The position numbers and the translations under genes are program-made. The notes under the pieces were generated by a model that searched no databases, was not told where the DNA came from, and saw nothing but the letters and a program-made list of their open reading frames with translations. This document shows positions 1 through 64,000 of a DNA stretch of 64,000 nucleotides, piece by piece (the stretch's first letter is position 1; each line of letters begins with the position of its first letter). Where the stretch lies: IMG/VR virus record IMGVR_UViG_3300028840_008160, positions 1 through 64,000 of that record. The stretch is one strand, 5' to 3'.

Positions 1-1209
1 TCAGTTTTACAAAGAAGCGTGCCACCATTTGAAGCAGTTTATATTTCAGATACACCCGTAGTTGATCCGTTAAGTACTGTAGCTTTTGGTCAGACATTTG
101 GTCCTATGCCTGCGTGGGATAGTGCTACTCTATCTGATTTTAACGTGTTAGCGGGATACGGCGTTGGTGCTCCTGGAAGCTGGGCGACAACAACGGCACC
201 AAATTGGGCTTCAACATATCCAAAAACCGGTACCATTGGTGGAACGTCTGTAGAAATCCTTGCTAAAATTGATATGGATGGTGCTGCTTACGCGGTAGTA
301 GTACCTGATGGAGCTGCAGCTCCTACATCACAACAAGTAAAAGATGGCGAAGATAGTACAGGAACGCCTGTTGCTGCTGGTTTTGCTAATTCAGTAGCTT
401 TAACTGCTGATGTTGAAAGTAATATGTTTGTGACAAATTTAACATCAGAGACTGCTTATGATGTTTATGTCGTAGCAGAATCATCAACACTACAAGATAA
501 TCCTGTTAAGTTAGACATTACAACTAGCGACATTACAGATCCTATTAATGCAGCTGGTTATCCTAAGCTTAGTACAATTGAAGAAACATTAGCTGGTATT
601 TTGGCTAAGATAAATGAAGCTGGTACAGGATATTTTGTTGTTGTTCCTAAAGATGCAGATGCTCCTTCACCTGCACAAGTAAAAGCTGGGCAAGATAGCA
701 CAGGTACAGCAGTTAATACAGGATTTTATGGAAGTGGGATACTTTCAGCTAATGTTGAAACAGAATTAATAGCGACTAATTTGTCAATTGGTACACAGTA
801 TGATATGTACTTTATTGCTGAGGATTCCTCGCTTAATCTGCAAGATGTTGTGTCAATGGTACAAGTTTCAACATTATCTAAAATTATCAACCAGATTAAC
901 ATACCATCTTCATATGTAGGATCATATGTGACGATTAAGTTGAATAGATTGATTGTTACTACTGATAGAGTTTATCCTACAGATTTTACATTGGTGTCTG
1001 TTGTTGGTAGTGGTTATGAAGTTGTAACATCTGCTGCTACTGAGTTTAAAATTAAAATTCTAGCTGCTGTTTCTAGTCAATGTAAAGTATCGATTAAAGT
1101 TAATGATGGTGTTAATACAAGTAATGTTTATGAATACATTATTAATGTTGTTCCGGGAAATGAGAGACTTAAGAGCAAGCCTGTTGGATATACTATTTTA
1201 ACTAAGTAA
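1..1209 (+). CDS. Virion/surface protein with two tandem ~115-aa beta-rich repeats (5'-truncated by the window)
   Basis: Frame is open from base 1. Repeats YPK...ILAKIDMDGAAYAVVVPDGAAAPTSQQVKDGEDSTG and YPK...ILAKINEAGTGYFVVVPKDADAPSPAQVKAGQDSTG; Ig-like tail ending KVNDGVNTS. Confidence 0.55.
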   Translation, partial: SVLQRSVPPFEAVYISDTPVVDPLSTVAFGQTFGPMPAWDSATLSDFNVLAGYGVGAPGSWATTTAPNWASTYPKTGTIGGTSVEILAKIDMDGAAYAVVVPDGAAAPTSQQVKDGEDSTGTPVAAGFANSVALTADVESNMFVTNLTSETAYDVYVVAESSTLQDNPVKLDITTSDITDPINAAGYPKLSTIEETLAGILAKINEAGTGYFVVVPKDADAPSPAQVKAGQDSTGTAVNTGFYGSGILSANVETELIATNLSIGTQYDMYFIAEDSSLNLQDVVSMVQVSTLSKIINQINIPSSYVGSYVTIKLNRLIVTTDRVYPTDFTLVSVVGSGYEVVTSAATEFKIKILAAVSSQCKVSIKVNDGVNTSNVYEYIINVVPGNERLKSKPVGYTILTK

Positions 1210-1297
1210 CAGCAACAAGTTGCATTTTTGGATGTCATGGTTTTTAATCGTAAGTTTCGTTTTGCGCTTTTTATGTACAAAATCAAAAATTTTTTCT

Positions 1298-1447
1298 CGC
1301 GTGCGCGCGTGCGCGCAAATCTACTCTATTTACTCTACTGTAATAGCCGCGCGCGCTACGCGCGCGTAAAGTAGAAAGAAAAGTAAGAGAGCAGTATCAG
1401 CGCTTTGGTATTAGTAGTACGCGCGCGAGTACGCGTGCGCGAGAGCG
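1298..1447. repeat. Cluster of alternating CG/purine-pyrimidine tracts and palindromes in an intergenic region
   Basis: cgcgtgcgcgcgtgcgcgca at 1298-1317, cgcgcgcgc at 1348-1356, perfect palindrome tacgcgcgcgta at 1357-1368, tacgcgcgcg at 1418-1427, tacgcgtgcgcg at 1430-1441, all in an otherwise AT-rich genome. Confidence 0.85.
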
Positions 1448-1561
1448 AAAGCATCTGACAACACTAGCTTTGAGTATGAGCGATCATCAATTTAATAACT
1501 ATGATTTTAATACTTCGACAATAGAAGTGATTATTTTCTTTTTAAGCTTATAGAGGAGATT

Positions 1562-1882
1562 ATGACGTTAAAAAATAGTCCAAACTTTTTTGCTGCTGAG
1601 TTTCTAACAAATATTATTATAATGTTTTACGAGCGCATAAAACCAGCTCGCTTAGCAAAGGAAAATAAAGAATTAGTATGTATTGAATTAAGCAGTTCTT
1701 TGGTCGCTTGTTATTATGCATGTCTTCGGGGTCAAGCGACTAGAGCTAATTGTCCAAATGTAACAGAAGACATAAATAAATTTGTTAGACAACTGTATGA
1801 TGTTGCTGATTTGCACACGTATAATATAGTGCCTAATTTTGTTGTGATGATTGATGAGAAAGTAGATGAGGCAGTCGAATGA
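1562..1882 (+). CDS. Hypothetical protein
   Basis: Strong RBS (gaggag) before ATG; stop overlaps next start (ATGA). Confidence 0.6.
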   Translation: MTLKNSPNFFAAEFLTNIIIMFYERIKPARLAKENKELVCIELSSSLVACYYACLRGQATRANCPNVTEDINKFVRQLYDVADLHTYNIVPNFVVMIDEKVDEAVE

Positions 1883-2064
1883 TTTTGACAATAGCTTATG
1901 ATGTAGTACTTGGCATTGATACAAGAGTTTTTAAACTAGTTAAAAATGAGACTATTGAAGTCCTTGAAGAAGTAGATAAATATAGTAGAGTAAAAGTATT
2001 GATACAGCAACAAGAAGTTTTGATTAACAAGCAGATGTTAGACCGAATTGTTAATAGTCATTAA
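1879..2064 (+). CDS. Small hypothetical protein
   Basis: ATGA coupling to upstream ORF; 61 aa. Confidence 0.5.
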   Translation: MILTIAYDVVLGIDTRVFKLVKNETIEVLEEVDKYSRVKVLIQQQEVLINKQMLDRIVNSH

Positions 2065-2834
2065 ATTCTTTTTGAATATTCGCAATTTCTACAAATAACT
2101 GGTTCATCCTCTGATTTTACACGCCTTAAAAAGTCATTATATTCTATTGTGTTGAATAAGTCGTTGTAATAACGATCAAATATGTTGCCGATTTTGTGCT
2201 TAAGACTAAAGTCGCAACAACATATATAGACATCTCCATTTGGTAGGCATACGTTGTTTACGTATTTGAATGGTAGTTGATGAACTTTTTGACATGTTAT
2301 TGGGCCAGACTTATAATTGACATTGAAATTTAAATTGTTTGCTCGTGAAATAATTGGTAATTTTAGGACTGATAAATCATTAAAGTCATTAGTTGGCTGA
2401 CCGAGTGACACGAAAATAATTTTGGAGTTGTGTTTGCTGATTAATTCTATGTTTTGCAATATGACAGTTGAGTCAGTTATGAAATGATTGTTGTCTGGCA
2501 AATGCACACATATTGTAGCTTTTGACCATATAGATAAATCTATATCTTCTAGTTTTATCGATAATGTAGTATAAATCATACAAGGTCTATTGTCGCGAAT
2601 AGTTTTATCTATCATTTTAAAACTGTCTGGATTTTGTAATGGTTCACAAAAGCCAGCAAAGTCAATTTGCACATGTTTAGGTAAATTGTTTAGTATTTGA
2701 CAAAAGTTAGTAAATGATAAAGTTGGTTGTCCTTTGTACACTTTGATAAGATTGTTTTGTGGACAACAGCTGCAGTGGTTTATGCATGGGATTGCAGTTG
2801 TTATTTCAAAAGTAGGATAATTTGCAAATGTCAT
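2061..2834 (-). CDS. Radical SAM protein with SPASM/twitch domain
   Basis: CxxxCxxC (CINHCSCC), GFCEPL, C-terminal LPNGDVYICCCD...IGNI...CRNC. Confidence 0.8.
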   Translation of the reverse strand: MTFANYPTFEITTAIPCINHCSCCPQNNLIKVYKGQPTLSFTNFCQILNNLPKHVQIDFAGFCEPLQNPDSFKMIDKTIRDNRPCMIYTTLSIKLEDIDLSIWSKATICVHLPDNNHFITDSTVILQNIELISKHNSKIIFVSLGQPTNDFNDLSVLKLPIISRANNLNFNVNYKSGPITCQKVHQLPFKYVNNVCLPNGDVYICCCDFSLKHKIGNIFDRYYNDLFNTIEYNDFLRRVKSEDEPVICRNCEYSKRI

Positions 2835-3307
2835 AGTATGAATCCATCATACGGTTCTGTTGTTCTAATAAATTCTTCAGTAAATTCTTTTCCTCGCTCT
2901 TGTAGAACTTCTTTAATCATCGAGATATAATAAGATGGTATAATTCCATTTTGTGACGGGTTTATTGTAACAAAGGCAAAAATTCGATCACTCTTACCAA
3001 TTTCTAAGGTTGTCATGACATTTGTTGTAACATTTTTGAAAGCGTAACATTTTCCAACCATTTCTGATTTGCATAAAGGCGCTATATCATCTTTTGATAT
3101 TTTGAAGATGATGCCGTTGATATGCGTTGATATTTGAGATTCAATGCCTAAAAATAGTTTGCCTTCCCAAACTGTGTTCCATGCACGTTTAAAGTAACAT
3201 AATTTAGCTTGATGAAGGTCTTTATTTTTGTAAGTTTTTTTGAGACCTCTGCCATTAATTCCGGCAATAGATGCTAAAGTACAATACCCAAAAATGTAGT
3301 ACGACAT
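2831..3307 (-). CDS. Gamma-glutamylcyclotransferase-like (GGCT/ChaC/AIG2 fold) protein
   Basis: N-terminal YIFGYCTL resembles YxFxYGSL; INGIIF...LCKSE...Y pattern. Confidence 0.5.
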   Translation of the reverse strand: MSYYIFGYCTLASIAGINGRGLKKTYKNKDLHQAKLCYFKRAWNTVWEGKLFLGIESQISTHINGIIFKISKDDIAPLCKSEMVGKCYAFKNVTTNVMTTLEIGKSDRIFAFVTINPSQNGIIPSYYISMIKEVLQERGKEFTEEFIRTTEPYDGFIL

Positions 3308-3309
3308 AC

Positions 3310-3852
3310 TTATTTGTTGAGAAGTTTTTGAAGTCGTAAAAACATAACTGAAACTTGTGGATCTTTACTTTCTTCTACATTTGATGTTTCAGCCCAAACG
3401 CATGCAGCTTTCTTTTCTAATTCTGAACCGTCACCTGTAGCTTCGCCACGATCTTTGTCTGTAAGATTTATTGTGTATAGATAGTAAACTGTGTCGGCAG
3501 ATTTTGAAGCAAAACTAGTTCCAAGACTGATTAGTTCATTTTTATCAGCTTTGTAACCACCTTCTTCTTTTAGTTCCATTATAGCAGTGTCTCTAGGGTC
3601 GCCGCCTTCAAATCCACCCGTAATTGAACTAATGTATTGATTTAATCCCCAACAAGGTGTGACTTCATTTCTGAGAAGAAGTTCAATACCAGAAGATGTT
3701 AGTCTGTATGGTAGTAAAGCAATGATTTTGCCTTCGCATCTTGATTCATGCGAGAAAAAATATCCATTAACACCATTTTCGGGATCAATCATTTTTTTGA
3801 GAGCAAGAAATGATTTGTCACCTACTTTTCCTTCGCAGATAGTCTCAATCAT
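3310..3852 (-). CDS. Nudix hydrolase
   Basis: Nudix-like box GGFEGGDPRDTAIMELKEEGGY (canonical Arg replaced by Met). Confidence 0.75.
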   Translation of the reverse strand: MIETICEGKVGDKSFLALKKMIDPENGVNGYFFSHESRCEGKIIALLPYRLTSSGIELLLRNEVTPCWGLNQYISSITGGFEGGDPRDTAIMELKEEGGYKADKNELISLGTSFASKSADTVYYLYTINLTDKDRGEATGDGSELEKKAACVWAETSNVEESKDPQVSVMFLRLQKLLNK

Positions 3853-3861
3853 TATGTCCTC

Positions 3862-4131
3862 CTAATATGCATCACTAAAGCCGTCTTTGAATAATTGTGT
3901 AAGAATTTTTGCCACTTGTTGTTCGTCTTTTCCGCTAATTGTTATGTTTATTTTTGCGCCTTTGTTAGCAACTAATGTCATGAGATTCATAATACTTCTA
4001 GCATTAACAGACACGCCGGCATTTTTCATTATAACAGTTGACTTGTAGTTACGCAATGTCTCTACTATTAGGGCCGATGGCCTTGCGTGAAGGCCCAGTT
4101 CGTTTGTGATTTTTAGGGTTATTTGTACCAC
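3862..4131 (-). CDS. ptsH: Phosphocarrier protein HPr
   Basis: GLHARPS with His at position 15 and NARSIM with Ser at position 46; 89 aa; C-terminal SGKDEQQ. Confidence 0.9.
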   Translation of the reverse strand: MVQITLKITNELGLHARPSALIVETLRNYKSTVIMKNAGVSVNARSIMNLMTLVANKGAKINITISGKDEQQVAKILTQLFKDGFSDAY

Positions 4132-4414
4132 TGCGTTTCTCCAGTTTTTTGTATATTTGCATTAGATCATCATCTTGTAAAAAATGATCGCATTGTTCTT
4201 TAATTTTGTGTCGACATTTTTCATGTTTGCAAATTTTACAAACTGATTTGTCCCAATTTCGTCTAAAGTCTTTTGCGAACATTTTTGTCCACGATGTCTC
4301 GTCTTTAGCAATTAAATCAGTTTTAATATGTTTGCTAATAGCGCTGCGTTCTGCTGTGACGAAATTTTTAAAAATAATATCATAAGGAGGAATTTTTCGT
4401 TGGTGTGTTTTCAT
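4049..4414 (-). CDS. Hypothetical protein with a Cys cluster (CKICKHEKC)
   Basis: Strong RBS (aaggagga) upstream; 3' end overlaps the HPr start by about 80 bp. Confidence 0.55.
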   Translation of the reverse strand: MKTHQRKIPPYDIIFKNFVTAERSAISKHIKTDLIAKDETSWTKMFAKDFRRNWDKSVCKICKHEKCRHKIKEQCDHFLQDDDLMQIYKKLEKRSGTNNPKNHKRTGPSRKAIGPNSRDIA

Positions 4415-4439
4415 AGTTGCTCCTCCTTAAAGAGAATAG

Positions 4440-4467
4440 TGGCCTCTACTTTATCAAGTAAAGGCCA
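4440..4467 (-). terminator. Possible terminator hairpin
   Basis: tggcct(ct)act...agta(a)aggcca inverted repeat just downstream of the minus-strand ORF 4473-5177. Confidence 0.35.
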
Positions 4468-4472
4468 ACAAA

Positions 4473-5177
4473 TCAACTGAGTTTTTTAATAACATTAAGT
4501 ATGTCATCTTTAGCGTCTTTAATTTTATCATATCTTGCAACTTCTCGTTTTTCTGGATTGAAAATTGAATAGAAAAAGTCTCGACCATGGACTTGTCTAT
4601 CAATGTACCAATTTATATTATGTGCTGCGTATCGTAAGATTCCATTAATAGTTACAGGTCTTTTCCAGAAAATCTTGTCAGGTATATTTGATGAAAAATT
4701 TATGCCCATATAGTTAAAAATGTCGTCGATTGTATCACATTTTGCTAAATCTATTGATAAGTTAGTAACATCGTCTTTTGTTACAACTTTTTGTGATTGA
4801 TCAATATGTACTAATTCTTTTGGCATAGACTTTTTAGTGACAGTTCGAAACTTTTGTTGACGTTCATGCGCTTCAATACTAGATATCACTTGTTCATACA
4901 CATCAAGAAATTGCTGTACAAAATATTTCTCTTCATCATTATCTGAGTGTTCTATAATACTACGAAGGAAATCAGTCCAGCCTTCATTATTAATAACATT
5001 AATTGTATTGGGTAAGAACACTTTAGCTGAACCGACACGCACTGTTACACCAGAGATCTTTATAAGACCTTTGTTTGCTGCGTCTTGTAACATTTCTCTT
5101 GAACTATTATAGATGGACATAACAATCCTTTTATAGATGTATTCTAATAAGGATATGATCAATGATTTTACATGCAT
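4473..5177 (-). CDS. Hypothetical protein (true start probably 5120, MSIYN)
   Basis: Long ORF; aagga RBS precedes the internal Met. Confidence 0.6.
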   Translation of the reverse strand: MHVKSLIISLLEYIYKRIVMSIYNSSREMLQDAANKGLIKISGVTVRVGSAKVFLPNTINVINNEGWTDFLRSIIEHSDNDEEKYFVQQFLDVYEQVISSIEAHERQQKFRTVTKKSMPKELVHIDQSQKVVTKDDVTNLSIDLAKCDTIDDIFNYMGINFSSNIPDKIFWKRPVTINGILRYAAHNINWYIDRQVHGRDFFYSIFNPEKREVARYDKIKDAKDDILNVIKKLS

Positions 5178-5303
5178 GACAGTGATCCATCTTTGTAATA
5201 TGAATTGATTAATCGTATATGATTGTCTTTTTATTCTCCATCAATATACAATAGATTATGAAATGTTTGTCGATACACCTCTTTGGTGTTGATGATAGTG
5301 AGT

Positions 5304-5340
5304 AGGAGGAGTCAATGAAAATTGGCTCCTCCTTTTTCTT
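5304..5340 (+). terminator. Intrinsic terminator/attenuator-like hairpin upstream of the NAD cluster
   Basis: 13-bp stem aggaggagtcaat / attggctcctcct (one G-U), GAAA loop, followed by a T-run. Confidence 0.65.
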
Positions 5341-5365
5341 TGTTATTTGAAATGATTACAATGAT

Positions 5366-5587
5366 ATGGACACATCAGTTGGAAATCTACGAAAAATGTT
5401 AGAGAGTTTGCCAGATGAGGCAGACATTGTGACTGAAGATTGGGATGGTGCTGCTATTAGAAGAATGAATCATAGCACAAATGAGCCCTTAGCACTGGAA
5501 GAATTGCTTATGGTTCATGATGGTAGACTCTATATTGTCAATAAGCAAGCTACTGAAAACGAATGTCATCGATGGCAACGAGGTTGA
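5366..5587 (+). CDS. Small hypothetical protein
   Basis: 73-aa ORF directly upstream of pncB; VGNLRKMLESLPDEADI resembles common small phage proteins. Confidence 0.55.
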   Translation: MDTSVGNLRKMLESLPDEADIVTEDWDGAAIRRMNHSTNEPLALEELLMVHDGRLYIVNKQATENECHRWQRG

Positions 5588-5589
5588 CT

Positions 5590-6774
5590 ATGCAAGGACC
5601 AATAAGCGCAATCGACAATGATCAGTACAAGTTCTCAATGCAAAATGGTGTTGTGAAGTTGTTTCCTCGCGAAATTGTTCGATACGAGTTTTTTAATCGA
5701 GGCAAACATGAGTTTCCGGATGGATTTGCGAAACTTCTGCGTGAACTAGTAGATATGTATGCTGCTATTACATTTGTCAAAGATGACATCGATTTTTTTA
5801 GAGAAAAAGCTTACTATTTTGATCCTGCATATCATTCGTTTTTACGAGGCTACAGATATGATCCGTCAGAAGTGAAAATCATTCAAGAAGGTTACAATCT
5901 TCAAGTAATTGTGGAGGGCTTATGGCACAAAACAATTCTATGGGAAGTGCCGCTTATGGCATTGATCTGCGAATTGTATTATGAAATGACTAAACAACAA
6001 CCAAAAGACAGAAAAGAACGAGAGCAAATCAACAAAGAGAAAGTTATTGCTCTTACAAAATTGTTAATCAAAGCAGCAGAATTTGGAACAAGACGACGGT
6101 TTTCTTTTATTAATCAAAAAGAGTTTTTAATTGATGCTATAACTTATGGCAATTTTGCTGGACATAAACTTCTTTCTGGAACAAGCAATGTATATTTTGC
6201 ACGTGAACTTGATCTTCTATCAATAGGTACACAAGCTCATGAGTGGTACATGTTTCACGCTGCGAAGTATGGTTTTAGAATGGCTAACTTGCTCGGTATG
6301 GAAAACTGGGTTAAAGTATATAATGGAGATTTGGGAATAGTTCTTCCAGATACATTCACCACTGATGCTTTTCTCAAGTCTTTTAATACAATGTTTGCAA
6401 AGCTGTTCGACGGCAGTAGACAAGATAGTGATTGTCCGTTCGCATACACAGATAAATTTGTCAAACATTATCGTGATTTGAAAATTCCGTCACAACACAA
6501 AACAATTGTTTATTCTGACGGAATAAGCAGTGTTAAAACCGTGAGTGATATCAAGGAATATGCAACAGGAAAAGTGCAAGACGGATATGGTATTGGTACA
6601 TGGTTTACAAACGATGTTGGTCTTAAGCCGATGAATATCGTTATTAAGATGACAGCTGCATTTATAAACGGAGTATGGGTACCTACAATTAAGTTGTCTG
6701 ACGCAGCAACGAAGAATACAGGAGATCAGATTCAAATTGGAATTGCTAAACATGAATTAGGGATAAATGTATGA
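5590..6774 (+). CDS. pncB: Nicotinate phosphoribosyltransferase
   Basis: DNDQYKFSMQ, EFGTRRRFS, GTSN, GTQAHEW (phospho-His motif as in E. coli PncB), DTF, RQDS, GIGT, KLSD. Start placed at ATG 5590 after gagg; the track ORF starts at 5563. Confidence 0.92.
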   Translation: MQGPISAIDNDQYKFSMQNGVVKLFPREIVRYEFFNRGKHEFPDGFAKLLRELVDMYAAITFVKDDIDFFREKAYYFDPAYHSFLRGYRYDPSEVKIIQEGYNLQVIVEGLWHKTILWEVPLMALICELYYEMTKQQPKDRKEREQINKEKVIALTKLLIKAAEFGTRRRFSFINQKEFLIDAITYGNFAGHKLLSGTSNVYFARELDLLSIGTQAHEWYMFHAAKYGFRMANLLGMENWVKVYNGDLGIVLPDTFTTDAFLKSFNTMFAKLFDGSRQDSDCPFAYTDKFVKHYRDLKIPSQHKTIVYSDGISSVKTVSDIKEYATGKVQDGYGIGTWFTNDVGLKPMNIVIKMTAAFINGVWVPTIKLSDAATKNTGDQIQIGIAKHELGINV

Positions 6775-6887
6775 TAGCTTTCATCAGTTTAGTTTTTTTG
6801 TTGATATTATTGACAGACTTGTCAATTACGATAAAGAACATGTAAGAATTAGAATAATAATAGTGGAACAGAATAGGAAAAAAATGT

Positions 6888-7796
6888 ATGGACAACTTGG
6901 TGTATACGACAAAGATTAGTGATAGTGCTTATGCTTATGCAGTAAAGAAAATGCAAAACATTTTTCGTCAGTATTTAATTGATAACAATCGAAAAGCTGT
7001 TGTTATTGGAATGTCGGGTGGTATTGATAGTGCTCTAACTGCAGCTTTGGCTGGGCAAGTATGTGCAGAATTAGAAATACCGCTTGTTGGTAGAAGTCTA
7101 CCAATAATGACGAATAAACCTGATGAAGTAGAACGTGCCGCAAGAGCTGGTAAAATATTTTGTTCTAATTTTGGTGAAAAAGATTTAACTAGTGCATATA
7201 CTGCTTTACACGAATTGATGGATGACATTGATGCTAGCAGTGATGAGCAATTAACTTTGACAGTAAAGATTCGAGAAGGTAATATTAAAGCGCGAACAAG
7301 AATGATATATCTTTATGATCTTGCTAGAAAAAATGATGGATTGGTTTTGTCAACTGATAACTATACAGAATTAATGCTCGGTTTCTGGACACTTCATGGT
7401 GATGTAGGCGATTTTGGATTACTTCAGAATATTTGGAAAACAGAAGTATATGAAATGGCAAGATTTTTATGTCGCGCAGGATTAGATGATGATGCTATTC
7501 AAATACTAAAAGACACTATTACTGCTGTTCCGACAGATGGTTTAGGAATTACAAATAGTGATTTAGATCAGCTTGGAGCAGGCAGCTATGAAGAGGTTGA
7601 CAAAATTTTGATGACATATTTATCTGGTTCAAGAAAAGAATATATGAATCATCCAGTTATCATAAGACATTTGACATCTGTTTATAAGAGAGCGAATCCT
7701 GTTAATATAGCTAGAAAAGATATTCTTCCTTCTGTTTATAAGAGAGCGAATCCTGTTAATATAGCTAGAAAAGATATTCTTCCTTTAACAGCATGA
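6888..7796 (+). CDS. nadE: NH3-dependent NAD+ synthetase
   Basis: PP-loop SGGIDS, GNIKARTRM, TDNYTE, GFWTLHGDVGD, KTEV, PTDGL; no glutaminase domain. Confidence 0.92.
   Translation: MDNLVYTTKISDSAYAYAVKKMQNIFRQYLIDNNRKAVVIGMSGGIDSALTAALAGQVCAELEIPLVGRSLPIMTNKPDEVERAARAGKIFCSNFGEKDLTSAYTALHELMDDIDASSDEQLTLTVKIREGNIKARTRMIYLYDLARKNDGLVLSTDNYTELMLGFWTLHGDVGDFGLLQNIWKTEVYEMARFLCRAGLDDDAIQILKDTITAVPTDGLGITNSDLDQLGAGSYEEVDKILMTYLSGSRKEYMNHPVIIRHLTSVYKRANPVNIARKDILPSVYKRANPVNIARKDILPLTA
7677..7784 (+). repeat. Perfect 54-bp in-frame tandem duplication in the nadE 3' end
   Basis: tctgtttataagagagcgaatcctgttaatatagctagaaaagatattcttcct at 7677-7730 and 7731-7784 (SVYKRANPVNIARKDILP x2). Confidence 0.95.
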
Positions 7797-7802
7797 GATT
7801 TT

Positions 7803-8552
7803 ATGTGGATAAAGAATCAAGCAATCATCGTCGGAACTGATCACATTCATACTAAGACTAATCGTCAAGATTATGTATTAACTTATAGTGATAGAGATAT
7901 TACATGCGGCGTTGTGTGTGACGGTTGCAGTTCTGGACAATTTTCTGAATTTGGTGCATGTTTTATTGCAAATTTAGTAATAAAATTATTGAAAACTAAT
8001 CGAGAAGCAACTGCTGAATTGTTGACAGTTGAAATGATGATTGAAATAAAACGTGCTATAGACAGCGTTCTTTTTTTACTTCATGATTATTCAACAACAT
8101 TGCCTATAGATATAGCACATTTTATTGAACATCATTTTTTATCGACATTTGTTTTTTGCATGATAGCTGGTGATAGAATTATCATAGGTCGTTGCGGTGA
8201 TGGCTTGACGATTGTAAATGGTATAGCTGACATTGCTGATCAGAAGAATGCGCCGCATTATATTGCGTATAACAATGTGCCGAAATTTTTGTTATCAACG
8301 TCAGATTTGAATGGCATTGAAATACAGGTATTAAATGAAGTAGAGGTGAACAGCATTGTTATTGGTACAGATGGATTGGTGCCGCTTCTAGAAGCTAATG
8401 AAGGTCATGAATTGTTTGGAACTGAGAAGAGACAGTTACAACGGAAATTTAATGTATGGCAAAATAAAAGACAGTTATTTCATGATGATGTTTCATGCGT
8501 TGTTTTTGAAAAGGTGAAGAATGAAGATAGTATTATGCGGGCAAACGATTGA
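7803..8552 (+). CDS. PP2C-family protein phosphatase (TerY-P/YegK-like)
   Basis: G.DH...NRQD, VVCDGCSS, GDG, GTDGL and DDVS metal-binding motifs. Confidence 0.8.
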   Translation: MWIKNQAIIVGTDHIHTKTNRQDYVLTYSDRDITCGVVCDGCSSGQFSEFGACFIANLVIKLLKTNREATAELLTVEMMIEIKRAIDSVLFLLHDYSTTLPIDIAHFIEHHFLSTFVFCMIAGDRIIIGRCGDGLTIVNGIADIADQKNAPHYIAYNNVPKFLLSTSDLNGIEIQVLNEVEVNSIVIGTDGLVPLLEANEGHELFGTEKRQLQRKFNVWQNKRQLFHDDVSCVVFEKVKNEDSIMRAND

Positions 8553-10383
8553 TTTAGATCAGAGCAAATTACTTGGCAGTGGTGGTGAGGCTAATGTTAT
8601 TAGACATGGCAAATATGCAATAAAAGTGTATCATAAACCGACCGTTGACAGAATTCAGAAATTGACTGATTTTTTTAAGAAGGGATTTAATTTACCAAAT
8701 AATGTTTTCAGTCCTATCGAGCCTGTGACAAGCACTAAAGGTAAGATGATAGGTTTTGCCATGCAGGCAGCAACAAAAAAGTGTCCTGAGTTTATTCATC
8801 TTTACGATACTACGTTTCGTAGCACACAACGTATTAGTTCGGTGGATATTGTTAAGTTATTTATTCACACTAAACAAACGCTGGATGCTATACATCAACT
8901 TGGATTGGTAGTAGGTGATTTTAATGATTTAAATCAACTTTTTGACGATACATTTTCTTCTATCTTTATAGATGTAGATTCTTATCAGTTTGATAATTAT
9001 CCATGTATAGTCGGGACAGATTCATATATCGATCCAAATTTGTATGGATTTGATTTGACTAAGAAGCCGTCATTTTCAAAACAAACTGATTGGTACTCGT
9101 TTGCTGTTTTACTATTTAGAAGTTTATTGTTTGTGCATCCTTATGGAGGATTTTACAAAAAATATAAGACGCTATTTGCACGAGCTCAAAATAATGTATG
9201 GGTATTTGATAGTAATGTTATTAAGCCAAAAATAGGATTACATCCGGAAACATTGAGCGACGAGTTGTTGAGTTATTTTGATGCAATATTCACGAAAGGT
9301 CAACGATTAGATTTACCATTACATCTTTTGCAGCAGCAAACATTTAACGAATGTAAAGTTTGCGGCACGCAATTTAGTCATACACGAGGTAAATGCCCAC
9401 AATGTCAGAAAGTCGCCCCGTTTAAGACTGTTGATGTTAGTAGTATTTTAACACATAAAGTTATTGGCAATGAGAAGTGTGAGACTACAACTGTATTCGA
9501 AGTTAACGGCACAATTTTGTTTGTCAAAGTTGTTGCTGGTATAATAGTAATAGTATCGTATGATGACAGTTCAACAGTGCTTGATACAATTGATACGAGT
9601 GGCTATAAGCAACGTGTAGTGTTGTGGTCTGGGCACAGAAAAGATGTAAAGTTTGATTTTATGTTTCCATCATGTTTGGTTGTTGGGTATGATAAAACAT
9701 TAATATTACTACATATTGGTGATAGTGACGCTAAAGAAATTGTTAAAACAACAACAATGACATTTTTAGATGAACCTATTTTTGGATGTAGTGAAAGTCA
9801 TTTGTATCGTTTGACACCAACGATGATAATGTCATCGCAATTACACCGTTCAGGTCAGTTAATAGAAAAAGGATTAGTATCAGCTGTAGCAAATCAAACG
9901 CAGTTTTTTGTGGGACAAAATCAATTTGGTTTGGGATTCTATAGAGTTTTCAGTGATTATAAATTCTTTACGGTGTCTGACATACAAGGTAGACATGAGG
10001 TAGAATTAGATCAATTAAATGGACAGATGATTGATATTGATGTCAAAGTATCTGTTAATAGTTTGATTTTATTGCGAAAGAGTTTGAATAAAGGTCGGAC
10101 ATATTCACATTGGCATATGATAAATGATAAAGGTCAGGTTGTTGAATCTAAGTCAGAAGAGTCAATTAATTCAGAATTGCTTAGAAACATTCATGGAAAG
10201 GAGCTCGCAGGGTCTAATATCATTCATTCTACAGATGCAGGTATTGCCGTTGAGAAGCATGGTAATGTATCGTTGAAGGTATCAACAGCAGAGATTGTTA
10301 ATACAGGTCATAGATTAATGTTATACAAACACGGACTGTTAGCAGTTTCTGAAAAGAAAATCGTGTATCTTGTTTTGAAGTAG
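8521..10383 (+). CDS. Ser/Thr protein kinase (YegI/TerY-P-like) with Zn ribbon and beta-rich C-terminal region
   Basis: LGSGGEA glycine loop, AIKVY, VGDFNDLN catalytic loop, IDVDS, TDWYSFAV, HPY; CKVC...CPQC. Confidence 0.82.
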   Translation: MKIVLCGQTIDLDQSKLLGSGGEANVIRHGKYAIKVYHKPTVDRIQKLTDFFKKGFNLPNNVFSPIEPVTSTKGKMIGFAMQAATKKCPEFIHLYDTTFRSTQRISSVDIVKLFIHTKQTLDAIHQLGLVVGDFNDLNQLFDDTFSSIFIDVDSYQFDNYPCIVGTDSYIDPNLYGFDLTKKPSFSKQTDWYSFAVLLFRSLLFVHPYGGFYKKYKTLFARAQNNVWVFDSNVIKPKIGLHPETLSDELLSYFDAIFTKGQRLDLPLHLLQQQTFNECKVCGTQFSHTRGKCPQCQKVAPFKTVDVSSILTHKVIGNEKCETTTVFEVNGTILFVKVVAGIIVIVSYDDSSTVLDTIDTSGYKQRVVLWSGHRKDVKFDFMFPSCLVVGYDKTLILLHIGDSDAKEIVKTTTMTFLDEPIFGCSESHLYRLTPTMIMSSQLHRSGQLIEKGLVSAVANQTQFFVGQNQFGLGFYRVFSDYKFFTVSDIQGRHEVELDQLNGQMIDIDVKVSVNSLILLRKSLNKGRTYSHWHMINDKGQVVESKSEESINSELLRNIHGKELAGSNIIHSTDAGIAVEKHGNVSLKVSTAEIVNTGHRLMLYKHGLLAVSEKKIVYLVLK

Positions 10384-10393
10384 GAGGATTTTT

Positions 10394-10678
10394 GTGGCTA
10401 AGAAATTGTATGTTGGTAATCTCCCTTGGAGTGCTACTGACGAAAGTCTGCGCGATTTTTGCGCACAGTTTGGTGAAGTTGTATCGGCTCAGGTAATCAC
10501 GGATCGAGAGTCTGGTCGGTCACGTGGTTTTGGTTTCGTCGAAATGACAAATGCTGATGAAGCAATGTCTTTACTTAATGGTAAAGATTTTGACGGCAGA
10601 CAGCTCAAGGTGAATGAAGCCCGTGAGCGGCAGAAACCACAAAGAAGCGGTGGTGAATATAACAGAAACAGATATTAA
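10394..10678 (+). CDS. RRM (RNP-1) RNA-binding protein
   Basis: RNP2 KLYVGNL, RNP1 RGFGFVEM, LNGKDFDGRQLKVNEA; RBS aggagg. Confidence 0.93.
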   Translation: MAKKLYVGNLPWSATDESLRDFCAQFGEVVSAQVITDRESGRSRGFGFVEMTNADEAMSLLNGKDFDGRQLKVNEARERQKPQRSGGEYNRNRY

Positions 10679-10730
10679 GCCTAGTTAGCTATACTGAGTT
10701 ATCTTTTAACTTATCTTATGGAGGTGTAGC

Positions 10731-11693
10731 ATGAATAAACCTACGTTTTATGATCCGGCTAAAATAGGTACATTGTACCTTCCACGGCTAGCAGACATAG
10801 AGGCAGAAGCTGCGAAAGTAAGTATTCCGGCTTCTGCCTCTGATCGTCCCGGTGCTAAAGTTGCACTGATGCTTATCGATTTTCAAATTGATTTTTGCCA
10901 TAAGACAGGGTCGTTGTATGTCAATGGTGCAGAAAAAGACATAGAGAATGCTGTCAACTTCATTTTAGCAAATCTTGAGCGGCTTACGAACATTTTTGCG
11001 TCTTTGGATTCACACCTTCTTTTCCAGATTTTCTATCGTACATGGTGGCAATTACAGAACGGCGAGAAGCCTGATTTGTTTACAGAAATTTACAAAGAAG
11101 GTGGTTCTGGCCCAATGGCGAAGAATATTGACAGCGGTGATGTTCGACCGTTGCTTGACCCTGTTAACAGTATCAGCTATACTGAAAAGTTGATGCTTCA
11201 GGCAAATAAGCCTCTTTGCATTTGGCCATATCATACAATGCTTGGTACTCCGGGACAGGCGATGGATCCTGCATTGTACGAAGTTTTGGCTTATCATGCG
11301 TTTGTCAGGAAGACACAGTTGAATTTCTTACAGAAGGGACAAATACCTCAAACTGAAATGTATGGTATTCTCAGCCCTGAGGTAAAGATGCCGAATCATC
11401 CACAAGGCGGATTCAACACTGATTTTCTTAACATTCTGATGAAGCATGATAAAGTTATTATTGCCGGCGAGGCAAAGAGTCATTGTGTGTTGGCTTCTAT
11501 CATGCAGATTCATGAGTTTTTCAGCAAAACAGACCCTGATGTTTTGAAGAAAGTATTCATTTTGGAAGATTGTATGAGTTCTGTGCCTCATCCAGCGATT
11601 GATTTTGAAGCTATTGCTGTTGCTGAATTTGACAAATTCAGAAATTCTGGCATTAACATCGTCAAAAGTACCGATTTGGATCTTACAGCATAA
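10731..11693 (+). CDS. pncA: Nicotinamidase-like cysteine hydrolase (isochorismatase fold)
   Basis: LIDFQIDFC (catalytic Asp), LDSH and WPYH metal ligands, KG, AGEAKSHCV (catalytic Cys); clustered with pncB and nadE. Confidence 0.78.
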   Translation: MNKPTFYDPAKIGTLYLPRLADIEAEAAKVSIPASASDRPGAKVALMLIDFQIDFCHKTGSLYVNGAEKDIENAVNFILANLERLTNIFASLDSHLLFQIFYRTWWQLQNGEKPDLFTEIYKEGGSGPMAKNIDSGDVRPLLDPVNSISYTEKLMLQANKPLCIWPYHTMLGTPGQAMDPALYEVLAYHAFVRKTQLNFLQKGQIPQTEMYGILSPEVKMPNHPQGGFNTDFLNILMKHDKVIIAGEAKSHCVLASIMQIHEFFSKTDPDVLKKVFILEDCMSSVPHPAIDFEAIAVAEFDKFRNSGINIVKSTDLDLTA

Positions 11694-11722
11694 GATTCAG
11701 ACTTCATATTAAAGGAGGTAAC

Positions 11723-12505
11723 ATGTCATCAAATCCGATTGGCATTACAGATATTAAAAGTCTTGTATCTAATGCCGTAAGTGAGAATGAGGTTAGCGAT
11801 GCTGCAGGTCAGATAATGATAAGCAGCTTGAACGACACAAATATTCTTGGTTGTACCGGTGTTGATGTCGACGATCTTACTGTCGACAATGTGACATTGG
11901 TATCAATCGCGCTAGACGCGTCATATTCAATGTACGAACATGAACAGACTGTTCGTGAAGCATATGATGAATTGGTCATCAAAGCTATGAAAGAATCAAA
12001 GCAGGCGAATTCAATGCTTGTCAGCACTCGAGTCTTTGACGAAACTGATCGAATTCTTTATGGATTCAAGAAAGTCGAGGATGTTGGCAAAGTTGGTAGT
12101 CAATATACAGCACAAGGCGGAGCTACGCTACTTCATGATACAGCTATTGCAGCCATGACTGGCATTCGTGCTTATGCCAAGAACTTGAATGATAGTGGCG
12201 TACAGACAAAATGTATTGTTGTTGTCATGTCAGATGGAGGCAATAATACAGGGACTTTGAGTCCTGATCCTGTCAAGAAACTTGCTGAAGACTGTATCAA
12301 GTCAGAAATGTTCTATTTGGTGTATGTTGGATTTAAACAACACTCATCAGATAATCTTGAGGCAATCGGCAAGTCAATGGGATTTCCCAATGTATTGACT
12401 GCTGCTAAATCTCCTAGCGAAATGAGAAAAGCTATGGGTCTTGTTAGTCAATCAATTATTCGTGCTAGTCAAACACAGGTCGGGCCAAGTAATTCTTTCT
12501 TTTGA
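11723..12505 (+). CDS. vWA domain protein (TerY-like)
   Basis: MIDAS DASYS (DxSxS), GATLLHD, VVVMSDG. Confidence 0.8.
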   Translation: MSSNPIGITDIKSLVSNAVSENEVSDAAGQIMISSLNDTNILGCTGVDVDDLTVDNVTLVSIALDASYSMYEHEQTVREAYDELVIKAMKESKQANSMLVSTRVFDETDRILYGFKKVEDVGKVGSQYTAQGGATLLHDTAIAAMTGIRAYAKNLNDSGVQTKCIVVVMSDGGNNTGTLSPDPVKKLAEDCIKSEMFYLVYVGFKQHSSDNLEAIGKSMGFPNVLTAAKSPSEMRKAMGLVSQSIIRASQTQVGPSNSFF

Positions 12506-12530
12506 GTTTACTAATACAATAACATAAAAT

Positions 12531-12556
12531 GGTCGGTTAAAACCGGCCTTTTCTTT
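12531..12556 (+). terminator. Intrinsic terminator ending the pncB-to-vWA cluster
   Basis: ggtcggt-taaa-accggcc stem-loop followed by a T-run. Confidence 0.6.
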
Positions 12557-12602
12557 GTAGTGTCATTGATTTATTTAATGATTATATTTAAGGAGGTGAT
12601 GA

Positions 12603-13106
12603 ATGATTAAATATCTTAAAGGTGATGCCACAGCACCGGTGTTAGATAAAGCATTGATAGCACACGTTTGTAATAATTGGGGAGGTTGGGGGGCTGGATT
12701 TGTATTAGCTATCTCAAAACGATGGTCTGAACCAGAAAAAGCATATCGTGACTGGTATAAAGGTATAGTAGACAATATCGCACAAGAACGTGACAAGGAT
12801 AAATTTGCATTAGGTAATGTGCAATTTGTGCTGGTGTTTGATAAAGGTATTTGGGTAGCTAACATGATTGCGCAAGACGGTTTCAAGAAAGCTGGCGATC
12901 CAAAAGACAAAGTTTATTTAGATTATGATGCGCTTAACATGACTCTTTGTGAAGTTTGCAAATTTGCAAGAAAGAAAGGTCTGACATTACATATGCCTAG
13001 AATAGGTTGCGGTCTTGCAGGAGGGCGATGGGATTTGATTGAACCATTACTTGAGACTCATTCTGATGATAACAAAGTTGATGTATACGTGTATGATTTT
13101 GAATGA
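12603..13106 (+). CDS. Macrodomain ADP-ribosylhydrolase (Poa1p/SCO6735-like)
   Basis: KGDAT, IAHVCNNWGGWGAGF, WVANMIAQ, HMPRIGCGLAGGRW. Confidence 0.85.
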   Translation: MIKYLKGDATAPVLDKALIAHVCNNWGGWGAGFVLAISKRWSEPEKAYRDWYKGIVDNIAQERDKDKFALGNVQFVLVFDKGIWVANMIAQDGFKKAGDPKDKVYLDYDALNMTLCEVCKFARKKGLTLHMPRIGCGLAGGRWDLIEPLLETHSDDNKVDVYVYDFE

Positions 13107-13489
13107 AACAAATTATTTTATATCCATGGCATAGTACAACTAGAGCTGAGTTTATACAAGCTCTTAAATCTAATCCAGAGCAAGCAACACTTGTTAAAGG
13201 AAACGACATTGTTAAGAGTAAAATGCGGTTTAATGTTGAGCCGAATAGAAATGATTGCAGTTCTTTGCATGAATTTAAAGACTATGAAATAACTATAAAA
13301 TGCTCTGATGGTGATGCAACTATTGTTTTAGATGATGGCAAGTTTGTATTTATTGAAGATTCAAATGTTCAAGAATTAAGTAAATATGAATTTATTTTAA
13401 ATGAAATACAAGAAGAAGAAAAGACAGAGCCGACAAGACAGCAAAGACAGCAAATGGCAAAACCTAGAAAGCCTTTTAAATTTAGGTAA
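13103..13489 (+). CDS. Hypothetical protein
   Basis: ATGA-coupled to the macrodomain gene. Confidence 0.55.
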   Translation: MKQIILYPWHSTTRAEFIQALKSNPEQATLVKGNDIVKSKMRFNVEPNRNDCSSLHEFKDYEITIKCSDGDATIVLDDGKFVFIEDSNVQELSKYEFILNEIQEEEKTEPTRQQRQQMAKPRKPFKFR

Positions 13490-13492
13490 GAT

Positions 13493-14176
13493 ATGAAACA
13501 GTTATTTAAAGCTGATTTTGTTCGTGATTCTTTTTTCACATATACAACCGGCATGCGTGATAAAAATGCTGTTCAACAAATTATGCTGGCGTATAGATTA
13601 GCTAAATATGCTCAAATGAATAAGTTTGGTGGTGATAATATTGATAGACCGAAAATTGCTGTGAAGATATTTTTGTTTTTGGTAAAACAATTTAGAAGGT
13701 CTTATACAAACATTAAGCTTGAAATTGATGTGACAGCTATATTGTTAAGTTATGTCATTCGCAATTCATACATGCTAACACAAGATGATGTTATAAAGAT
13801 ATTTGGACAAAACGTTGATAAAAAAGTTGCAGAATTAATTGGCTTTGATCGAATTGTAGATTCAAGAGCAAAAATTACAATTGCTAAACAATCTAAGTTT
13901 AAAGATGAGATTTCAAAGCAGACGATGATTATGCGTGCAGCTATAACAATGGCAGAATTAAGAACATTAACGTTAACTAAAGCAAGAGCATTTCCTGCAA
14001 AAGTATATGAACGCTATTTGCCGGTTTTTAACGCTTATCCAGATGTTTGTCATGTAGTAGCTAATGAGTTAAAAATATGGTTGGTTAAAAAATTGAAAGA
14101 AGCACAATCAAGCACAGATTATAATTTAACATCAGGAAATATGTTTTCATATTTTACTATTTTGCAAGATTTATAA
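13493..14176 (+). CDS. Degenerate RelA/SpoT-type HD (alarmone hydrolase-like) domain protein
   Basis: LAYRLAKYAQ, TAILLSYVIRNS...IFGQNV (cf. AALLHDVIEDT...FG.EV), IMRAAITMAELRTL (cf. IKLADRLHNMRTL), ERYLPVF; catalytic HD, ED and D residues are missing. Confidence 0.55.
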   Translation: MKQLFKADFVRDSFFTYTTGMRDKNAVQQIMLAYRLAKYAQMNKFGGDNIDRPKIAVKIFLFLVKQFRRSYTNIKLEIDVTAILLSYVIRNSYMLTQDDVIKIFGQNVDKKVAELIGFDRIVDSRAKITIAKQSKFKDEISKQTMIMRAAITMAELRTLTLTKARAFPAKVYERYLPVFNAYPDVCHVVANELKIWLVKKLKEAQSSTDYNLTSGNMFSYFTILQDL

Positions 14177-14995
14177 CTTTATATTTTGCTCATTTTTGAT
14201 AGCATCAATTAGTTTATTATATTTCTTCCGGTCAACAGACCACGAATTGTCTTTTTTCTGTCGAAGAAAGTTTTCATAGTAACTACGAGCATATCTGTTT
14301 GATGTTTTTTGCTCTAAATTGTTTAATTTTTGTTCTTCTGCAGACGTGTCTTCACCGCGTTTCTTTTTAAGCAAGTATTTAAGTGTTAGTTTAGCTAATT
14401 TCAAATTTTTCTTAATCGATTTTAGATTTTTCTTACGTATTTCAAAGTAAGCCCACGCTTTTTCTCCTGCATCAACGCGTGTAGTCATTGTTTCTGAATT
14501 AAACCAAGGTTGACGTTCTGCCCACTCTCTAAATAGTTTGCTATATTTTTCATATGATGCAGGATCCCAATTAGGATAATCGTCGTCTTCTTCAAATGGT
14601 CTCGAATGCCAAGTACCAAGATCTCTTATGCCAAACTCAACACCAATCGGCTTATTTTTGTTGTCGGTCTGAATTTCGGCTTCGTCTTTTTGTTGATGAA
14701 ACGAGTAATCATGTGGATCTTTTGGAAAGCGTAATGAATTGAGAGAATTTTTGATAGCATCTGCAGGAAATTCTTGTGATTGTTTTTGTGTTTGACGCTT
14801 TTGTGATAATTCTGATTTCAGTTCTTTTTTATCTGATGGCATAATCTGTTGTGCTGGTTGCCCTGGTTGCGCTGTTATTCTTCGTTTACTTTTTGGATGA
14901 CGTTGTAAATACGCTTTTTGTTCTTCGTATGTCAAATTATCCCACTTACGAGACTCTTTAATAAATTCAACTTGTATTTGAGCTAGATGTTTCAT
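14171..14995 (-). CDS. Hypothetical, probable internal head protein
   Basis: Strong RBS; N-terminal MKHLAQIQ..FIKES then WDNLTYEEQKAYLQRHPKSK motif shared with ORFs 19205 and 41131. Confidence 0.55.
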   Translation of the reverse strand: MKHLAQIQVEFIKESRKWDNLTYEEQKAYLQRHPKSKRRITAQPGQPAQQIMPSDKKELKSELSQKRQTQKQSQEFPADAIKNSLNSLRFPKDPHDYSFHQQKDEAEIQTDNKNKPIGVEFGIRDLGTWHSRPFEEDDDYPNWDPASYEKYSKLFREWAERQPWFNSETMTTRVDAGEKAWAYFEIRKKNLKSIKKNLKLAKLTLKYLLKKKRGEDTSAEEQKLNNLEQKTSNRYARSYYENFLRQKKDNSWSVDRKKYNKLIDAIKNEQNIKL

Positions 14996-15060
14996 GTATT
15001 CTCCTTATAATACTCTTATAGTATCACTATATTTATGAGAGAATTATAAAGGAGATATAT

Positions 15061-15999
15061 ATGACTAGGATTTTGCAAATTGATGGTGGCGGTGTAAGAG
15101 GAATAATTCCTGCGATTATTTGCGCAGAAATAGAACAAAATGTCGGTCGTCCAATTAATGAAATTTTTGATTTAATCACTGGCACATCTACAGGAGCTGT
15201 AATAGGAGGTTCATTGGCATTTGGCATTGCTGCTACTACAGTTAGAGATTTGTATTTAACGGCTGTGCCAGAGCTATTTAAACGAAGACCGTTGTGGAAT
15301 CCTAAGAATTGGTTTAGAGAGAAGTATGACAGAACAGAGTTTCAAGAACAACTACGAAAATATCTTGGTAATCAAAAAATGTCTCAAGCAAAAACAAAAT
15401 ATATGGCGACAGCTTTTAATTTAAGTTCACAACGTACTCATTTTATTAAATCGTGGGACGACAAAGATAATAGATGGAATATAGTTGATGTCATTTCCTG
15501 GTCTGCTTTATCTGCTGCGTTTTATTTTGGAAAGATCAACGTGCCGAATTATAATTGGACACTTACTAATGCAATGAGTGCCACAGAACAAAAGATAGGA
15601 GCTACATTTCAAGACGGTGGACAGGGCATAAGTAATTGTACATTAGGATTTGATTTAGATGAATGTTTAGCAAATGATTGGCATGACGTGTTTATTTTAT
15701 CTATAGGCACAGGCCAACGTAGTATGTATATTCCTTATAAAAAGACAGCAAAAACCGGTTATATTGCACAAGTTATAGATTATATTTTTCAAGCTAGAAA
15801 TGAAGCGACGCCGACGCAATTTTTAACAGCAAAATATGTTGCCAACAAAAGAGAAGATTATATATTGAGTCGATTAGATGCGAACATTTCAAAGAAACAG
15901 GAACCACTTGATTCTATTAAATATGTTGATGAATACGAAAAAATAGGCAATGAATTAGCAAAGAAGGTGCCATATCAATATTTAAAGTCAATAGTGTAA
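15061..15999 (+). CDS. Patatin-like phospholipase
   Basis: DGGGVRG oxyanion loop, GTSTG nucleophile elbow, SALSAA, DGG, LSIGTG. Confidence 0.88.
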   Translation: MTRILQIDGGGVRGIIPAIICAEIEQNVGRPINEIFDLITGTSTGAVIGGSLAFGIAATTVRDLYLTAVPELFKRRPLWNPKNWFREKYDRTEFQEQLRKYLGNQKMSQAKTKYMATAFNLSSQRTHFIKSWDDKDNRWNIVDVISWSALSAAFYFGKINVPNYNWTLTNAMSATEQKIGATFQDGGQGISNCTLGFDLDECLANDWHDVFILSIGTGQRSMYIPYKKTAKTGYIAQVIDYIFQARNEATPTQFLTAKYVANKREDYILSRLDANISKKQEPLDSIKYVDEYEKIGNELAKKVPYQYLKSIV

Positions 16000-16182
16000 A
16001 TTATTTGATAACGACTGCAAATAATGATTCATAAACATTAATGAAAGGAGGCAAACTAGTTATATTGTGGCAAATGTAGATGAGATTTATTAACCGACCG
16101 ACAACAAGGTCAGCTTCGTTGTACTGAATAAAAAGTACAACACAACCGAACCAATGAAACGGTTCACAAAAGGAGAAAGAAA

Positions 16183-17112
16183 ATGAATTCTGCTATTTTA
16201 AAATCTCGCATTGACGAAGCGTCAACGATCCTCAAGTCATACTTCGATTTCAAAGAATCAGATAAAACTGTTGAAGTTATTATAACAGCTTTACAAAAAA
16301 TCGGCATTGATGATTCTGAATTAGGTTTCAAAATTCTTGAAGCAGAATCAACAACAGTTGCTGATTTCGCTCAAGCGTTTCGTGGTATGGGTTATGATCT
16401 TCCAGAGCCAAGAATTAAAGTTGCTTGGCTAATATTAAAAGGTCAAGATCCATTTGAACAAAAAGAAGTCAATCTTACGCCTCACAGCCCAGACTTAGTT
16501 AAAGCAGTCGTAGAACAACTAGAACGACAAAAGCCAATTGGACAATGGAGTGACACAGATTTACTAGAACAATATAGTAAGCATTGTCCGATGAAGATTG
16601 AAGAAGAACTTGCCAAAAGATCAAAAGGTCGACCTGTAATTATTTTTGAACAGGATGGTACAGTAAATTTACCTGTGTCACTTATATTGTTAAGACAGGC
16701 GCGACATCAGGATACGCCAAGCATGTATATTGTTGATGGTGAATCTAGTGGAATGCGACAAGTATATAAAGTCGGTGATTTTCCGATGAATGTTTTGTAT
16801 GAATGCCCTGTTCATGCCAATGTGCTTTTAACTGAAGGATATTGTGAAGAATGTGGCTTAAAGTGGGTAGATTTTGAGGCTAATAAAGATAAATATATTT
16901 TCTTAAGATTAGTATCAGAAACCACACGAATTGAGCCTGTTGTATTGAGAATGTATTTGACTCAGAGTTTTGAAGATTTGGTGAAACTATATCCTAAAGT
17001 TTTGATGAAGTATAACACATTGAAAGAAGAAGAGAAGTTACCGACTTTAAAGCGTCGCATTTCGAAAAGCAAAAATGGTGATCCTTTCCGAGTTGTTCAC
17101 ACTACATACTAA
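16183..17112 (+). CDS. Hypothetical protein with Zn ribbon
   Basis: RBS aaggag; CPVH...GYCEECG. Confidence 0.65.
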   Translation: MNSAILKSRIDEASTILKSYFDFKESDKTVEVIITALQKIGIDDSELGFKILEAESTTVADFAQAFRGMGYDLPEPRIKVAWLILKGQDPFEQKEVNLTPHSPDLVKAVVEQLERQKPIGQWSDTDLLEQYSKHCPMKIEEELAKRSKGRPVIIFEQDGTVNLPVSLILLRQARHQDTPSMYIVDGESSGMRQVYKVGDFPMNVLYECPVHANVLLTEGYCEECGLKWVDFEANKDKYIFLRLVSETTRIEPVVLRMYLTQSFEDLVKLYPKVLMKYNTLKEEEKLPTLKRRISKSKNGDPFRVVHTTY

Positions 17113-17119
17113 GTGCAAG

Positions 17120-17147
17120 AAAGGGAGAGATTTATGTCTCTCCCTTT
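17120..17147 (+). terminator. Intrinsic terminator
   Basis: aaagggagaga / tctctcccttt 11-bp inverted repeat. Confidence 0.65.
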
Positions 17148-17162
17148 ATAACGAAAGGCTGT

Positions 17163-18356
17163 GTGATGATAACGTCTAGAAATATATTAGGATTTTCTGT
17201 TGCCCCTAACATGTGTAGAGTAATGGAGGCAAATGGATTTTATGCATCAATAATGAAGTCAGAAAAACGAAAAGATGATGATGGCGGATTGCCGTCCGGA
17301 ATGCCTATACCTGTTATGCCAGTTGATTTTTTGAAAGATAGACCAGATTTTTGGGTTGGCGGCATTGGTTCATTTTGCTGCCCTGTTGAGTCTGACTGGG
17401 GTCTGTGGTTTAATTGGACGATGAATATATCTAATATAGCTGTATTGTCGTCAGTAAAAGGAATGAATCCAATTACTGGTCAACGTGTTAATGGGTTAGA
17501 ATTGGAACAATATAAAGAACAATGCCCTATTCATAAAGTGAAATTTCAGCATGGTAAATTTTGTCCTAAATGTAATTTCAAATGGCCAGATCAAAATTAC
17601 ATTACAGAGCCAAATCTATTATATTGGGACGGGTTTAGAACAGCCGATGGTCAAGTTAGACAATTTTATTTTACAGAAGATCTTGCAAAATCTGTCCCTG
17701 AATTGGTCATTGGTAAAGATGATACAGTACCAGCATTTGGGTTTTGTTTTTATATGCCGAAGAAAGTAGAGTCTATAAATTATGAAGGTGGTAAGCGATT
17801 AAAGAATAAATTTCTAGAAATAGAAAAAATGACTGTTTCTTCTGGAAGTAGTTTGAGCATGGGTATGGTGAGAGGAATGTCAATACCTGGCGTTTATACT
17901 AAAATGGTCGATGATACTTATAAACATTCATCAAGTGTATATTATGCATCTTTAGCACCAATTTGTATGGATATGTGTAATAATTCTTATGTCGGATCAA
18001 CTGTAGCTGATGGGGCATCTACAAAGTTTTCGCTCACTTCATCTGCTGATATCAATGCGTTTAATGTAAGTGATGTTAAATTGAGTTTAGAGACGAGTGA
18101 ACTAGCAGATGAGTTAATACTTAGAGAAAGAAGTGAAAATGCTGAAGTTGGAATTGGAGCAGGTGCGAAACTTAAACAATCGCTTATGCAAGATGTAAGA
18201 ACTGTTGATTCATGGCAAAATAAACCTGCAGGAGTGATTAGAGTATATTTTGTTTTTAGAGAGCAATTTGAACGATATGTTAGTGCTGGATTGAATAATT
18301 TAGCTGGTCATAAAGAAGGTTATTTAAGTGATCTTCCTGTAGGAGGTAACAAATGA
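17163..18356 (+). CDS. Conserved-looking hypothetical protein with Zn ribbon
   Basis: CPIH...FCPKC; QNY...WDGF...GQVRQF and EVGIGAGAKLKQ...D...W motifs. Confidence 0.6.
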   Translation: MMITSRNILGFSVAPNMCRVMEANGFYASIMKSEKRKDDDGGLPSGMPIPVMPVDFLKDRPDFWVGGIGSFCCPVESDWGLWFNWTMNISNIAVLSSVKGMNPITGQRVNGLELEQYKEQCPIHKVKFQHGKFCPKCNFKWPDQNYITEPNLLYWDGFRTADGQVRQFYFTEDLAKSVPELVIGKDDTVPAFGFCFYMPKKVESINYEGGKRLKNKFLEIEKMTVSSGSSLSMGMVRGMSIPGVYTKMVDDTYKHSSSVYYASLAPICMDMCNNSYVGSTVADGASTKFSLTSSADINAFNVSDVKLSLETSELADELILRERSENAEVGIGAGAKLKQSLMQDVRTVDSWQNKPAGVIRVYFVFREQFERYVSAGLNNLAGHKEGYLSDLPVGGNK

Positions 18357-19084
18357 ATACAGTTGACTTGTTGTTTATAGTTGATGTTACTGGGTCAATG
18401 AGTGGATTTATAAGTGATGCAAAACAAAAAATGAAGTTTGTATTATCTTCACTAAAGAAACAATTTGAAATCGATTTGAAAGTTGGATTGAGTTTATATC
18501 GTGATCATCTATCGCAAGACACATCATTCGTTACAGCAGTTTTTGATTTAGCATCAATTGACGAGGTTAAAGATAAAATCGATAAAATAACTGTTGGTGG
18601 CGGTGGTGATCATCCTGAGGCTGTGATTGATGGAATTATTGATGGCATTACTGATATGAAATGGCGCGAAGATAGTAGAAGGATAGCATTTTTGATTGGT
18701 GATGCACCGGCTCACGGTATGATTTATGGTGAAAGTTGCTGTCAATGTGGTCAAACGTGGGGCAAAGCAGTGGCTTGCGCAGAGAAACATAAAGTGACAA
18801 TTTATTCTATACTGTTAAGCGGCGATGAGCAAGCAAGATTAAATTTCAAACTTATTTCTAATTTTACTGGAGGGTTATTAATTGAGAGTGATAATGCAAT
18901 GGATGTAATAGTTAATACACTTACTACTGAGTTTGGTAATGTTAATTTAGATTCAAAGATTTTAGAAATGATGGCAAATAAATTTAGCAATGAAGATATT
19001 TGTAAGATGTTAAATGTTGATAGAGATGAATTGGCTGACTCAAAGTCTAGAATAGCACAATATGCTAGCACTGTGTTAATATAA
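18353..19084 (+). CDS. vWA domain protein
   Basis: DLLFIVDVTGSM, YRDH, GGGDHPEAV, W-R, IGDAPAH; ATGA-coupled to the upstream gene. Confidence 0.85.
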   Translation: MNTVDLLFIVDVTGSMSGFISDAKQKMKFVLSSLKKQFEIDLKVGLSLYRDHLSQDTSFVTAVFDLASIDEVKDKIDKITVGGGGDHPEAVIDGIIDGITDMKWREDSRRIAFLIGDAPAHGMIYGESCCQCGQTWGKAVACAEKHKVTIYSILLSGDEQARLNFKLISNFTGGLLIESDNAMDVIVNTLTTEFGNVNLDSKILEMMANKFSNEDICKMLNVDRDELADSKSRIAQYASTVLI

Positions 19085-19121
19085 ATCATGGATTAGCATT
19101 AATTTCGAACTTAATAAATAG

Positions 19122-19149
19122 AAGCCGGTTTCATTCCGGCTTTTATTTT
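19122..19149 (+). terminator. Intrinsic terminator
   Basis: aagccgg / ccggctt stem followed by a T-rich tail. Confidence 0.6.
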
Positions 19150-19204
19150 GTTTTTATAGCAAAGATATTCTTGTAGATCTAGTATCAAACATTAAAAGGG
19201 AACT

Positions 19205-20431
19205 ATGATGAAACATTTGGCTATAATTCAGAAGCAATTTTCTATATTATGCATAAGCAACAGCATTGTCAAGAAGGCTATTGACGAAAATTGGTGGAAA
19301 AAGTTATCTCCTGAAGAACAACGAAAATATTTAATGCAACATAGACGAACAAAATTGCGACCGACAAGTCAACCGTTTAATCTTACGCAGACAATATTTA
19401 GAAGTGTGCCGGCTAGTTGGAAAAAAACAATATCTTATGCTGGTGGTGGGAATAATTCTGATATTGAACAGTTGCCAGATATGCTTAGATCAAAGGTGCT
19501 AAAAGATGCTTTTTCTGCAGGTGCTAAAGCTGTAGTCGGGTTTAAGTCTGGCACTAATATTACAAAGATGAAGCCGGTTTTTATTATTACGTCATCAACT
19601 TGGAGCAGATCACCTAAGTTTAATATTGAAACTGCTATTGATAGTAATGGTAACACGATTAATCCAGTACGTTTATATGATATTAAGCCTCGTTATAGTC
19701 GTCGTAATCGAGTTTCTTGGGATGAAAGAGTAACAGATTTAAGAATGACAAATATTATAGGCAAATTACCTGATGAACCGTACACTGTTTATGCTATTAA
19801 AGCTGATCCAAAAAGACAAGAAATAAAACAACAACGATCATTTATGAAGGAAAAAAATCGCCCTGGTCGTGTTGATGTTGAAAATAGAATGATAGCTGAT
19901 GTTGTAAAGCCAGTATATGATTATTATTCTGCAAAATTACAACAAGGTCTAGAACAATTAAGAGATGTGGCTGTGCCTAGTTTTAATGATTTGTTAGAAG
20001 ACACTGAATCAGAGATGGCAAATAAACGATATAAAATGTTAATTGACGATGTAAAGGACGCTAGAGATAAAATTGCTTCATTAAGCAGCGCTGTTTCTTC
20101 TCTAAAATGGCAGCATTTGCCAACTGGCGAACATTCATATTCAGATACATGGAGAGCCGGTGAAGCTAAAAGATTTATACGAGGAATAAACGAAATAAAA
20201 GAACGATTTGCAGATGACATGAAAGAAGCTAAAAAGACGAAATTAAAAGCGGCATATCAATCTTTACAAGAGTTTGATTTTTTAGATGCTTTTGATAAAT
20301 TTAATGATGTTGCTCAACCACAATTAGCAAAAGCTGTTTTAGAGTTAAAGTCTATTGATCGTGCATCTGAAGAATATAAAAATAGATTAAATGATATAAA
20401 AACAAAAGCATTAACAATAATGTATTCATAA
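19205..20431 (+). CDS. Hypothetical, probable internal head protein
   Basis: MKHLAIIQ N-terminus, IVKKA, then WWKKLSPEEQRKYLMQHRRTK motif. Confidence 0.55.
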   Translation: MMKHLAIIQKQFSILCISNSIVKKAIDENWWKKLSPEEQRKYLMQHRRTKLRPTSQPFNLTQTIFRSVPASWKKTISYAGGGNNSDIEQLPDMLRSKVLKDAFSAGAKAVVGFKSGTNITKMKPVFIITSSTWSRSPKFNIETAIDSNGNTINPVRLYDIKPRYSRRNRVSWDERVTDLRMTNIIGKLPDEPYTVYAIKADPKRQEIKQQRSFMKEKNRPGRVDVENRMIADVVKPVYDYYSAKLQQGLEQLRDVAVPSFNDLLEDTESEMANKRYKMLIDDVKDARDKIASLSSAVSSLKWQHLPTGEHSYSDTWRAGEAKRFIRGINEIKERFADDMKEAKKTKLKAAYQSLQEFDFLDAFDKFNDVAQPQLAKAVLELKSIDRASEEYKNRLNDIKTKALTIMYS

Positions 20432-20475
20432 GATTAAGTTGGGTAATTAATAATAATTTTTTAAAGGAGGGCTTC

Positions 20476-20703
20476 ATGGCTGCTACTAGTCAAAAGGTTA
20501 CTGGTTCTGCTGGTGTTATGGAAAAAGTTCAAACACCTGATTATAGTGATCCACAGTTTGCTATTTATCAAGGTAATGTAAATGGCAACACAGTTGGTCA
20601 AACTGTAGACACTATTGCTGGTGTTTCTGTTCCGCTTAATAGACGCTCAAAAGAAGGCGTTACTATTTGCGGTGGTTGGGATCCTAAATTTATGGTACTC
20701 TAA
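20476..20703 (+). CDS. Small putative virion protein
   Basis: Strong RBS aaggagg; G/T/V-rich, 75 aa. Confidence 0.55.
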   Translation: MAATSQKVTGSAGVMEKVQTPDYSDPQFAIYQGNVNGNTVGQTVDTIAGVSVPLNRRSKEGVTICGGWDPKFMVL

Positions 20704-20771
20704 TGATCGAACAACCATTAAGAGAATGCAGAGATTACGGAAATTTTAAGAAAAAGAAAAGGGAAAAAGCG

Positions 20772-21308
20772 ATGGACATCAATCAAAGAGTTGATAAAGT
20801 CGCTAGCATCATTATTGACGATGACGCTAACGGTAAGGTTGCCGTTTCACCTCCTGGTTGGAGTGGAACTGTGGAGCACATGAAGAAGCACAAGGACATT
20901 GACAATCCTTGGGCTCTAGCATGGTGGATGTCAAAACAGCAACCTGGTGCTAAATGGGGTCCTGGCGGAAAATTGACAAAAAAGCCGGAGCCTCATCACA
21001 AAGAAAAGAAGCGTAAGAAAAAGTCGTCATCTGAAATTATCGCGCAAGTAGTAAATGATATTATCATTGGTGATACGATTGACGAACTTACTACTCCTGC
21101 CGAAACTGTAACATCGACAAAGAGTTATTCTACAGTCGACACAGTTAGATCTAGCGATGGTAACTATGTTACTATCAAGACGAATTACAAAGAAGAGAAT
21201 GGGCAGGTTTTGTTAGAAGAATATGTTGTGGAGAAGAACGGTGTGGTTGAAAAGTTTGACAATGCTGGCGACTTTTGCAATCGCTTGATGGTCGAAGGCG
21301 TACTGTAA
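20772..21308 (+). CDS. Hypothetical, probable head-associated protein
   Basis: PPGWSGTVEHMKKHKDIDNPWALAWWM motif, KVA sites and a basic patch; start placed at Met 20772 (track ORF starts 20703). Confidence 0.5.
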   Translation: MDINQRVDKVASIIIDDDANGKVAVSPPGWSGTVEHMKKHKDIDNPWALAWWMSKQQPGAKWGPGGKLTKKPEPHHKEKKRKKKSSSEIIAQVVNDIIIGDTIDELTTPAETVTSTKSYSTVDTVRSSDGNYVTIKTNYKEENGQVLLEEYVVEKNGVVEKFDNAGDFCNRLMVEGVL

Positions 21309-21329
21309 TTCTCCTCTTCGCGAAATCAG

Positions 21330-21367
21330 AAAAGCCTGCATTATGTAAAAATAATGTGGGCTTTTTT
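21330..21367 (+). terminator. Intrinsic terminator
   Basis: aaagcctgcattat / ataatgtgggcttt stem with G-U pairs, followed by a T-run. Confidence 0.6.
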
Positions 21368-21399
21368 CTATAATACGAATAAAAACGGAAGAGGTTTAC

Positions 21400-22281
21400 A
21401 TGGCGAATTATATCTATTTGACGCAAAGAACTAACCGTCATGTTGCGAAGTCGCTTAGTTCTGATGCTGCACCGGCGACATATACTGGCAATTCGTTTGG
21501 GACATTTGGCGTGCCCGGAGGCACTGATACTACACTTCATAATCCATGGGGAATTGCAACTGCTGGTACTCATATATTTGTTTGCGATTCTGTGAATAAG
21601 AGAATCGTAAGATTTGATCGAACTTCATGGTTATATACTGCTGAATATAGTACTATTGATACCATTGATACGCCTTACGTCATTATGGTTGATTCTATTA
21701 ATGGTGACTTATATGTTGCCGGTGTTTGGAATAATAGATGGGTTAGAATTGAACGATTGACAACTAGTCTAGTAAGCGTTAAGGTTAGTGGAAACCTTCA
21801 ACCTGATAGTGAATTGTTTTGGAGACCTACTGGAATAAGCAGAGGATTTGCTGCAGATAGTTTTCTTGTTGTTGGTGCAAATCTTGACATCTATCAAACA
21901 ATTGAAAGTGGATCATTTTCTGTATTTACGACACAGGCTATTACTGGCGAAACATCTACTTATCCACAGTCGTATGCTACAAATCATTATATATCAATAG
22001 TGAAGCATACAAATGGCGACTTGTATCTCAACAATAGCAAAATGATAATTAGAGCAAATTCGTCATTTATCAATATAGGCGATTCAAATATTTTAGGCAA
22101 ATCAATCATTGGATTGAAAGAAGCTATTGGTGGAACATTATTGGTTTACAATGTAGAAACGCAGACAGTCAAACGATATGACGAGAACATGAATTTTGTT
22201 GAGGATGTTTGGATTGACACTGGTGACGTTATTAGTAATGATGCATATGATGTCGCTGATTTTGTAGAAATATCAATTTGA
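21400..22281 (+). CDS. NHL-repeat beta-propeller virion protein (paralog 1)
   Basis: LHNPWGIA..G.HIFVCDSVNKRIV NHL repeat; YLTQRTNRHVAK N-terminal motif. Confidence 0.7.
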   Translation: MANYIYLTQRTNRHVAKSLSSDAAPATYTGNSFGTFGVPGGTDTTLHNPWGIATAGTHIFVCDSVNKRIVRFDRTSWLYTAEYSTIDTIDTPYVIMVDSINGDLYVAGVWNNRWVRIERLTTSLVSVKVSGNLQPDSELFWRPTGISRGFAADSFLVVGANLDIYQTIESGSFSVFTTQAITGETSTYPQSYATNHYISIVKHTNGDLYLNNSKMIIRANSSFINIGDSNILGKSIIGLKEAIGGTLLVYNVETQTVKRYDENMNFVEDVWIDTGDVISNDAYDVADFVEISI

Positions 22282-22307
22282 TGAAAAATCAATAAAAGGA
22301 GAGATGC

Positions 22308-23192
22308 ATGGCGTACAAAACGTATTTATCACAACGAACTAACCGTCATGTCGTAAAGCGGTTGAGTTCTGATTCTGCTCCGGCGACATACGATAGTTTA
22401 TCTTTTGGTGTGTGGAGTATTCCCGGTGTAACAAATTCAGATCTCAATTTCCCTTGGGGAGTAGCAGCCGATGGTTCAGATAACATTTATATTTGCGACA
22501 CAAACAACCAACGAATAGTTAAACTTGATTCAAGTTGTGCATTTGTTGCAGTATATGATGTAACAAATACGGTTGGTACACCATATTCAATGTTGTTTGA
22601 TTCAACTTCAGGCGATTTATATGTTGCCGGTGTATATGCAAATTTGTATGTAAGGATTGAACGCATCACAACAGCGCTTGTTCAAGTAAGACTTAGTGGT
22701 AATTTGAATTCAATGAATGATCTGTGGTTTAGACCTACAGCTATTTGTCCAGATTTTACTGCAGGTAATTTCATTGTCGCAGGCGCTAATCTTGATTTGT
22801 ATATTACAACAGAAACTACATCATTTTCAACATTCGTACAACAAGCTATTGGCGGCGAAACGACAACATGGCCTGAAATTTATGAAACGACAAAGTATAA
22901 CGGTGCAATCAAGCATTCTGTAAATAGTGATTTATATCTTAACAATGGCCGAAAGATAATTAGAGTTGATTCGTCATATGATAATATTGGTGATTCTGAT
23001 AAGATTGCAAAAACTATTACTGGATTGAAAGAAGGCAAGTCAGGTACATTATTAACTTATAATGCTGATGAACAAAAAATTGTAAGGTATGATTCAGATT
23101 TGAATTTTGTTGAAGATGTATATGTTGATTCCGGTTCTGTAATAGCAACTGATGCGTATGATGTTATGGACTTTGTCGAGATTGATGTCTAA
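22308..23192 (+). CDS. NHL-repeat beta-propeller virion protein (paralog 2)
   Basis: LNFPWGVAADGSDNIYICDTNNQRIV; collinear with paralog 1. Confidence 0.72.
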   Translation: MAYKTYLSQRTNRHVVKRLSSDSAPATYDSLSFGVWSIPGVTNSDLNFPWGVAADGSDNIYICDTNNQRIVKLDSSCAFVAVYDVTNTVGTPYSMLFDSTSGDLYVAGVYANLYVRIERITTALVQVRLSGNLNSMNDLWFRPTAICPDFTAGNFIVAGANLDLYITTETTSFSTFVQQAIGGETTTWPEIYETTKYNGAIKHSVNSDLYLNNGRKIIRVDSSYDNIGDSDKIAKTITGLKEGKSGTLLTYNADEQKIVRYDSDLNFVEDVYVDSGSVIATDAYDVMDFVEIDV

Positions 23193-25756
23193 TGGCTATA
23201 TACTTTGTAAATGCTTCAGGTTCCAGTACTCTCCCTTATGATACGTCTGCAAAAGGCGCCACAGACTTTGCTACGCTTTTTAGTAATGTAGCAGAACAAT
23301 CAGGTGATATTGTAGAAGTTGTTGATGATGGTGAAATTATAGCAGCTTTTACAGTAAATTGGGCAGCCACCAATATTACAATACGGTCATGGTCAGGTAA
23401 TACAAATAAGCCAACAGTAAAATGTACATTAACGGGTAATGGGTTTTTCTGTAATAGTTCAATGAATGGCGCTAAGTTTGAAAATTTGAGAATATACAAA
23501 GATGGGAATAGTGCATATAGATTGATTGATGGAATAAGTTGTGTTGATGTCGAAGTGACTAGTTGTGAATTGTTTCACATAAACAACGATACTAGCGATA
23601 CTTCATGTGGAATACGTCCATATGTTGGTTGTAGTGGTTGGAAGGTTAGAAACTGTTTGATTTATCATGTGGGTTTATATGGCATTGAAGTAAATAATTG
23701 TAGCACTTGCGAATTTGTTAATAATACAATTTTTGATTTTAAGTACGGATCATCTGCGGCTAGCGGCATCCTTGTTACAAACGCATCTGCGACAAATAAT
23801 AAAATATATAACAATATAATTCATGGCAACGGTAGTACTACTACTTACGGGATAAGATATATTACTGCTGGTTCTGGAAATATACATGATTATAATGACA
23901 TTTATGATTGTACTACGCCGTTTTCTGGAACGACACAAAACACGCACGAAATTACTGTAGACCCATTATTTTTAAGTGAAGGTTTATTTAACCTCAGATT
24001 ACAACCATCTAGCCCTTGTTTAGATCAAGGAGCAGGATCTGGTGTCATAGCTTCAAGACCAACAACAGATTTTGATGGCATAACAAGACCTATTGACATT
24101 CCGACAATAATTGACGCTGACGACGGAACGGACATGGGGGCTTTTGAATATGACCCACCGCCGCCGTTAGATGGCCCATTATTGGTAATGACACAAAGAA
24201 CAGCAAGACATGTCGCAAAAATCTATAATTTGGACCCCGTAGAATATAATAGAGCATTTGGCACGTTTGGTTCACCGGGATCAGGGACGGCAGGTCTAAA
24301 TTTTCCATGGGGACTTACAATCGATGCTTATGGTTATTACTATATTTGCGATTATGAAAATGAACGAATAGTAAAACTCAACAGAGATTTTACTTATGTT
24401 AACGCATACGATACATCTAGTACAATTGGTCGACCTTGTTCTATATTTTATGCTGAAAATGATGATTTGTATGTGGCCGGTGTCACATATCATATAATTG
24501 AAGGTAATTTAGTTCATAATTTTATCGGTGTAGAACGTATAACAAGATCATTATCAAGTGTCAAATATAATGATAAAGTTATGGGCGATGAGATGTATGA
24601 TTTACAACCAGAGGATAAACCGACAAATATATGTCGAGGATTTTTTGTTGACGAAATATTATTATCTGGTTTACGAAATTCAATTTATAGTTTGACTGAA
24701 TTGTCTGATACTTTCTCATTTACAACCAAAAGAGACATAGGTGGCGAATCAAATACGTTCAGATTTCTTGGTATGGTACATCATTCTAATGATCTTTTAT
24801 ACGTAAATACAGGTCAAAAAATATTGAAGATTGATTCATCTTTTACTAATGTTGGTGATTCAGATACAATTGCGAAGTCAATGTATGGACTAACTGAGGC
24901 TGCTGATGGATCGTTACTGATGTATAATAGTGATACAAAATCAATTGATAGATTATCAGAAAAATCAATGCATATTATTGAAAGCCTTGTTCAAGACACT
25001 GGTAGTACAGTTTCAACTGATATTGAATGCGTATGGGATGTTTTGGAAATACCTGGTGGATTTACTCCACTTGTAGATATTTCTAATGTTTTGGGTTATT
25101 GGCGGTTTGAAGAATTATCATATGATGGATCGCCAAATGAAGTTGTTGATGATTCTGGACTTAATAATCATGGTCAAACATTCGGTGGGGCAACGCCAAT
25201 ATTTCCTGGGAAGATTGGTGGTTGTATAAACTATAATGGCTCATCAGTTTATGCAAATATGGGTAACGATGGAGGAGTATTCGATTTTGACCAGAATACA
25301 GATTTTAGTTTTGGTGCATGGTTTAAAACAACATCAACAGATTTAAGGGTAATCATATCAAAAGAAGATGGTAATAAGCCAACATGGAATTTACAAATTA
25401 ATAGCGGGTTGATCTCATTAGTATTAGAAAGCTCTAGTGGAGATGTTACATTAACTACTGATGGTTCGTATAATGACGGTAATTGGCATTTAGTTATTGC
25501 AACAATAAATAGAACGACTGATAATGCGATTTTATATATAGATGGTTCTAATCTAAAAAACGGATCAATACCATCTGCTGCATCATATGTTGAACTAGCC
25601 ACAAACGTGCTAGTTGGTGCTAGAATTCCTGTATTACCAGAAAGATTTTGGAATGGTTTAATTGATGAGACATTTATTGCACAAACTGTTTTATTACCGA
25701 CAGATGTAACTGCGCTATGGAATAATGGCGTAGGTGCACTGATAAACCCTGTATGA
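23192..25756 (+). CDS. Modular virion protein: parallel beta-helix + NHL propeller + LamG/concanavalin-like domain
   Basis: Asn/Ile-rich beta-helix repeats (NNTIF, NNKIYNNII), DPLF...LRLQPSSPCLDQG...DMGAFEY cap, TQRTARHVAK/LNFPWGL propeller, GYWRFEE...FSFGAWFKT...NDGNWHLV...LYIDG...GLIDE. Confidence 0.75.
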   Translation: MAIYFVNASGSSTLPYDTSAKGATDFATLFSNVAEQSGDIVEVVDDGEIIAAFTVNWAATNITIRSWSGNTNKPTVKCTLTGNGFFCNSSMNGAKFENLRIYKDGNSAYRLIDGISCVDVEVTSCELFHINNDTSDTSCGIRPYVGCSGWKVRNCLIYHVGLYGIEVNNCSTCEFVNNTIFDFKYGSSAASGILVTNASATNNKIYNNIIHGNGSTTTYGIRYITAGSGNIHDYNDIYDCTTPFSGTTQNTHEITVDPLFLSEGLFNLRLQPSSPCLDQGAGSGVIASRPTTDFDGITRPIDIPTIIDADDGTDMGAFEYDPPPPLDGPLLVMTQRTARHVAKIYNLDPVEYNRAFGTFGSPGSGTAGLNFPWGLTIDAYGYYYICDYENERIVKLNRDFTYVNAYDTSSTIGRPCSIFYAENDDLYVAGVTYHIIEGNLVHNFIGVERITRSLSSVKYNDKVMGDEMYDLQPEDKPTNICRGFFVDEILLSGLRNSIYSLTELSDTFSFTTKRDIGGESNTFRFLGMVHHSNDLLYVNTGQKILKIDSSFTNVGDSDTIAKSMYGLTEAADGSLLMYNSDTKSIDRLSEKSMHIIESLVQDTGSTVSTDIECVWDVLEIPGGFTPLVDISNVLGYWRFEELSYDGSPNEVVDDSGLNNHGQTFGGATPIFPGKIGGCINYNGSSVYANMGNDGGVFDFDQNTDFSFGAWFKTTSTDLRVIISKEDGNKPTWNLQINSGLISLVLESSSGDVTLTTDGSYNDGNWHLVIATINRTTDNAILYIDGSNLKNGSIPSAASYVELATNVLVGARIPVLPERFWNGLIDETFIAQTVLLPTDVTALWNNGVGALINPV

Positions 25757-25763
25757 GTGAAGC

Positions 25764-27407
25764 ATGGCATATTACGTTGATTTTAGTTTAGCGTCAAATC
25801 CTGGATATTTGCTAGATGATCCAAATAATCCAATGGGATGGGCAGAGTTTGTTGCTGCAGGTGCAAATGTTTATTATTGTAAAGGCGAGCATGATGAAAA
25901 CACATTGACATTATATGTTGCTGATAAAGAAATTAGACCATGGAATTTAGAAACGTTTGGCCCATGGAGAGTTAATGTTGATGTTATTTCTGGAATTGTT
26001 GGGCCGTTTTCAAATTCATGGTTAACTAGTGGTGGCATTGTTTCAGCTAACAATATGATTATTCAAGGCGCTGCTGCTCAAAGAGATTATACATTTTACA
26101 ATACGAATTTTATAATAGCAAATCAATTATTAGTTGATAGTTCATTAGGATCAGCTGTCATTGTTCATTTTAAAGGATGTACTGTTAGAGCAGACGATCT
26201 TGATGTAGCTGTTGGTACGCCAGAATCAATACTTGACAATTTGAATTTTACAGATTGTGTTGTTGAAGTTAATACTAATGCTAATAGAGGTGATGAATTT
26301 AGAAATTCAGTGTTTAATAAACCAGATACAGCGTGGAGCACTGCAACTCATATCGGTTGTCAATTTAATTGGATCCCTCCAGTATGGCCTGCTTGGGATG
26401 CAATAAAAGATTTGTGGAAATATTCAGTACTTGGTATTAACATTACAGCAAATGCTAGTGGAAATTTTACTGATTATGAAACTGGTTTATTTGGAGTTGT
26501 TAGATCAATTACAGCTGGTATTGGATCGTTCTATTTTGATGTCAGTAATTACCGTATTTATGTAACGCAATCTGTTAACAGACATGTAATTAAACGGCTA
26601 GATTCAAATATTATTCCTGCTGTTTATGACGGTCAACGGTACGGTATATATGGAGAGATTGGTCGATTACGATTTCCTTCAGGCGTTTGTTCAAACGGCG
26701 AAAATATATTTTTATGTGATTATAAAAACGAGCGAGTTGTTAGACTTGATTTGGCGTTGAATTTTTTAGAAGAATATAGCACATCGTTAACAGTGGACAA
26801 GCCTTATTTAATATATTATGATAGTACGACGACCGATTTGTATGTTTTAGGTATTACTCAGAATTTTTGGAATTGCAAAATGGAACGGCTTACAATAAAT
26901 CTTGATGACGAAATAGAAAGTGTGAAAGTTAGCGATTTTCTGGGCAAATTTACTGACGGACAGATGCCGACTGCAATGTGTCGCGGATTTGACGTTAATG
27001 ACTTTATTGTTTGTGGTTTAGGTAATGATATATTTAGAACGACAGAAGAAGCTGAGACATTTACATCGTTTACAAATCAAAGTATTTTTGGTGAAGATCC
27101 TATAAGATATATGGGAATGATAAAACATTCTGATAGCAATCTTTATATGAACAATGGTGAGAAATTATTGCGTGTAAATTCTAGTTTTGAAAATACTGGT
27201 GACTCAAATCGATTATCTAGTGCTATGTATGGATTAATAGAATCTATAGATAATGCATTAGTATATTATGATGCAGAAGCATTGAAATTTGTAAAATATG
27301 ATACTGATTTGAATTACGTAGAAGACGTATTTATTGATAGTGGCGATACGATTGAATTGGATGCAAAATTTGTTGTAGATTTTCTTGAGCTTGATTTAAG
27401 AGCTTAG
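25764..27407 (+). CDS. Virion protein with C-terminal NHL propeller (paralog 4)
   Basis: YVTQSVNRHVIK, LRFPSGVCSNGENIFLCDYKNERVV. Confidence 0.68.
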   Translation: MAYYVDFSLASNPGYLLDDPNNPMGWAEFVAAGANVYYCKGEHDENTLTLYVADKEIRPWNLETFGPWRVNVDVISGIVGPFSNSWLTSGGIVSANNMIIQGAAAQRDYTFYNTNFIIANQLLVDSSLGSAVIVHFKGCTVRADDLDVAVGTPESILDNLNFTDCVVEVNTNANRGDEFRNSVFNKPDTAWSTATHIGCQFNWIPPVWPAWDAIKDLWKYSVLGINITANASGNFTDYETGLFGVVRSITAGIGSFYFDVSNYRIYVTQSVNRHVIKRLDSNIIPAVYDGQRYGIYGEIGRLRFPSGVCSNGENIFLCDYKNERVVRLDLALNFLEEYSTSLTVDKPYLIYYDSTTTDLYVLGITQNFWNCKMERLTINLDDEIESVKVSDFLGKFTDGQMPTAMCRGFDVNDFIVCGLGNDIFRTTEEAETFTSFTNQSIFGEDPIRYMGMIKHSDSNLYMNNGEKLLRVNSSFENTGDSNRLSSAMYGLIESIDNALVYYDAEALKFVKYDTDLNYVEDVFIDSGDTIELDAKFVVDFLELDLRA

Positions 27408-27498
27408 TACTATGCTAAAGACTGTGACTATTTAGTCATGGTCTATTTTTATGTGAAAACAACGAGCAAATATGTAAAATATAATGTAGGAGGATAGG

Positions 27499-28050
27499 AT
27501 GTTCCTGATTATAGAAGGAATTCATGATACAGGAAAGTCTACATTGATTGACAGGTTGTGCTCTAGTAAATTTGCCTTTGCGTTGTTTAAGGCTAAGCGA
27601 TTGATACCACAGTTTGAAGATGCAAAAAATGTTCAAGTATCTGATTTTGCTTTTGGTGTAAATTGTTCAGTTGTATGGTTTGCTAGTCAATTGTCAGAAA
27701 GACATCAAATAGTATTTGATAGATTGCATTTATCTGAATACGCTTATGGTCGAGCAATTCGCAATACTGATAAATTTGATGCAATACGTCGATTTGAAAT
27801 AATTGATCAAACATTGTCGACATTTAATGTTAAGTTAGTTTATTTAGAATGCGATTATGAAATAATACAACAACGACAGAAGAAGAAAAATGTTGTTTAT
27901 AGCAAAATTAGTTACGAAAAACTGACAGAAGCTTTTAATAATGCATTAAAAGTAACTAGATTACCTATATTGAGATTAAACACTGGTGAAAAAAATGAAA
28001 CATTAATATATCAAGAAGTATGCCGATTTTTGGAGGACAAATGCGATTGA
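27499..28050 (+). CDS. dNMP/thymidylate kinase-like P-loop kinase
   Basis: IIEGIHDTGKSTL Walker A and FDRLHLSEYAYG. Confidence 0.75.
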   Translation: MFLIIEGIHDTGKSTLIDRLCSSKFAFALFKAKRLIPQFEDAKNVQVSDFAFGVNCSVVWFASQLSERHQIVFDRLHLSEYAYGRAIRNTDKFDAIRRFEIIDQTLSTFNVKLVYLECDYEIIQQRQKKKNVVYSKISYEKLTEAFNNALKVTRLPILRLNTGEKNETLIYQEVCRFLEDKCD

Positions 28051-29147
28051 CTGCTGAAGAAAAATTAAGACGATATGCTAGAGATATTATTGGTACTACA
28101 GATCCATGTTTAATAACTCTTCAAATAGATTTGACAGATTTTTGCGTTTGTAAATGTAAAGGCTGTGAACATTGGAAATGGCCAGTTAAAACAAAATTTG
28201 ATACTGATGTTGTAATGAAAAACGTATTTCCTTTCCCATATAAAACAGAATCAACATTATTTAACAATCTGCAATCTGTTGTATTATCTGGTGGCGAACC
28301 ATTACTTCATCAAGATGTCGAATCAATTGTAAGTCATATCAACCATAGATATGCTAATGTTGGAATTATAACATCTGGTTTAGGAAAGAACAAGCTAGAT
28401 TGGTTGACTTTATCAAAAAATTGTCGATGGATACGATTTTCAACTGATGGGTTTACACCAGAAAATTATGCAGCAACTCGAGGCGTTAATTTATTTTCAA
28501 CGTGGTTAGACAATTTGCTAACGCTACTTGACGCTAATAAGAAAACAAAATGTCAAACGAGGCTTAATGTAACAATTCATGATTATAATATCAATAATTT
28601 CTCAGATAATTTGATAGATTTTCTTTTAGAGAATAAGCTAAATTTAGATGTTTATTTTTGGCTATCGAGGGAATTTATCGATGTATTGAGACAAGAAGGA
28701 GAAGCATCAATAAATTTGTCATTAAAGCTGCGAAATAAAATAGATGAATTACGAGACGAAGCAAAAACTAAAGGCTATCCAATGAAATTAATTGATGTAG
28801 GCAATGTTTTAAGGCATATGACTGGTCGTGAAGCTAAAAGTTATAAGTCATGTTATGCTGCACAAATGTTTGCTTTAATAGCAGCTGATGGAAATGTATT
28901 TCCGTGCTGCTATATGTACGAACCTGTGTTTGCTGTGGATAAACAGCAAACACAGTTTATTATAGGAAATGTTAATGAACAATCAATATTTGATATTTAT
29001 AATGGTCAACGCTATAAAGATGTTGTAGATAAATTCAGACGATGTAATAAGAAATTTTCTCAATGCGTTTTTTGTGATAGATATGATCATTTAAATGTGT
29101 ATTTAAATCAGTACAGAATTACAGATGATGAGCCAATATTCTTATGA
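28041..29147 (+). CDS. Radical SAM protein with SPASM/twitch domain
   Basis: CVCKCKGC (CxxxCxxC), SGGEPLLH, ADGNVFPCC...IGNV...CVFC; start at ATG 28041 after ggagg. Confidence 0.85.
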   Translation: MRLTAEEKLRRYARDIIGTTDPCLITLQIDLTDFCVCKCKGCEHWKWPVKTKFDTDVVMKNVFPFPYKTESTLFNNLQSVVLSGGEPLLHQDVESIVSHINHRYANVGIITSGLGKNKLDWLTLSKNCRWIRFSTDGFTPENYAATRGVNLFSTWLDNLLTLLDANKKTKCQTRLNVTIHDYNINNFSDNLIDFLLENKLNLDVYFWLSREFIDVLRQEGEASINLSLKLRNKIDELRDEAKTKGYPMKLIDVGNVLRHMTGREAKSYKSCYAAQMFALIAADGNVFPCCYMYEPVFAVDKQQTQFIIGNVNEQSIFDIYNGQRYKDVVDKFRRCNKKFSQCVFCDRYDHLNVYLNQYRITDDEPIFL

Positions 29148-29758
29148 AGCATTCTTTGCTGCGAAAAAAAGTAGATCAAATAGAACAACAAATATTCAAC
29201 TGCAAAAAGTGTGATGAATTATTTTCTTTACGTCAAAAGAAAGAGCACAATTGTCCTGTATTAGGTTTTGATTTTGATCATTATTTGTCAGCTAGAGTAT
29301 GTTCAATTTGTGAAGCGCCGGGTATTTATAAACCACATAAAGGTGAAATTTTAATTGAAAAGTTCGAAGACTTTCATAAAATTTATGATGACAGAATTCA
29401 GAATGTTGCGTTAATTGGCAAGCGGCTGATGTCAGTTTATGAGCAAGCAGGATTGACATGGCAAGACATACAGCATTTTAATGTTGTTTGCTGTAGTCCA
29501 CCTAATTATAGAAAACCACAAATTGAAGAGATAATGAATTGTCTGCAATTTTTGAAAGCGAGAATTAATTTAATACAGCAAATGAAAGTGATTGTAGCAT
29601 TTGGTCGAGTTGCTAAAAGCGCTGTTAGTAAATTTAAATTTGATGTGCCAATTATTCGATCACATCATCCGTCATATATTTATTCGTATATGCTAGAAAA
29701 TGAAAGAGTTGATTATGTCTCTGATATTGCTAATCAAATTAAAAAGGTATTACAGTGA
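29144..29758 (+). CDS. Uracil-DNA glycosylase superfamily protein (family 4-like, Fe-S)
   Basis: CKKC, EAPG, NVVCCSPPNYRKP..EI..C, FGRVA, HHPS. Confidence 0.75.
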   Translation: MKHSLLRKKVDQIEQQIFNCKKCDELFSLRQKKEHNCPVLGFDFDHYLSARVCSICEAPGIYKPHKGEILIEKFEDFHKIYDDRIQNVALIGKRLMSVYEQAGLTWQDIQHFNVVCCSPPNYRKPQIEEIMNCLQFLKARINLIQQMKVIVAFGRVAKSAVSKFKFDVPIIRSHHPSYIYSYMLENERVDYVSDIANQIKKVLQ

Positions 29759-29976
29759 ATCAGCATGTAATACAATTATCTGTTGATATAGCGATTATTG
29801 TTAATGATGTAGAGTTTAGACGCGCTAGAAGACAATTTAAAAGCATATTTCATTGGTCTCGTTTTTTAACAATTGAAGATATTCGCGGTCACAAAATGAC
29901 TACAAGAAAAAAGAATATTTTGTTGTTTGAGGAATCTGTAAATGAAAAAGAAAAAAAATATCAAGAAGCGGGTTAA
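29755..29976 (+). CDS. Small hypothetical protein
   Basis: GTGA overlap with the upstream stop. Confidence 0.45.
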   Translation: MNQHVIQLSVDIAIIVNDVEFRRARRQFKSIFHWSRFLTIEDIRGHKMTTRKKNILLFEESVNEKEKKYQEAG

Positions 29977-30352
29977 AACTAAGCAAAGTAATATTGTGCC
30001 TGTCATAATGGATGCACTTGACAGAACAAATCAAATGCTTAAAACTAGATTTAAAGTAAAGCATATAAATTATGTTCTTGATAATGGTGTAATTCAGAAA
30101 GGTTGGCTTATATCGAAAGAGCAAGATATTGATGAGGCAGTTAAATTGTTAGAAGTTCAAAACGCACCAGTATACATTTTAGGTCAATTTTATAGTGTCA
30201 TGTTTGGTTGGGATATTACAAAATCAACAATTATTGGCAGTTTATGGCGATATGGAAAAAAGGTAGATGAAATTAGAAGTGTCGATTTTGGCGAATTAAA
30301 ATTAATGATGCAAGATTGGTTCGAAAAGACAATGCAAGGAGAAAAAACATGA
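29942..30352 (+). CDS. Hypothetical protein
   Basis: In-operon ORF; stop overlaps next start. Confidence 0.55.
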   Translation: MKKKKNIKKRVKTKQSNIVPVIMDALDRTNQMLKTRFKVKHINYVLDNGVIQKGWLISKEQDIDEAVKLLEVQNAPVYILGQFYSVMFGWDITKSTIIGSLWRYGKKVDEIRSVDFGELKLMMQDWFEKTMQGEKT

Positions 30353-30621
30353 TTTATGAGTATCAATGTGCTCATTGTGAACATGTGCAAGAAGAAATTC
30401 ATGGCATGAATGACAATCCTGACATCAAATGTGAAAAATGTGGTAAAGAATCAAAACGTATTATTACAGGCGGCTCGGGTGTTATTTTTAAAGGTGGTGG
30501 TTGGACAACTAGCGATTCAAAATTTAAACAGTCAATGGGAAAGAAAAGTGAAAAAATGGGAAGAAAAGCTAAAGATCACGTACAATCTGTGACGAATCTC
30601 AAAGATTTGCCGCATCGATAG
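30349..30621 (+). CDS. FmdB-family zinc-ribbon protein
   Basis: MIYEYQCAHCEH...CEKCG...FKGGGW..TD-like motif; start at 30349 after aggag. Confidence 0.8.
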   Translation: MIYEYQCAHCEHVQEEIHGMNDNPDIKCEKCGKESKRIITGGSGVIFKGGGWTTSDSKFKQSMGKKSEKMGRKAKDHVQSVTNLKDLPHR

Positions 30622-30815
30622 ACCTTGCCAATATCTCTCTTGAAGTTGTAATCTATTTGATAACTTTAGTTGATTATTGGAGAAGTGGAATCTCCTACAA
30701 ATTATAGAAATGTTGATTCTAGAGTGAGTTGTGATGTCTCTAAGAATTTTCTGCGATAATCAATGTGACTACTGCTAGATAAAGATGAGATTTAAGACAA
30801 CTGAAAGGTTATAAA

Positions 30816-32759
30816 ATGGCAAATCAAAGTTCTATATATGACGAACAATCAATTAAAACATTAGATGAACGATCACATGTTCGTCTACGACCAGCAATGT
30901 ATATTGGCGACACTGGAATCTTCGGGTTACATCATTTGGTGTATGAAGTTGTAGATAATAGTATCGATGAAATAACTAATGGTTATGGTAACCTCATTAC
31001 TTGTAGAATTTATAATGATGGTTCAGTGTCTGTCGAAGATAATGGTCGAGGTATTCCTGTAGGTGTTCTTAAAGACAGCAAGAAATCAGCTGCTGAAGTT
31101 ATTATGACATCATTACATTCTGGTGGTAAGTTTGGTAATGACAGTTATAAAACGTCATCAGGTCTTCACGGTATTGGCGTATCAGCTGTAAATTTCTTAT
31201 CCGAAGAATTAGATCTTGTAGTTTGGCGCAATGGATTTGAATGGAAACAATCTTACGCTAAAGGTATACCGACAACTGCAGTTGAAAAAGGTTCAAGCAC
31301 TGATAAGACCGGAACATATGTTAAATTCAAACCCGATCACAAAATTTTTCAGACTGTCGACTTTCAATATAAAATATTGCATGATAGGCTGAAAGAACTA
31401 GCTTATTTGAATAAAGGTGTAAAAATCGTTGTCGTCGATGACAATACAAACGAAAAAGCTGAATTTTATTCAGATGGTGGTATTTCTGCATTTGTAGTCG
31501 ACTTAAATAGCAACAAAGAAACTGTGAGTCCTATCATTTATTTACAAGATGAAGTTCAAGTTAAAAACGAGAATGTTGAAAGCGGACCATATAATGTAAG
31601 TTTTGAAATTGCTATACAATATACAAAAACATATTCTGACATTGTTTATTCATTTGCAAATAATGTCAATACACGTGATGGTGGTACGCATTTAACTGGA
31701 TTTAAAAGTGCGTTGCTTGAAGCTATTGTTAAATATGCAGAACGAAAAAAATTATTTAAAGGCCTGCCGGTTAGACCGACTTCCAGAGATGTGCTAGAAG
31801 GATTGACGGCTGTTATATCTGTGAAACTGCCGAATCCTGAATTTGAAGGGCAAACAAAATCCACATTAGGCAATCCAGAAATCAAACCTATTATTAGAGA
31901 TCAAGCACTCGAAGCAATAACGGATTATTTTGGTAAACATGAATCTATTGCAATGGCAATTGCAGAAAAAGTATCGCAAGCATGCATTGCTAGAGAAGAA
32001 GCTAGAAAAGCAAAAGAAACAGTAAGACGGAAAAACATATTATCTACATTAGGTTCGTTGCCTGGAAAACTAGCTGATTGTTCAGATAAAAACCCAGAAA
32101 CATGCGAACTATTTATTGTTGAAGGTGATAGTGCTGGTGGTAGCAGTAAGCAAGGTCGTAATAGGAATTTTCAAGCAGTGTTACCAGTTAAAGGAAAAGT
32201 ATTGAACGTTGAAAAATGCGAATTGGCAAAAGTACTTGACAATGAAGAAATCAAATCATTGATAGCAGCAATAGGCATCGACATTAAAACTGGTGACATA
32301 TCAAAACTTAGATATGACAAAATCATTATTAGCTGTGATGCTGACGTTGACGGAGCTCACATTTCATCATTGTTATTGACACTGTTTTATCGATTTATGA
32401 AACAATTGGTTGTTGATGGTCATGTTTATTTGGCTCAACCACCATTGTATCGTGCTAAATATGGTAAAGAAGATTACTATATCATGGACGATGAAGAACT
32501 AGCTAAATGGAAAAAGACAGTTAAAAATCCAGAGAAAGCGATTATAACACGGTTTAAAGGTTTAGGAGAAATGAATCCTGAACAATTGTCAATAACAACA
32601 ATGAATCCGCAAACTAGAAAATTGGCAAGAGTTGTTGTAGCTGATGAAGACGAAACTGATCGTATTTATTCTATTCTGATGGGTCGAGATATTAATGCTA
32701 GACGAGAATATATAGTTCAAAATGCATTTATTGTTCATGAAGATGAAATAGATGCATAA
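30816..32759 (+). CDS. gyrB: DNA gyrase subunit B
   Basis: RPAMYIG, EVVDNSIDE, DNGRGIP, GGKF, GLHGIG, EGDSAGGS, PVKGK, DADVDG, RFKGLGEMNP; short form (647 aa). Confidence 0.93.
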   Translation: MANQSSIYDEQSIKTLDERSHVRLRPAMYIGDTGIFGLHHLVYEVVDNSIDEITNGYGNLITCRIYNDGSVSVEDNGRGIPVGVLKDSKKSAAEVIMTSLHSGGKFGNDSYKTSSGLHGIGVSAVNFLSEELDLVVWRNGFEWKQSYAKGIPTTAVEKGSSTDKTGTYVKFKPDHKIFQTVDFQYKILHDRLKELAYLNKGVKIVVVDDNTNEKAEFYSDGGISAFVVDLNSNKETVSPIIYLQDEVQVKNENVESGPYNVSFEIAIQYTKTYSDIVYSFANNVNTRDGGTHLTGFKSALLEAIVKYAERKKLFKGLPVRPTSRDVLEGLTAVISVKLPNPEFEGQTKSTLGNPEIKPIIRDQALEAITDYFGKHESIAMAIAEKVSQACIAREEARKAKETVRRKNILSTLGSLPGKLADCSDKNPETCELFIVEGDSAGGSSKQGRNRNFQAVLPVKGKVLNVEKCELAKVLDNEEIKSLIAAIGIDIKTGDISKLRYDKIIISCDADVDGAHISSLLLTLFYRFMKQLVVDGHVYLAQPPLYRAKYGKEDYYIMDDEELAKWKKTVKNPEKAIITRFKGLGEMNPEQLSITTMNPQTRKLARVVVADEDETDRIYSILMGRDINARREYIVQNAFIVHEDEIDA

Positions 32760-32770
32760 AAGGAGTAAGC

Positions 32771-35700
32771 ATGGCTGATGATGACAATGACATTGTAAAT
32801 GAAGATGAAGACGAAGATATTGTATGTGAAAACGAAGTTGTAAGTGAAGAAGGACAATTTGATGTCAAATCGCACGAAGTGTTGCCGAAGATGTATTTGG
32901 CTTATGCGCTAAGTGCAATTAAAGACAGATCATTACCTGATATACGTGACGGACTAAAACCTGTCGCGAGACGTATTTTGTTCGGAATGCATGAAATGAG
33001 TTTGACTCATTCTAAGCCAACTAGAAAAAGCGCAAGAGTCGTTGGTGAAGTCATGGGCAAATATCATCCTCACGGAGATGGGTGTTGGAGAGGCTCTGCC
33101 AACGTTCTTGAACTCAATGGTAAAATTCATCGTTTAAAAGACCTTGTAGGCAAGCAGATTTGGGTATTGGCTCATGATACAGAGAACAACAAGCCGGTCC
33201 CAGCAATTGCTCATTCATTTAGAATTACAAAGTTTGTCGATGAATTGTATCGTGTGACATTTTGGAATGGTGAAAAGATCGAATTGACAGACAATCATGA
33301 ATTGGAAAAATTATCAGGTGAATGGTCCAGGACTGATGCTTTGAATGTTGGTGATATAATCACTAATGGAATTATCACTAACAACGAATATCCTAAATTT
33401 AGAAGTTCAAATGAACGTATGTCAATAGGAAAGAAACTTCATCATATTGTTGGTGAACATATTCATGGTGAAGCTGAAATTTATCATCATAAAGACGAGA
33501 ATACGAAGAATAATTTGCCTGACAATATTGAACCGGTGACAAAGATCGCTCATGAAAAGCTTCATAAGAATTATGAAAAAGGTCTACGAAAAGGTAATGA
33601 AACTATGTTTCATGGTATCGATGAATTTCGTGAAGCTACAAGAAAGAAAAACTCTGAGATTATTAAAGCAGTGAATCAAAAACATTATCTTTTTAAAGCA
33701 ATTAAGATTCTTAAGATGATGATTGAAGATGATGTAGAACTTACAGAAGAAGTTTATAATAACTATCGAGTAAAAGTATATAATGGTACAACTCTAGAAC
33801 GACTTAAGATAAATGGCCATACTTTTGATGAGGTTGCTGGATATGCCAAGTCAAAAGAGAAACTTAGACTAATTGATACTTCATTAGCAAAAGGTCACAT
33901 TGAAAGTCTTAAAGTTGAAGAAAATAATGCTGATGAACATGTTTCAAGACAAAGTAATGATTCAAGAAAAAAAGGTCATTTACTCTATACGTCTTCAATA
34001 GTAGTTAGTGCATGCCTTGAAAATTATGGTTTAAATTTTAATATCAAAGACTATGATGATATTAGATGCGATTTGTGTGAAACAGATGACAATAATTTTT
34101 ATCCAAAATTTGAAACATTGACAAAATGGTTTGGGATAACTACAATCAATCAATTATTGGATTTAATGTCTCAACGAAATTTAATGATAATTAAGAAGAT
34201 TGAGACATTCAATGTTGATCATGAGCCTGTATATGATTTTACTGTAGATAAATATGAAAATATGTATATGCCTGTTGGCACGAATGAAAGAAACGAAACG
34301 AAACTAATTGTTGCTCATAATTCAATCTATGGTGCAGCGGTGAGGTTGGCACAACCTTTTACTACACGTTATCCGCTTATCATTGGTCAAGGAAATTTTG
34401 GGTCAGTTGAAGATAAACCGGCTGCAATGAGATACACAGAAATGAAAATGTCAGCAATATCAGATATGGTTGTTGCTGATATTGATAAAGCGACAGTTGA
34501 TTTTATGCCCAATTTTGATGGCACACTTAATGAACCCAAAGTTTTGCCGACAAGACTACCGTTGTTTTTATTGAATGGTTCTGTTGGTATTGCTGTTGGT
34601 ATGGCAACTTCTGCGCCGCCTCATAATTTGACGGAAATTATCGATGCTATGTTGACTTTCATTGATAATGAAGACGTCTCAATCTCTGAATTGATGCAAT
34701 ATTTAAAAGGACCTGATTTTCCATCTGGTGCATATATGTTTGACAACGGAATTCGTCAAATATATGAAACAGGTCGAGGGTCTGTAACTATAAGAGCGAA
34801 AGCTGAAATTGTTGATAACGGTAAAAGACAGAACATCATCATTACTGAATTGCCGTATCAATTAGACAAGTCTAAGTTAATCACTAGAATTGCTGATCTT
34901 TATAAGAAGAAAGAGAAGATTGAAGGTATTGATGGCATATCAGATATCAGAGATGAAAGTGATAAGCATGGTACGAGACTAGTAGTTGAATTACGACGCG
35001 GTGTTAGAGCCAAGGCTGTTTTAAACACATTGTTTCGGCGTACTGAATTACAAACAAAACAATCTTTTTTGATGCGAGCGTTGATCGACAATGTTCCAAA
35101 ACTTGTAACGCTTAAAGAAATTTTTGGTCATTTTGTCAATCATAGAAAAGATGTTATCACGAGACGAACTGAGTTTGAATTGAATCAAGCAGAAAAGAAA
35201 GCTCATATATTGCGCGGATATTTAGTAGTTTTTGATAATTTGGATGCAATTCTTGAAGATGTCAAAACTTCTAAGTCAACTGAGATGACATATAAACGTT
35301 TGCAGAAATATAAATTATCTGATGAACAAATCAAGGCAATTTTGGATTTACGCGTGCAACGTCTCGCTCAATTTGAGCGCGAAGCTATTGTGACTGAACA
35401 TAGTGAACTAATGACTAAGATTCACGGATTGAAGCAGTTACTAGATTCGGAAGTTTTAGTATTAGAAAAAATCAAAGAGGAATTGGCAGAAATTAGACAA
35501 CAATTTGGTGATGCTCGTAAAACTAAAATTATCAAAACCAGATCTAGATCAAACTCTGATGATGACGATGATAATAAAGAAGAAAGTTTAGATACAAGTG
35601 ATGAAACAATTGATGAGATTGAGGAGATTCAGGAGGAAGACGTTGTTGTTACTGTAACTCATAATGGATTGGTTAAACGGACGCCGGTGTCAGAATATCG

Positions 35701-36613
35701 TGTGCAGAACGTACGTGGTAAGGGTTTGATTGGAGTTGATGTTAAAGAAGAAGATTATGTTGAAAAAGTATTTCAATTATCAACGCATGATTATACATTA
35801 GTTTTTACTAATAAGGGTCATTGTTATAAAATGAATGTATTTGAGATACCGTCATTAGGCAGAACAGCTGCAGGAAGTTCAATACTCAATGTTCTTAACC
35901 TTAATGAAGATGAAATTGTTGCTAGTGTAGTACCAATTACTAATTTGCAGGACAAAATGTTTTTGATGGTTACAAGAAAAGGTCAAGTCAAAAAATTGAA
36001 AGCTGAAAAGTTGCAACGCCCACGAGCTAAAGGTACAAAAGTTGTTGGACTTGATGACAACGACGTTCTTATTGATGTTAAACTTATAGATCAGCCACAT
36101 TTGGATGCTTTGTTAGTGACGAGAAAAGGTATTTCAATACGATTTCCTGAAAGTGCTGTAAGAGCATCCGGTAAAAGTGGTTCAGGCGTTAGGGCAATCA
36201 AATTAGCTGATGATGATTGTATTGTTTCGGTAAATATGATATCTGAAGCTGACAATGAATGTTTTGTGATGCTAGTTACTGAACGAGGTTATTCTAAAAA
36301 GACTATATTACGCAAGTTTAGAACTCAACGTCGAGGTGGTCGCGGGATCATTTGTATGGATGCTAACACAACTGTTGGCAAAATTGTTTCGGCTGGTATT
36401 GTGTTAGACGAGAAAGAACAATTCATTGTTATGACAAGTCAAGGCATGCTTATACGATTGAAATCGGCTCAAATAAGAACATTAGGACGAAATACTCAAG
36501 GTAGTCGAATACAAAAACTAAAAATGACTGATTCAGTAGCTGCAGTTGCATATTTAGGAATTGTTGAAGAAAACGAATCTGACTCTGAACAATCTGAAGT
36601 CGAGGATGAATAA
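32771..36613 (+). CDS. gyrA: DNA gyrase subunit A, intein-containing
   Basis: RDGLKPV, YHPHGD, GQGNFGS, AAMRYTE catalytic Tyr, GIAVGMAT, beta-pinwheel CTD with QNVRGKG and QRRGGRG, acidic tail. Confidence 0.93.
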   Translation: MADDDNDIVNEDEDEDIVCENEVVSEEGQFDVKSHEVLPKMYLAYALSAIKDRSLPDIRDGLKPVARRILFGMHEMSLTHSKPTRKSARVVGEVMGKYHPHGDGCWRGSANVLELNGKIHRLKDLVGKQIWVLAHDTENNKPVPAIAHSFRITKFVDELYRVTFWNGEKIELTDNHELEKLSGEWSRTDALNVGDIITNGIITNNEYPKFRSSNERMSIGKKLHHIVGEHIHGEAEIYHHKDENTKNNLPDNIEPVTKIAHEKLHKNYEKGLRKGNETMFHGIDEFREATRKKNSEIIKAVNQKHYLFKAIKILKMMIEDDVELTEEVYNNYRVKVYNGTTLERLKINGHTFDEVAGYAKSKEKLRLIDTSLAKGHIESLKVEENNADEHVSRQSNDSRKKGHLLYTSSIVVSACLENYGLNFNIKDYDDIRCDLCETDDNNFYPKFETLTKWFGITTINQLLDLMSQRNLMIIKKIETFNVDHEPVYDFTVDKYENMYMPVGTNERNETKLIVAHNSIYGAAVRLAQPFTTRYPLIIGQGNFGSVEDKPAAMRYTEMKMSAISDMVVADIDKATVDFMPNFDGTLNEPKVLPTRLPLFLLNGSVGIAVGMATSAPPHNLTEIIDAMLTFIDNEDVSISELMQYLKGPDFPSGAYMFDNGIRQIYETGRGSVTIRAKAEIVDNGKRQNIIITELPYQLDKSKLITRIADLYKKKEKIEGIDGISDIRDESDKHGTRLVVELRRGVRAKAVLNTLFRRTELQTKQSFLMRALIDNVPKLVTLKEIFGHFVNHRKDVITRRTEFELNQAEKKAHILRGYLVVFDNLDAILEDVKTSKSTEMTYKRLQKYKLSDEQIKAILDLRVQRLAQFEREAIVTEHSELMTKIHGLKQLLDSEVLVLEKIKEELAEIRQQFGDARKTKIIKTRSRSNSDDDDDNKEESLDTSDETIDEIEEIQEEDVVVTVTHNGLVKRTPVSEYRVQNVRGKGLIGVDVKEEDYVEKVFQLSTHDYTLVFTNKGHCYKMNVFEIPSLGRTAAGSSILNVLNLNEDEIVASVVPITNLQDKMFLMVTRKGQVKKLKAEKLQRPRAKGTKVVGLDDNDVLIDVKLIDQPHLDALLVTRKGISIRFPESAVRASGKSGSGVRAIKLADDDCIVSVNMISEADNECFVMLVTERGYSKKTILRKFRTQRRGGRGIICMDANTTVGKIVSAGIVLDEKEQFIVMTSQGMLIRLKSAQIRTLGRNTQGSRIQKLKMTDSVAAVAYLGIVEENESDSEQSEVEDE
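33083..34321 (+). mobile_element. Intein (413 aa) with HNH homing endonuclease in gyrA
   Basis: Begins CWRGSA after HPHGDG; block B LTDNHE; block F VYDFTVDKYEN; ends IVAHN followed by Ser; internal HHKDENTKNNLPDNIE...H. Removing it restores HPHGDGSIYGAAVRLAQ. Confidence 0.92.
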
Positions 36614-38634
36614 TGTCAACACTTGTAATTGTAGAAAGTCCCGGCAAAGTTAAGACTATTCAAAAATATCTTGGCCGTGATTATATAGTTAAAGCATCGG
36701 TAGGTCATTGTTACCAGATTGAACCAAAGGATAATGCGATTGATATAGATAATCATTTTGCACCGAAGTATGTGATCATACCGAAAAAGAAAAAGGTTGT
36801 TGCTGAAATAAAAACATTAGCTAAGACAGCAGACAAATGTTTAATCGCATCAGATCCTGATAGAGAAGGCGAAGCAATTGGTTGGCATATTGCAAAAAAT
36901 GCTATACGAAATGCTTGTCTTGTCCAACGAATATCGTTTCAAGAAATAACAAAACAAGCTGTACTGGCAGCTCTTAGACAACCTCGTGAACTTGATACAA
37001 ATTTGTTTAATGCGCAACAAGCAAGAGCTGTATTAGACAGATTAGTCGGTTATAAAGTGTCGCCAGTACTTTGGCGAAAAGTTTGTCGCGGAACATCGGC
37101 TGGACGGGTTCAATCAATTGGACTACGTTTGATTGTGGAGCGGCAACAAGAAATTGATAGTTTCAAACCTGAAGAATATTGGGATATCATTGCAAAATTT
37201 TCAACAATAATTGATAAGGCTGAAGTATTTTCTGCTACTTACAAGAGTGACGAGAAGTTAATTTCAGAGGATCAAGTTAATAAGATATTGGATTCTATTG
37301 GCCAGTCAAAGAAATGGCACATGAAGTCTCTATCCAAGGCTAGAAAGAAACGATCGCCATATCCTATATTTAACACTTCGTCATTGCAGCAATTTTGTTC
37401 TTCGTCTTTTAATTGGGATGGAAAAAAGACGATGAAAATAGCACAATCTTTATACGAAGGGTTTGCTGTAGGTGATAATGAAACAACAGGATTGATAACT
37501 TATCATAGAACAGACTCATTGAATATAAGTTCTGAAGCAATTTCAGCTGTTCGTGATTTGATTAAGCAGGCAGGGAAAAAGTATTTGCCGGATGAACCTA
37601 GAATTTTTAAGTCAAAGAAAACAGCTCAAGAAGCTCATGAAGGTATTAGACCAACACATTTGGAATTTACATTAGATGATATTAGACGAAGTTTGCCAAA
37701 TGATGAATATAAGCTTTATGAAGCAATTTATTACAGATTTATTGCTTGCCAGACGACAGATGCCGAGTTAGACGTTACAAAAATGACTATTGACTCAGAT
37801 AACAATCATACATTTATAGCTAATGGACAAGTTTTGGTATTTGATGGTTATTTAAAATATTGGCCATATTCATCGGCTAAAGAAGAGATATTACCGTTAG
37901 TTAATGAAGGTGATGCAGTCAAATTGAAAGAAGTAAATGGTAATCAACACTTCACAAAGCCGCCGGCAGCTTTTAATACTGCATCATTGGTTAAGACGTT
38001 GGAAGAAAAGGGTATAGGTAGACCGTCTACATATGCAACAATAGTAGACACACTGCTAAAGCGAGGCTATGTTGAAAAGAAAGGGAAAGCATTCGCACCT
38101 ACAGAACTAGGATGTCGTGTGTCAGCATTTCTAGTGAAGGCTTTTCCGGAAGTTATGGATACTAATTATACAGCTAGAATTGAAACACAACTTGATGAAA
38201 TTGCAGAACATGGAAAAATTTGGTATGCAGTAGTTGATGAATTCTTTACTGAATTGTCAAAAAGATTAAGTACTGCTAAAGACATTATTAGCAAAAAAGG
38301 TGAAGTGACAGACATTATGTGTCCTACTTGCAAACAATATAAACTAGTGAAACGATTCGGCAAATTTGGAATGTTTTACGGTTGTGAAGGTTTTAAAGAA
38401 AAAGGTAGCAATCAGTGTAAGGCAACATTTAATATAGGCGCTGATGGTGAGCCATTGGCAAAAGAAAAGAAAATAGTTAAATATTTAGAGGGAGTTGTTT
38501 GTGATAGGTGCGGAGCACCAATTGTTATTAGAAAAGCCAAACGATCCGGAAAAGAATTCGGTGGTTGTTCGTCATGGCCAAAATGTCATAGAATTTTTAC
38601 ACTTGATGGTAAACCTGTCGATCACAATCGTTAA
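36613..38634 (+). CDS. topA: Type IA DNA topoisomerase I
   Basis: VIVESPGK, ASVGH, DPDREGE, SAGRVQ, GLITYHRTDS (catalytic Tyr), AQEAHEGIRPT, GIGRPSTY, C-terminal Zn ribbons. Confidence 0.94.
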   Translation: MSTLVIVESPGKVKTIQKYLGRDYIVKASVGHCYQIEPKDNAIDIDNHFAPKYVIIPKKKKVVAEIKTLAKTADKCLIASDPDREGEAIGWHIAKNAIRNACLVQRISFQEITKQAVLAALRQPRELDTNLFNAQQARAVLDRLVGYKVSPVLWRKVCRGTSAGRVQSIGLRLIVERQQEIDSFKPEEYWDIIAKFSTIIDKAEVFSATYKSDEKLISEDQVNKILDSIGQSKKWHMKSLSKARKKRSPYPIFNTSSLQQFCSSSFNWDGKKTMKIAQSLYEGFAVGDNETTGLITYHRTDSLNISSEAISAVRDLIKQAGKKYLPDEPRIFKSKKTAQEAHEGIRPTHLEFTLDDIRRSLPNDEYKLYEAIYYRFIACQTTDAELDVTKMTIDSDNNHTFIANGQVLVFDGYLKYWPYSSAKEEILPLVNEGDAVKLKEVNGNQHFTKPPAAFNTASLVKTLEEKGIGRPSTYATIVDTLLKRGYVEKKGKAFAPTELGCRVSAFLVKAFPEVMDTNYTARIETQLDEIAEHGKIWYAVVDEFFTELSKRLSTAKDIISKKGEVTDIMCPTCKQYKLVKRFGKFGMFYGCEGFKEKGSNQCKATFNIGADGEPLAKEKKIVKYLEGVVCDRCGAPIVIRKAKRSGKEFGGCSSWPKCHRIFTLDGKPVDHNR

Positions 38635-39391
38635 TCTTGTACTCTCCGTTGTCAAAATAAATAATTTTTTGATGATATAATTGCACAGCACAATTTATTA
38701 ATGAATTGTGCGCTTTTACATGCTCTTTGCGCGTTAACAAACATAAATTATTTATTGAGTTGTCAAACTTGTTACCATTAATATGATGAACATATTCATC
38801 GTTTTCATTACTTTTTAATGTTCTTCCTAAAAAACACTCCATAACTAATTTGTGATACCCTTTAAATTTGTGACGTTTGATTTGTATTTTTGGACGGCCA
38901 TGTTTTATAGAAATTTTATTTGAGTATTCAGGAAATATTATTGTCGGTTCATTGAGCATTATACTTGGCGTTTGATGCAGCACATATACGCTCTGTGATC
39001 TGTCAAACCAAACAAGTTTGTTTAACATTTTTAGACTCAAATATTCTAAACTGATTGTTAATTTTCTGTGTTGTGATGGATTCGCACACACATATAAATT
39101 GTCTATATGATTGTTTAATTTATTAAAATCAATATGATGTATTGATTCTGTAGCTGTCAGCTTTCTGTCTAAATGTTGTTCAACAACAAACCTGTGTTCT
39201 TGTTTTCGTTTGCCGTTTATTTTAACTCGCCGATATCCTGCTGTGCTGAGTCCGTGTTTATAATTGCCATGATTTTTACCTGACGGTATAGTACGTTGTT
39301 GCTGTGAGCATTTCCAACAACGATTTTGTTTGCGTTTATACTTACATTTCACTTCTCGCGGTCGTCCGCAGATGTCGCAAATTTTAATCAT
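38597..39391 (-). mobile_element. Free-standing homing endonuclease with two HNH domains
   Basis: N-terminal CDIC/CWKC; EHRFVVE...HHIDFNKLNNHIDNL...H and YHKLVME...HHINGNKFDNSINNL...H; antisense, overlaps the topA 3' end. Confidence 0.8.
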
Positions 39392-39563
39392 TTGTTTTCC
39401 TTTGGAAATGTAATTATTTCCGATTTATAAACGTAAAAGAAATAGTTACATTCTTATCCTTCTTTGCATTACAGGCTTTTTCCTGTAGTTCTTTTTATAT
39501 TTCCATATAATTTTGATGGTGTGATGTCTACTGTTTCTATTTATATGAAGGAGATGAGTAGTC

Positions 39564-39758
39564 ATGAACTCAAGGTACAGAACTGGGCCACGTTGTCCGG
39601 ATTGTCATGAGATTAAAGACGTTATGCGACGTATACCAATTGAAATTGTAGATAAAAAATCAAGAGAAATTATTGAAGTTGCATATGGTGAAGTTATATG
39701 CACTGATTGTTTTCCAAAACGATATAAAGATAGAACGAAGCTTAGATTATACATATAA
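39564..39758 (+). CDS. Small Zn-finger protein
   Basis: CPDC...CTDC; RBS aaggag. Confidence 0.55.
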   Translation: MNSRYRTGPRCPDCHEIKDVMRRIPIEIVDKKSREIIEVAYGEVICTDCFPKRYKDRTKLRLYI

Positions 39759-39760
39759 GG

Positions 39761-40081
39761 ATGGGTAAACATGTCATGGCAAAACAAAATTTTTGTCGCT
39801 TAAAGTTTGATGATGAATCAATGAATAATGGAATATTATCGCAAAAGTCAATTGATTTAGACATCATAAAAGATAAGATTAAGAGATCAAAAACAAAAGT
39901 AGTAGCACTCAACATGTCAAATGTTCAATTTATGGATTCTGGAGCTGTTGTCATGATTGTGGCAATTCATAAATATTGTAAAAGATTGACAAAACAATTT
40001 GTGATTGAAAAACCTCAGAAGACAGTAAAAGATTTATTACATATTATTAATTTAGATCGTGCAATTCCAATTGTAGATTGA
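39761..40081 (+). CDS. STAS-domain anti-sigma factor antagonist (SpoIIAA/RsbV-like)
   Basis: VALNMSNVQFMDSGAV (phospho-Ser motif) and VKDLLHIINLD. Confidence 0.78.
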   Translation: MGKHVMAKQNFCRLKFDDESMNNGILSQKSIDLDIIKDKIKRSKTKVVALNMSNVQFMDSGAVVMIVAIHKYCKRLTKQFVIEKPQKTVKDLLHIINLDRAIPIVD

Positions 40082-40095
40082 TAATAGAGGGCGGT

Positions 40096-40512
40096 ATGGC
40101 TGAACGTGAACGGGAAAAACGTGAATTTGGAAGACGTCAAAGTGATCTTGTACTGGTCGAGTTAACTGAAAAGATCGTTGACAATAATAATTCAGTGTCT
40201 GCTGCTGTTAGTTTAATGGGTGAAAATATTGTTGAATTATCTGAAAGTCAAGAACGCATTGAAAATAAGATTGATGATGTTTGTGAGTTTTGTGAAAATT
40301 TAACAGAAAATGTTAGCAAAAATACAACAGATTTATTTGATTTAAAAGAATCTGCAAAGATATTAAAACAAATAGACGAATTGAAGGTATTGGATTTAAT
40401 CAAAACTGTAAAAAGATTGATTGTAGCATTTATAATTACTGCTATAACTAGCGTTGTGTGGTTCGTCATTAAAGATTTGATTTTGATGTATATCAAAACA
40501 AAATTTAATTAA
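40096..40512 (+). CDS. Coiled-coil protein with a single C-terminal TM helix (holin-like candidate)
   Basis: LIVAFIITAITSVVWFVI hydrophobic segment; start placed at ATG 40096 (track ORF starts 40078). Confidence 0.45.
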   Translation: MAEREREKREFGRRQSDLVLVELTEKIVDNNNSVSAAVSLMGENIVELSESQERIENKIDDVCEFCENLTENVSKNTTDLFDLKESAKILKQIDELKVLDLIKTVKRLIVAFIITAITSVVWFVIKDLILMYIKTKFN

Positions 40513-40515
40513 GGT

Positions 40516-40707
40516 ATGTTCATGAATTCTTTAACAGCATGTTTTGATCGTATGGACGCAATTACAGAAGCTAATAGGAAAGTGGTTGACAAGCATGTTG
40601 AATTAAAAGAAAGATTGGTTAGAAGAAACGGTCAAAAAAGCGTTTTATATACACAGAAGAAGAATGGTAAATGTAAAACGGCATCGCATTCTTCTATACA
40701 ACAATAA
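40516..40707 (+). CDS. Small hypothetical protein
   Basis: In-operon spacing. Confidence 0.4.
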   Translation: MFMNSLTACFDRMDAITEANRKVVDKHVELKERLVRRNGQKSVLYTQKKNGKCKTASHSSIQQ

Positions 40708-40733
40708 GATTCATTTAATGAAAGGATATTCAT

Positions 40734-41138
40734 ATGCCTACGTATGATTTTATTTGTAATGAATGCGAACAAGAATATGAAGAAAATCGACCTGTTGGTG
40801 ATTATGATTCAAAATGTCCAGTTTGCAACAGCACAAATGTTAAAAAATTAATTTCTGCACCAAATGTTATACTTAGTGGTTCGACGCCGGATTCGATTAT
40901 TGGGCGAGATGCTGAGCAACGATGGGCACAATACACTGAAAGAAAAAAACAACGAGATAAAAACAATTTTGGTAATGCATCAAGTAAGGAAGTAGAAATT
41001 AAAAATCAACAACGAATTGGTCGACTTGTAGATAGACAACATAAAGCTTATGATGTTTTAGACAAAGCAAAGAAAAAAGCAGGTGTGACTAAACGAGAGG
41101 AAATAAGTTATTTGTTGAAAGGGCAAAACAATGTATAA
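40734..41138 (+). CDS. FmdB-family zinc-ribbon protein (second copy)
   Basis: MPTYDFICNEC...CPVCNS...KKLISAP. Confidence 0.78.
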   Translation: MPTYDFICNECEQEYEENRPVGDYDSKCPVCNSTNVKKLISAPNVILSGSTPDSIIGRDAEQRWAQYTERKKQRDKNNFGNASSKEVEIKNQQRIGRLVDRQHKAYDVLDKAKKKAGVTKREEISYLLKGQNNV

Positions 41139-42402
41139 GATAATGATTTCTTGTAAATTAGCAAGTATGCTGCGAGGAGGTTTTCAAAAGCAAGCGGCAG
41201 CTTGGGATGATCTTTCATATGATGCACAAGCCGAATACTTGAAAAATCATCCAGGGTCAAAAAAACGTATAACAAAACGACCAGGTGAAGGTGGCAAAAG
41301 TTTAAAAGATTATGATAGAATGTCTGTGCCTGAAATTCAGGCTGCAATTAAAGAATATCAAATGACAAAATCACCTAGATCGTTTAAAGCATTATATAAG
41401 AATTTTCTTCCTATGGTGTTGAACACTGTAAAGCGTGTTATTGGGCCTAGACAAGTATCAAAGGATGACGTCGAAGATTTGAAACAAGATGCAAACATAA
41501 TTTTTGTTAGAGCATTATCGAATGCTGATCCGGCAAATCAAGGCGTTATTAAATACTTTCAAGACACTTTGCAAAAACAATTAGAAGGAAAATCGCGCGA
41601 TATATTTAGACCGACAGTTACAATTGGGCCGAAAGACAAGCGACTTTTACGTGCTGTAAGACGATATTTACATGAGCAAAAAGGTAATAAGCCAATTGAT
41701 TATGCAGATATGGCTAGAGCTATTAATAGTGATCCAACGAATAGAATTACTCATGCTACGCCTGAACTTATTACTAGTTTATTGCAAACTCCAGGTGTAT
41801 CATTAGAAGAAGAAGTTGGCGGTGAGGGCGAAAGTAAACGAAAAATTCATGATGTTTTGGGGCCGTCAGGAGTGTTAGATACTGATGACAGATCGTATAT
41901 AGAGACACCAGAAGAAGAAACAATACAACAAGATATAAAGAACGTCGTGTCAAAGAGCATAGAAGCATTAGACAATCCTTTGAGACGAAAGTTATTGAAA
42001 CTTAAATTTGGTTTAGAGCCAATTAAAGTAAGATTGAAGCCGACAAAAGAGTACCCTGAAGGTCAGATAGTTCTTGCTCAAGGTAAACAATTGGATGTAA
42101 AAGATATTGCTAAAATCGTCAATCTGTCGAGATCAACTGTTAGACGTGAACTTGAAAAAGCAATGGTTCAGATGAGAAGAATGCAAGACATTCAAAGATT
42201 GGATAAGTCATCTAAGTCTGCTATGCGAATAATTAAAGCATTTGATGGTCATATTAGATTTGAATATCAGCCTCAATCTATTAGCAAAGTAGGGCACACT
42301 TATATTATTGATGGTATTGTTGTAAAGAAATTTGGTAGTCAATTGGTTTGTAATTGTGGTAAGACAAATTGTTTTCATAAGGACGCTGTTAAAAACATTT
42401 GA
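41131..42402 (+). CDS. Sigma-70-family RNA polymerase sigma factor with N-terminal tag and C-terminal Cys/His motif
   Basis: Region 2 LYKNFLPMV...DVEDLKQDANIIFVRAL..ADP; region 3 SLEEEVGGEG; region 4 LKFGL...DIAKIVNLSRSTVRRELEKAM; tail CNCGKTNCFH. Confidence 0.75.
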   Translation: MYKIMISCKLASMLRGGFQKQAAAWDDLSYDAQAEYLKNHPGSKKRITKRPGEGGKSLKDYDRMSVPEIQAAIKEYQMTKSPRSFKALYKNFLPMVLNTVKRVIGPRQVSKDDVEDLKQDANIIFVRALSNADPANQGVIKYFQDTLQKQLEGKSRDIFRPTVTIGPKDKRLLRAVRRYLHEQKGNKPIDYADMARAINSDPTNRITHATPELITSLLQTPGVSLEEEVGGEGESKRKIHDVLGPSGVLDTDDRSYIETPEEETIQQDIKNVVSKSIEALDNPLRRKLLKLKFGLEPIKVRLKPTKEYPEGQIVLAQGKQLDVKDIAKIVNLSRSTVRRELEKAMVQMRRMQDIQRLDKSSKSAMRIIKAFDGHIRFEYQPQSISKVGHTYIIDGIVVKKFGSQLVCNCGKTNCFHKDAVKNI

Positions 42403-42414
42403 ACGAGAATTGAT

Positions 42415-44343
42415 ATGCCGACTGTTTCATCAAAGAAGCTAACACAAGTAGAAGACAAGTCAAGTGTTAGCAATTCGTTTGAAGATGTTTTTAATGAATT
42501 CATTAATGACATCATTGATGAAGATGTCGAGGTCGATATTTTAACATTTATTGAGTCGCCATATTATTTAAATATTAAGACATTGCAACATCCGCAGCGT
42601 TTTATCTTTAAGATATTTTATCACTTGCCGTTAGATAACACCGTTAAATGTATTCGTATTCGTAATTTTCCACATGATTGTAAAGGACAGCTGCTTACTG
42701 AACGCGAATATGCTAATTTTTTGATTAATCAGAAGAGAACTAATCTAATAGGGACAGATGATATTGAATTTGCGACAGAATTGTTATTAGCTTGTGGTCG
42801 ACGCGGTGGAAAAACATTTATAGCATCTATTATTTCTGCATATGAATCATACAAGTTAATTATTAAAGATAATCCTCAAGCGCATTATGATATGGCTGAG
42901 GATGAAATGATTAGAATAGTTAATGTGGCATCTAGTGGAGACCAAGCGCAAGAATTAGCAACTCAGATTCAAAATAGAATTTTTAATTGTGAATGGTTTT
43001 TGCCGTATATTGCTAGTTATAATGGACAAGAAATTAATTTGAAGACTAAGCATGATATTTCAAAGATGAAAGCAGAGCAAGAACGATATGGAAAGCCATT
43101 AAAGAAACGAGCTTCGGTATGTATTGAATCATTGTTGTGTTCTGCTAGACGTGCTAGAGGCGGATCAATTATTGTAGCTTTGTTGGACGAGTTAGCGCAT
43201 TTTATTGATAATGAAGGAAATAGAGGTGGTAAGACAATTTATAACAGTTTAACACCATCAGGTGCCACATTTGGTAATGATAGTAAGATTATCTGCATTT
43301 CTAGTCCATATTCAAAGAGTGGTGTATTTTTCGATCTCTATACACAATCATTTGAAGATCAGTCGATAAGAATGTTACAAATGCCAACTTGGGAGATGAA
43401 TCCTAGAATTGAATTTAGTTGGTTGCAAAATCGATATAAGAAAGATCCTGATGCATTTTGGACTGAATATGGTGCTCAATTTTCAACTAAAGTATCTGGA
43501 TTTTTCAAATTTCCTGAGAAGATTTACGAATGTGTTGATGTTGTACGATATGATGATGGATATGATGAGGACGGTAATGCTAAGAAAATTCCTATTTATA
43601 GAGAACCAACGGACAGAATGACGACTCGCAATCGTTATTATATTGCATTAGATCCAGCAACTGTTGATAATGGTTATGCGTTAGCTATGGTGCATCTTGA
43701 ACGAGATGCTACAGGACGGTCAACAGTGGTGGTTGATCGGTGGATGAAATGGTCAGTTAATGATCCAGAATTTGCAGAATTTGACTTTATTGATATTGAA
43801 TATGTTGATAATTATGTAATGGATTTGACAAAGAAATTTAAAGTAGTCAAAATTGTGTATGACCAATTTGAATCAGCTGCATCTATTCAAAAATTTATTA
43901 AAGCTAGAATTGATGCAGTTAAGACTCATTTTTCTAGACAATATAATATGAAAATTTACCGCAGATTGCGGTCTATAATATATGACAGGAAGATCTCTTT
44001 ACTTTATCATGAAGAAGGTTTACGCGAATTGGTGTATCTGCAAGAAAAGAAAGTTGGTAAAAGACAATTTAAAGTTGAAGCACCAAAATCTGGAGATGTT
44101 ACAACTGATGATATGGCAGACGTATTAGCGAATGCTGTAAATATTTGTTGCGAAAATGAATTAATGATGCCAACACCGAATATGACAAGAGCTATGGCTG
44201 CTAGTTCTGGACCAACGGTAGGTAGTAAAGCAGTAACATTGGCATTAAGAACTAGACGAAGTAATACTGTTAGGTCTTTACAATATGGTGCATCAAATAT
44301 TGACAGGATGATTGTAGCAAGAAGATTGGGAATTCATAGATGA
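42415..44343 (+). CDS. terL: Terminase large subunit
   Basis: Walker A GRRGGKT, Walker B ALLDE, coupling motif ISSP, EYGAQF, nuclease IALDPA...YDQF...DDMADV. Confidence 0.88.
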   Translation: MPTVSSKKLTQVEDKSSVSNSFEDVFNEFINDIIDEDVEVDILTFIESPYYLNIKTLQHPQRFIFKIFYHLPLDNTVKCIRIRNFPHDCKGQLLTEREYANFLINQKRTNLIGTDDIEFATELLLACGRRGGKTFIASIISAYESYKLIIKDNPQAHYDMAEDEMIRIVNVASSGDQAQELATQIQNRIFNCEWFLPYIASYNGQEINLKTKHDISKMKAEQERYGKPLKKRASVCIESLLCSARRARGGSIIVALLDELAHFIDNEGNRGGKTIYNSLTPSGATFGNDSKIICISSPYSKSGVFFDLYTQSFEDQSIRMLQMPTWEMNPRIEFSWLQNRYKKDPDAFWTEYGAQFSTKVSGFFKFPEKIYECVDVVRYDDGYDEDGNAKKIPIYREPTDRMTTRNRYYIALDPATVDNGYALAMVHLERDATGRSTVVVDRWMKWSVNDPEFAEFDFIDIEYVDNYVMDLTKKFKVVKIVYDQFESAASIQKFIKARIDAVKTHFSRQYNMKIYRRLRSIIYDRKISLLYHEEGLRELVYLQEKKVGKRQFKVEAPKSGDVTTDDMADVLANAVNICCENELMMPTPNMTRAMAASSGPTVGSKAVTLALRTRRSNTVRSLQYGASNIDRMIVARRLGIHR

Positions 44344-44729
44344 ACATAGAAGAAGAAGTAAAAGTTTATCAATTGTATAGACAAGATGCTGCCAAATATG
44401 AACAGCAATTAAAGACTGAAGCTATTGCGTTTTTTAGACACTTGTTAAATGTAAGTACGTTTGCTAATTCATTACCTAATGATGTTGCTTATCGCAAGAA
44501 AAGATTACAAGCGATTATTAATAGTACACTACAATCTATTGAGTTAATAGCAAATGAATTACAAAGATTAGGAATTGATTGCAGTTTACAAATTCAAACA
44601 TTGATTTCAAGACATAATTTGCAGAAGTTAAGAGAGGAGCATCAAAATGCGAGAACAGCAAACTCCGAATTGGTTAGACAAGTTGATAGCGGACGAGAGT
44701 CGTTCGATAGTGAAGAAAGCTCAGACTGA
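44340..44729 (+). CDS. Hypothetical protein
   Basis: ATGA-coupled to terminase. Confidence 0.55.
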   Translation: MNIEEEVKVYQLYRQDAAKYEQQLKTEAIAFFRHLLNVSTFANSLPNDVAYRKKRLQAIINSTLQSIELIANELQRLGIDCSLQIQTLISRHNLQKLREEHQNARTANSELVRQVDSGRESFDSEESSD

Positions 44730-45087
44730 TGAATTAGCTGAAATTGAAAAGAAAATTGAAGAAGCTGAAACACCAGAAGAATTAGATGAATTAGAAAAGC
44801 AACTAGATGCTTTAGAGAAACAATCAGGTGATGAAGCAGAAACAGCTGATGCAGTTGAAGCTGATACTGTACCAGCAGCATCAGACAAAGAGACAGATGA
44901 AGAAGAAGCTGTGCCTGAAAATGTCTCGTTAAAAGATGTCATGCAAGATATTAAAGATATCAAAAAGGAAGTGTCGTCTAATAAAGATCAAGTGCAACAA
45001 AAATTACTTCATGAAATTGAAGATTTGAATGATCAAATGGGATTGAACAAAATTGTTGATCTGAATACGACTGTTGATGATGGATAA
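44647..45087 (+). CDS. Acidic head-associated protein
   Basis: RBS gaggag; E/D-rich; IVKKA motif; lies between terminase and portal. Confidence 0.55.
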   Translation: MREQQTPNWLDKLIADESRSIVKKAQTDELAEIEKKIEEAETPEELDELEKQLDALEKQSGDEAETADAVEADTVPAASDKETDEEEAVPENVSLKDVMQDIKDIKKEVSSNKDQVQQKLLHEIEDLNDQMGLNKIVDLNTTVDDG

Positions 45088-45098
45088 GGAATATTAAT

Positions 45099-47720
45099 AT
45101 GAATCGAATCAGTAGTAAAATTCCAATTGTACGATTTTCTAGACCTTCTAGAGGCGGGACGGATAGAGTAGTTGCTCGAACTGTAAAAAATGGTGCTATA
45201 AAATCACCGCAGCAGTCTATTCAGTCTGAGTCTTACAGAGGACCAGTACGTAAACATAATAGGAAAGCAATGAAGATTGTAAATCATTTTGCTAAGCAAG
45301 CTGCTGCTGATATTAAACAGTCAATTCCACTATTTTATCATCCTGATTTTGAACCATCTTCGCTGATCTTACCAAAAGATAGAATTGAAATAAATAGTTG
45401 GTGTAATTATTTTTACAAATATGATGCATTAGTTGCTACTGCAATAGATATGCATGCTGAATTACCACTATCAAAAATAAGATTAGATTTGCCGCAAACT
45501 ATTAATAAGAAAAAGGCAAATAGAATATTAGAGCATTATGTTGACATGATTGGTAACACAGGCATTGACTTATTTAATAAGTTGTTGATGATGGGTGTAG
45601 AGTATTATAAGATTGGTAACGTATTTCCATGGGCACAAATGAATGCTTCAAGCACAGCATGGGAAAAGTTGACGTGTTTAAATCCTGATTATATTCGATT
45701 AGAAAAATTGTCATTAACAAATTCTATTAGTGCTAATTTAGTACCAGATGATAGGTTAAGACATATTGTTCATGCAGGACCGTATGACGAAAAGACTGGT
45801 TTGTTATATCAAACATTATCTGAAGATGTAATACAAAGAGTACAAGTCGGAAAAGATATTCCATTGCCGACAGATCCAAATGAAGGATCACATGTTGCTC
45901 ATTTAGCTAGAAAATTAGCTGACTATGTTGATTGGGGTACATCATTAATTGAACGCAACTTCAAAACATTAGTTTATAAAGATAGATTACGGCAATCGCA
46001 AGACGCTATCGCAGCAAGACATTTAACACCGAAACATTTAGTTTGGGCTGAATTGGCAAGCAAAGCTGATGTTAATGAAATTAGAGCACAGGTTGAAGAT
46101 GCAATGCTTAATCCAGATTCAGCAATTATTACTAACTATCAGCTACATTGGGAATTGATTGGAACTGGCAGTGGTTTAATGCAATTGGGTACAGAGCGAG
46201 AATGGATCACTGATGATTTATTAATTGGTTTGATGATTAATAAGAATGTGCTGCTCGGTGAAGGCACATTTGCATCTGGACAGACTGTATTAGAAGTATT
46301 AAATCAACGGTATGCAATTTTTAGAGAAGTTCTTGAAAGTTATATTGAAAAGAATTTGTTCGTACCTGTTGCTAGAAATAATGATTTTGTTGAAATTAAA
46401 GAAACAGCTACTGGGCCGATGGAATCATATATTTATCCCAAAGTTAGATGGAATAGATTAAATTTAACAGACGATACGCAGCACAAGCAAATGCTTGCGC
46501 AAGCAGTTGATAGTGGTAAAATTGATGTTGGAACATGGTTGGAATATTTTGGATTGAATTCAGACACTATCGCTGAACGATTGAAAGCTAATGAAGACAC
46601 TGTTTTAGATCCACAATATAATGAATTAAGACGGTCAATTATGATGGAAGTTGGAAGAGCACTTGGACCGTCTGTTGCAAAAGTATATGCTGACGCTTAT
46701 GGTATAGAACTTGAAGATCCGATGGGTGGTATGGGTGGTGGCGGCGGTTTTGGAATGTTTGGATCTGGTAAAGTACCACTTGTGAAGTTTGGTAAAGATT
46801 TTGATGTCGATTATGATAAAGATGGTAATTTGACAATTAAACCAAAAATGATTATTGAAGAACATGATGTTTCTAATACTGTCAAGTCAAATATGCCACC
46901 ATCTGTTAAAACGTCAGAGACTAGAGAACAACGAGAATATGAACGCGAAAAAAATCAATTAGATAGACGGCAAGAAAAGTCAAAGAAAAAATTTGAAGTT
47001 GTTAAAACAAGAACAAAACAATTAAAGCCGCCAAGAAAAGATTTGAAAGGCGTGCCGAAGATTTTTGATGTTTCATCATCTGTTAAACGTCAATTCGAAG
47101 TAGCTGCATCTGAGAAGAATGAAGAAACAGCTGATCATCAAAGGCCTATAGAAATAGAAATGAAAGCAACTGGTGGAATAGGTGCTGCTGGTTATGATAG
47201 TTTTTTACCGCAGGATTCAGAAAGAGTTGCTGAAATAAAAAACAGTGTGATTAAAACAAATACAGATCAAACTGATCAATCTAAACAATTGAGAAAACTT
47301 GGTATTGATCAAAATACTAGAAGACTTGCACAAATGTCGGAGAATGAGATTGTTTCAAGCTATTATAGACTTATTAAGAGCGTTCAAAATGGTTCATTAA
47401 AGAAGTCGGCTTCTGAACGAGTAAGACAATTATATGCTGGCGTATATCATTCGTTAGTAAATCCGAATGAGCCAATATTTAAATCTTCACAAATTGTGAA
47501 AGAAGTATTTAGTGAAGATATAGCAAGAAAAACTGCAAAATTAGTACAAAAAATTGAATTGATTTCTGTTGCAAATAGAAAAGTAGCACAAAGTGTAAAA
47601 GCTGAAGATGTGTCTAATAAATCGCACGAAATATTTAAGAAAAATGAAGTAAGTATAAGAAAAGCTGTTAGAGACATCATTGATGATATCGTTAGTGATG
47701 TAAGAGGTCTTATGTCATGA
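45099..47720 (+). CDS. Portal protein with long C-terminal extension
   Basis: Position after terminase; YFYKYDALVATAIDMHAELPLS, EYYKIGNVF, LNPDYI, WGTSLIER motifs. Confidence 0.75.
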   Translation: MNRISSKIPIVRFSRPSRGGTDRVVARTVKNGAIKSPQQSIQSESYRGPVRKHNRKAMKIVNHFAKQAAADIKQSIPLFYHPDFEPSSLILPKDRIEINSWCNYFYKYDALVATAIDMHAELPLSKIRLDLPQTINKKKANRILEHYVDMIGNTGIDLFNKLLMMGVEYYKIGNVFPWAQMNASSTAWEKLTCLNPDYIRLEKLSLTNSISANLVPDDRLRHIVHAGPYDEKTGLLYQTLSEDVIQRVQVGKDIPLPTDPNEGSHVAHLARKLADYVDWGTSLIERNFKTLVYKDRLRQSQDAIAARHLTPKHLVWAELASKADVNEIRAQVEDAMLNPDSAIITNYQLHWELIGTGSGLMQLGTEREWITDDLLIGLMINKNVLLGEGTFASGQTVLEVLNQRYAIFREVLESYIEKNLFVPVARNNDFVEIKETATGPMESYIYPKVRWNRLNLTDDTQHKQMLAQAVDSGKIDVGTWLEYFGLNSDTIAERLKANEDTVLDPQYNELRRSIMMEVGRALGPSVAKVYADAYGIELEDPMGGMGGGGGFGMFGSGKVPLVKFGKDFDVDYDKDGNLTIKPKMIIEEHDVSNTVKSNMPPSVKTSETREQREYEREKNQLDRRQEKSKKKFEVVKTRTKQLKPPRKDLKGVPKIFDVSSSVKRQFEVAASEKNEETADHQRPIEIEMKATGGIGAAGYDSFLPQDSERVAEIKNSVIKTNTDQTDQSKQLRKLGIDQNTRRLAQMSENEIVSSYYRLIKSVQNGSLKKSASERVRQLYAGVYHSLVNPNEPIFKSSQIVKEVFSEDIARKTAKLVQKIELISVANRKVAQSVKAEDVSNKSHEIFKKNEVSIRKAVRDIIDDIVSDVRGLMS

Positions 47721-48145
47721 ATAAAATAGCATTAACTGTTAATGATTTGTTAGGCATGGTGCCTATACAAATAATACGCGGCGCAAAAAATTATTCGCCG
47801 CAATTTTTACGTTATAGAGCAAATAGATGGGTCTACAAAGTAGGTGATTATTTAGTCAGAATTAAAGTTCCAAGAATTTCTACTAGAATAAAAAGTCAAT
47901 TGACTCAAAATGAATTGGACAAATTAAAAAGAATTAAAGACAGAGATATTAAAGTAAGTTGTACTTGCAGATTCTGGAAATGGAATGGCCCAGACTATAA
48001 TGCATACGCTGGCAATTATAGTGAAAGAATATTTTCTGATTTGAGTGAGCCAGTAGAACGCGATCCTACAAATCAATATCTTATTTGCAAACACGTGTAT
48101 GCTGCTTTAAGACAGTTTAAGCGCGAGTTTTCAATGGCAGAATAA
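47717..48145 (+). CDS. SWIM-like Zn-finger protein of the head cluster
   Basis: VSCTCRFW...ICKH. Confidence 0.6.
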   Translation: MNKIALTVNDLLGMVPIQIIRGAKNYSPQFLRYRANRWVYKVGDYLVRIKVPRISTRIKSQLTQNELDKLKRIKDRDIKVSCTCRFWKWNGPDYNAYAGNYSERIFSDLSEPVERDPTNQYLICKHVYAALRQFKREFSMAE

Positions 48146-48211
48146 TTTCTTTTGCTTTTATTTTTAAAGTATTTCAAAGACAATAGTGAATGATTTCAAA
48201 TAGGAGTAAAA

Positions 48212-49945
48212 ATGTTTCGTAAGTACGGAAATATTTTCACGATAGTTGGCTCTAATAGAGTTAAAACAACTGATCAATGGTCTAATTTTGTTGGTAGTGA
48301 TACAAACAAGAGATCTACAGCTGAAGGCATAATCATTCATAAAAGTCAAAGTCCTATTAACGGACAGCCTGTTGTTTGCGATATTGATTTGGACAATTAT
48401 ATTTACATACATACAACTATCATGGCTTCTGTTGATATTGAACCAAATTCAGATCATTATATTACTAGATCTACTGAAAAATATATAAACACAAATGCAG
48501 ATGCTTGGCCGCGCGATCAATTACTTAAAGATTATCATACATTTGTCGAGTCTGGTGTTGTTTATGTCGAACATGATCAAAATCCAGAAAGAGCAAAAGG
48601 TAAAATACTTGATGCTGTTGCTCGTGATATGGGTGACACTATATTAATTGATTTATTATTCTGCGTTGACAAACGGCATAAAGATTTAGTACACAATATT
48701 GAGACTGGAATAGCAAATGCTGTTTCAATGGGTTGTACGACTAAATATACTATATGTTCAATTTGCGGCAACATAGCACATGATGAAAATGAATATTGTA
48801 CGCATGTCAAACGCATGCAAAATCAAATGGTTAGATGTGATGATGGTGTATATAGAAAAGCATGCGAATTATGTTATGGAAATAATTTTTATGATTGTTC
48901 AATTGTAGCAAATCCAGCATTTGCTGGTGCAGTCTTTCGCAGACTTGTTGTTGCAGATCAGATATCGTCACAATTATTATCAAATTTGTTGTGTCGAAAG
49001 GTAAGTTCTATGGACTATCAAAATGAAGTAATGAAGATAGCATCTATTAATAAGGAAGCTGTACATCCTATTGAACGATCAGAAGTAAAAGATTATGAAA
49101 TTGAAGATGAATATGCTGACATTCCTTATCGAGATCCTCATAATGTTAAACAGATTTTTGATGATCAGCAACCAGATGGTCATAAAGTACTTAACGCTGG
49201 CAAAAAGAAAACTGCAAGAGATGAAGGATGTGGTTCACTTGTCATACTAACTGAAAAATATAATGTTCCCAGTGGTGATAGACGAATTGGATCTGTGTTT
49301 AATTTTGTTGGGAAAAATACAGTGGGTCGTTTAGTTGGCAAAAATGCTGACGGTTGTGCAGTATTCTTTTCTAAAATTGGCATGATCACAGGTATACCAT
49401 TAGATATAATAAAGCCGTTTTCAATAGACAAGTTTAGTCAAGACCCAGGTATTGAATTTACTAAGAAGGCTAAGAAACTTACATATGAAGATTTGCCGGT
49501 ACAGCGTAGAGGTACATTTGATCCGACAAATGAACGGTTTGTGATATTGAGTAATAATGAAGATGATGATTATATTGAAGTTAGATGGTTAGATGGTGAT
49601 AAAGTTGGGAAAAAAGAAAATCTATTAAAGAAAACATTGACTGATAAAAATATTAGATGGGCTAGTTCACATAATTTAGCATCATTTCATTCTATTTGGA
49701 ATGGACAACATTATCAACTTAAACATGCAAAATGGAATGAAAAAGTTGCAGATGTTTTGGACGAGGTAGAAAATCATGTTGATAATGTTCAGCATGATAT
49801 TGCATGCGTGACTCCTAAAACTAGTGGCAGGAAATATAGTAAACCGTTTACAATAAAGACAAAAATAGGGCGAAATCAAATACAGTTTGATTCTAAAGTT
49901 AATAATGATGACCTTCAAGTAGAGGTAAATGCTATTTGTTGGTAG
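48212..49945 (+). CDS. Putative prohead maturation protease with Zn finger
   Basis: NADAW, YVEHDQ (His), GKILDA (Asp), VSMGC (Ser), CSICGN...CTH, DCSIVANPAF; lies between portal and scaffold. Confidence 0.68.
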   Translation: MFRKYGNIFTIVGSNRVKTTDQWSNFVGSDTNKRSTAEGIIIHKSQSPINGQPVVCDIDLDNYIYIHTTIMASVDIEPNSDHYITRSTEKYINTNADAWPRDQLLKDYHTFVESGVVYVEHDQNPERAKGKILDAVARDMGDTILIDLLFCVDKRHKDLVHNIETGIANAVSMGCTTKYTICSICGNIAHDENEYCTHVKRMQNQMVRCDDGVYRKACELCYGNNFYDCSIVANPAFAGAVFRRLVVADQISSQLLSNLLCRKVSSMDYQNEVMKIASINKEAVHPIERSEVKDYEIEDEYADIPYRDPHNVKQIFDDQQPDGHKVLNAGKKKTARDEGCGSLVILTEKYNVPSGDRRIGSVFNFVGKNTVGRLVGKNADGCAVFFSKIGMITGIPLDIIKPFSIDKFSQDPGIEFTKKAKKLTYEDLPVQRRGTFDPTNERFVILSNNEDDDYIEVRWLDGDKVGKKENLLKKTLTDKNIRWASSHNLASFHSIWNGQHYQLKHAKWNEKVADVLDEVENHVDNVQHDIACVTPKTSGRKYSKPFTIKTKIGRNQIQFDSKVNNDDLQVEVNAICW

Positions 49946-50172
49946 TTTGGCGATCTAGTGCTTGTCTGCCTTGTTTTTATAATCTAGATTAATTCAAATT
50001 ACTGATTTTTTCATTGCGCGTAGAGCATCTATATTTGCTCGTTTACGAGCAGTTTCAATTATCTTAATTTAAGGACAGATCATTGAAATTAAAAGTTACG
50101 AATGCTAAACAGCAAAGATGAGTAGTTAATTTAGCGACTAATTTCATAACTCTCAATTTTAAGGAGGATTAG

Positions 50173-51963
<1,791 letters not shown>

Positions 51964-52008
51964 GATCGAAAGCACACTGTACAAAAACGATAACAGGAGG
52001 AATTTTCA

Positions 52009-52527
52009 ATGCTTATCATTAAATACCCTGGCAACAGAAACACGCTGTTCAGCTTGAATGCAGCTGCATTCAATCGTCCAAATACAGCGGCTGAAGCTGG
52101 TCGTACGCTGGGTCGTATTGGTGCAAATGCACCTGCTGGCGCGCTTGGCGGTATGATGGCTATGATGAGTGGCGATTATGAAGTTAATATCGCTACTGAT
52201 GACGTGACTACTGGTTCACCGGATCCTATTGGTTTCTTCCTTCTTGATGCTGTGGGTTCTCCTTATGAGAATACTCCGACTGTTGCATCAGGAAAGTTGA
52301 CAGTCATGACTGCTCCTGGTTCATATGAGACTGATATCTATGAAACAGTGAACGAGAATGATACAGCTCTCGGTACTGCTTGGGCAGATTCAATTGGTCT
52401 TCCATTGTACTGCTCAGACTTTGGTCTGCTGACAACTGAAGATACCGGTTCGATCATTGTCGGTTATGTTACAAAAGCTCCGAGTGCTGATAATCCTTTC
52501 TTGGGCTTCAATGCTGTCAACATCTAA
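52009..52527 (+). CDS. Capsid decoration/cement protein
   Basis: Directly upstream of the capsid gene; ASGKLTV...YETDIYE...LYCSDFGLLT; codon usage similar to the capsid gene. Confidence 0.6.
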   Translation: MLIIKYPGNRNTLFSLNAAAFNRPNTAAEAGRTLGRIGANAPAGALGGMMAMMSGDYEVNIATDDVTTGSPDPIGFFLLDAVGSPYENTPTVASGKLTVMTAPGSYETDIYETVNENDTALGTAWADSIGLPLYCSDFGLLTTEDTGSIIVGYVTKAPSADNPFLGFNAVNI

Positions 52528-52600
52528 TTTGAGTTAGCGTGAAGCAACATGAAGCTTTAAGAGCACAAGGAACGAAAACTTCAAACAGGAGAAACACAGA

Positions 52601-53473
52601 ATGAAGCTCAATCCAACTCAAAAAGAAGCTGTCATTAATAAGCTCCTTCAGTCACCTGAAGGCAAGATGAAATTGGCAGCATCAATGCAGAATCCTCTGC
52701 GCGAAAGATTGGACTACGAGGGTGTATTTCGCCGTGCTATCGTAGTTGATCCTCTTCCTCAAGGCGCGCTTCCTTATTACGACAAGGACATCAATGTTCC
52801 GGCTGTCGTGATTGGTGAAGAAGGCCAGACACCAGAAACTATCGTTCGTGGTAAGAGAATTCTTATTCCGTTGTTCGAACTCGGTGCTAATCCCAAGGTT
52901 CCATTTACTCAGGTGAAAGAACGCCGTTACAATTTGATTGATCGTGCACAGGACAAGGCAAAGCAGGAAATTCAGGCTGCTGAAGATGAACTCGGTTTTG
53001 CTGCTCTTGATGTTGCGCTCGCTCAGGTTGATCCTATTACTGGTGTTGCTTTTAATGAGACTATTGCTGCTGCTGGTTCACTGGATAGAGATGCTTTGGC
53101 TGATGCTTTTGCTGAAGTCGAAAAGCATGACCTTCGCGTTGCTCGTCTGTTCATGAATGCTCGTGATTATTCTGATATCAGAAAATGGGGTCGCGATCAA
53201 TTGGATCCTGTTTCACAGAAGAGCTTGCTTGCGACTGGTCTTATGGCAATGATTTGGGGCGCTGAAATCATCGTCTCACGTATTGTTCCAATTGGTACTG
53301 TTTATGTTTGCACCGAAGAGAAGTTCCTTGGTATCATGCCTCAGCGTATTGATATTACGGTTCTTCCCGCCGATGATCCTGACAGCCGTTTGATTGGTTG
53401 GTCAATATTCGAGCAAATCGGTATTGGCATTTGGAATCCTCGCGGTGTTGCGAGCATTCAGGTTACTCGCTAA
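52601..53473 (+). CDS. Major capsid protein (HK97 fold)
   Basis: KLAASMQNPLRERLDYEGVFRRAIVVDPLPQGALPYYDKD, RRYNLIDRAQ, IGWSIFEQIG; biased codon usage; followed by a strong terminator. Confidence 0.82.
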   Translation: MKLNPTQKEAVINKLLQSPEGKMKLAASMQNPLRERLDYEGVFRRAIVVDPLPQGALPYYDKDINVPAVVIGEEGQTPETIVRGKRILIPLFELGANPKVPFTQVKERRYNLIDRAQDKAKQEIQAAEDELGFAALDVALAQVDPITGVAFNETIAAAGSLDRDALADAFAEVEKHDLRVARLFMNARDYSDIRKWGRDQLDPVSQKSLLATGLMAMIWGAEIIVSRIVPIGTVYVCTEEKFLGIMPQRIDITVLPADDPDSRLIGWSIFEQIGIGIWNPRGVASIQVTR

Positions 53474-53495
53474 CTTGAATGTTAGATTTTGAATG

Positions 53496-53529
53496 AAAAG
53501 AGGGTAGCTTTTGCTACCCTCTTTTTTTT
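53496..53529 (+). terminator. Intrinsic terminator after the capsid gene
   Basis: aaaagagggtagc-tttt-gctaccctctttt followed by a T-run. Confidence 0.85.
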
Positions 53530-53581
53530 GAATAATTAATTTGTTTTTTGATATTTCTTTTATATCTGGCATAAATTACGT

Positions 53582-54268
53582 ATGAAAGAACATGCACATA
53601 CATTAACAAATATTGAAATTGATGACAGCGGCATTGTAGATGAATATAAGGAATTTAGTAATATCGATTTTAGCAATTCATTTAAAAAGTTAGAAAAACC
53701 TGATTACGAAATAAAGGCTTCTCAAAAGGCATTAACGAATACAACAACTGTCGGTAAGGAGGACAATATGAAGGGTTCACGAGCTGCAAGCTATGTGAGT
53801 GAATTAACATCTGGTTATGATGCAACTGTTCAGGATGATTATGAAGCTGGACAGGGACAAAAAGGTCAAGCTGGTAAAGGTCATGAAGAAGCTGTTGCAC
53901 TTAGTAATAATTGGGAAAATGACAAAAGAGATGCAATTGGTCGTGCAGCTGCAGCTAAGCTTAGACGAACAGCTGCTTCTTTGAATAAGCTTGCAGATAT
54001 GTATGAAAAAGGTGCTGTTGACGATGAAGATTTAGAAGCAGTTGATGCTGCCAATGAAGATGAAGAAATGTTCGAAGAACTTGATGACGAAGAACTTGAA
54101 GAAGAAGCTGGTTGTAAGAGAGAAGCTTCTCATCCATTAGAACATGATGATAAAAAAGACGATCCAGATGCCAATATGTCATCGCAAACTGGTGATGATG
54201 AATGGATTGATATTGGTCCTGGAGAGTTTGATGACAAGCGAGATGAAGTAGGCAGAGCAGCTGCCTAA
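53582..54268 (+). CDS. Acidic head-associated protein (start possibly 53768)
   Basis: Internal repeat DKRDAIGRAAA / DKRDEVGRAAA; aaggagg precedes Met 53768. Confidence 0.55.
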   Translation: MKEHAHTLTNIEIDDSGIVDEYKEFSNIDFSNSFKKLEKPDYEIKASQKALTNTTTVGKEDNMKGSRAASYVSELTSGYDATVQDDYEAGQGQKGQAGKGHEEAVALSNNWENDKRDAIGRAAAAKLRRTAASLNKLADMYEKGAVDDEDLEAVDAANEDEEMFEELDDEELEEEAGCKREASHPLEHDDKKDDPDANMSSQTGDDEWIDIGPGEFDDKRDEVGRAAA

Positions 54269-54306
54269 ACAGATTTATATTAACGTATTATGAATGGAGG
54301 CCTTTC

Positions 54307-54750
54307 ATGAAGTACTTGGTACAGCAGAAGTTTCGACTTACTGATCAAGGTGTTTATCTTGAAGCAGACACTGTTTTTGAACCAGATGACAATTACGCTA
54401 GGACTTCAAGATCAATGGCTGCTGCTTTGCGAGCAGGTTGGCTTAGAAAAATAACTGACGCTGAAGCAGAACAAGTTGAAGCCAAAGCCGTAGTTGTTGA
54501 GCCGGTAAAAAAGAAGTCTGCTGCAGCAAAAGCTGCAAAAAAACTTGATGCACCAGTTGGTGTAGCCGAAATGGAACCAGAAGATTTAGCTGATGAGACT
54601 ATTTCTGGCGACGAGATTTTAGCTGCAAGAAAGAAACGTCGTGAAGCCAGAGAAGCTAGAAGATCTGAAAAAACTACTGCTGAAAGTATCAAGAGTGAAG
54701 TGAAGAAAAAAGCTAGAAAGAAAAGAATTAGAAAAATCAAAGAATCTTAA
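54307..54750 (+). CDS. Hypothetical head-cluster protein with basic C-terminus
   Basis: RBS ggagg; K/R-rich tail. Confidence 0.6.
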   Translation: MKYLVQQKFRLTDQGVYLEADTVFEPDDNYARTSRSMAAALRAGWLRKITDAEAEQVEAKAVVVEPVKKKSAAAKAAKKLDAPVGVAEMEPEDLADETISGDEILAARKKRREAREARRSEKTTAESIKSEVKKKARKKRIRKIKES

Positions 54751-54764
54751 ACAAGGTGCTATAA

Positions 54765-55232
54765 GTGATAAGTAATAAAATCCAAGTCGTTTACAGATTG
54801 TCTAACAGAGTTACATTGATGTGGCCTGTAAGACCAAATGGTAGTAATGCTACAAAGCCAACATCATATAATTTATATTGGGATACGTCTGCAGGTGGAT
54901 TATTTACTACACTATTAGCATCTGTCGAGAACGCTTCTTGTGAAGATCATGGTGGAATTAGATCTTATCATAAAAAAGTTGTTTACAATATTGTTCCAAG
55001 TCAAGTTTCTGGTTGGGATAACGACGCGACAAATTATGTTAAGATGAAACCAGTAATTCTAACTGTTGAACAAGCTTTTGAAGATCTAATTATAATTCCA
55101 CCATATACAGTTAATGGTATGAGATTACATTATCCAAATTTGCAGCCAACTGCAATTGTTGGTTATAATGATGAAGAAAATCGCTTTATCCCTGTATCTG
55201 TTGATACAGATGGTAAAGTGGAGACAGTTTAA
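54765..55232 (+). CDS. Putative virion protein (FN3-like)
   Basis: VTLMW...SYNLYW pattern; located in the structural cluster. Confidence 0.5.
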   Translation: MISNKIQVVYRLSNRVTLMWPVRPNGSNATKPTSYNLYWDTSAGGLFTTLLASVENASCEDHGGIRSYHKKVVYNIVPSQVSGWDNDATNYVKMKPVILTVEQAFEDLIIIPPYTVNGMRLHYPNLQPTAIVGYNDEENRFIPVSVDTDGKVETV

Positions 55233-55262
55233 CTTACAATACAATTATCATAGGAGGATTTC

Positions 55263-55682
55263 ATGAAGATTACCAGTCTAGTTTCTAGTGGTGTTCTGAC
55301 ATTCAACGATTTTGGTCAGTACATCAAAGGCGTATCGCCGATTTCGAGAAGTATTCGTCTTAATCCAGGCGAATCAATGTATCTTGTCGAAACTGGCGAA
55401 GTTCTTTTGAGTGCGCAAGCCGGCGATATTAAGAGGTTTGTTGATGCTGGCAAACTTAGTGCTAATGATAGAGCGCTTGCTGTTGCAGATACTGCAACCG
55501 TTACTGTCGCTCATGGTTTTGGTTTTGTTCCGAATGTTACAGTCGTACTTGATCCAACAGGAACACCGACTGTTGCTGTTCCAGGCACTGACGTTGTTAT
55601 TACTCATAATACTGATTATACTGAAACATATGTTGAGAATACAACGGGTGGCCCAGCTGACATTGACATTCGCGTTGGTTAA
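55263..55682 (+). CDS. Putative virion structural protein
   Basis: RBS aggagg; T/V/G-rich beta C-terminus. Confidence 0.55.
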   Translation: MKITSLVSSGVLTFNDFGQYIKGVSPISRSIRLNPGESMYLVETGEVLLSAQAGDIKRFVDAGKLSANDRALAVADTATVTVAHGFGFVPNVTVVLDPTGTPTVAVPGTDVVITHNTDYTETYVENTTGGPADIDIRVG

Positions 55683-55701
55683 GCGAGGCATTGGTTAATA
55701 T

Positions 55702-55738
55702 AAAGAGCTTCTCGCTTCTGGAGAAGCTCTTTTTCTTT
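55702..55738 (+). terminator. Intrinsic terminator
   Basis: aaagagcttctc / gagaagctcttt 12-bp stem followed by a T-run. Confidence 0.8.
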
Positions 55739-55776
55739 GCGCCAAATAATAGATTCATACGATTAAGGGAGAATAT

Positions 55777-56328
55777 ATGAGAAGGACAAGTCGTTTTTTT
55801 CAAAAGTTTATTGTGCCTTTAGTAAAAGATGTAGTTGAACAACTTGGTATTGAAAAAAATGTTCAACTTAGAGTAAAACGCAATGTTGCTAGTCAATTAG
55901 ACTCTTTGAAATCTGATTTGCAAAAATCAATTAAACAATCACTTAATGATACAAATAAAAGTGTTCAAGACACTTTGATTGAACTTAGAGAGTTAATTGA
56001 AAATAATCAACTAGATTTGACTGACGAACAATTTGAAAGATTGTCATTGGCAGTTGAAACTCAAACTGACAAAATTACTGATATTTCTCAACATTATGTT
56101 CAACAATCAGAAGCAGTTGAGCGATTAATTGAAAAGACTGAAACAGTTGCTGCTGCATTTGAATCAATAGTTGCTACAACAAAGCAGCAGATAGACAAAG
56201 ATATTAAGAAGTCAAGAAGTGATACAGCAACAGCAATTAAAAATACTAGAGAAAAGATTGCTGATGTTGAAGCTACACTTGACGCTTTTATAGATACAAT
56301 TAGTGAAAAAATAGCTGAATTAAATTAA
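55777..56328 (+). CDS. Coiled-coil hypothetical protein
   Basis: Heptad-rich 183-aa ORF. Confidence 0.6.
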   Translation: MRRTSRFFQKFIVPLVKDVVEQLGIEKNVQLRVKRNVASQLDSLKSDLQKSIKQSLNDTNKSVQDTLIELRELIENNQLDLTDEQFERLSLAVETQTDKITDISQHYVQQSEAVERLIEKTETVAAAFESIVATTKQQIDKDIKKSRSDTATAIKNTREKIADVEATLDAFIDTISEKIAELN

Positions 56329-56342
56329 GATGGAGATGAATC

Positions 56343-56867
56343 ATGAATGCTTCTAGGACGCCAAAAATTACAACGCCTGATTTGTATTTTGCAGCTTATC
56401 TTCGAGCTAAAAAATGTCAGATTGTCGGTGTTCAGAAAGAAGGAACAAAGACAATCTTTACATTTGATCTTGAAGACTCTGGTCTGTCTTCAACAGAATT
56501 GAAGCATGGGTATTTTAATAATGATGATGATGAAAAATATGCTGTTTGTTCTATTGACTTTGCAGATTCTATTAGATCATTGAAAACTTTATGTCATGTA
56601 AATGATGATGGTGAGAAAATAATTACTCCTGATTTGTATTTTGCTGCGTATTTGAAAACTAAACATTGTGTTGTAGAAACTATTAAACAACGTGATAATA
56701 AAACAGTATTTGTTTTTGATGTGTCGTCTTCAGGAATGTCAATTCTAGAATTGAAACTTGGCTATTTTAACAGCATTAATGATAAAAAGTGTGTTGTAAA
56801 CGCTTCAGATTATACCGATGCTGTTAGATCATTAAAAACAATGTGTCACATAACAACTGACAGTTAA
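56343..56867 (+). CDS. Protein of two tandem ~85-aa domains (DUF5659-like)
   Basis: TPDLYFAAYL...KT.F.FD..SG.S..ELK.GYFN...RSLKT.CH occurs twice. Confidence 0.65.
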   Translation: MNASRTPKITTPDLYFAAYLRAKKCQIVGVQKEGTKTIFTFDLEDSGLSSTELKHGYFNNDDDEKYAVCSIDFADSIRSLKTLCHVNDDGEKIITPDLYFAAYLKTKHCVVETIKQRDNKTVFVFDVSSSGMSILELKLGYFNSINDKKCVVNASDYTDAVRSLKTMCHITTDS

Positions 56868-56871
56868 TTGT

Positions 56872-56925
56872 AATTCTCTAGAAAAATCCACATATAATAT
56901 ATTGTGGGTTTTCTAGGAGTGAATT
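56872..56925. terminator. Long imperfect inverted repeat (terminator or operator)
   Basis: ctagaaaa(at)ccaca ... tgtgg(g)ttttctag. Confidence 0.45.
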
Positions 56926-57016
56926 ATGTTAACTGTTAATCTGACATTAGTTAATCTGCTATTGCAAAACCCGCCTAAGCGATCAAGTTTACATTACGAA
57001 CATTTGGATTGGCTTT

Positions 57017-58075
57017 ATGGCTAGAAGTCGCGATTATTATGCCGTACTAGGTGTGTCTAGAGATGCTACGGAAGATCAAATAAAAAAGGCTTATCGAAAA
57101 TTAGCGATTAGATATCATCCAGATAAATGTAAAGATGATAAATCAGCTGAAGAAAAGTTTCGAGAAGTCAGTGAGGCTTATACTGTTTTAGTTGACACAA
57201 AGAAAAGAGCTATGTATGACGGGCATGGTCAAAGGATTAATATAGATTTGAGTGATTTATTTAGACAAGGCTCATTTAGTAATGTGTTTACGTCTACTGA
57301 TGGAAATGCATTTTTTAGAAACACAGTAAAAACTAATTCAAGAGGAGATCGCGGTCAAGATATTCGAATAACAATGGAAATAACATTGGAAGATGTTTTA
57401 AGAGGTACAAAGAAAACTATAAAATATAAACGATATGAAAAGTGCGCAGATTGTAATGGAAGAGGCACTTCTAGTGGTGAAAGAATAACTTGTGAAAAAT
57501 GTAAAGGGACTGGTAAAACGACTACTAGCGGTAATTTTGGAGGGTTTAGGTTTGATAGTACAAGTGTATGCGACGATTGTCATGGTCAAGGTAAATCTAT
57601 AAAATTTGATTGTCAAACATGTAATGGAACAGGTCGTGTACTTAAAGATTCTATTATTCCTGTAACAATTAATCGGGGAGTTCAAGAGCACACATCAATT
57701 ACAATGAAATACTACGGTCATCAAGGTGAAAGAAATGGTGTTGCTGGTAATTTGCAAATTAAATTTAGATTAATACCTCATAAATTATTTAAACGTTATA
57801 TTAACGATGTCGTTTATGACGCACATATATCATTAACAACAGCAGTTTTTGGCGGGACAATTTCTGTTCAAACACTGCACGGAAATGATGTCGACATTGA
57901 CATACCAAAAGGATCAAACACAGGTGACAAAAAAGTTTTGGTGGGTCATGGACTACCAGATTTTACATCTGGCAAACCAGGAAATCAGATTGTGAATTTT
58001 ATAATTGATCTGCCAAAGACATTAACTGATGAACAAACTAAATTGTTGAATTTATTGAAAGCAGAGGGATTATGA
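57017..58075 (+). CDS. dnaJ: Type I DnaJ chaperone
   Basis: DYYAVLGV, HPD, four CxxCxGxG repeats, C-terminal substrate-binding domain. Confidence 0.92.
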   Translation: MARSRDYYAVLGVSRDATEDQIKKAYRKLAIRYHPDKCKDDKSAEEKFREVSEAYTVLVDTKKRAMYDGHGQRINIDLSDLFRQGSFSNVFTSTDGNAFFRNTVKTNSRGDRGQDIRITMEITLEDVLRGTKKTIKYKRYEKCADCNGRGTSSGERITCEKCKGTGKTTTSGNFGGFRFDSTSVCDDCHGQGKSIKFDCQTCNGTGRVLKDSIIPVTINRGVQEHTSITMKYYGHQGERNGVAGNLQIKFRLIPHKLFKRYINDVVYDAHISLTTAVFGGTISVQTLHGNDVDIDIPKGSNTGDKKVLVGHGLPDFTSGKPGNQIVNFIIDLPKTLTDEQTKLLNLLKAEGL

Positions 58076-58251
58076 ACACAAATGCTAATAGGGATGAAGT
58101 AGCATATCAATTGACAATGTTACAGCGAAAAAAAGATGCTAAAACTAGGATGAAACAAACAGCTAAACTAATGAATGGTGAATTTAGAACAGCTGTAGCT
58201 GATGAAATAGTTGGTGTCTCTAAAAAATTGAAAAAAAATGCTAAATCATAA
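58072..58251 (+). CDS. Small hypothetical protein (59 aa, below the ORF-track cutoff)
   Basis: ATGA overlap with the dnaJ stop; MNTNANRDEVAYQLTML...KKNAKS. Confidence 0.4.
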   Translation: MNTNANRDEVAYQLTMLQRKKDAKTRMKQTAKLMNGEFRTAVADEIVGVSKKLKKNAKS

Positions 58252-58978
58252 TCGAACGTTTTGTATCATTGGTTCATTTATAGGCGCATGTTTGGCAAAT
58301 TGGTTTGCTGATCATTATACGGGCGATCGCATTGTGTTTATTTCTGAAAAAAATGCAGATGAATATGATTTGAATGATGCTATTGTAATTGAAACAATTG
58401 GATACAATGTTGAAACGACCGTGTATAGATTATTCGAGAAATACAAGTTTGATATTGTTGTTAACTTTGTAGTATCTAAAGACATTGCTGATTTTTGTTG
58501 TTGTCACAATGTCTGTTTTGTTCAAGTATTAAGTTTGCTTGATGAATGCGAATATGAATGTCAAAAGATGATTAGACATTCTATTTGTTATGGCATTAAT
58601 CAAGATTCGACAAATTTCATATATACAGCGATCAATAATGCCATAAAAGAAGATTATATACATACGCCGTGCAACGATGAAAGTGTTGATTGGATACATG
58701 TTAATGATTGTTGTAATGCTATTGATAAAGTAATGACTTTTGGGCGTGGATATTATGAAGCTTGTAGTGGTTTTGAAATAAATAAAAGAGAGATTGCTAG
58801 ATTAGTTTTGAAAGAATTTGAATTGCCGTTATCATTTGTCGAGTACATTGACGATAATTCTGAATCAATAATTCGCCAATTGAATAATAATAGGTTAGTT
58901 TCGTTAGGTTGGTCACCTAATGTTGAATTTGAACAAACTTTAAAGTCAATGATTAGATGGCATAGAATGCGAGGTTGA
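58238..58978 (+). CDS. Degenerate NAD-dependent epimerase/dehydratase (RmlB-like)
   Basis: C-terminal YGINQD, DWIHVNDCC, LGWSPNVEFEQTLKSMIRW match RmlB; GxxGxxG is incomplete and no YxxxK is visible. Confidence 0.6.
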   Translation: MLNHNRTFCIIGSFIGACLANWFADHYTGDRIVFISEKNADEYDLNDAIVIETIGYNVETTVYRLFEKYKFDIVVNFVVSKDIADFCCCHNVCFVQVLSLLDECEYECQKMIRHSICYGINQDSTNFIYTAINNAIKEDYIHTPCNDESVDWIHVNDCCNAIDKVMTFGRGYYEACSGFEINKREIARLVLKEFELPLSFVEYIDDNSESIIRQLNNNRLVSLGWSPNVEFEQTLKSMIRWHRMRG

Positions 58979-59412
58979 TGGTGAAATTCATCAATGATGT
59001 TAGTATACATGAATATGAAGTGACAATAGATGAACTGGGCACGCTAGCTAATGTCTGTAATGATTCATTTAAGCCAGTAAATGTACTAACTAATAGAACA
59101 AATACGATTAGAGGCTATTATTGTTGTGATGATAAAGTAATGATAGCATGTGTTAATGGCACAATTAAGTTGGTATTGTTTGATTTAAATCAGAAATCGT
59201 CAACTGAGCATGATATAAATGAATTTTTTATGGGTGAGGCTAAACCATTATTAATAACTATACCAAAGAATGTAGCATTTTCTTGGCAATGCATAAGCAG
59301 TATTGATTCAATTGTGGTCACGACGATGAAAAATTATAATTGCGTGATTAATCCGTATAGTGAAGATAAGCAGATCGAACAATTAGGTTTTGCAATTCCA
59401 TATACATTCTAA
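58975..59412 (+). CDS. Degenerate dTDP-4-dehydrorhamnose 3,5-epimerase-like cupin (RmlC-like)
   Basis: DELG, IRGYY (cf. RGLH), GTIKLVLFD, ITIPKNVAFSW (cf. IPPGVAHGF). Confidence 0.55.
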   Translation: MMVKFINDVSIHEYEVTIDELGTLANVCNDSFKPVNVLTNRTNTIRGYYCCDDKVMIACVNGTIKLVLFDLNQKSSTEHDINEFFMGEAKPLLITIPKNVAFSWQCISSIDSIVVTTMKNYNCVINPYSEDKQIEQLGFAIPYTF

Positions 59413-59460
59413 TATTTTGATTTTGCAGTAATTCTGAATCAGACTTGATAGGAGATTGCA

Positions 59461-59814
59461 ATGGATATAATTACGCGAGGAATGATAAGAGAATTAAAAG
59501 TCGTATTTAAAACTATTGACACTGGAGTTGTATTTGATCCGACAGATCCAACGGTTCAGATTGTTCATTATAGTGGTACGACTGAAGAAGAAGATTTAGC
59601 AGAAACGACAATGACAAAAATTCACGACGGTCATTATTTGTATAATTGGACTGTGCCTGACACATTTCCAGAAAATACAGTTGTTTTTGTGTATTATCGC
59701 GGAACAGACGGAAGCAGCAATAGAGTGCTGCTGGAAGAAAAATTAAGAGTTGCGCCTGTTGGTTTTTATACTGCACCTTCTTCTGGTATGGTGATCAAAT
59801 TCACAAAAGACTAA
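59461..59814 (+). CDS. Putative virion protein (Ig-like)
   Basis: DPTDPTV...GHYLYNWTVP pattern; RBS aggag. Confidence 0.55.
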   Translation: MDIITRGMIRELKVVFKTIDTGVVFDPTDPTVQIVHYSGTTEEEDLAETTMTKIHDGHYLYNWTVPDTFPENTVVFVYYRGTDGSSNRVLLEEKLRVAPVGFYTAPSSGMVIKFTKD

Positions 59815-59839
59815 CGTATCATACTGTTGACAACATTGT

Positions 59840-59871
59840 AAAAGGGGATACGTCGTATCTCCTTTTTTTTT
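59840..59871 (+). terminator. Intrinsic terminator
   Basis: aaaaggggatac / gtatctcctttt followed by a long T-run. Confidence 0.75.
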
Positions 59872-59930
59872 GAAATATCTTTTTATTTTTAGAGTATTTA
59901 TAGGTTGTCTCTGTATAAGGACATGTAACT

Positions 59931-60332
59931 ATGATTTACTTGGGAAAGTTATTGAAAAAAGATGACATAACAATTGCTTTTTATGCAGATGATATTGACT
60001 CTGCAGGTATAGCAATTGATCCTTTTCTTGTGACTTACACAATTTTTGATTGTACTCATGGTAAGTCAGAAGTTATAAGACAAACAATTAATAGTGTGCC
60101 AATGCGATATGATACTGGTAAATATTTTGTGCCATTAAAGATTGATCCTCAAGTATTTCGTGTCGGCAGACATAAGATAGAATGGGTTTACAAACGATTT
60201 GAAGACTATCCATTGCAGACTTCATTAGGTGAATTTGATATTGTTAGAGATGCATCATACTCTGGAGAATTTTGTAGATCTGTATATGCTCAATTGTCAG
60301 TTAATATTTGTCCAGATAAGGTAATGAGATAA
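59931..60332 (+). CDS. Putative virion protein (Ig-like, probably related to 59461)
   Basis: IDPFLVTYTIFD...TGKYF...GRHKIEW. Confidence 0.55.
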   Translation: MIYLGKLLKKDDITIAFYADDIDSAGIAIDPFLVTYTIFDCTHGKSEVIRQTINSVPMRYDTGKYFVPLKIDPQVFRVGRHKIEWVYKRFEDYPLQTSLGEFDIVRDASYSGEFCRSVYAQLSVNICPDKVMR

Positions 60333-60363
60333 ACTAATTGCGTAACTTTAAAGGAGGGCTATC

Positions 60364-60738
60364 ATGGCCGTAACTCATGACACAGCGACAAAAAACTTAA
60401 TCGCGGACGCTGTTTGCGGGGCTAATCTTGATGGTGGTGCAACGTTAGTGTTACTTACTGCTGCAGATCTTGATGTCGCAACAATTACACTTAATTCTGA
60501 TGCATTTGCTGCTGCTGTAGGTGGTGACGCTGATGCTAATGGTTTCCCAAAAGAAGACACTGTTGACAATGCTGGTACTATTTCAAAATTTGAGATACGA
60601 GATTCAGGGTCAACAGCTAGAGTATTTGGCACAGTCACTGCTTCTGGTGGCGGTGGTGACATTGAATTATCTAGTTTGACATATGTTGTTGGCGAAATCA
60701 TTCGTATTAATTCTTTGACTTATAGAGTACCTAACTAA
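60364..60738 (+). CDS. Putative virion structural protein
   Basis: RBS aaggagg; A/G/T/D-rich; GTVTASGGGGDIEL. Confidence 0.6.
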   Translation: MAVTHDTATKNLIADAVCGANLDGGATLVLLTAADLDVATITLNSDAFAAAVGGDADANGFPKEDTVDNAGTISKFEIRDSGSTARVFGTVTASGGGGDIELSSLTYVVGEIIRINSLTYRVPN

Positions 60739-60753
60739 TGTAGGAGTATGTAG

Positions 60754-62985
60754 ATGGCTGATACAAAACGTTCGTTGTCTGCGTTGCAGACGCTGTTTGC
60801 AGATAATTTGGTAGGAAATATAAGTGCGCAAGATTTACGGGATTTTCTTGTGTCTATATATGGTAGCGCTTATTCTGTAACTGTTGGGTCGTCTACATAC
60901 TCTGTTCTAGATGATGATGTAATGATTGAGTTGAATGCAGCATCAAATAATATTGATGTAACGTTGCCGACTGGAGTCGGTTATAATGATAGAATGTTGT
61001 TGTTTAAGAGAACTGATGCAACAGCAAACACTGTAACTATTACTAGAGGTGGAACTGACACTATTGAAGGCAATACATCAATAACTTTAAATTATCAATA
61101 TGCTGGTTTAATTCTCTTTAAAAAAGGAACTGTCTGGTTAAAAACTGCTATAGATGGTGCTGTTTTTGACAAAGTAGTTGATACATTAGATAACATTAAT
61201 AATGGTTCTAGCTATGGAAAAGTTTTATTGACAGAATTGTCTAGTGGACAAGTGCAGCGTGTTAGAGCTGTCACTAATGCACAAAACGTTACTGGTGATC
61301 AAATATATGAACAATTCACAAAACAAGATGCTATATATACTGATTTAGAAGAGCCGACAGGGTTTGTTAGTAGAGCTGAAACAACAATTAGTTTTGTCGA
61401 TGGTAGTAGAACATTTACGATAGCGCCAACTGGAGCAAATTTTTCATATTACATTAAAGGTACGAAATATACTAAGACTTTATCGGAACAGATTGTTATA
61501 GGCACTGCTACTGGTTTGCATTATCTTTATTATAATGCAGCAGCATTATCGGAAGCTACAGTGTGGACTGACGATTTCTTTTCAGATTATGCTCTAGTTG
61601 CAATTATATATTGGACAGGCACTCAAGCTATTGTTGTTGGTGACGAGCGTCATGGCGCAGTGATGCCATGGTCTACACATAAATATTTGCATACGACTGT
61701 AGGAACAGTATGGCAAACTGGCTTGGATATTGGTGGTTATGTATTAAGTACTGACAGTGATGCTGCTATAACATTTGGTTTTACAAATGGCATTGTAAGT
61801 GATGAAGACATTAATATTTCTATAGTAAATGGTACACCAGGTAATAATTTTGAAATGGATCTAGTTGATCCAGCTCAATTACCGGTAATGTATAAAACAG
61901 GTAATGTAGTTTGGACTGAAGATACACCGACAGATTATGCGTATAAAGCAGCAGGCACGGGTAGATTAGCATTGAATGTTTTTACTGGTGGTGCATGGCA
62001 ACAGCTAGAAATAACAAACAACAACTACATGGCATATTGGGTTGTAGCTACAAACGATATACAATATCCATTAAAATCAATTCAGGGCTCTGTGCAGTAT
62101 GCAAATCAAAATGATGCAATCAGTGGCGCAGGGACAGAATTAATTAATTTTGGTGATTTGCCGGCTAAAGAAATTAAAATATTATATAGGATAGTGTTAC
62201 GTAGCAGTAATTCGTATACTGATGCTAGAAAATGCATTATAGTTGCAGTACAAGATTTTAGAAAATCATCATTTTCAACTAGTGCTTCACCATCTATAGT
62301 GTCGCACGCTTTATTGCAAAATTTGGATTATGCAACAGCTGGTCATACAGGATTTGGAAGATTAGCATATACTACTACAACTAATCCAACAGTGAATAAT
62401 GATGGAGTTGATACAGCTGGAATTGGTAGGCAATTTAGAGTCGGTGATTATTGGATTAACACAACAGCAGGTACATGGTGGGTTTGCGTCAATAATACGA
62501 CCGGTGCTGCTGTATGGGTATTTGGAAAAGCTAGTCAAGTAACTACTGATGTGACAAATTTTAATCAAGTTCTTACTAGTGCAGACGACACAACGCAAAA
62601 AGCATTAGATAAATTAGATGATTATTCGTATGATGAATATTATGAAGACGAAACATTGTTTTCTACTACTAGTGGCACATATGTAGAAGCAGCCACTTTC
62701 ACTACTTCATCATTGCAGGCTGGAAATTATTTAATTACTTGTTTGATGGAGGGTGGGCCTGCACAAAAGGATAAAATTGGATTTTTTAGGTTTCAAGTAG
62801 ACAATACAACAAATATTATTGAGACAACAACAGGTAGAACAGCAGATGCACCTTTATATATGGTGTGGACTGCTTTTAGAAGATTGGCGCTAGGCGCAGG
62901 CACTCACACAATAGATTTGGATGTGTATACTGACAACACTTTCAACGTCAGAAGCATGAGAGTTCATATTAAACGCGTGAAATAA
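60754..62985 (+). CDS. Tail-fibre-like/virion protein
   Basis: T/G-rich beta modules: ISAQDLRD, VTLP...KRTDATANTVTI, PTVNND...GDYWIN...GAAVW, LGAGTHTIDL. Confidence 0.6.
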   Translation: MADTKRSLSALQTLFADNLVGNISAQDLRDFLVSIYGSAYSVTVGSSTYSVLDDDVMIELNAASNNIDVTLPTGVGYNDRMLLFKRTDATANTVTITRGGTDTIEGNTSITLNYQYAGLILFKKGTVWLKTAIDGAVFDKVVDTLDNINNGSSYGKVLLTELSSGQVQRVRAVTNAQNVTGDQIYEQFTKQDAIYTDLEEPTGFVSRAETTISFVDGSRTFTIAPTGANFSYYIKGTKYTKTLSEQIVIGTATGLHYLYYNAAALSEATVWTDDFFSDYALVAIIYWTGTQAIVVGDERHGAVMPWSTHKYLHTTVGTVWQTGLDIGGYVLSTDSDAAITFGFTNGIVSDEDINISIVNGTPGNNFEMDLVDPAQLPVMYKTGNVVWTEDTPTDYAYKAAGTGRLALNVFTGGAWQQLEITNNNYMAYWVVATNDIQYPLKSIQGSVQYANQNDAISGAGTELINFGDLPAKEIKILYRIVLRSSNSYTDARKCIIVAVQDFRKSSFSTSASPSIVSHALLQNLDYATAGHTGFGRLAYTTTTNPTVNNDGVDTAGIGRQFRVGDYWINTTAGTWWVCVNNTTGAAVWVFGKASQVTTDVTNFNQVLTSADDTTQKALDKLDDYSYDEYYEDETLFSTTSGTYVEAATFTTSSLQAGNYLITCLMEGGPAQKDKIGFFRFQVDNTTNIIETTTGRTADAPLYMVWTAFRRLALGAGTHTIDLDVYTDNTFNVRSMRVHIKRVK

Positions 62986-63001
62986 GAGAAAAGAGTTTAA
63001 G

Positions 63002-63469
63002 ATGGCAGAATATCAGTTTACTAAAAGTGCTGTTAATTTGGAAAAGTTAGAGGCTGAAATAAAAACTAGCCCTAATATAAGCCAGGCTGCCAGTTATAGT
63101 CTTTATAAGGCACCTGACGTGCTGAAAATTACATTTACGATTGATTTAACTGCAGAAGAACAGACAGCACTGCAAGCTTTAGTTTCTGATCATTCTGTTT
63201 CAGATGTTGGAGAAGCAAAATTTTTGGTTAAAGAATATGATGCGTCTGGCAGACGTATTATTCGTGAAACTTGGTATAACACAGATAATGGTGATGGCAC
63301 TTATTCAGGAAAAGTGACTGAAAACGCATATATTTATAATAACGGTAAACTTGAAAAACGAAAAGAAAAGCGATTTTGGTTGGATGGAACAGAAGATATT
63401 GATAAAGAATGGGATTATTTTGTCGATGGTAATGAAAAAGTTATAGAGAAATTAGTTGAAGGAGTATAA
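63002..63469 (+). CDS. Hypothetical virion-associated protein
   Basis: In-operon ORF; LTAEEQTALQALVSDH. Confidence 0.55.
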   Translation: MAEYQFTKSAVNLEKLEAEIKTSPNISQAASYSLYKAPDVLKITFTIDLTAEEQTALQALVSDHSVSDVGEAKFLVKEYDASGRRIIRETWYNTDNGDGTYSGKVTENAYIYNNGKLEKRKEKRFWLDGTEDIDKEWDYFVDGNEKVIEKLVEGV

Positions 63470-63471
63470 CA

Positions 63472-64000
63472 ATGGAGCAAAAGGGCTTGATTTTACCACA
63501 AATAAATGCAAATGGACAATACGTTGTTCAGGTTAGAGAAGAAAATGTCGAAACTGGTGGGCATTATCAAGCGCAAAGTTTCGAATTGGCTATTCCTGCA
63601 GAAACAGGTTGGCAATCATTAGAATTTTCCTATCCGATACCAATTGGATTGTTAGCTGCAAGAGCTCATGTAACTGACGAAATGCATGGAGATGTCATTG
63701 AATGTGTTGTAGCACCAGATACAGTTATAGGTGCGATTACAGCAGACGTAAGTGTCGACGACACCGTAATTAGTGTGCAACAGTCAGTAATAGATAATAC
63801 TGAAATTGGATTTTTTGTAACACTAGATGATACTACGAATAAAAATGAATTAAAACGTATTGTTTCAATTGATTCAGAAAATTTGCAAATTACTGTAGAA
63901 GATGCTGCGACGCAAGCATTTGCAGCTGCCACGCCGACATATGTAAAGCAAGGTGTTTATTATGTACCTGTATTGACTTTGGTTAAAGGTCACAATCTAG
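63472..64000 (+). CDS. Putative virion protein (3'-truncated by the window)
   Basis: RBS aaggag; frame MEQKGLILPQ... stays open to base 64000. Confidence 0.6.
   Translation, partial: MEQKGLILPQINANGQYVVQVREENVETGGHYQAQSFELAIPAETGWQSLEFSYPIPIGLLAARAHVTDEMHGDVIECVVAPDTVIGAITADVSVDDTVISVQQSVIDNTEIGFFVTLDDTTNKNELKRIVSIDSENLQITVEDAATQAFAAATPTYVKQGVYYVPVLTLVKGHNL

What the first reader, a model, noticed from the sequence alone, without database searches (positions are those of the whole stretch)
33083..34321. HNH-type intein inserted in the GyrA quinolone-resistance helix
Seen: a 413-aa intein (C...HN/S) splits HPHGDG|SIYG, between the residues equivalent to E. coli 83 and 84, about 40 residues before the intact AAMRYTE. 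It carries an HNH motif, and I see no LAGLIDADG motif. Established: the well-known mycobacterial GyrA inteins insert right after the catalytic Tyr. Inference: a different, possibly uncatalogued insertion site that makes gyrase activity depend on splicing.
Basis: partly seen in the sequence, partly recalled or inferred. Interest (0 to 1): 0.6.

Follow-up and report, generated by a model that had tools for sequence, protein, structure and literature searches.

The report
HNH intein in phage GyrA helix
A jumbo phage's DNA gyrase A gene carries a self-splicing protein insert (an intein with an HNH homing nuclease) inside the DNA-contacting "quinolone" helix, which is a different site from the textbook GyrA intein; it is one member of a large, so far unnamed family of such inserts seen only in environmental sequences.

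Summary
Window 33083-34321 (+) encodes a 413-aa class-1 intein: Cys1, block B TDNH, block F VYDFTVD, terminal His-Asn, +1 Ser. It sits in frame in gyrA (32771-36613) between residues equal to E. coli Ser83 and Ala84, 38 residues before the catalytic Tyr. Removing it restores HPHGDG|SIYG, exactly as read in syntenic intein-free alleles of related phages.

It carries an HNH (beta-beta-alpha-metal) nuclease plus two helical, possibly HTH-like, modules. It has no LAGLIDADG motif.

The host genome is a tailed jumbo phage of at least 330 kb, from sediment and seawater metagenomes, with at least four inteins.

The intein looks active:
- dN/dS is well below 1 in every part.
- Intein+ and intein- alleles interleave on the extein tree.
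- One pair of inteins is much younger than its exteins.

It is not a one-off. An exhaustive protein search found at least 67 clusters (50% identity) of topoisomerase-II A subunits with homologous HNH inteins at the HPHGD motif. Most sit one codon upstream (82|83), a few at 83|84 and one at 84|85. None came from a named organism. I found no paper or curated model for this site.

Verdict: a real, ordinary-mechanism intein at an apparently undescribed but environmentally common GyrA site. Interest is moderate.

The parts
32771..36613 (+). gyrA precursor ORF (1280 aa; 867-aa GyrA after removal of the intein)
   Evidence: PF00521, six GyrA C-terminal blades, NF004043 at 902.8 bits (cut-off 902), TIGR01063 at 883.4 bits (cut-off 877)
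32771..33082 (+). N-extein (aa 1-104), ending ...GKYHPHGDG; the -1 residue Gly104 equals E. coli Ser83
33083..34321 (+). intein, 413 aa (precursor aa 105-517)
33083..33406 (+). Hint N-lobe (intein aa 1-108). Block A is Cys1 (33083-33085). Block B is TDNH, T69/H72 (33287-33298).
   Evidence: C1, T69 and H72 are invariant in 32 homologues; Foldseek matches mini-inteins at probability 1.0
33473..33565 (+). HNH beta-beta-alpha-metal nuclease core (intein aa 131-161). H135/H136, N144/N148 and H157/H161 are conserved.
33569..34180 (+). helical part of the endonuclease insert (intein aa 163-366). Two three-helix modules weakly resemble HTH DNA-binding domains.
   Evidence: VIA Z up to 6.5 to TetR-type HTH; weak. 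dN/dS is 0.11-0.31.
34181..34321 (+). Hint C-lobe (intein aa 367-413). Block F is VYDFTVD (34229-34249). Block G is TKLIVAHN (34298-34321).
   Evidence: D385, H412 and N413 are invariant
34322..36610 (+). C-extein (aa 518-1280). The +1 Ser518 codon TCA (34322-34324) equals E. coli Ala84. The catalytic Tyr555 codon is 34433-34435.
30816..32759 (+). gyrB, uninterrupted here (647 aa), immediately upstream
   Evidence: syntenic loci
36613..38634 (+). topA (type IA topoisomerase), immediately downstream

Best explanation
This is a canonical class-1 intein with a nested HNH homing endonuclease. It lives in the gyrA gene of an uncultured tailed jumbo phage.

Protein level (inferred from standard intein chemistry). 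The 1280-aa precursor folds. Cys1 makes a thioester with Gly104, helped by block B Thr69/His72. The +1 Ser518 hydroxyl takes over the N-extein. Asn413 cyclises, helped by His412 and block F Asp385, and releases the intein. An O-to-N shift then leaves a normal Gly-Ser bond. The product is an 867-aa GyrA whose helix alpha-4 reads HPHGDGSIYG. The insert splits the DNA-contacting helix of the winged-helix domain next to the DNA gate, so the unspliced precursor is very likely inactive.

DNA level (inferred). The HNH nuclease, aided by its helical DNA-binding modules, cuts or nicks intein-free gyrA alleles of related phages during co-infection. Recombinational repair then copies the intein in. This keeps the element sporadically distributed across the phage clade.

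Shown here: the anatomy, the conserved catalytic residues, the Hint fold, purifying selection, intein-free alleles, the patchy distribution, and a signal of recent transfer.

Not shown: splicing, and DNA cleavage.
For: Anatomy and clean insertion:
- Pfam and translations place the intein with nothing lost from GyrA.
- Intein-free syntenic alleles read HPHGDG|SIYG. These are L007/L008 and L010, which share the gene order radical-SAM/UDG/Zn-ribbon/gyrB/gyrA/topA.

Conserved residues and fold:
- C1, T69, H72, H136, N148, H161, D385, H412 and N413 are invariant across 32 homologues that go down to about 28% identity.
- The AF2 model has pLDDT 89.4. The Hint lobes match solved mini-inteins (Ssp DnaB, Mtu RecA, Npu DnaB) at Foldseek probability 1.0.
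- hhalign of the HNH region against a free-standing phage HNH endonuclease gives probability 92%.

Selection and mobility:
- dN/dS is 0.03-0.17 in the Hint lobes, 0.07-0.28 in HNH and 0.11-0.31 in the helical part.
- For L014 versus L015, intein dS is 0.11-0.52 while extein dS is 0.8-2.2.
- On the extein tree, intein+ and intein- alleles are sisters: P0006/P0013 at 99 and P0009/P0021 at 99. At least 4 gains or losses are forced.
- 90%-identity clusters mix intein+ and intein- members: 1224 vs 811 aa, and 1132 vs 740 aa.

Genome context:
- The window encodes TerL, portal and prohead protease, so this is a tailed phage.
- The genome holds at least three more inteins.
Against: - No experiment exists: neither splicing nor nuclease activity has been observed.
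- Pfam HNH_3 is below its gathering score for this protein (21 vs 24.8 bits).
- dS is saturated (above 1, or undefined) in most pairs, so the ratios are rough.
- The public contigs of the two runs that hold the phage show no intein-free variant with the exact borders. Contigs cannot show rare variants, though.
- GC3 of the intein (0.225) equals that of its neighbours. It has therefore been resident in this lineage for a long time rather than arriving recently.
Confidence: 0.85

Rival explanations
1. A splicing-competent intein whose HNH domain no longer homes. It would be inherited only vertically and lost occasionally by precise deletion, and the helical and HNH parts would be conserved only because they are needed for folding and splicing.
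For: GC3 equals that of the neighbours. The six close inteins form one clade. Only five close clusters are known. No intein-free allele with exact borders is seen in the same samples.
Against: The HNH catalytic triad is invariant over a family at about 30% identity. dN/dS in HNH is as low as in the Hint lobes. For L014-L015, intein dS is several-fold below extein dS. At least 4 gain or loss events are forced, with intein+/intein- sister pairs. Precise loss of an intein from an essential gene is itself rare without an intein-free donor.
Confidence: 0.1
2. A domesticated, conditional splicing switch. Under this reading the phage uses the intein to delay or gate gyrase activity, for example by redox state, temperature or DNA binding, so the element is kept for regulation rather than as a parasite.
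For: The position is in a functionally critical helix. Intein clustering in replication proteins has been argued to have functional importance (PMC4760082). The genome carries inteins in RtcB and DnaE as well.
Against: Close relatives do without the intein. No regulatory feature, such as a redox-trap cysteine pair at the junction, is conserved. The patchy distribution fits a selfish element.
Confidence: 0.04
3. Not an intein: a permanent domain insertion (a nuclease domain fused into GyrA), or an artefact of assembly.
For: None beyond the absence of experimental splicing data.
Against: All splice-junction residues and the Hint fold are present. The same structure appears in five independent metagenome contigs. 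The stretch is held at 100% identity in single long contigs of two runs. A 413-aa insertion inside helix alpha-4 would destroy the DNA gate.
Confidence: 0.01

Closest known systems
Mycobacterial GyrA inteins (Mxe/Mle GyrA; NCBIfam NF038098) and the GyrA intein of Staphylococcus jumbo phages MarsHill, Madawaska and DC4
   Same: Class-1 inteins in gyrase subunit A, placed in the breakage-reunion domain close to the active site. In the Staphylococcus case the host is also a jumbo phage.
   Different: Those sit directly after the catalytic Tyr (Y117|T in MarsHill; NF038098 resumes at our T556). Where an endonuclease is present it is LAGLIDADG. This one sits 38 residues upstream at E. coli 83|84 and carries HNH. 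NF038098 scores 656 against a cut-off of 1850.
HNH_3-type inteins of GyrB and dCTP deaminase (cluster 22 of the His-Me finger classification, PMC5714182; HNH intein first noted by Dalgaard et al. 1997, cited in PMC5050341)
   Same: Same architecture: Hint N-lobe, then a PF13392-like HNH, then helical modules, then the Hint C-lobe. The only cultured-phage hit of this intein is the dCTP deaminase intein of Aphanizomenon phage CL131.
   Different: The extein and insertion site differ. Sequence similarity is marginal (31% over 36% of the query, E 5e-4).
Unnamed metagenomic family of HNH inteins at the HPHGD motif of type IIA topoisomerase A subunits (found here)
   Same: Full-length homologues at 28-35% identity over all 413 aa, HNH included, at the same motif. 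Presence/absence polymorphism occurs within 90% clusters.
   Different: 62 of 67 representatives are inserted one codon upstream (HPHGD|C...HN|S, E. coli 82|83). Most are in short, T4 gp52-like A subunits of about 440-540 aa. The window's clade is at 83|84 in a full-length GyrA with a C-terminal beta-pinwheel.
Free-standing phage HNH homing endonucleases (PF13392; PHROG HNH endonucleases)
   Same: The HNH core is homologous: hhalign gives 92% probability to the gene at window 38597-39391(-).
   Different: Those are separate genes. This one is nested in a Hint domain and is excised at the protein level.

Membership tests
Intein (class 1, Hint fold) | In-frame insertion that is absent from orthologues, whose removal restores the conserved host sequence | tested here: met
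   Intein-free syntenic alleles read HPHGDG|SIYG. PF00521 profile positions 1-50 and 52-431 flank the insert.
Intein (class 1, Hint fold) | N-terminal Cys/Ser; block B TxxH; block F Asp; C-terminal His-Asn; +1 Ser/Thr/Cys | tested here: met
   C1, T69, H72, D385, H412, N413 and +1 Ser are present. All are invariant in 32 homologues.
Intein (class 1, Hint fold) | Hint fold, with a family-model score above threshold | tested here: met
   PF14890 scores 43.9 bits against 35.8. The AF2 model has pLDDT 89.4, and Foldseek matches solved mini-inteins at probability 1.0.
Intein (class 1, Hint fold) | Protein splicing observed | not testable with these tools
   No expression or proteome data. The runs that hold it are DNA contigs only.
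HNH / His-Me finger homing endonuclease (PF13392 HNH_3) | Score at or above the Pfam gathering threshold | tested here: not met
   21.0 bits against 24.8 for this protein. The homologue P0009 and the P0284 cluster carry precomputed (weak) PF13392 hits.
HNH / His-Me finger homing endonuclease (PF13392 HNH_3) | Beta-beta-alpha-metal core with a catalytic His, an Asn and a metal-binding His/Asn | tested here: met
   Strands at aa 133-136 and 149-152, helix at aa 154-161. H136, N148 and H161 are invariant. hhalign to a PHROG-confirmed HNH endonuclease gives probability 92.4%, E 5e-7.
HNH / His-Me finger homing endonuclease (PF13392 HNH_3) | Site-specific cleavage of the intein-free allele | not testable with these tools
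   Indirect only: patchy distribution and an intein younger than its exteins.
Classical GyrA intein allele (after the catalytic Tyr; NF038098) | Insertion between the catalytic Tyr and the following Thr | tested here: not met
   AAMRY555-T556 is intact. The insertion lies 38 residues upstream, at E. coli 83|84.
Classical GyrA intein allele (after the catalytic Tyr; NF038098) | NF038098 score at or above the cut-off; LAGLIDADG endonuclease | tested here: not met
   656 bits against 1850. No LAGLIDADG family or motif.
DNA gyrase subunit A (TIGR01063 / NF004043) | Equivalog score at or above the cut-off; catalytic Tyr; C-terminal beta-pinwheel | tested here: met
   NF004043 scores 902.8 against 902, and TIGR01063 scores 883.4 against 877, both on the precursor. 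Y555 equals E. coli Y122. There are six PF03989 blades.

The most novel reading that the evidence does not exclude
The window's intein may represent an undescribed, widespread lineage of HNH inteins specialised on the HPHGD motif (start of helix alpha-4) of type IIA topoisomerase A subunits, carried mainly by uncultured large phages. In this lineage the splice junction appears to have moved between three adjacent codons (82|83, 83|84, 84|85), apparently several times. The junction seems to follow wherever the target offers a Ser/Thr/Cys nucleophile. That would be a natural case of inteins re-seating themselves by single codons.
Probability: 0.35. Interest if true: 0.55.

Novelty: new variant of a known kind. 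Interest (0 to 1): 0.4.

Why it matters
- It adds a second, structurally distinct intein site in gyrase A. The site is inside the DNA-binding and drug-binding helix rather than at the catalytic tyrosine. It also shows that this site is a hot spot in environmental phages.
- The family offers many natural HNH-type inteins with Gly/Asp at -1 and Ser at +1. That is of practical interest for protein-engineering toolkits and as a source of new site-specific nucleases.
- The one-codon junction shifts among homologous inteins give a tractable system for asking how inteins acquire new insertion sites.
- The mechanism itself is ordinary, so nothing here changes how inteins or gyrases are thought to work.

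Tried and rejected
Searches that gave nothing useful:
- Word search with the intein alone was blank because of the tool's length window. It was repeated on the precursor with a region.
- Megablast of 8 kb against cultured phages found no match.
- tblastn of the intein found only a marginal dCTP-deaminase intein hit.
- PDB sequence search found nothing.
- Foldseek of the endonuclease insert alone found nothing at E<=0.001. VIA-wide gave only weak TetR-like HTH matches (Z up to 6.5), which I treat as a hint.

Pattern scans:
- A GTDB scan for GKYHPHGDxC gave three hits. Two have a natural Cys84 (HPHGDSC) and one reads HPHGDQC in a high-GC gyrA that I read only in one frame, with no intein-length insert. 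None is an intein. The scan covers only that sequence context.
- IMG/VR scans for the exact site gave nothing. The scan for HPHGD|CL gave three contigs.

Read laying:
- No joint was found at the exact intein borders.
- One low-depth joint runs 33080>34417 with a 22-nt side. I take it for another organism's gyrA, not an intein-free allele.

Literature:
- Nothing for 'HPHGD'+intein or for QRDR+intein.
- PMC147097 is not held.
- The supplement of PMC4760082 is not held.

Readings rejected:
- LAGLIDADG intein: no motif or family.
- Group I intron: the ORF is continuous and the Hint fold is present.
- BIL or hedgehog-type Hint: the insert has a terminal His-Asn plus a +1 Ser, and clean intein-free alleles exist.

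Not done or handled locally:
The exteins were searched separately by reference. Joined exteins were used only inside local scripts, for residue numbering and the extein tree.

Full report
**1. What is there**

The ORF at window 32771-36613 (+) encodes a 1280-aa protein. Residues 105-517 (nt 33083-34321) form a 413-aa block that begins with Cys and ends in His-Asn, and Ser follows it.

Pfam finds Intein_splicing above its gathering score (43.9 vs 35.8 bits). The GyrA domain PF00521 is split cleanly, with profile positions 1-50 before the block and 52-431 after it. Six GyrA C-terminal blades follow. NCBIfam calls the precursor a gyrA equivalog.

I fetched E. coli K-12 gyrA and aligned it. Gly104 equals Ser83, Ser518 equals Ala84, and Tyr555 equals the catalytic Tyr122. 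The AAMRYTE motif is intact, with its Tyr 38 residues after the junction.

**2. It is a real intein**

Syntenic contigs from other metagenomes carry gyrA without these 413 codons. They share the gene order radical-SAM/SPASM, UDG, Zn-ribbon, gyrB, gyrA, topA. They read HPHGDG|SIYG across the site.

Five other contigs carry the intein at the same place, at 60-77% identity.

In an alignment of 32 homologues reaching down to about 28% identity, the invariant residues are these:
- C1
- T69 and H72 (block B, TDNH)
- D385 (block F, VYDFTVD)
- H412 and N413 (block G)
- H136, N148 and H161

An AlphaFold2 model built on that alignment has mean pLDDT 89.4. Its two beta-rich lobes match solved mini-inteins (Ssp DnaB, Mtu RecA, Npu DnaB and others) at Foldseek probability 1.0.

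**3. The endonuclease**

No LAGLIDADG family or motif is present.

The insert between the Hint lobes is intein aa 109-366. It starts with a beta-beta-alpha element at aa 133-161 that carries the invariant H136, N148 and H161.

The evidence for HNH is as follows:
- Pfam HNH_3 matches there, but below threshold (21 vs 24.8 bits).
- A profile of the family aligns to the window's own free-standing HNH endonuclease gene (38597-39391, minus strand). PHROGs confirms that gene as an HNH endonuclease. hhalign gives probability 92.4%, E 5e-7.

The rest of the insert is helical. Folded alone (pLDDT 88.2), it has no significant Foldseek match. Two three-helix modules weakly resemble TetR-type HTH domains (Z up to 6.5). 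I read that only as a hint of DNA-binding modules.

HNH_3-type inteins are a known kind. They are recorded in GyrB and in dCTP deaminase (PMC5714182). The only cultured-phage hit of this intein is such a dCTP deaminase intein.

**4. Genome context**

The window is the first 64 kb of a 329.8-kb IMG/VR virus record. It encodes the following:
- large terminase, portal and prohead protease
- NAD-salvage enzymes, patatin, radical-SAM, DnaJ, a sigma-like protein, gyrB and topA

This is therefore an uncultured tailed jumbo phage. Sediment and seawater metagenome runs hold the stretch at 100% identity.

The genome has at least three further inteins, in RtcB and DnaE.

**5. Signs that the element is active**

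I ran a Nei-Gojobori analysis on five intein-bearing alleles.

| Region | dN/dS |
|---|---|
| Hint lobes | 0.03-0.17 |
| HNH segment | 0.07-0.28 |
| Helical part | 0.11-0.31 |
| Exteins | 0.04-0.25 |

Many dS values are saturated, so the ratios are rough. The whole intein is nevertheless clearly under purifying selection.

For the pair L014/L015, the intein's dS is 0.11 in Hint-N and 0.41-0.52 elsewhere. That is several-fold lower than the exteins' dS (0.8, 1.6 and 2.2). This fits a more recent transfer of the intein than the divergence of the host genes.

On an extein-only tree, intein+ and intein- alleles are interleaved. Well-supported sister pairs include P0006/P0013 and P0009/P0021, both at 99. 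At least four changes are forced (this is the quick IQ-TREE search, since the careful one did not finish).

GC3 of the intein equals that of its neighbours, so it is not a recent arrival from a compositionally different source.

The two runs' contigs show no intein-free variant at the exact borders. Contigs cannot show minority alleles.

**6. How unusual is the site?**

The classical GyrA intein lies right after the catalytic Tyr:
- NF038098 resumes its extein at our T556 and scores far below its cut-off.
- The GyrA inteins of Staphylococcus jumbo phages are at Y117|T and carry LAGLIDADG.

So the site here is different.

It is not unique, however. An exhaustive phmmer search of 1.84 billion cluster representatives with the intein alone gave 785 hits at E<=0.001 and 36 at E<=1e-30. 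Among the best 149 hits, 69 are topoisomerase-II A subunits with a Cys within three residues after HPHGD. The C-terminal junction could be located in 67 of them:

| Junction (E. coli numbering) | Representatives | Ids |
|---|---|---|
| 82\|83 (HPHGD\|C...HN\|S/T/C) | 62 | |
| 83\|84, as here | 4 | P0136, P0145, P0155, P0170 |
| 84\|85 | 1 | P0131 |

Many align over all 413 residues, HNH included, at 28-35% identity. Most host proteins are short (about 440-540 aa without the intein), like phage gp52-type subunits.

Other observations on the family:
- One 83|84-site intein lies on a contig with ClpP, ClpX, RecJ and FTHFS, so it is probably cellular. Its 90% cluster contains both 1224-aa and 811-aa members.
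- Another cluster mixes 1132-aa and 740-aa members.
- An IMG/VR 287-kb contig has both an HPHGD-site HNH intein and a classical Tyr-site LAGLIDADG intein in one gene.
- In a FastTree of 53 full-length inteins, the window's clade is monophyletic (100) and nested among 82|83 inteins. The other shifted-junction inteins are scattered. Deep support is weak.

None of the 20 clusters looked up, and no word-search hit, carries an organism name or an intein annotation. A pattern scan of 185,579 GTDB species genomes for GKYHPHGDxC found no intein: two hits have a natural Cys84, and the third shows no intein-length insert.

Full-text searches found no paper describing an intein at this motif or in the QRDR. 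InBase, and the supplementary site tables of the bacterial GyrA intein survey (50 GyrA inteins in four phyla), could not be consulted. So 'uncatalogued' remains likely but unproven.

**7. Mechanism and verdict**

The best explanation is a standard class-1 intein that splices after translation to give an 867-aa GyrA. Its HNH nuclease spreads it among intein-free alleles of related phages. The position inside helix alpha-4 makes dependence of gyrase activity on splicing very plausible, but that is an inference.

The finding is a new variant of a known kind: a new site and a new extein/endonuclease combination, belonging to a large unnamed environmental family. The mechanism is ordinary and the interest is moderate.

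The exteins were searched separately by reference, and joined exteins were used only in local scripts.

Noticed in passing
G000:C1:148010-150496 (locus L005:1011-3497): An RtcB-like RNA ligase gene in the same phage carries its own intein (GVDIG|CFIKS...FVHN|CGM), with an HNH-like motif directly after the Hint N-lobe. The architecture matches the GyrA intein, but the two are only distantly related (23% identity over 192 aa).
   Followed up: partly
G000:C1:190502-196636 (locus L006:503-6637): DnaE (Pol III alpha) is encoded in three consecutive ORFs. ORF 1 (636 aa) ends in an intein N-part after GAGRG|CFLPE. ORF 2 (423 aa) overlaps it by 26 nt in another frame. It holds a DUF7487/PD-(D/E)XK-like region, then an intein C-part (IVVHN|SAAGS), then more DnaE. 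ORF 3 (993 aa) holds a further complete mini-intein (FQFE|CVHGD...FIVHN|SALMK). This is either a naturally split intein or a frameshift.
   Followed up: partly
window 38597-39391 (-): A free-standing HNH endonuclease gene with two HNH_3-like stretches lies on the opposite strand, directly downstream of topA. A homologous HNH_3 gene sits at the same place in the intein-free relative L007 (9990-10802).
   Followed up: partly
L009/L010:6484-9991; L016:221-2985; L017:3278-5989: In several related phage contigs gyrB is split into a 543-545-aa part and a 256-257-aa part. The parts are separated by an intervening stretch, with a 343-aa ORF in L009/L010 and small ORFs in L016/L017. In the window gyrB is uninterrupted (647 aa). 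This is probably a group I intron or a homing-endonuclease insertion.
   Followed up: no
L019 (IMGVR_UViG_3300036770_004723, 287 kb), translated: One topoisomerase-II A-subunit gene carries two inteins. The first is a shortened HNH intein at HPHGD|C. The second is a LAGLIDADG intein at the classical AAAQRY|C site.
   Followed up: partly
window 33080-33082 and 34331-34333 (precursor G104 and G521): After splicing, the phage GyrA would have Gly at both E. coli positions 83 and 87. In E. coli these are Ser83 and Asp87, the residues that anchor the fluoroquinolone water-metal bridge (my own knowledge, not tested here). All close relatives share HPHGDGSIYG/S.
   Followed up: no
L010 (GCA_030650065.1, JAUSEY010000306.1, 102.9 kb): A contig deposited in a 'Nitrosarchaeum sp.' MAG has the same gene order as this phage: radical-SAM, UDG, gyrB, gyrA, topA, a sigma-like gene, a TerL-like gene. 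It is therefore probably a phage contig binned into an archaeal MAG, and it says little about the host.
   Followed up: partly
window 33047-33079 in runs X1 and X2 (record 3): A 22.8-kb contig with an ordinary cellular-type gyrA (HPHGD then T-A-V-Y-D-T-L-V-R-M) matches only the conserved 33 nt here. Its depth (67.7) is almost the same as the phage contig's (66.6). IMG/VR labels the record 'provirus'. This may be a coincidence or a hint at the host.
   Followed up: no
window 5563-7796, 15061-15999, 28020-29147, 41131-42402, 57017-58075: Auxiliary genes are typical of huge phages: nicotinate phosphoribosyltransferase, NAD synthase, patatin-like phospholipase, radical-SAM/SPASM enzyme, a protein with a weak (below-cut-off) match to sigma-70 region 4, and a full DnaJ.
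   Followed up: no
L007/L008 junction: The intein-free alleles L007/L008 use AGT for the Ser at the insertion point. All five intein-bearing alleles and the intein-free L010 use TCN. The three-base difference sits exactly at the presumed homing site and might affect recognition by the nuclease.
   Followed up: no
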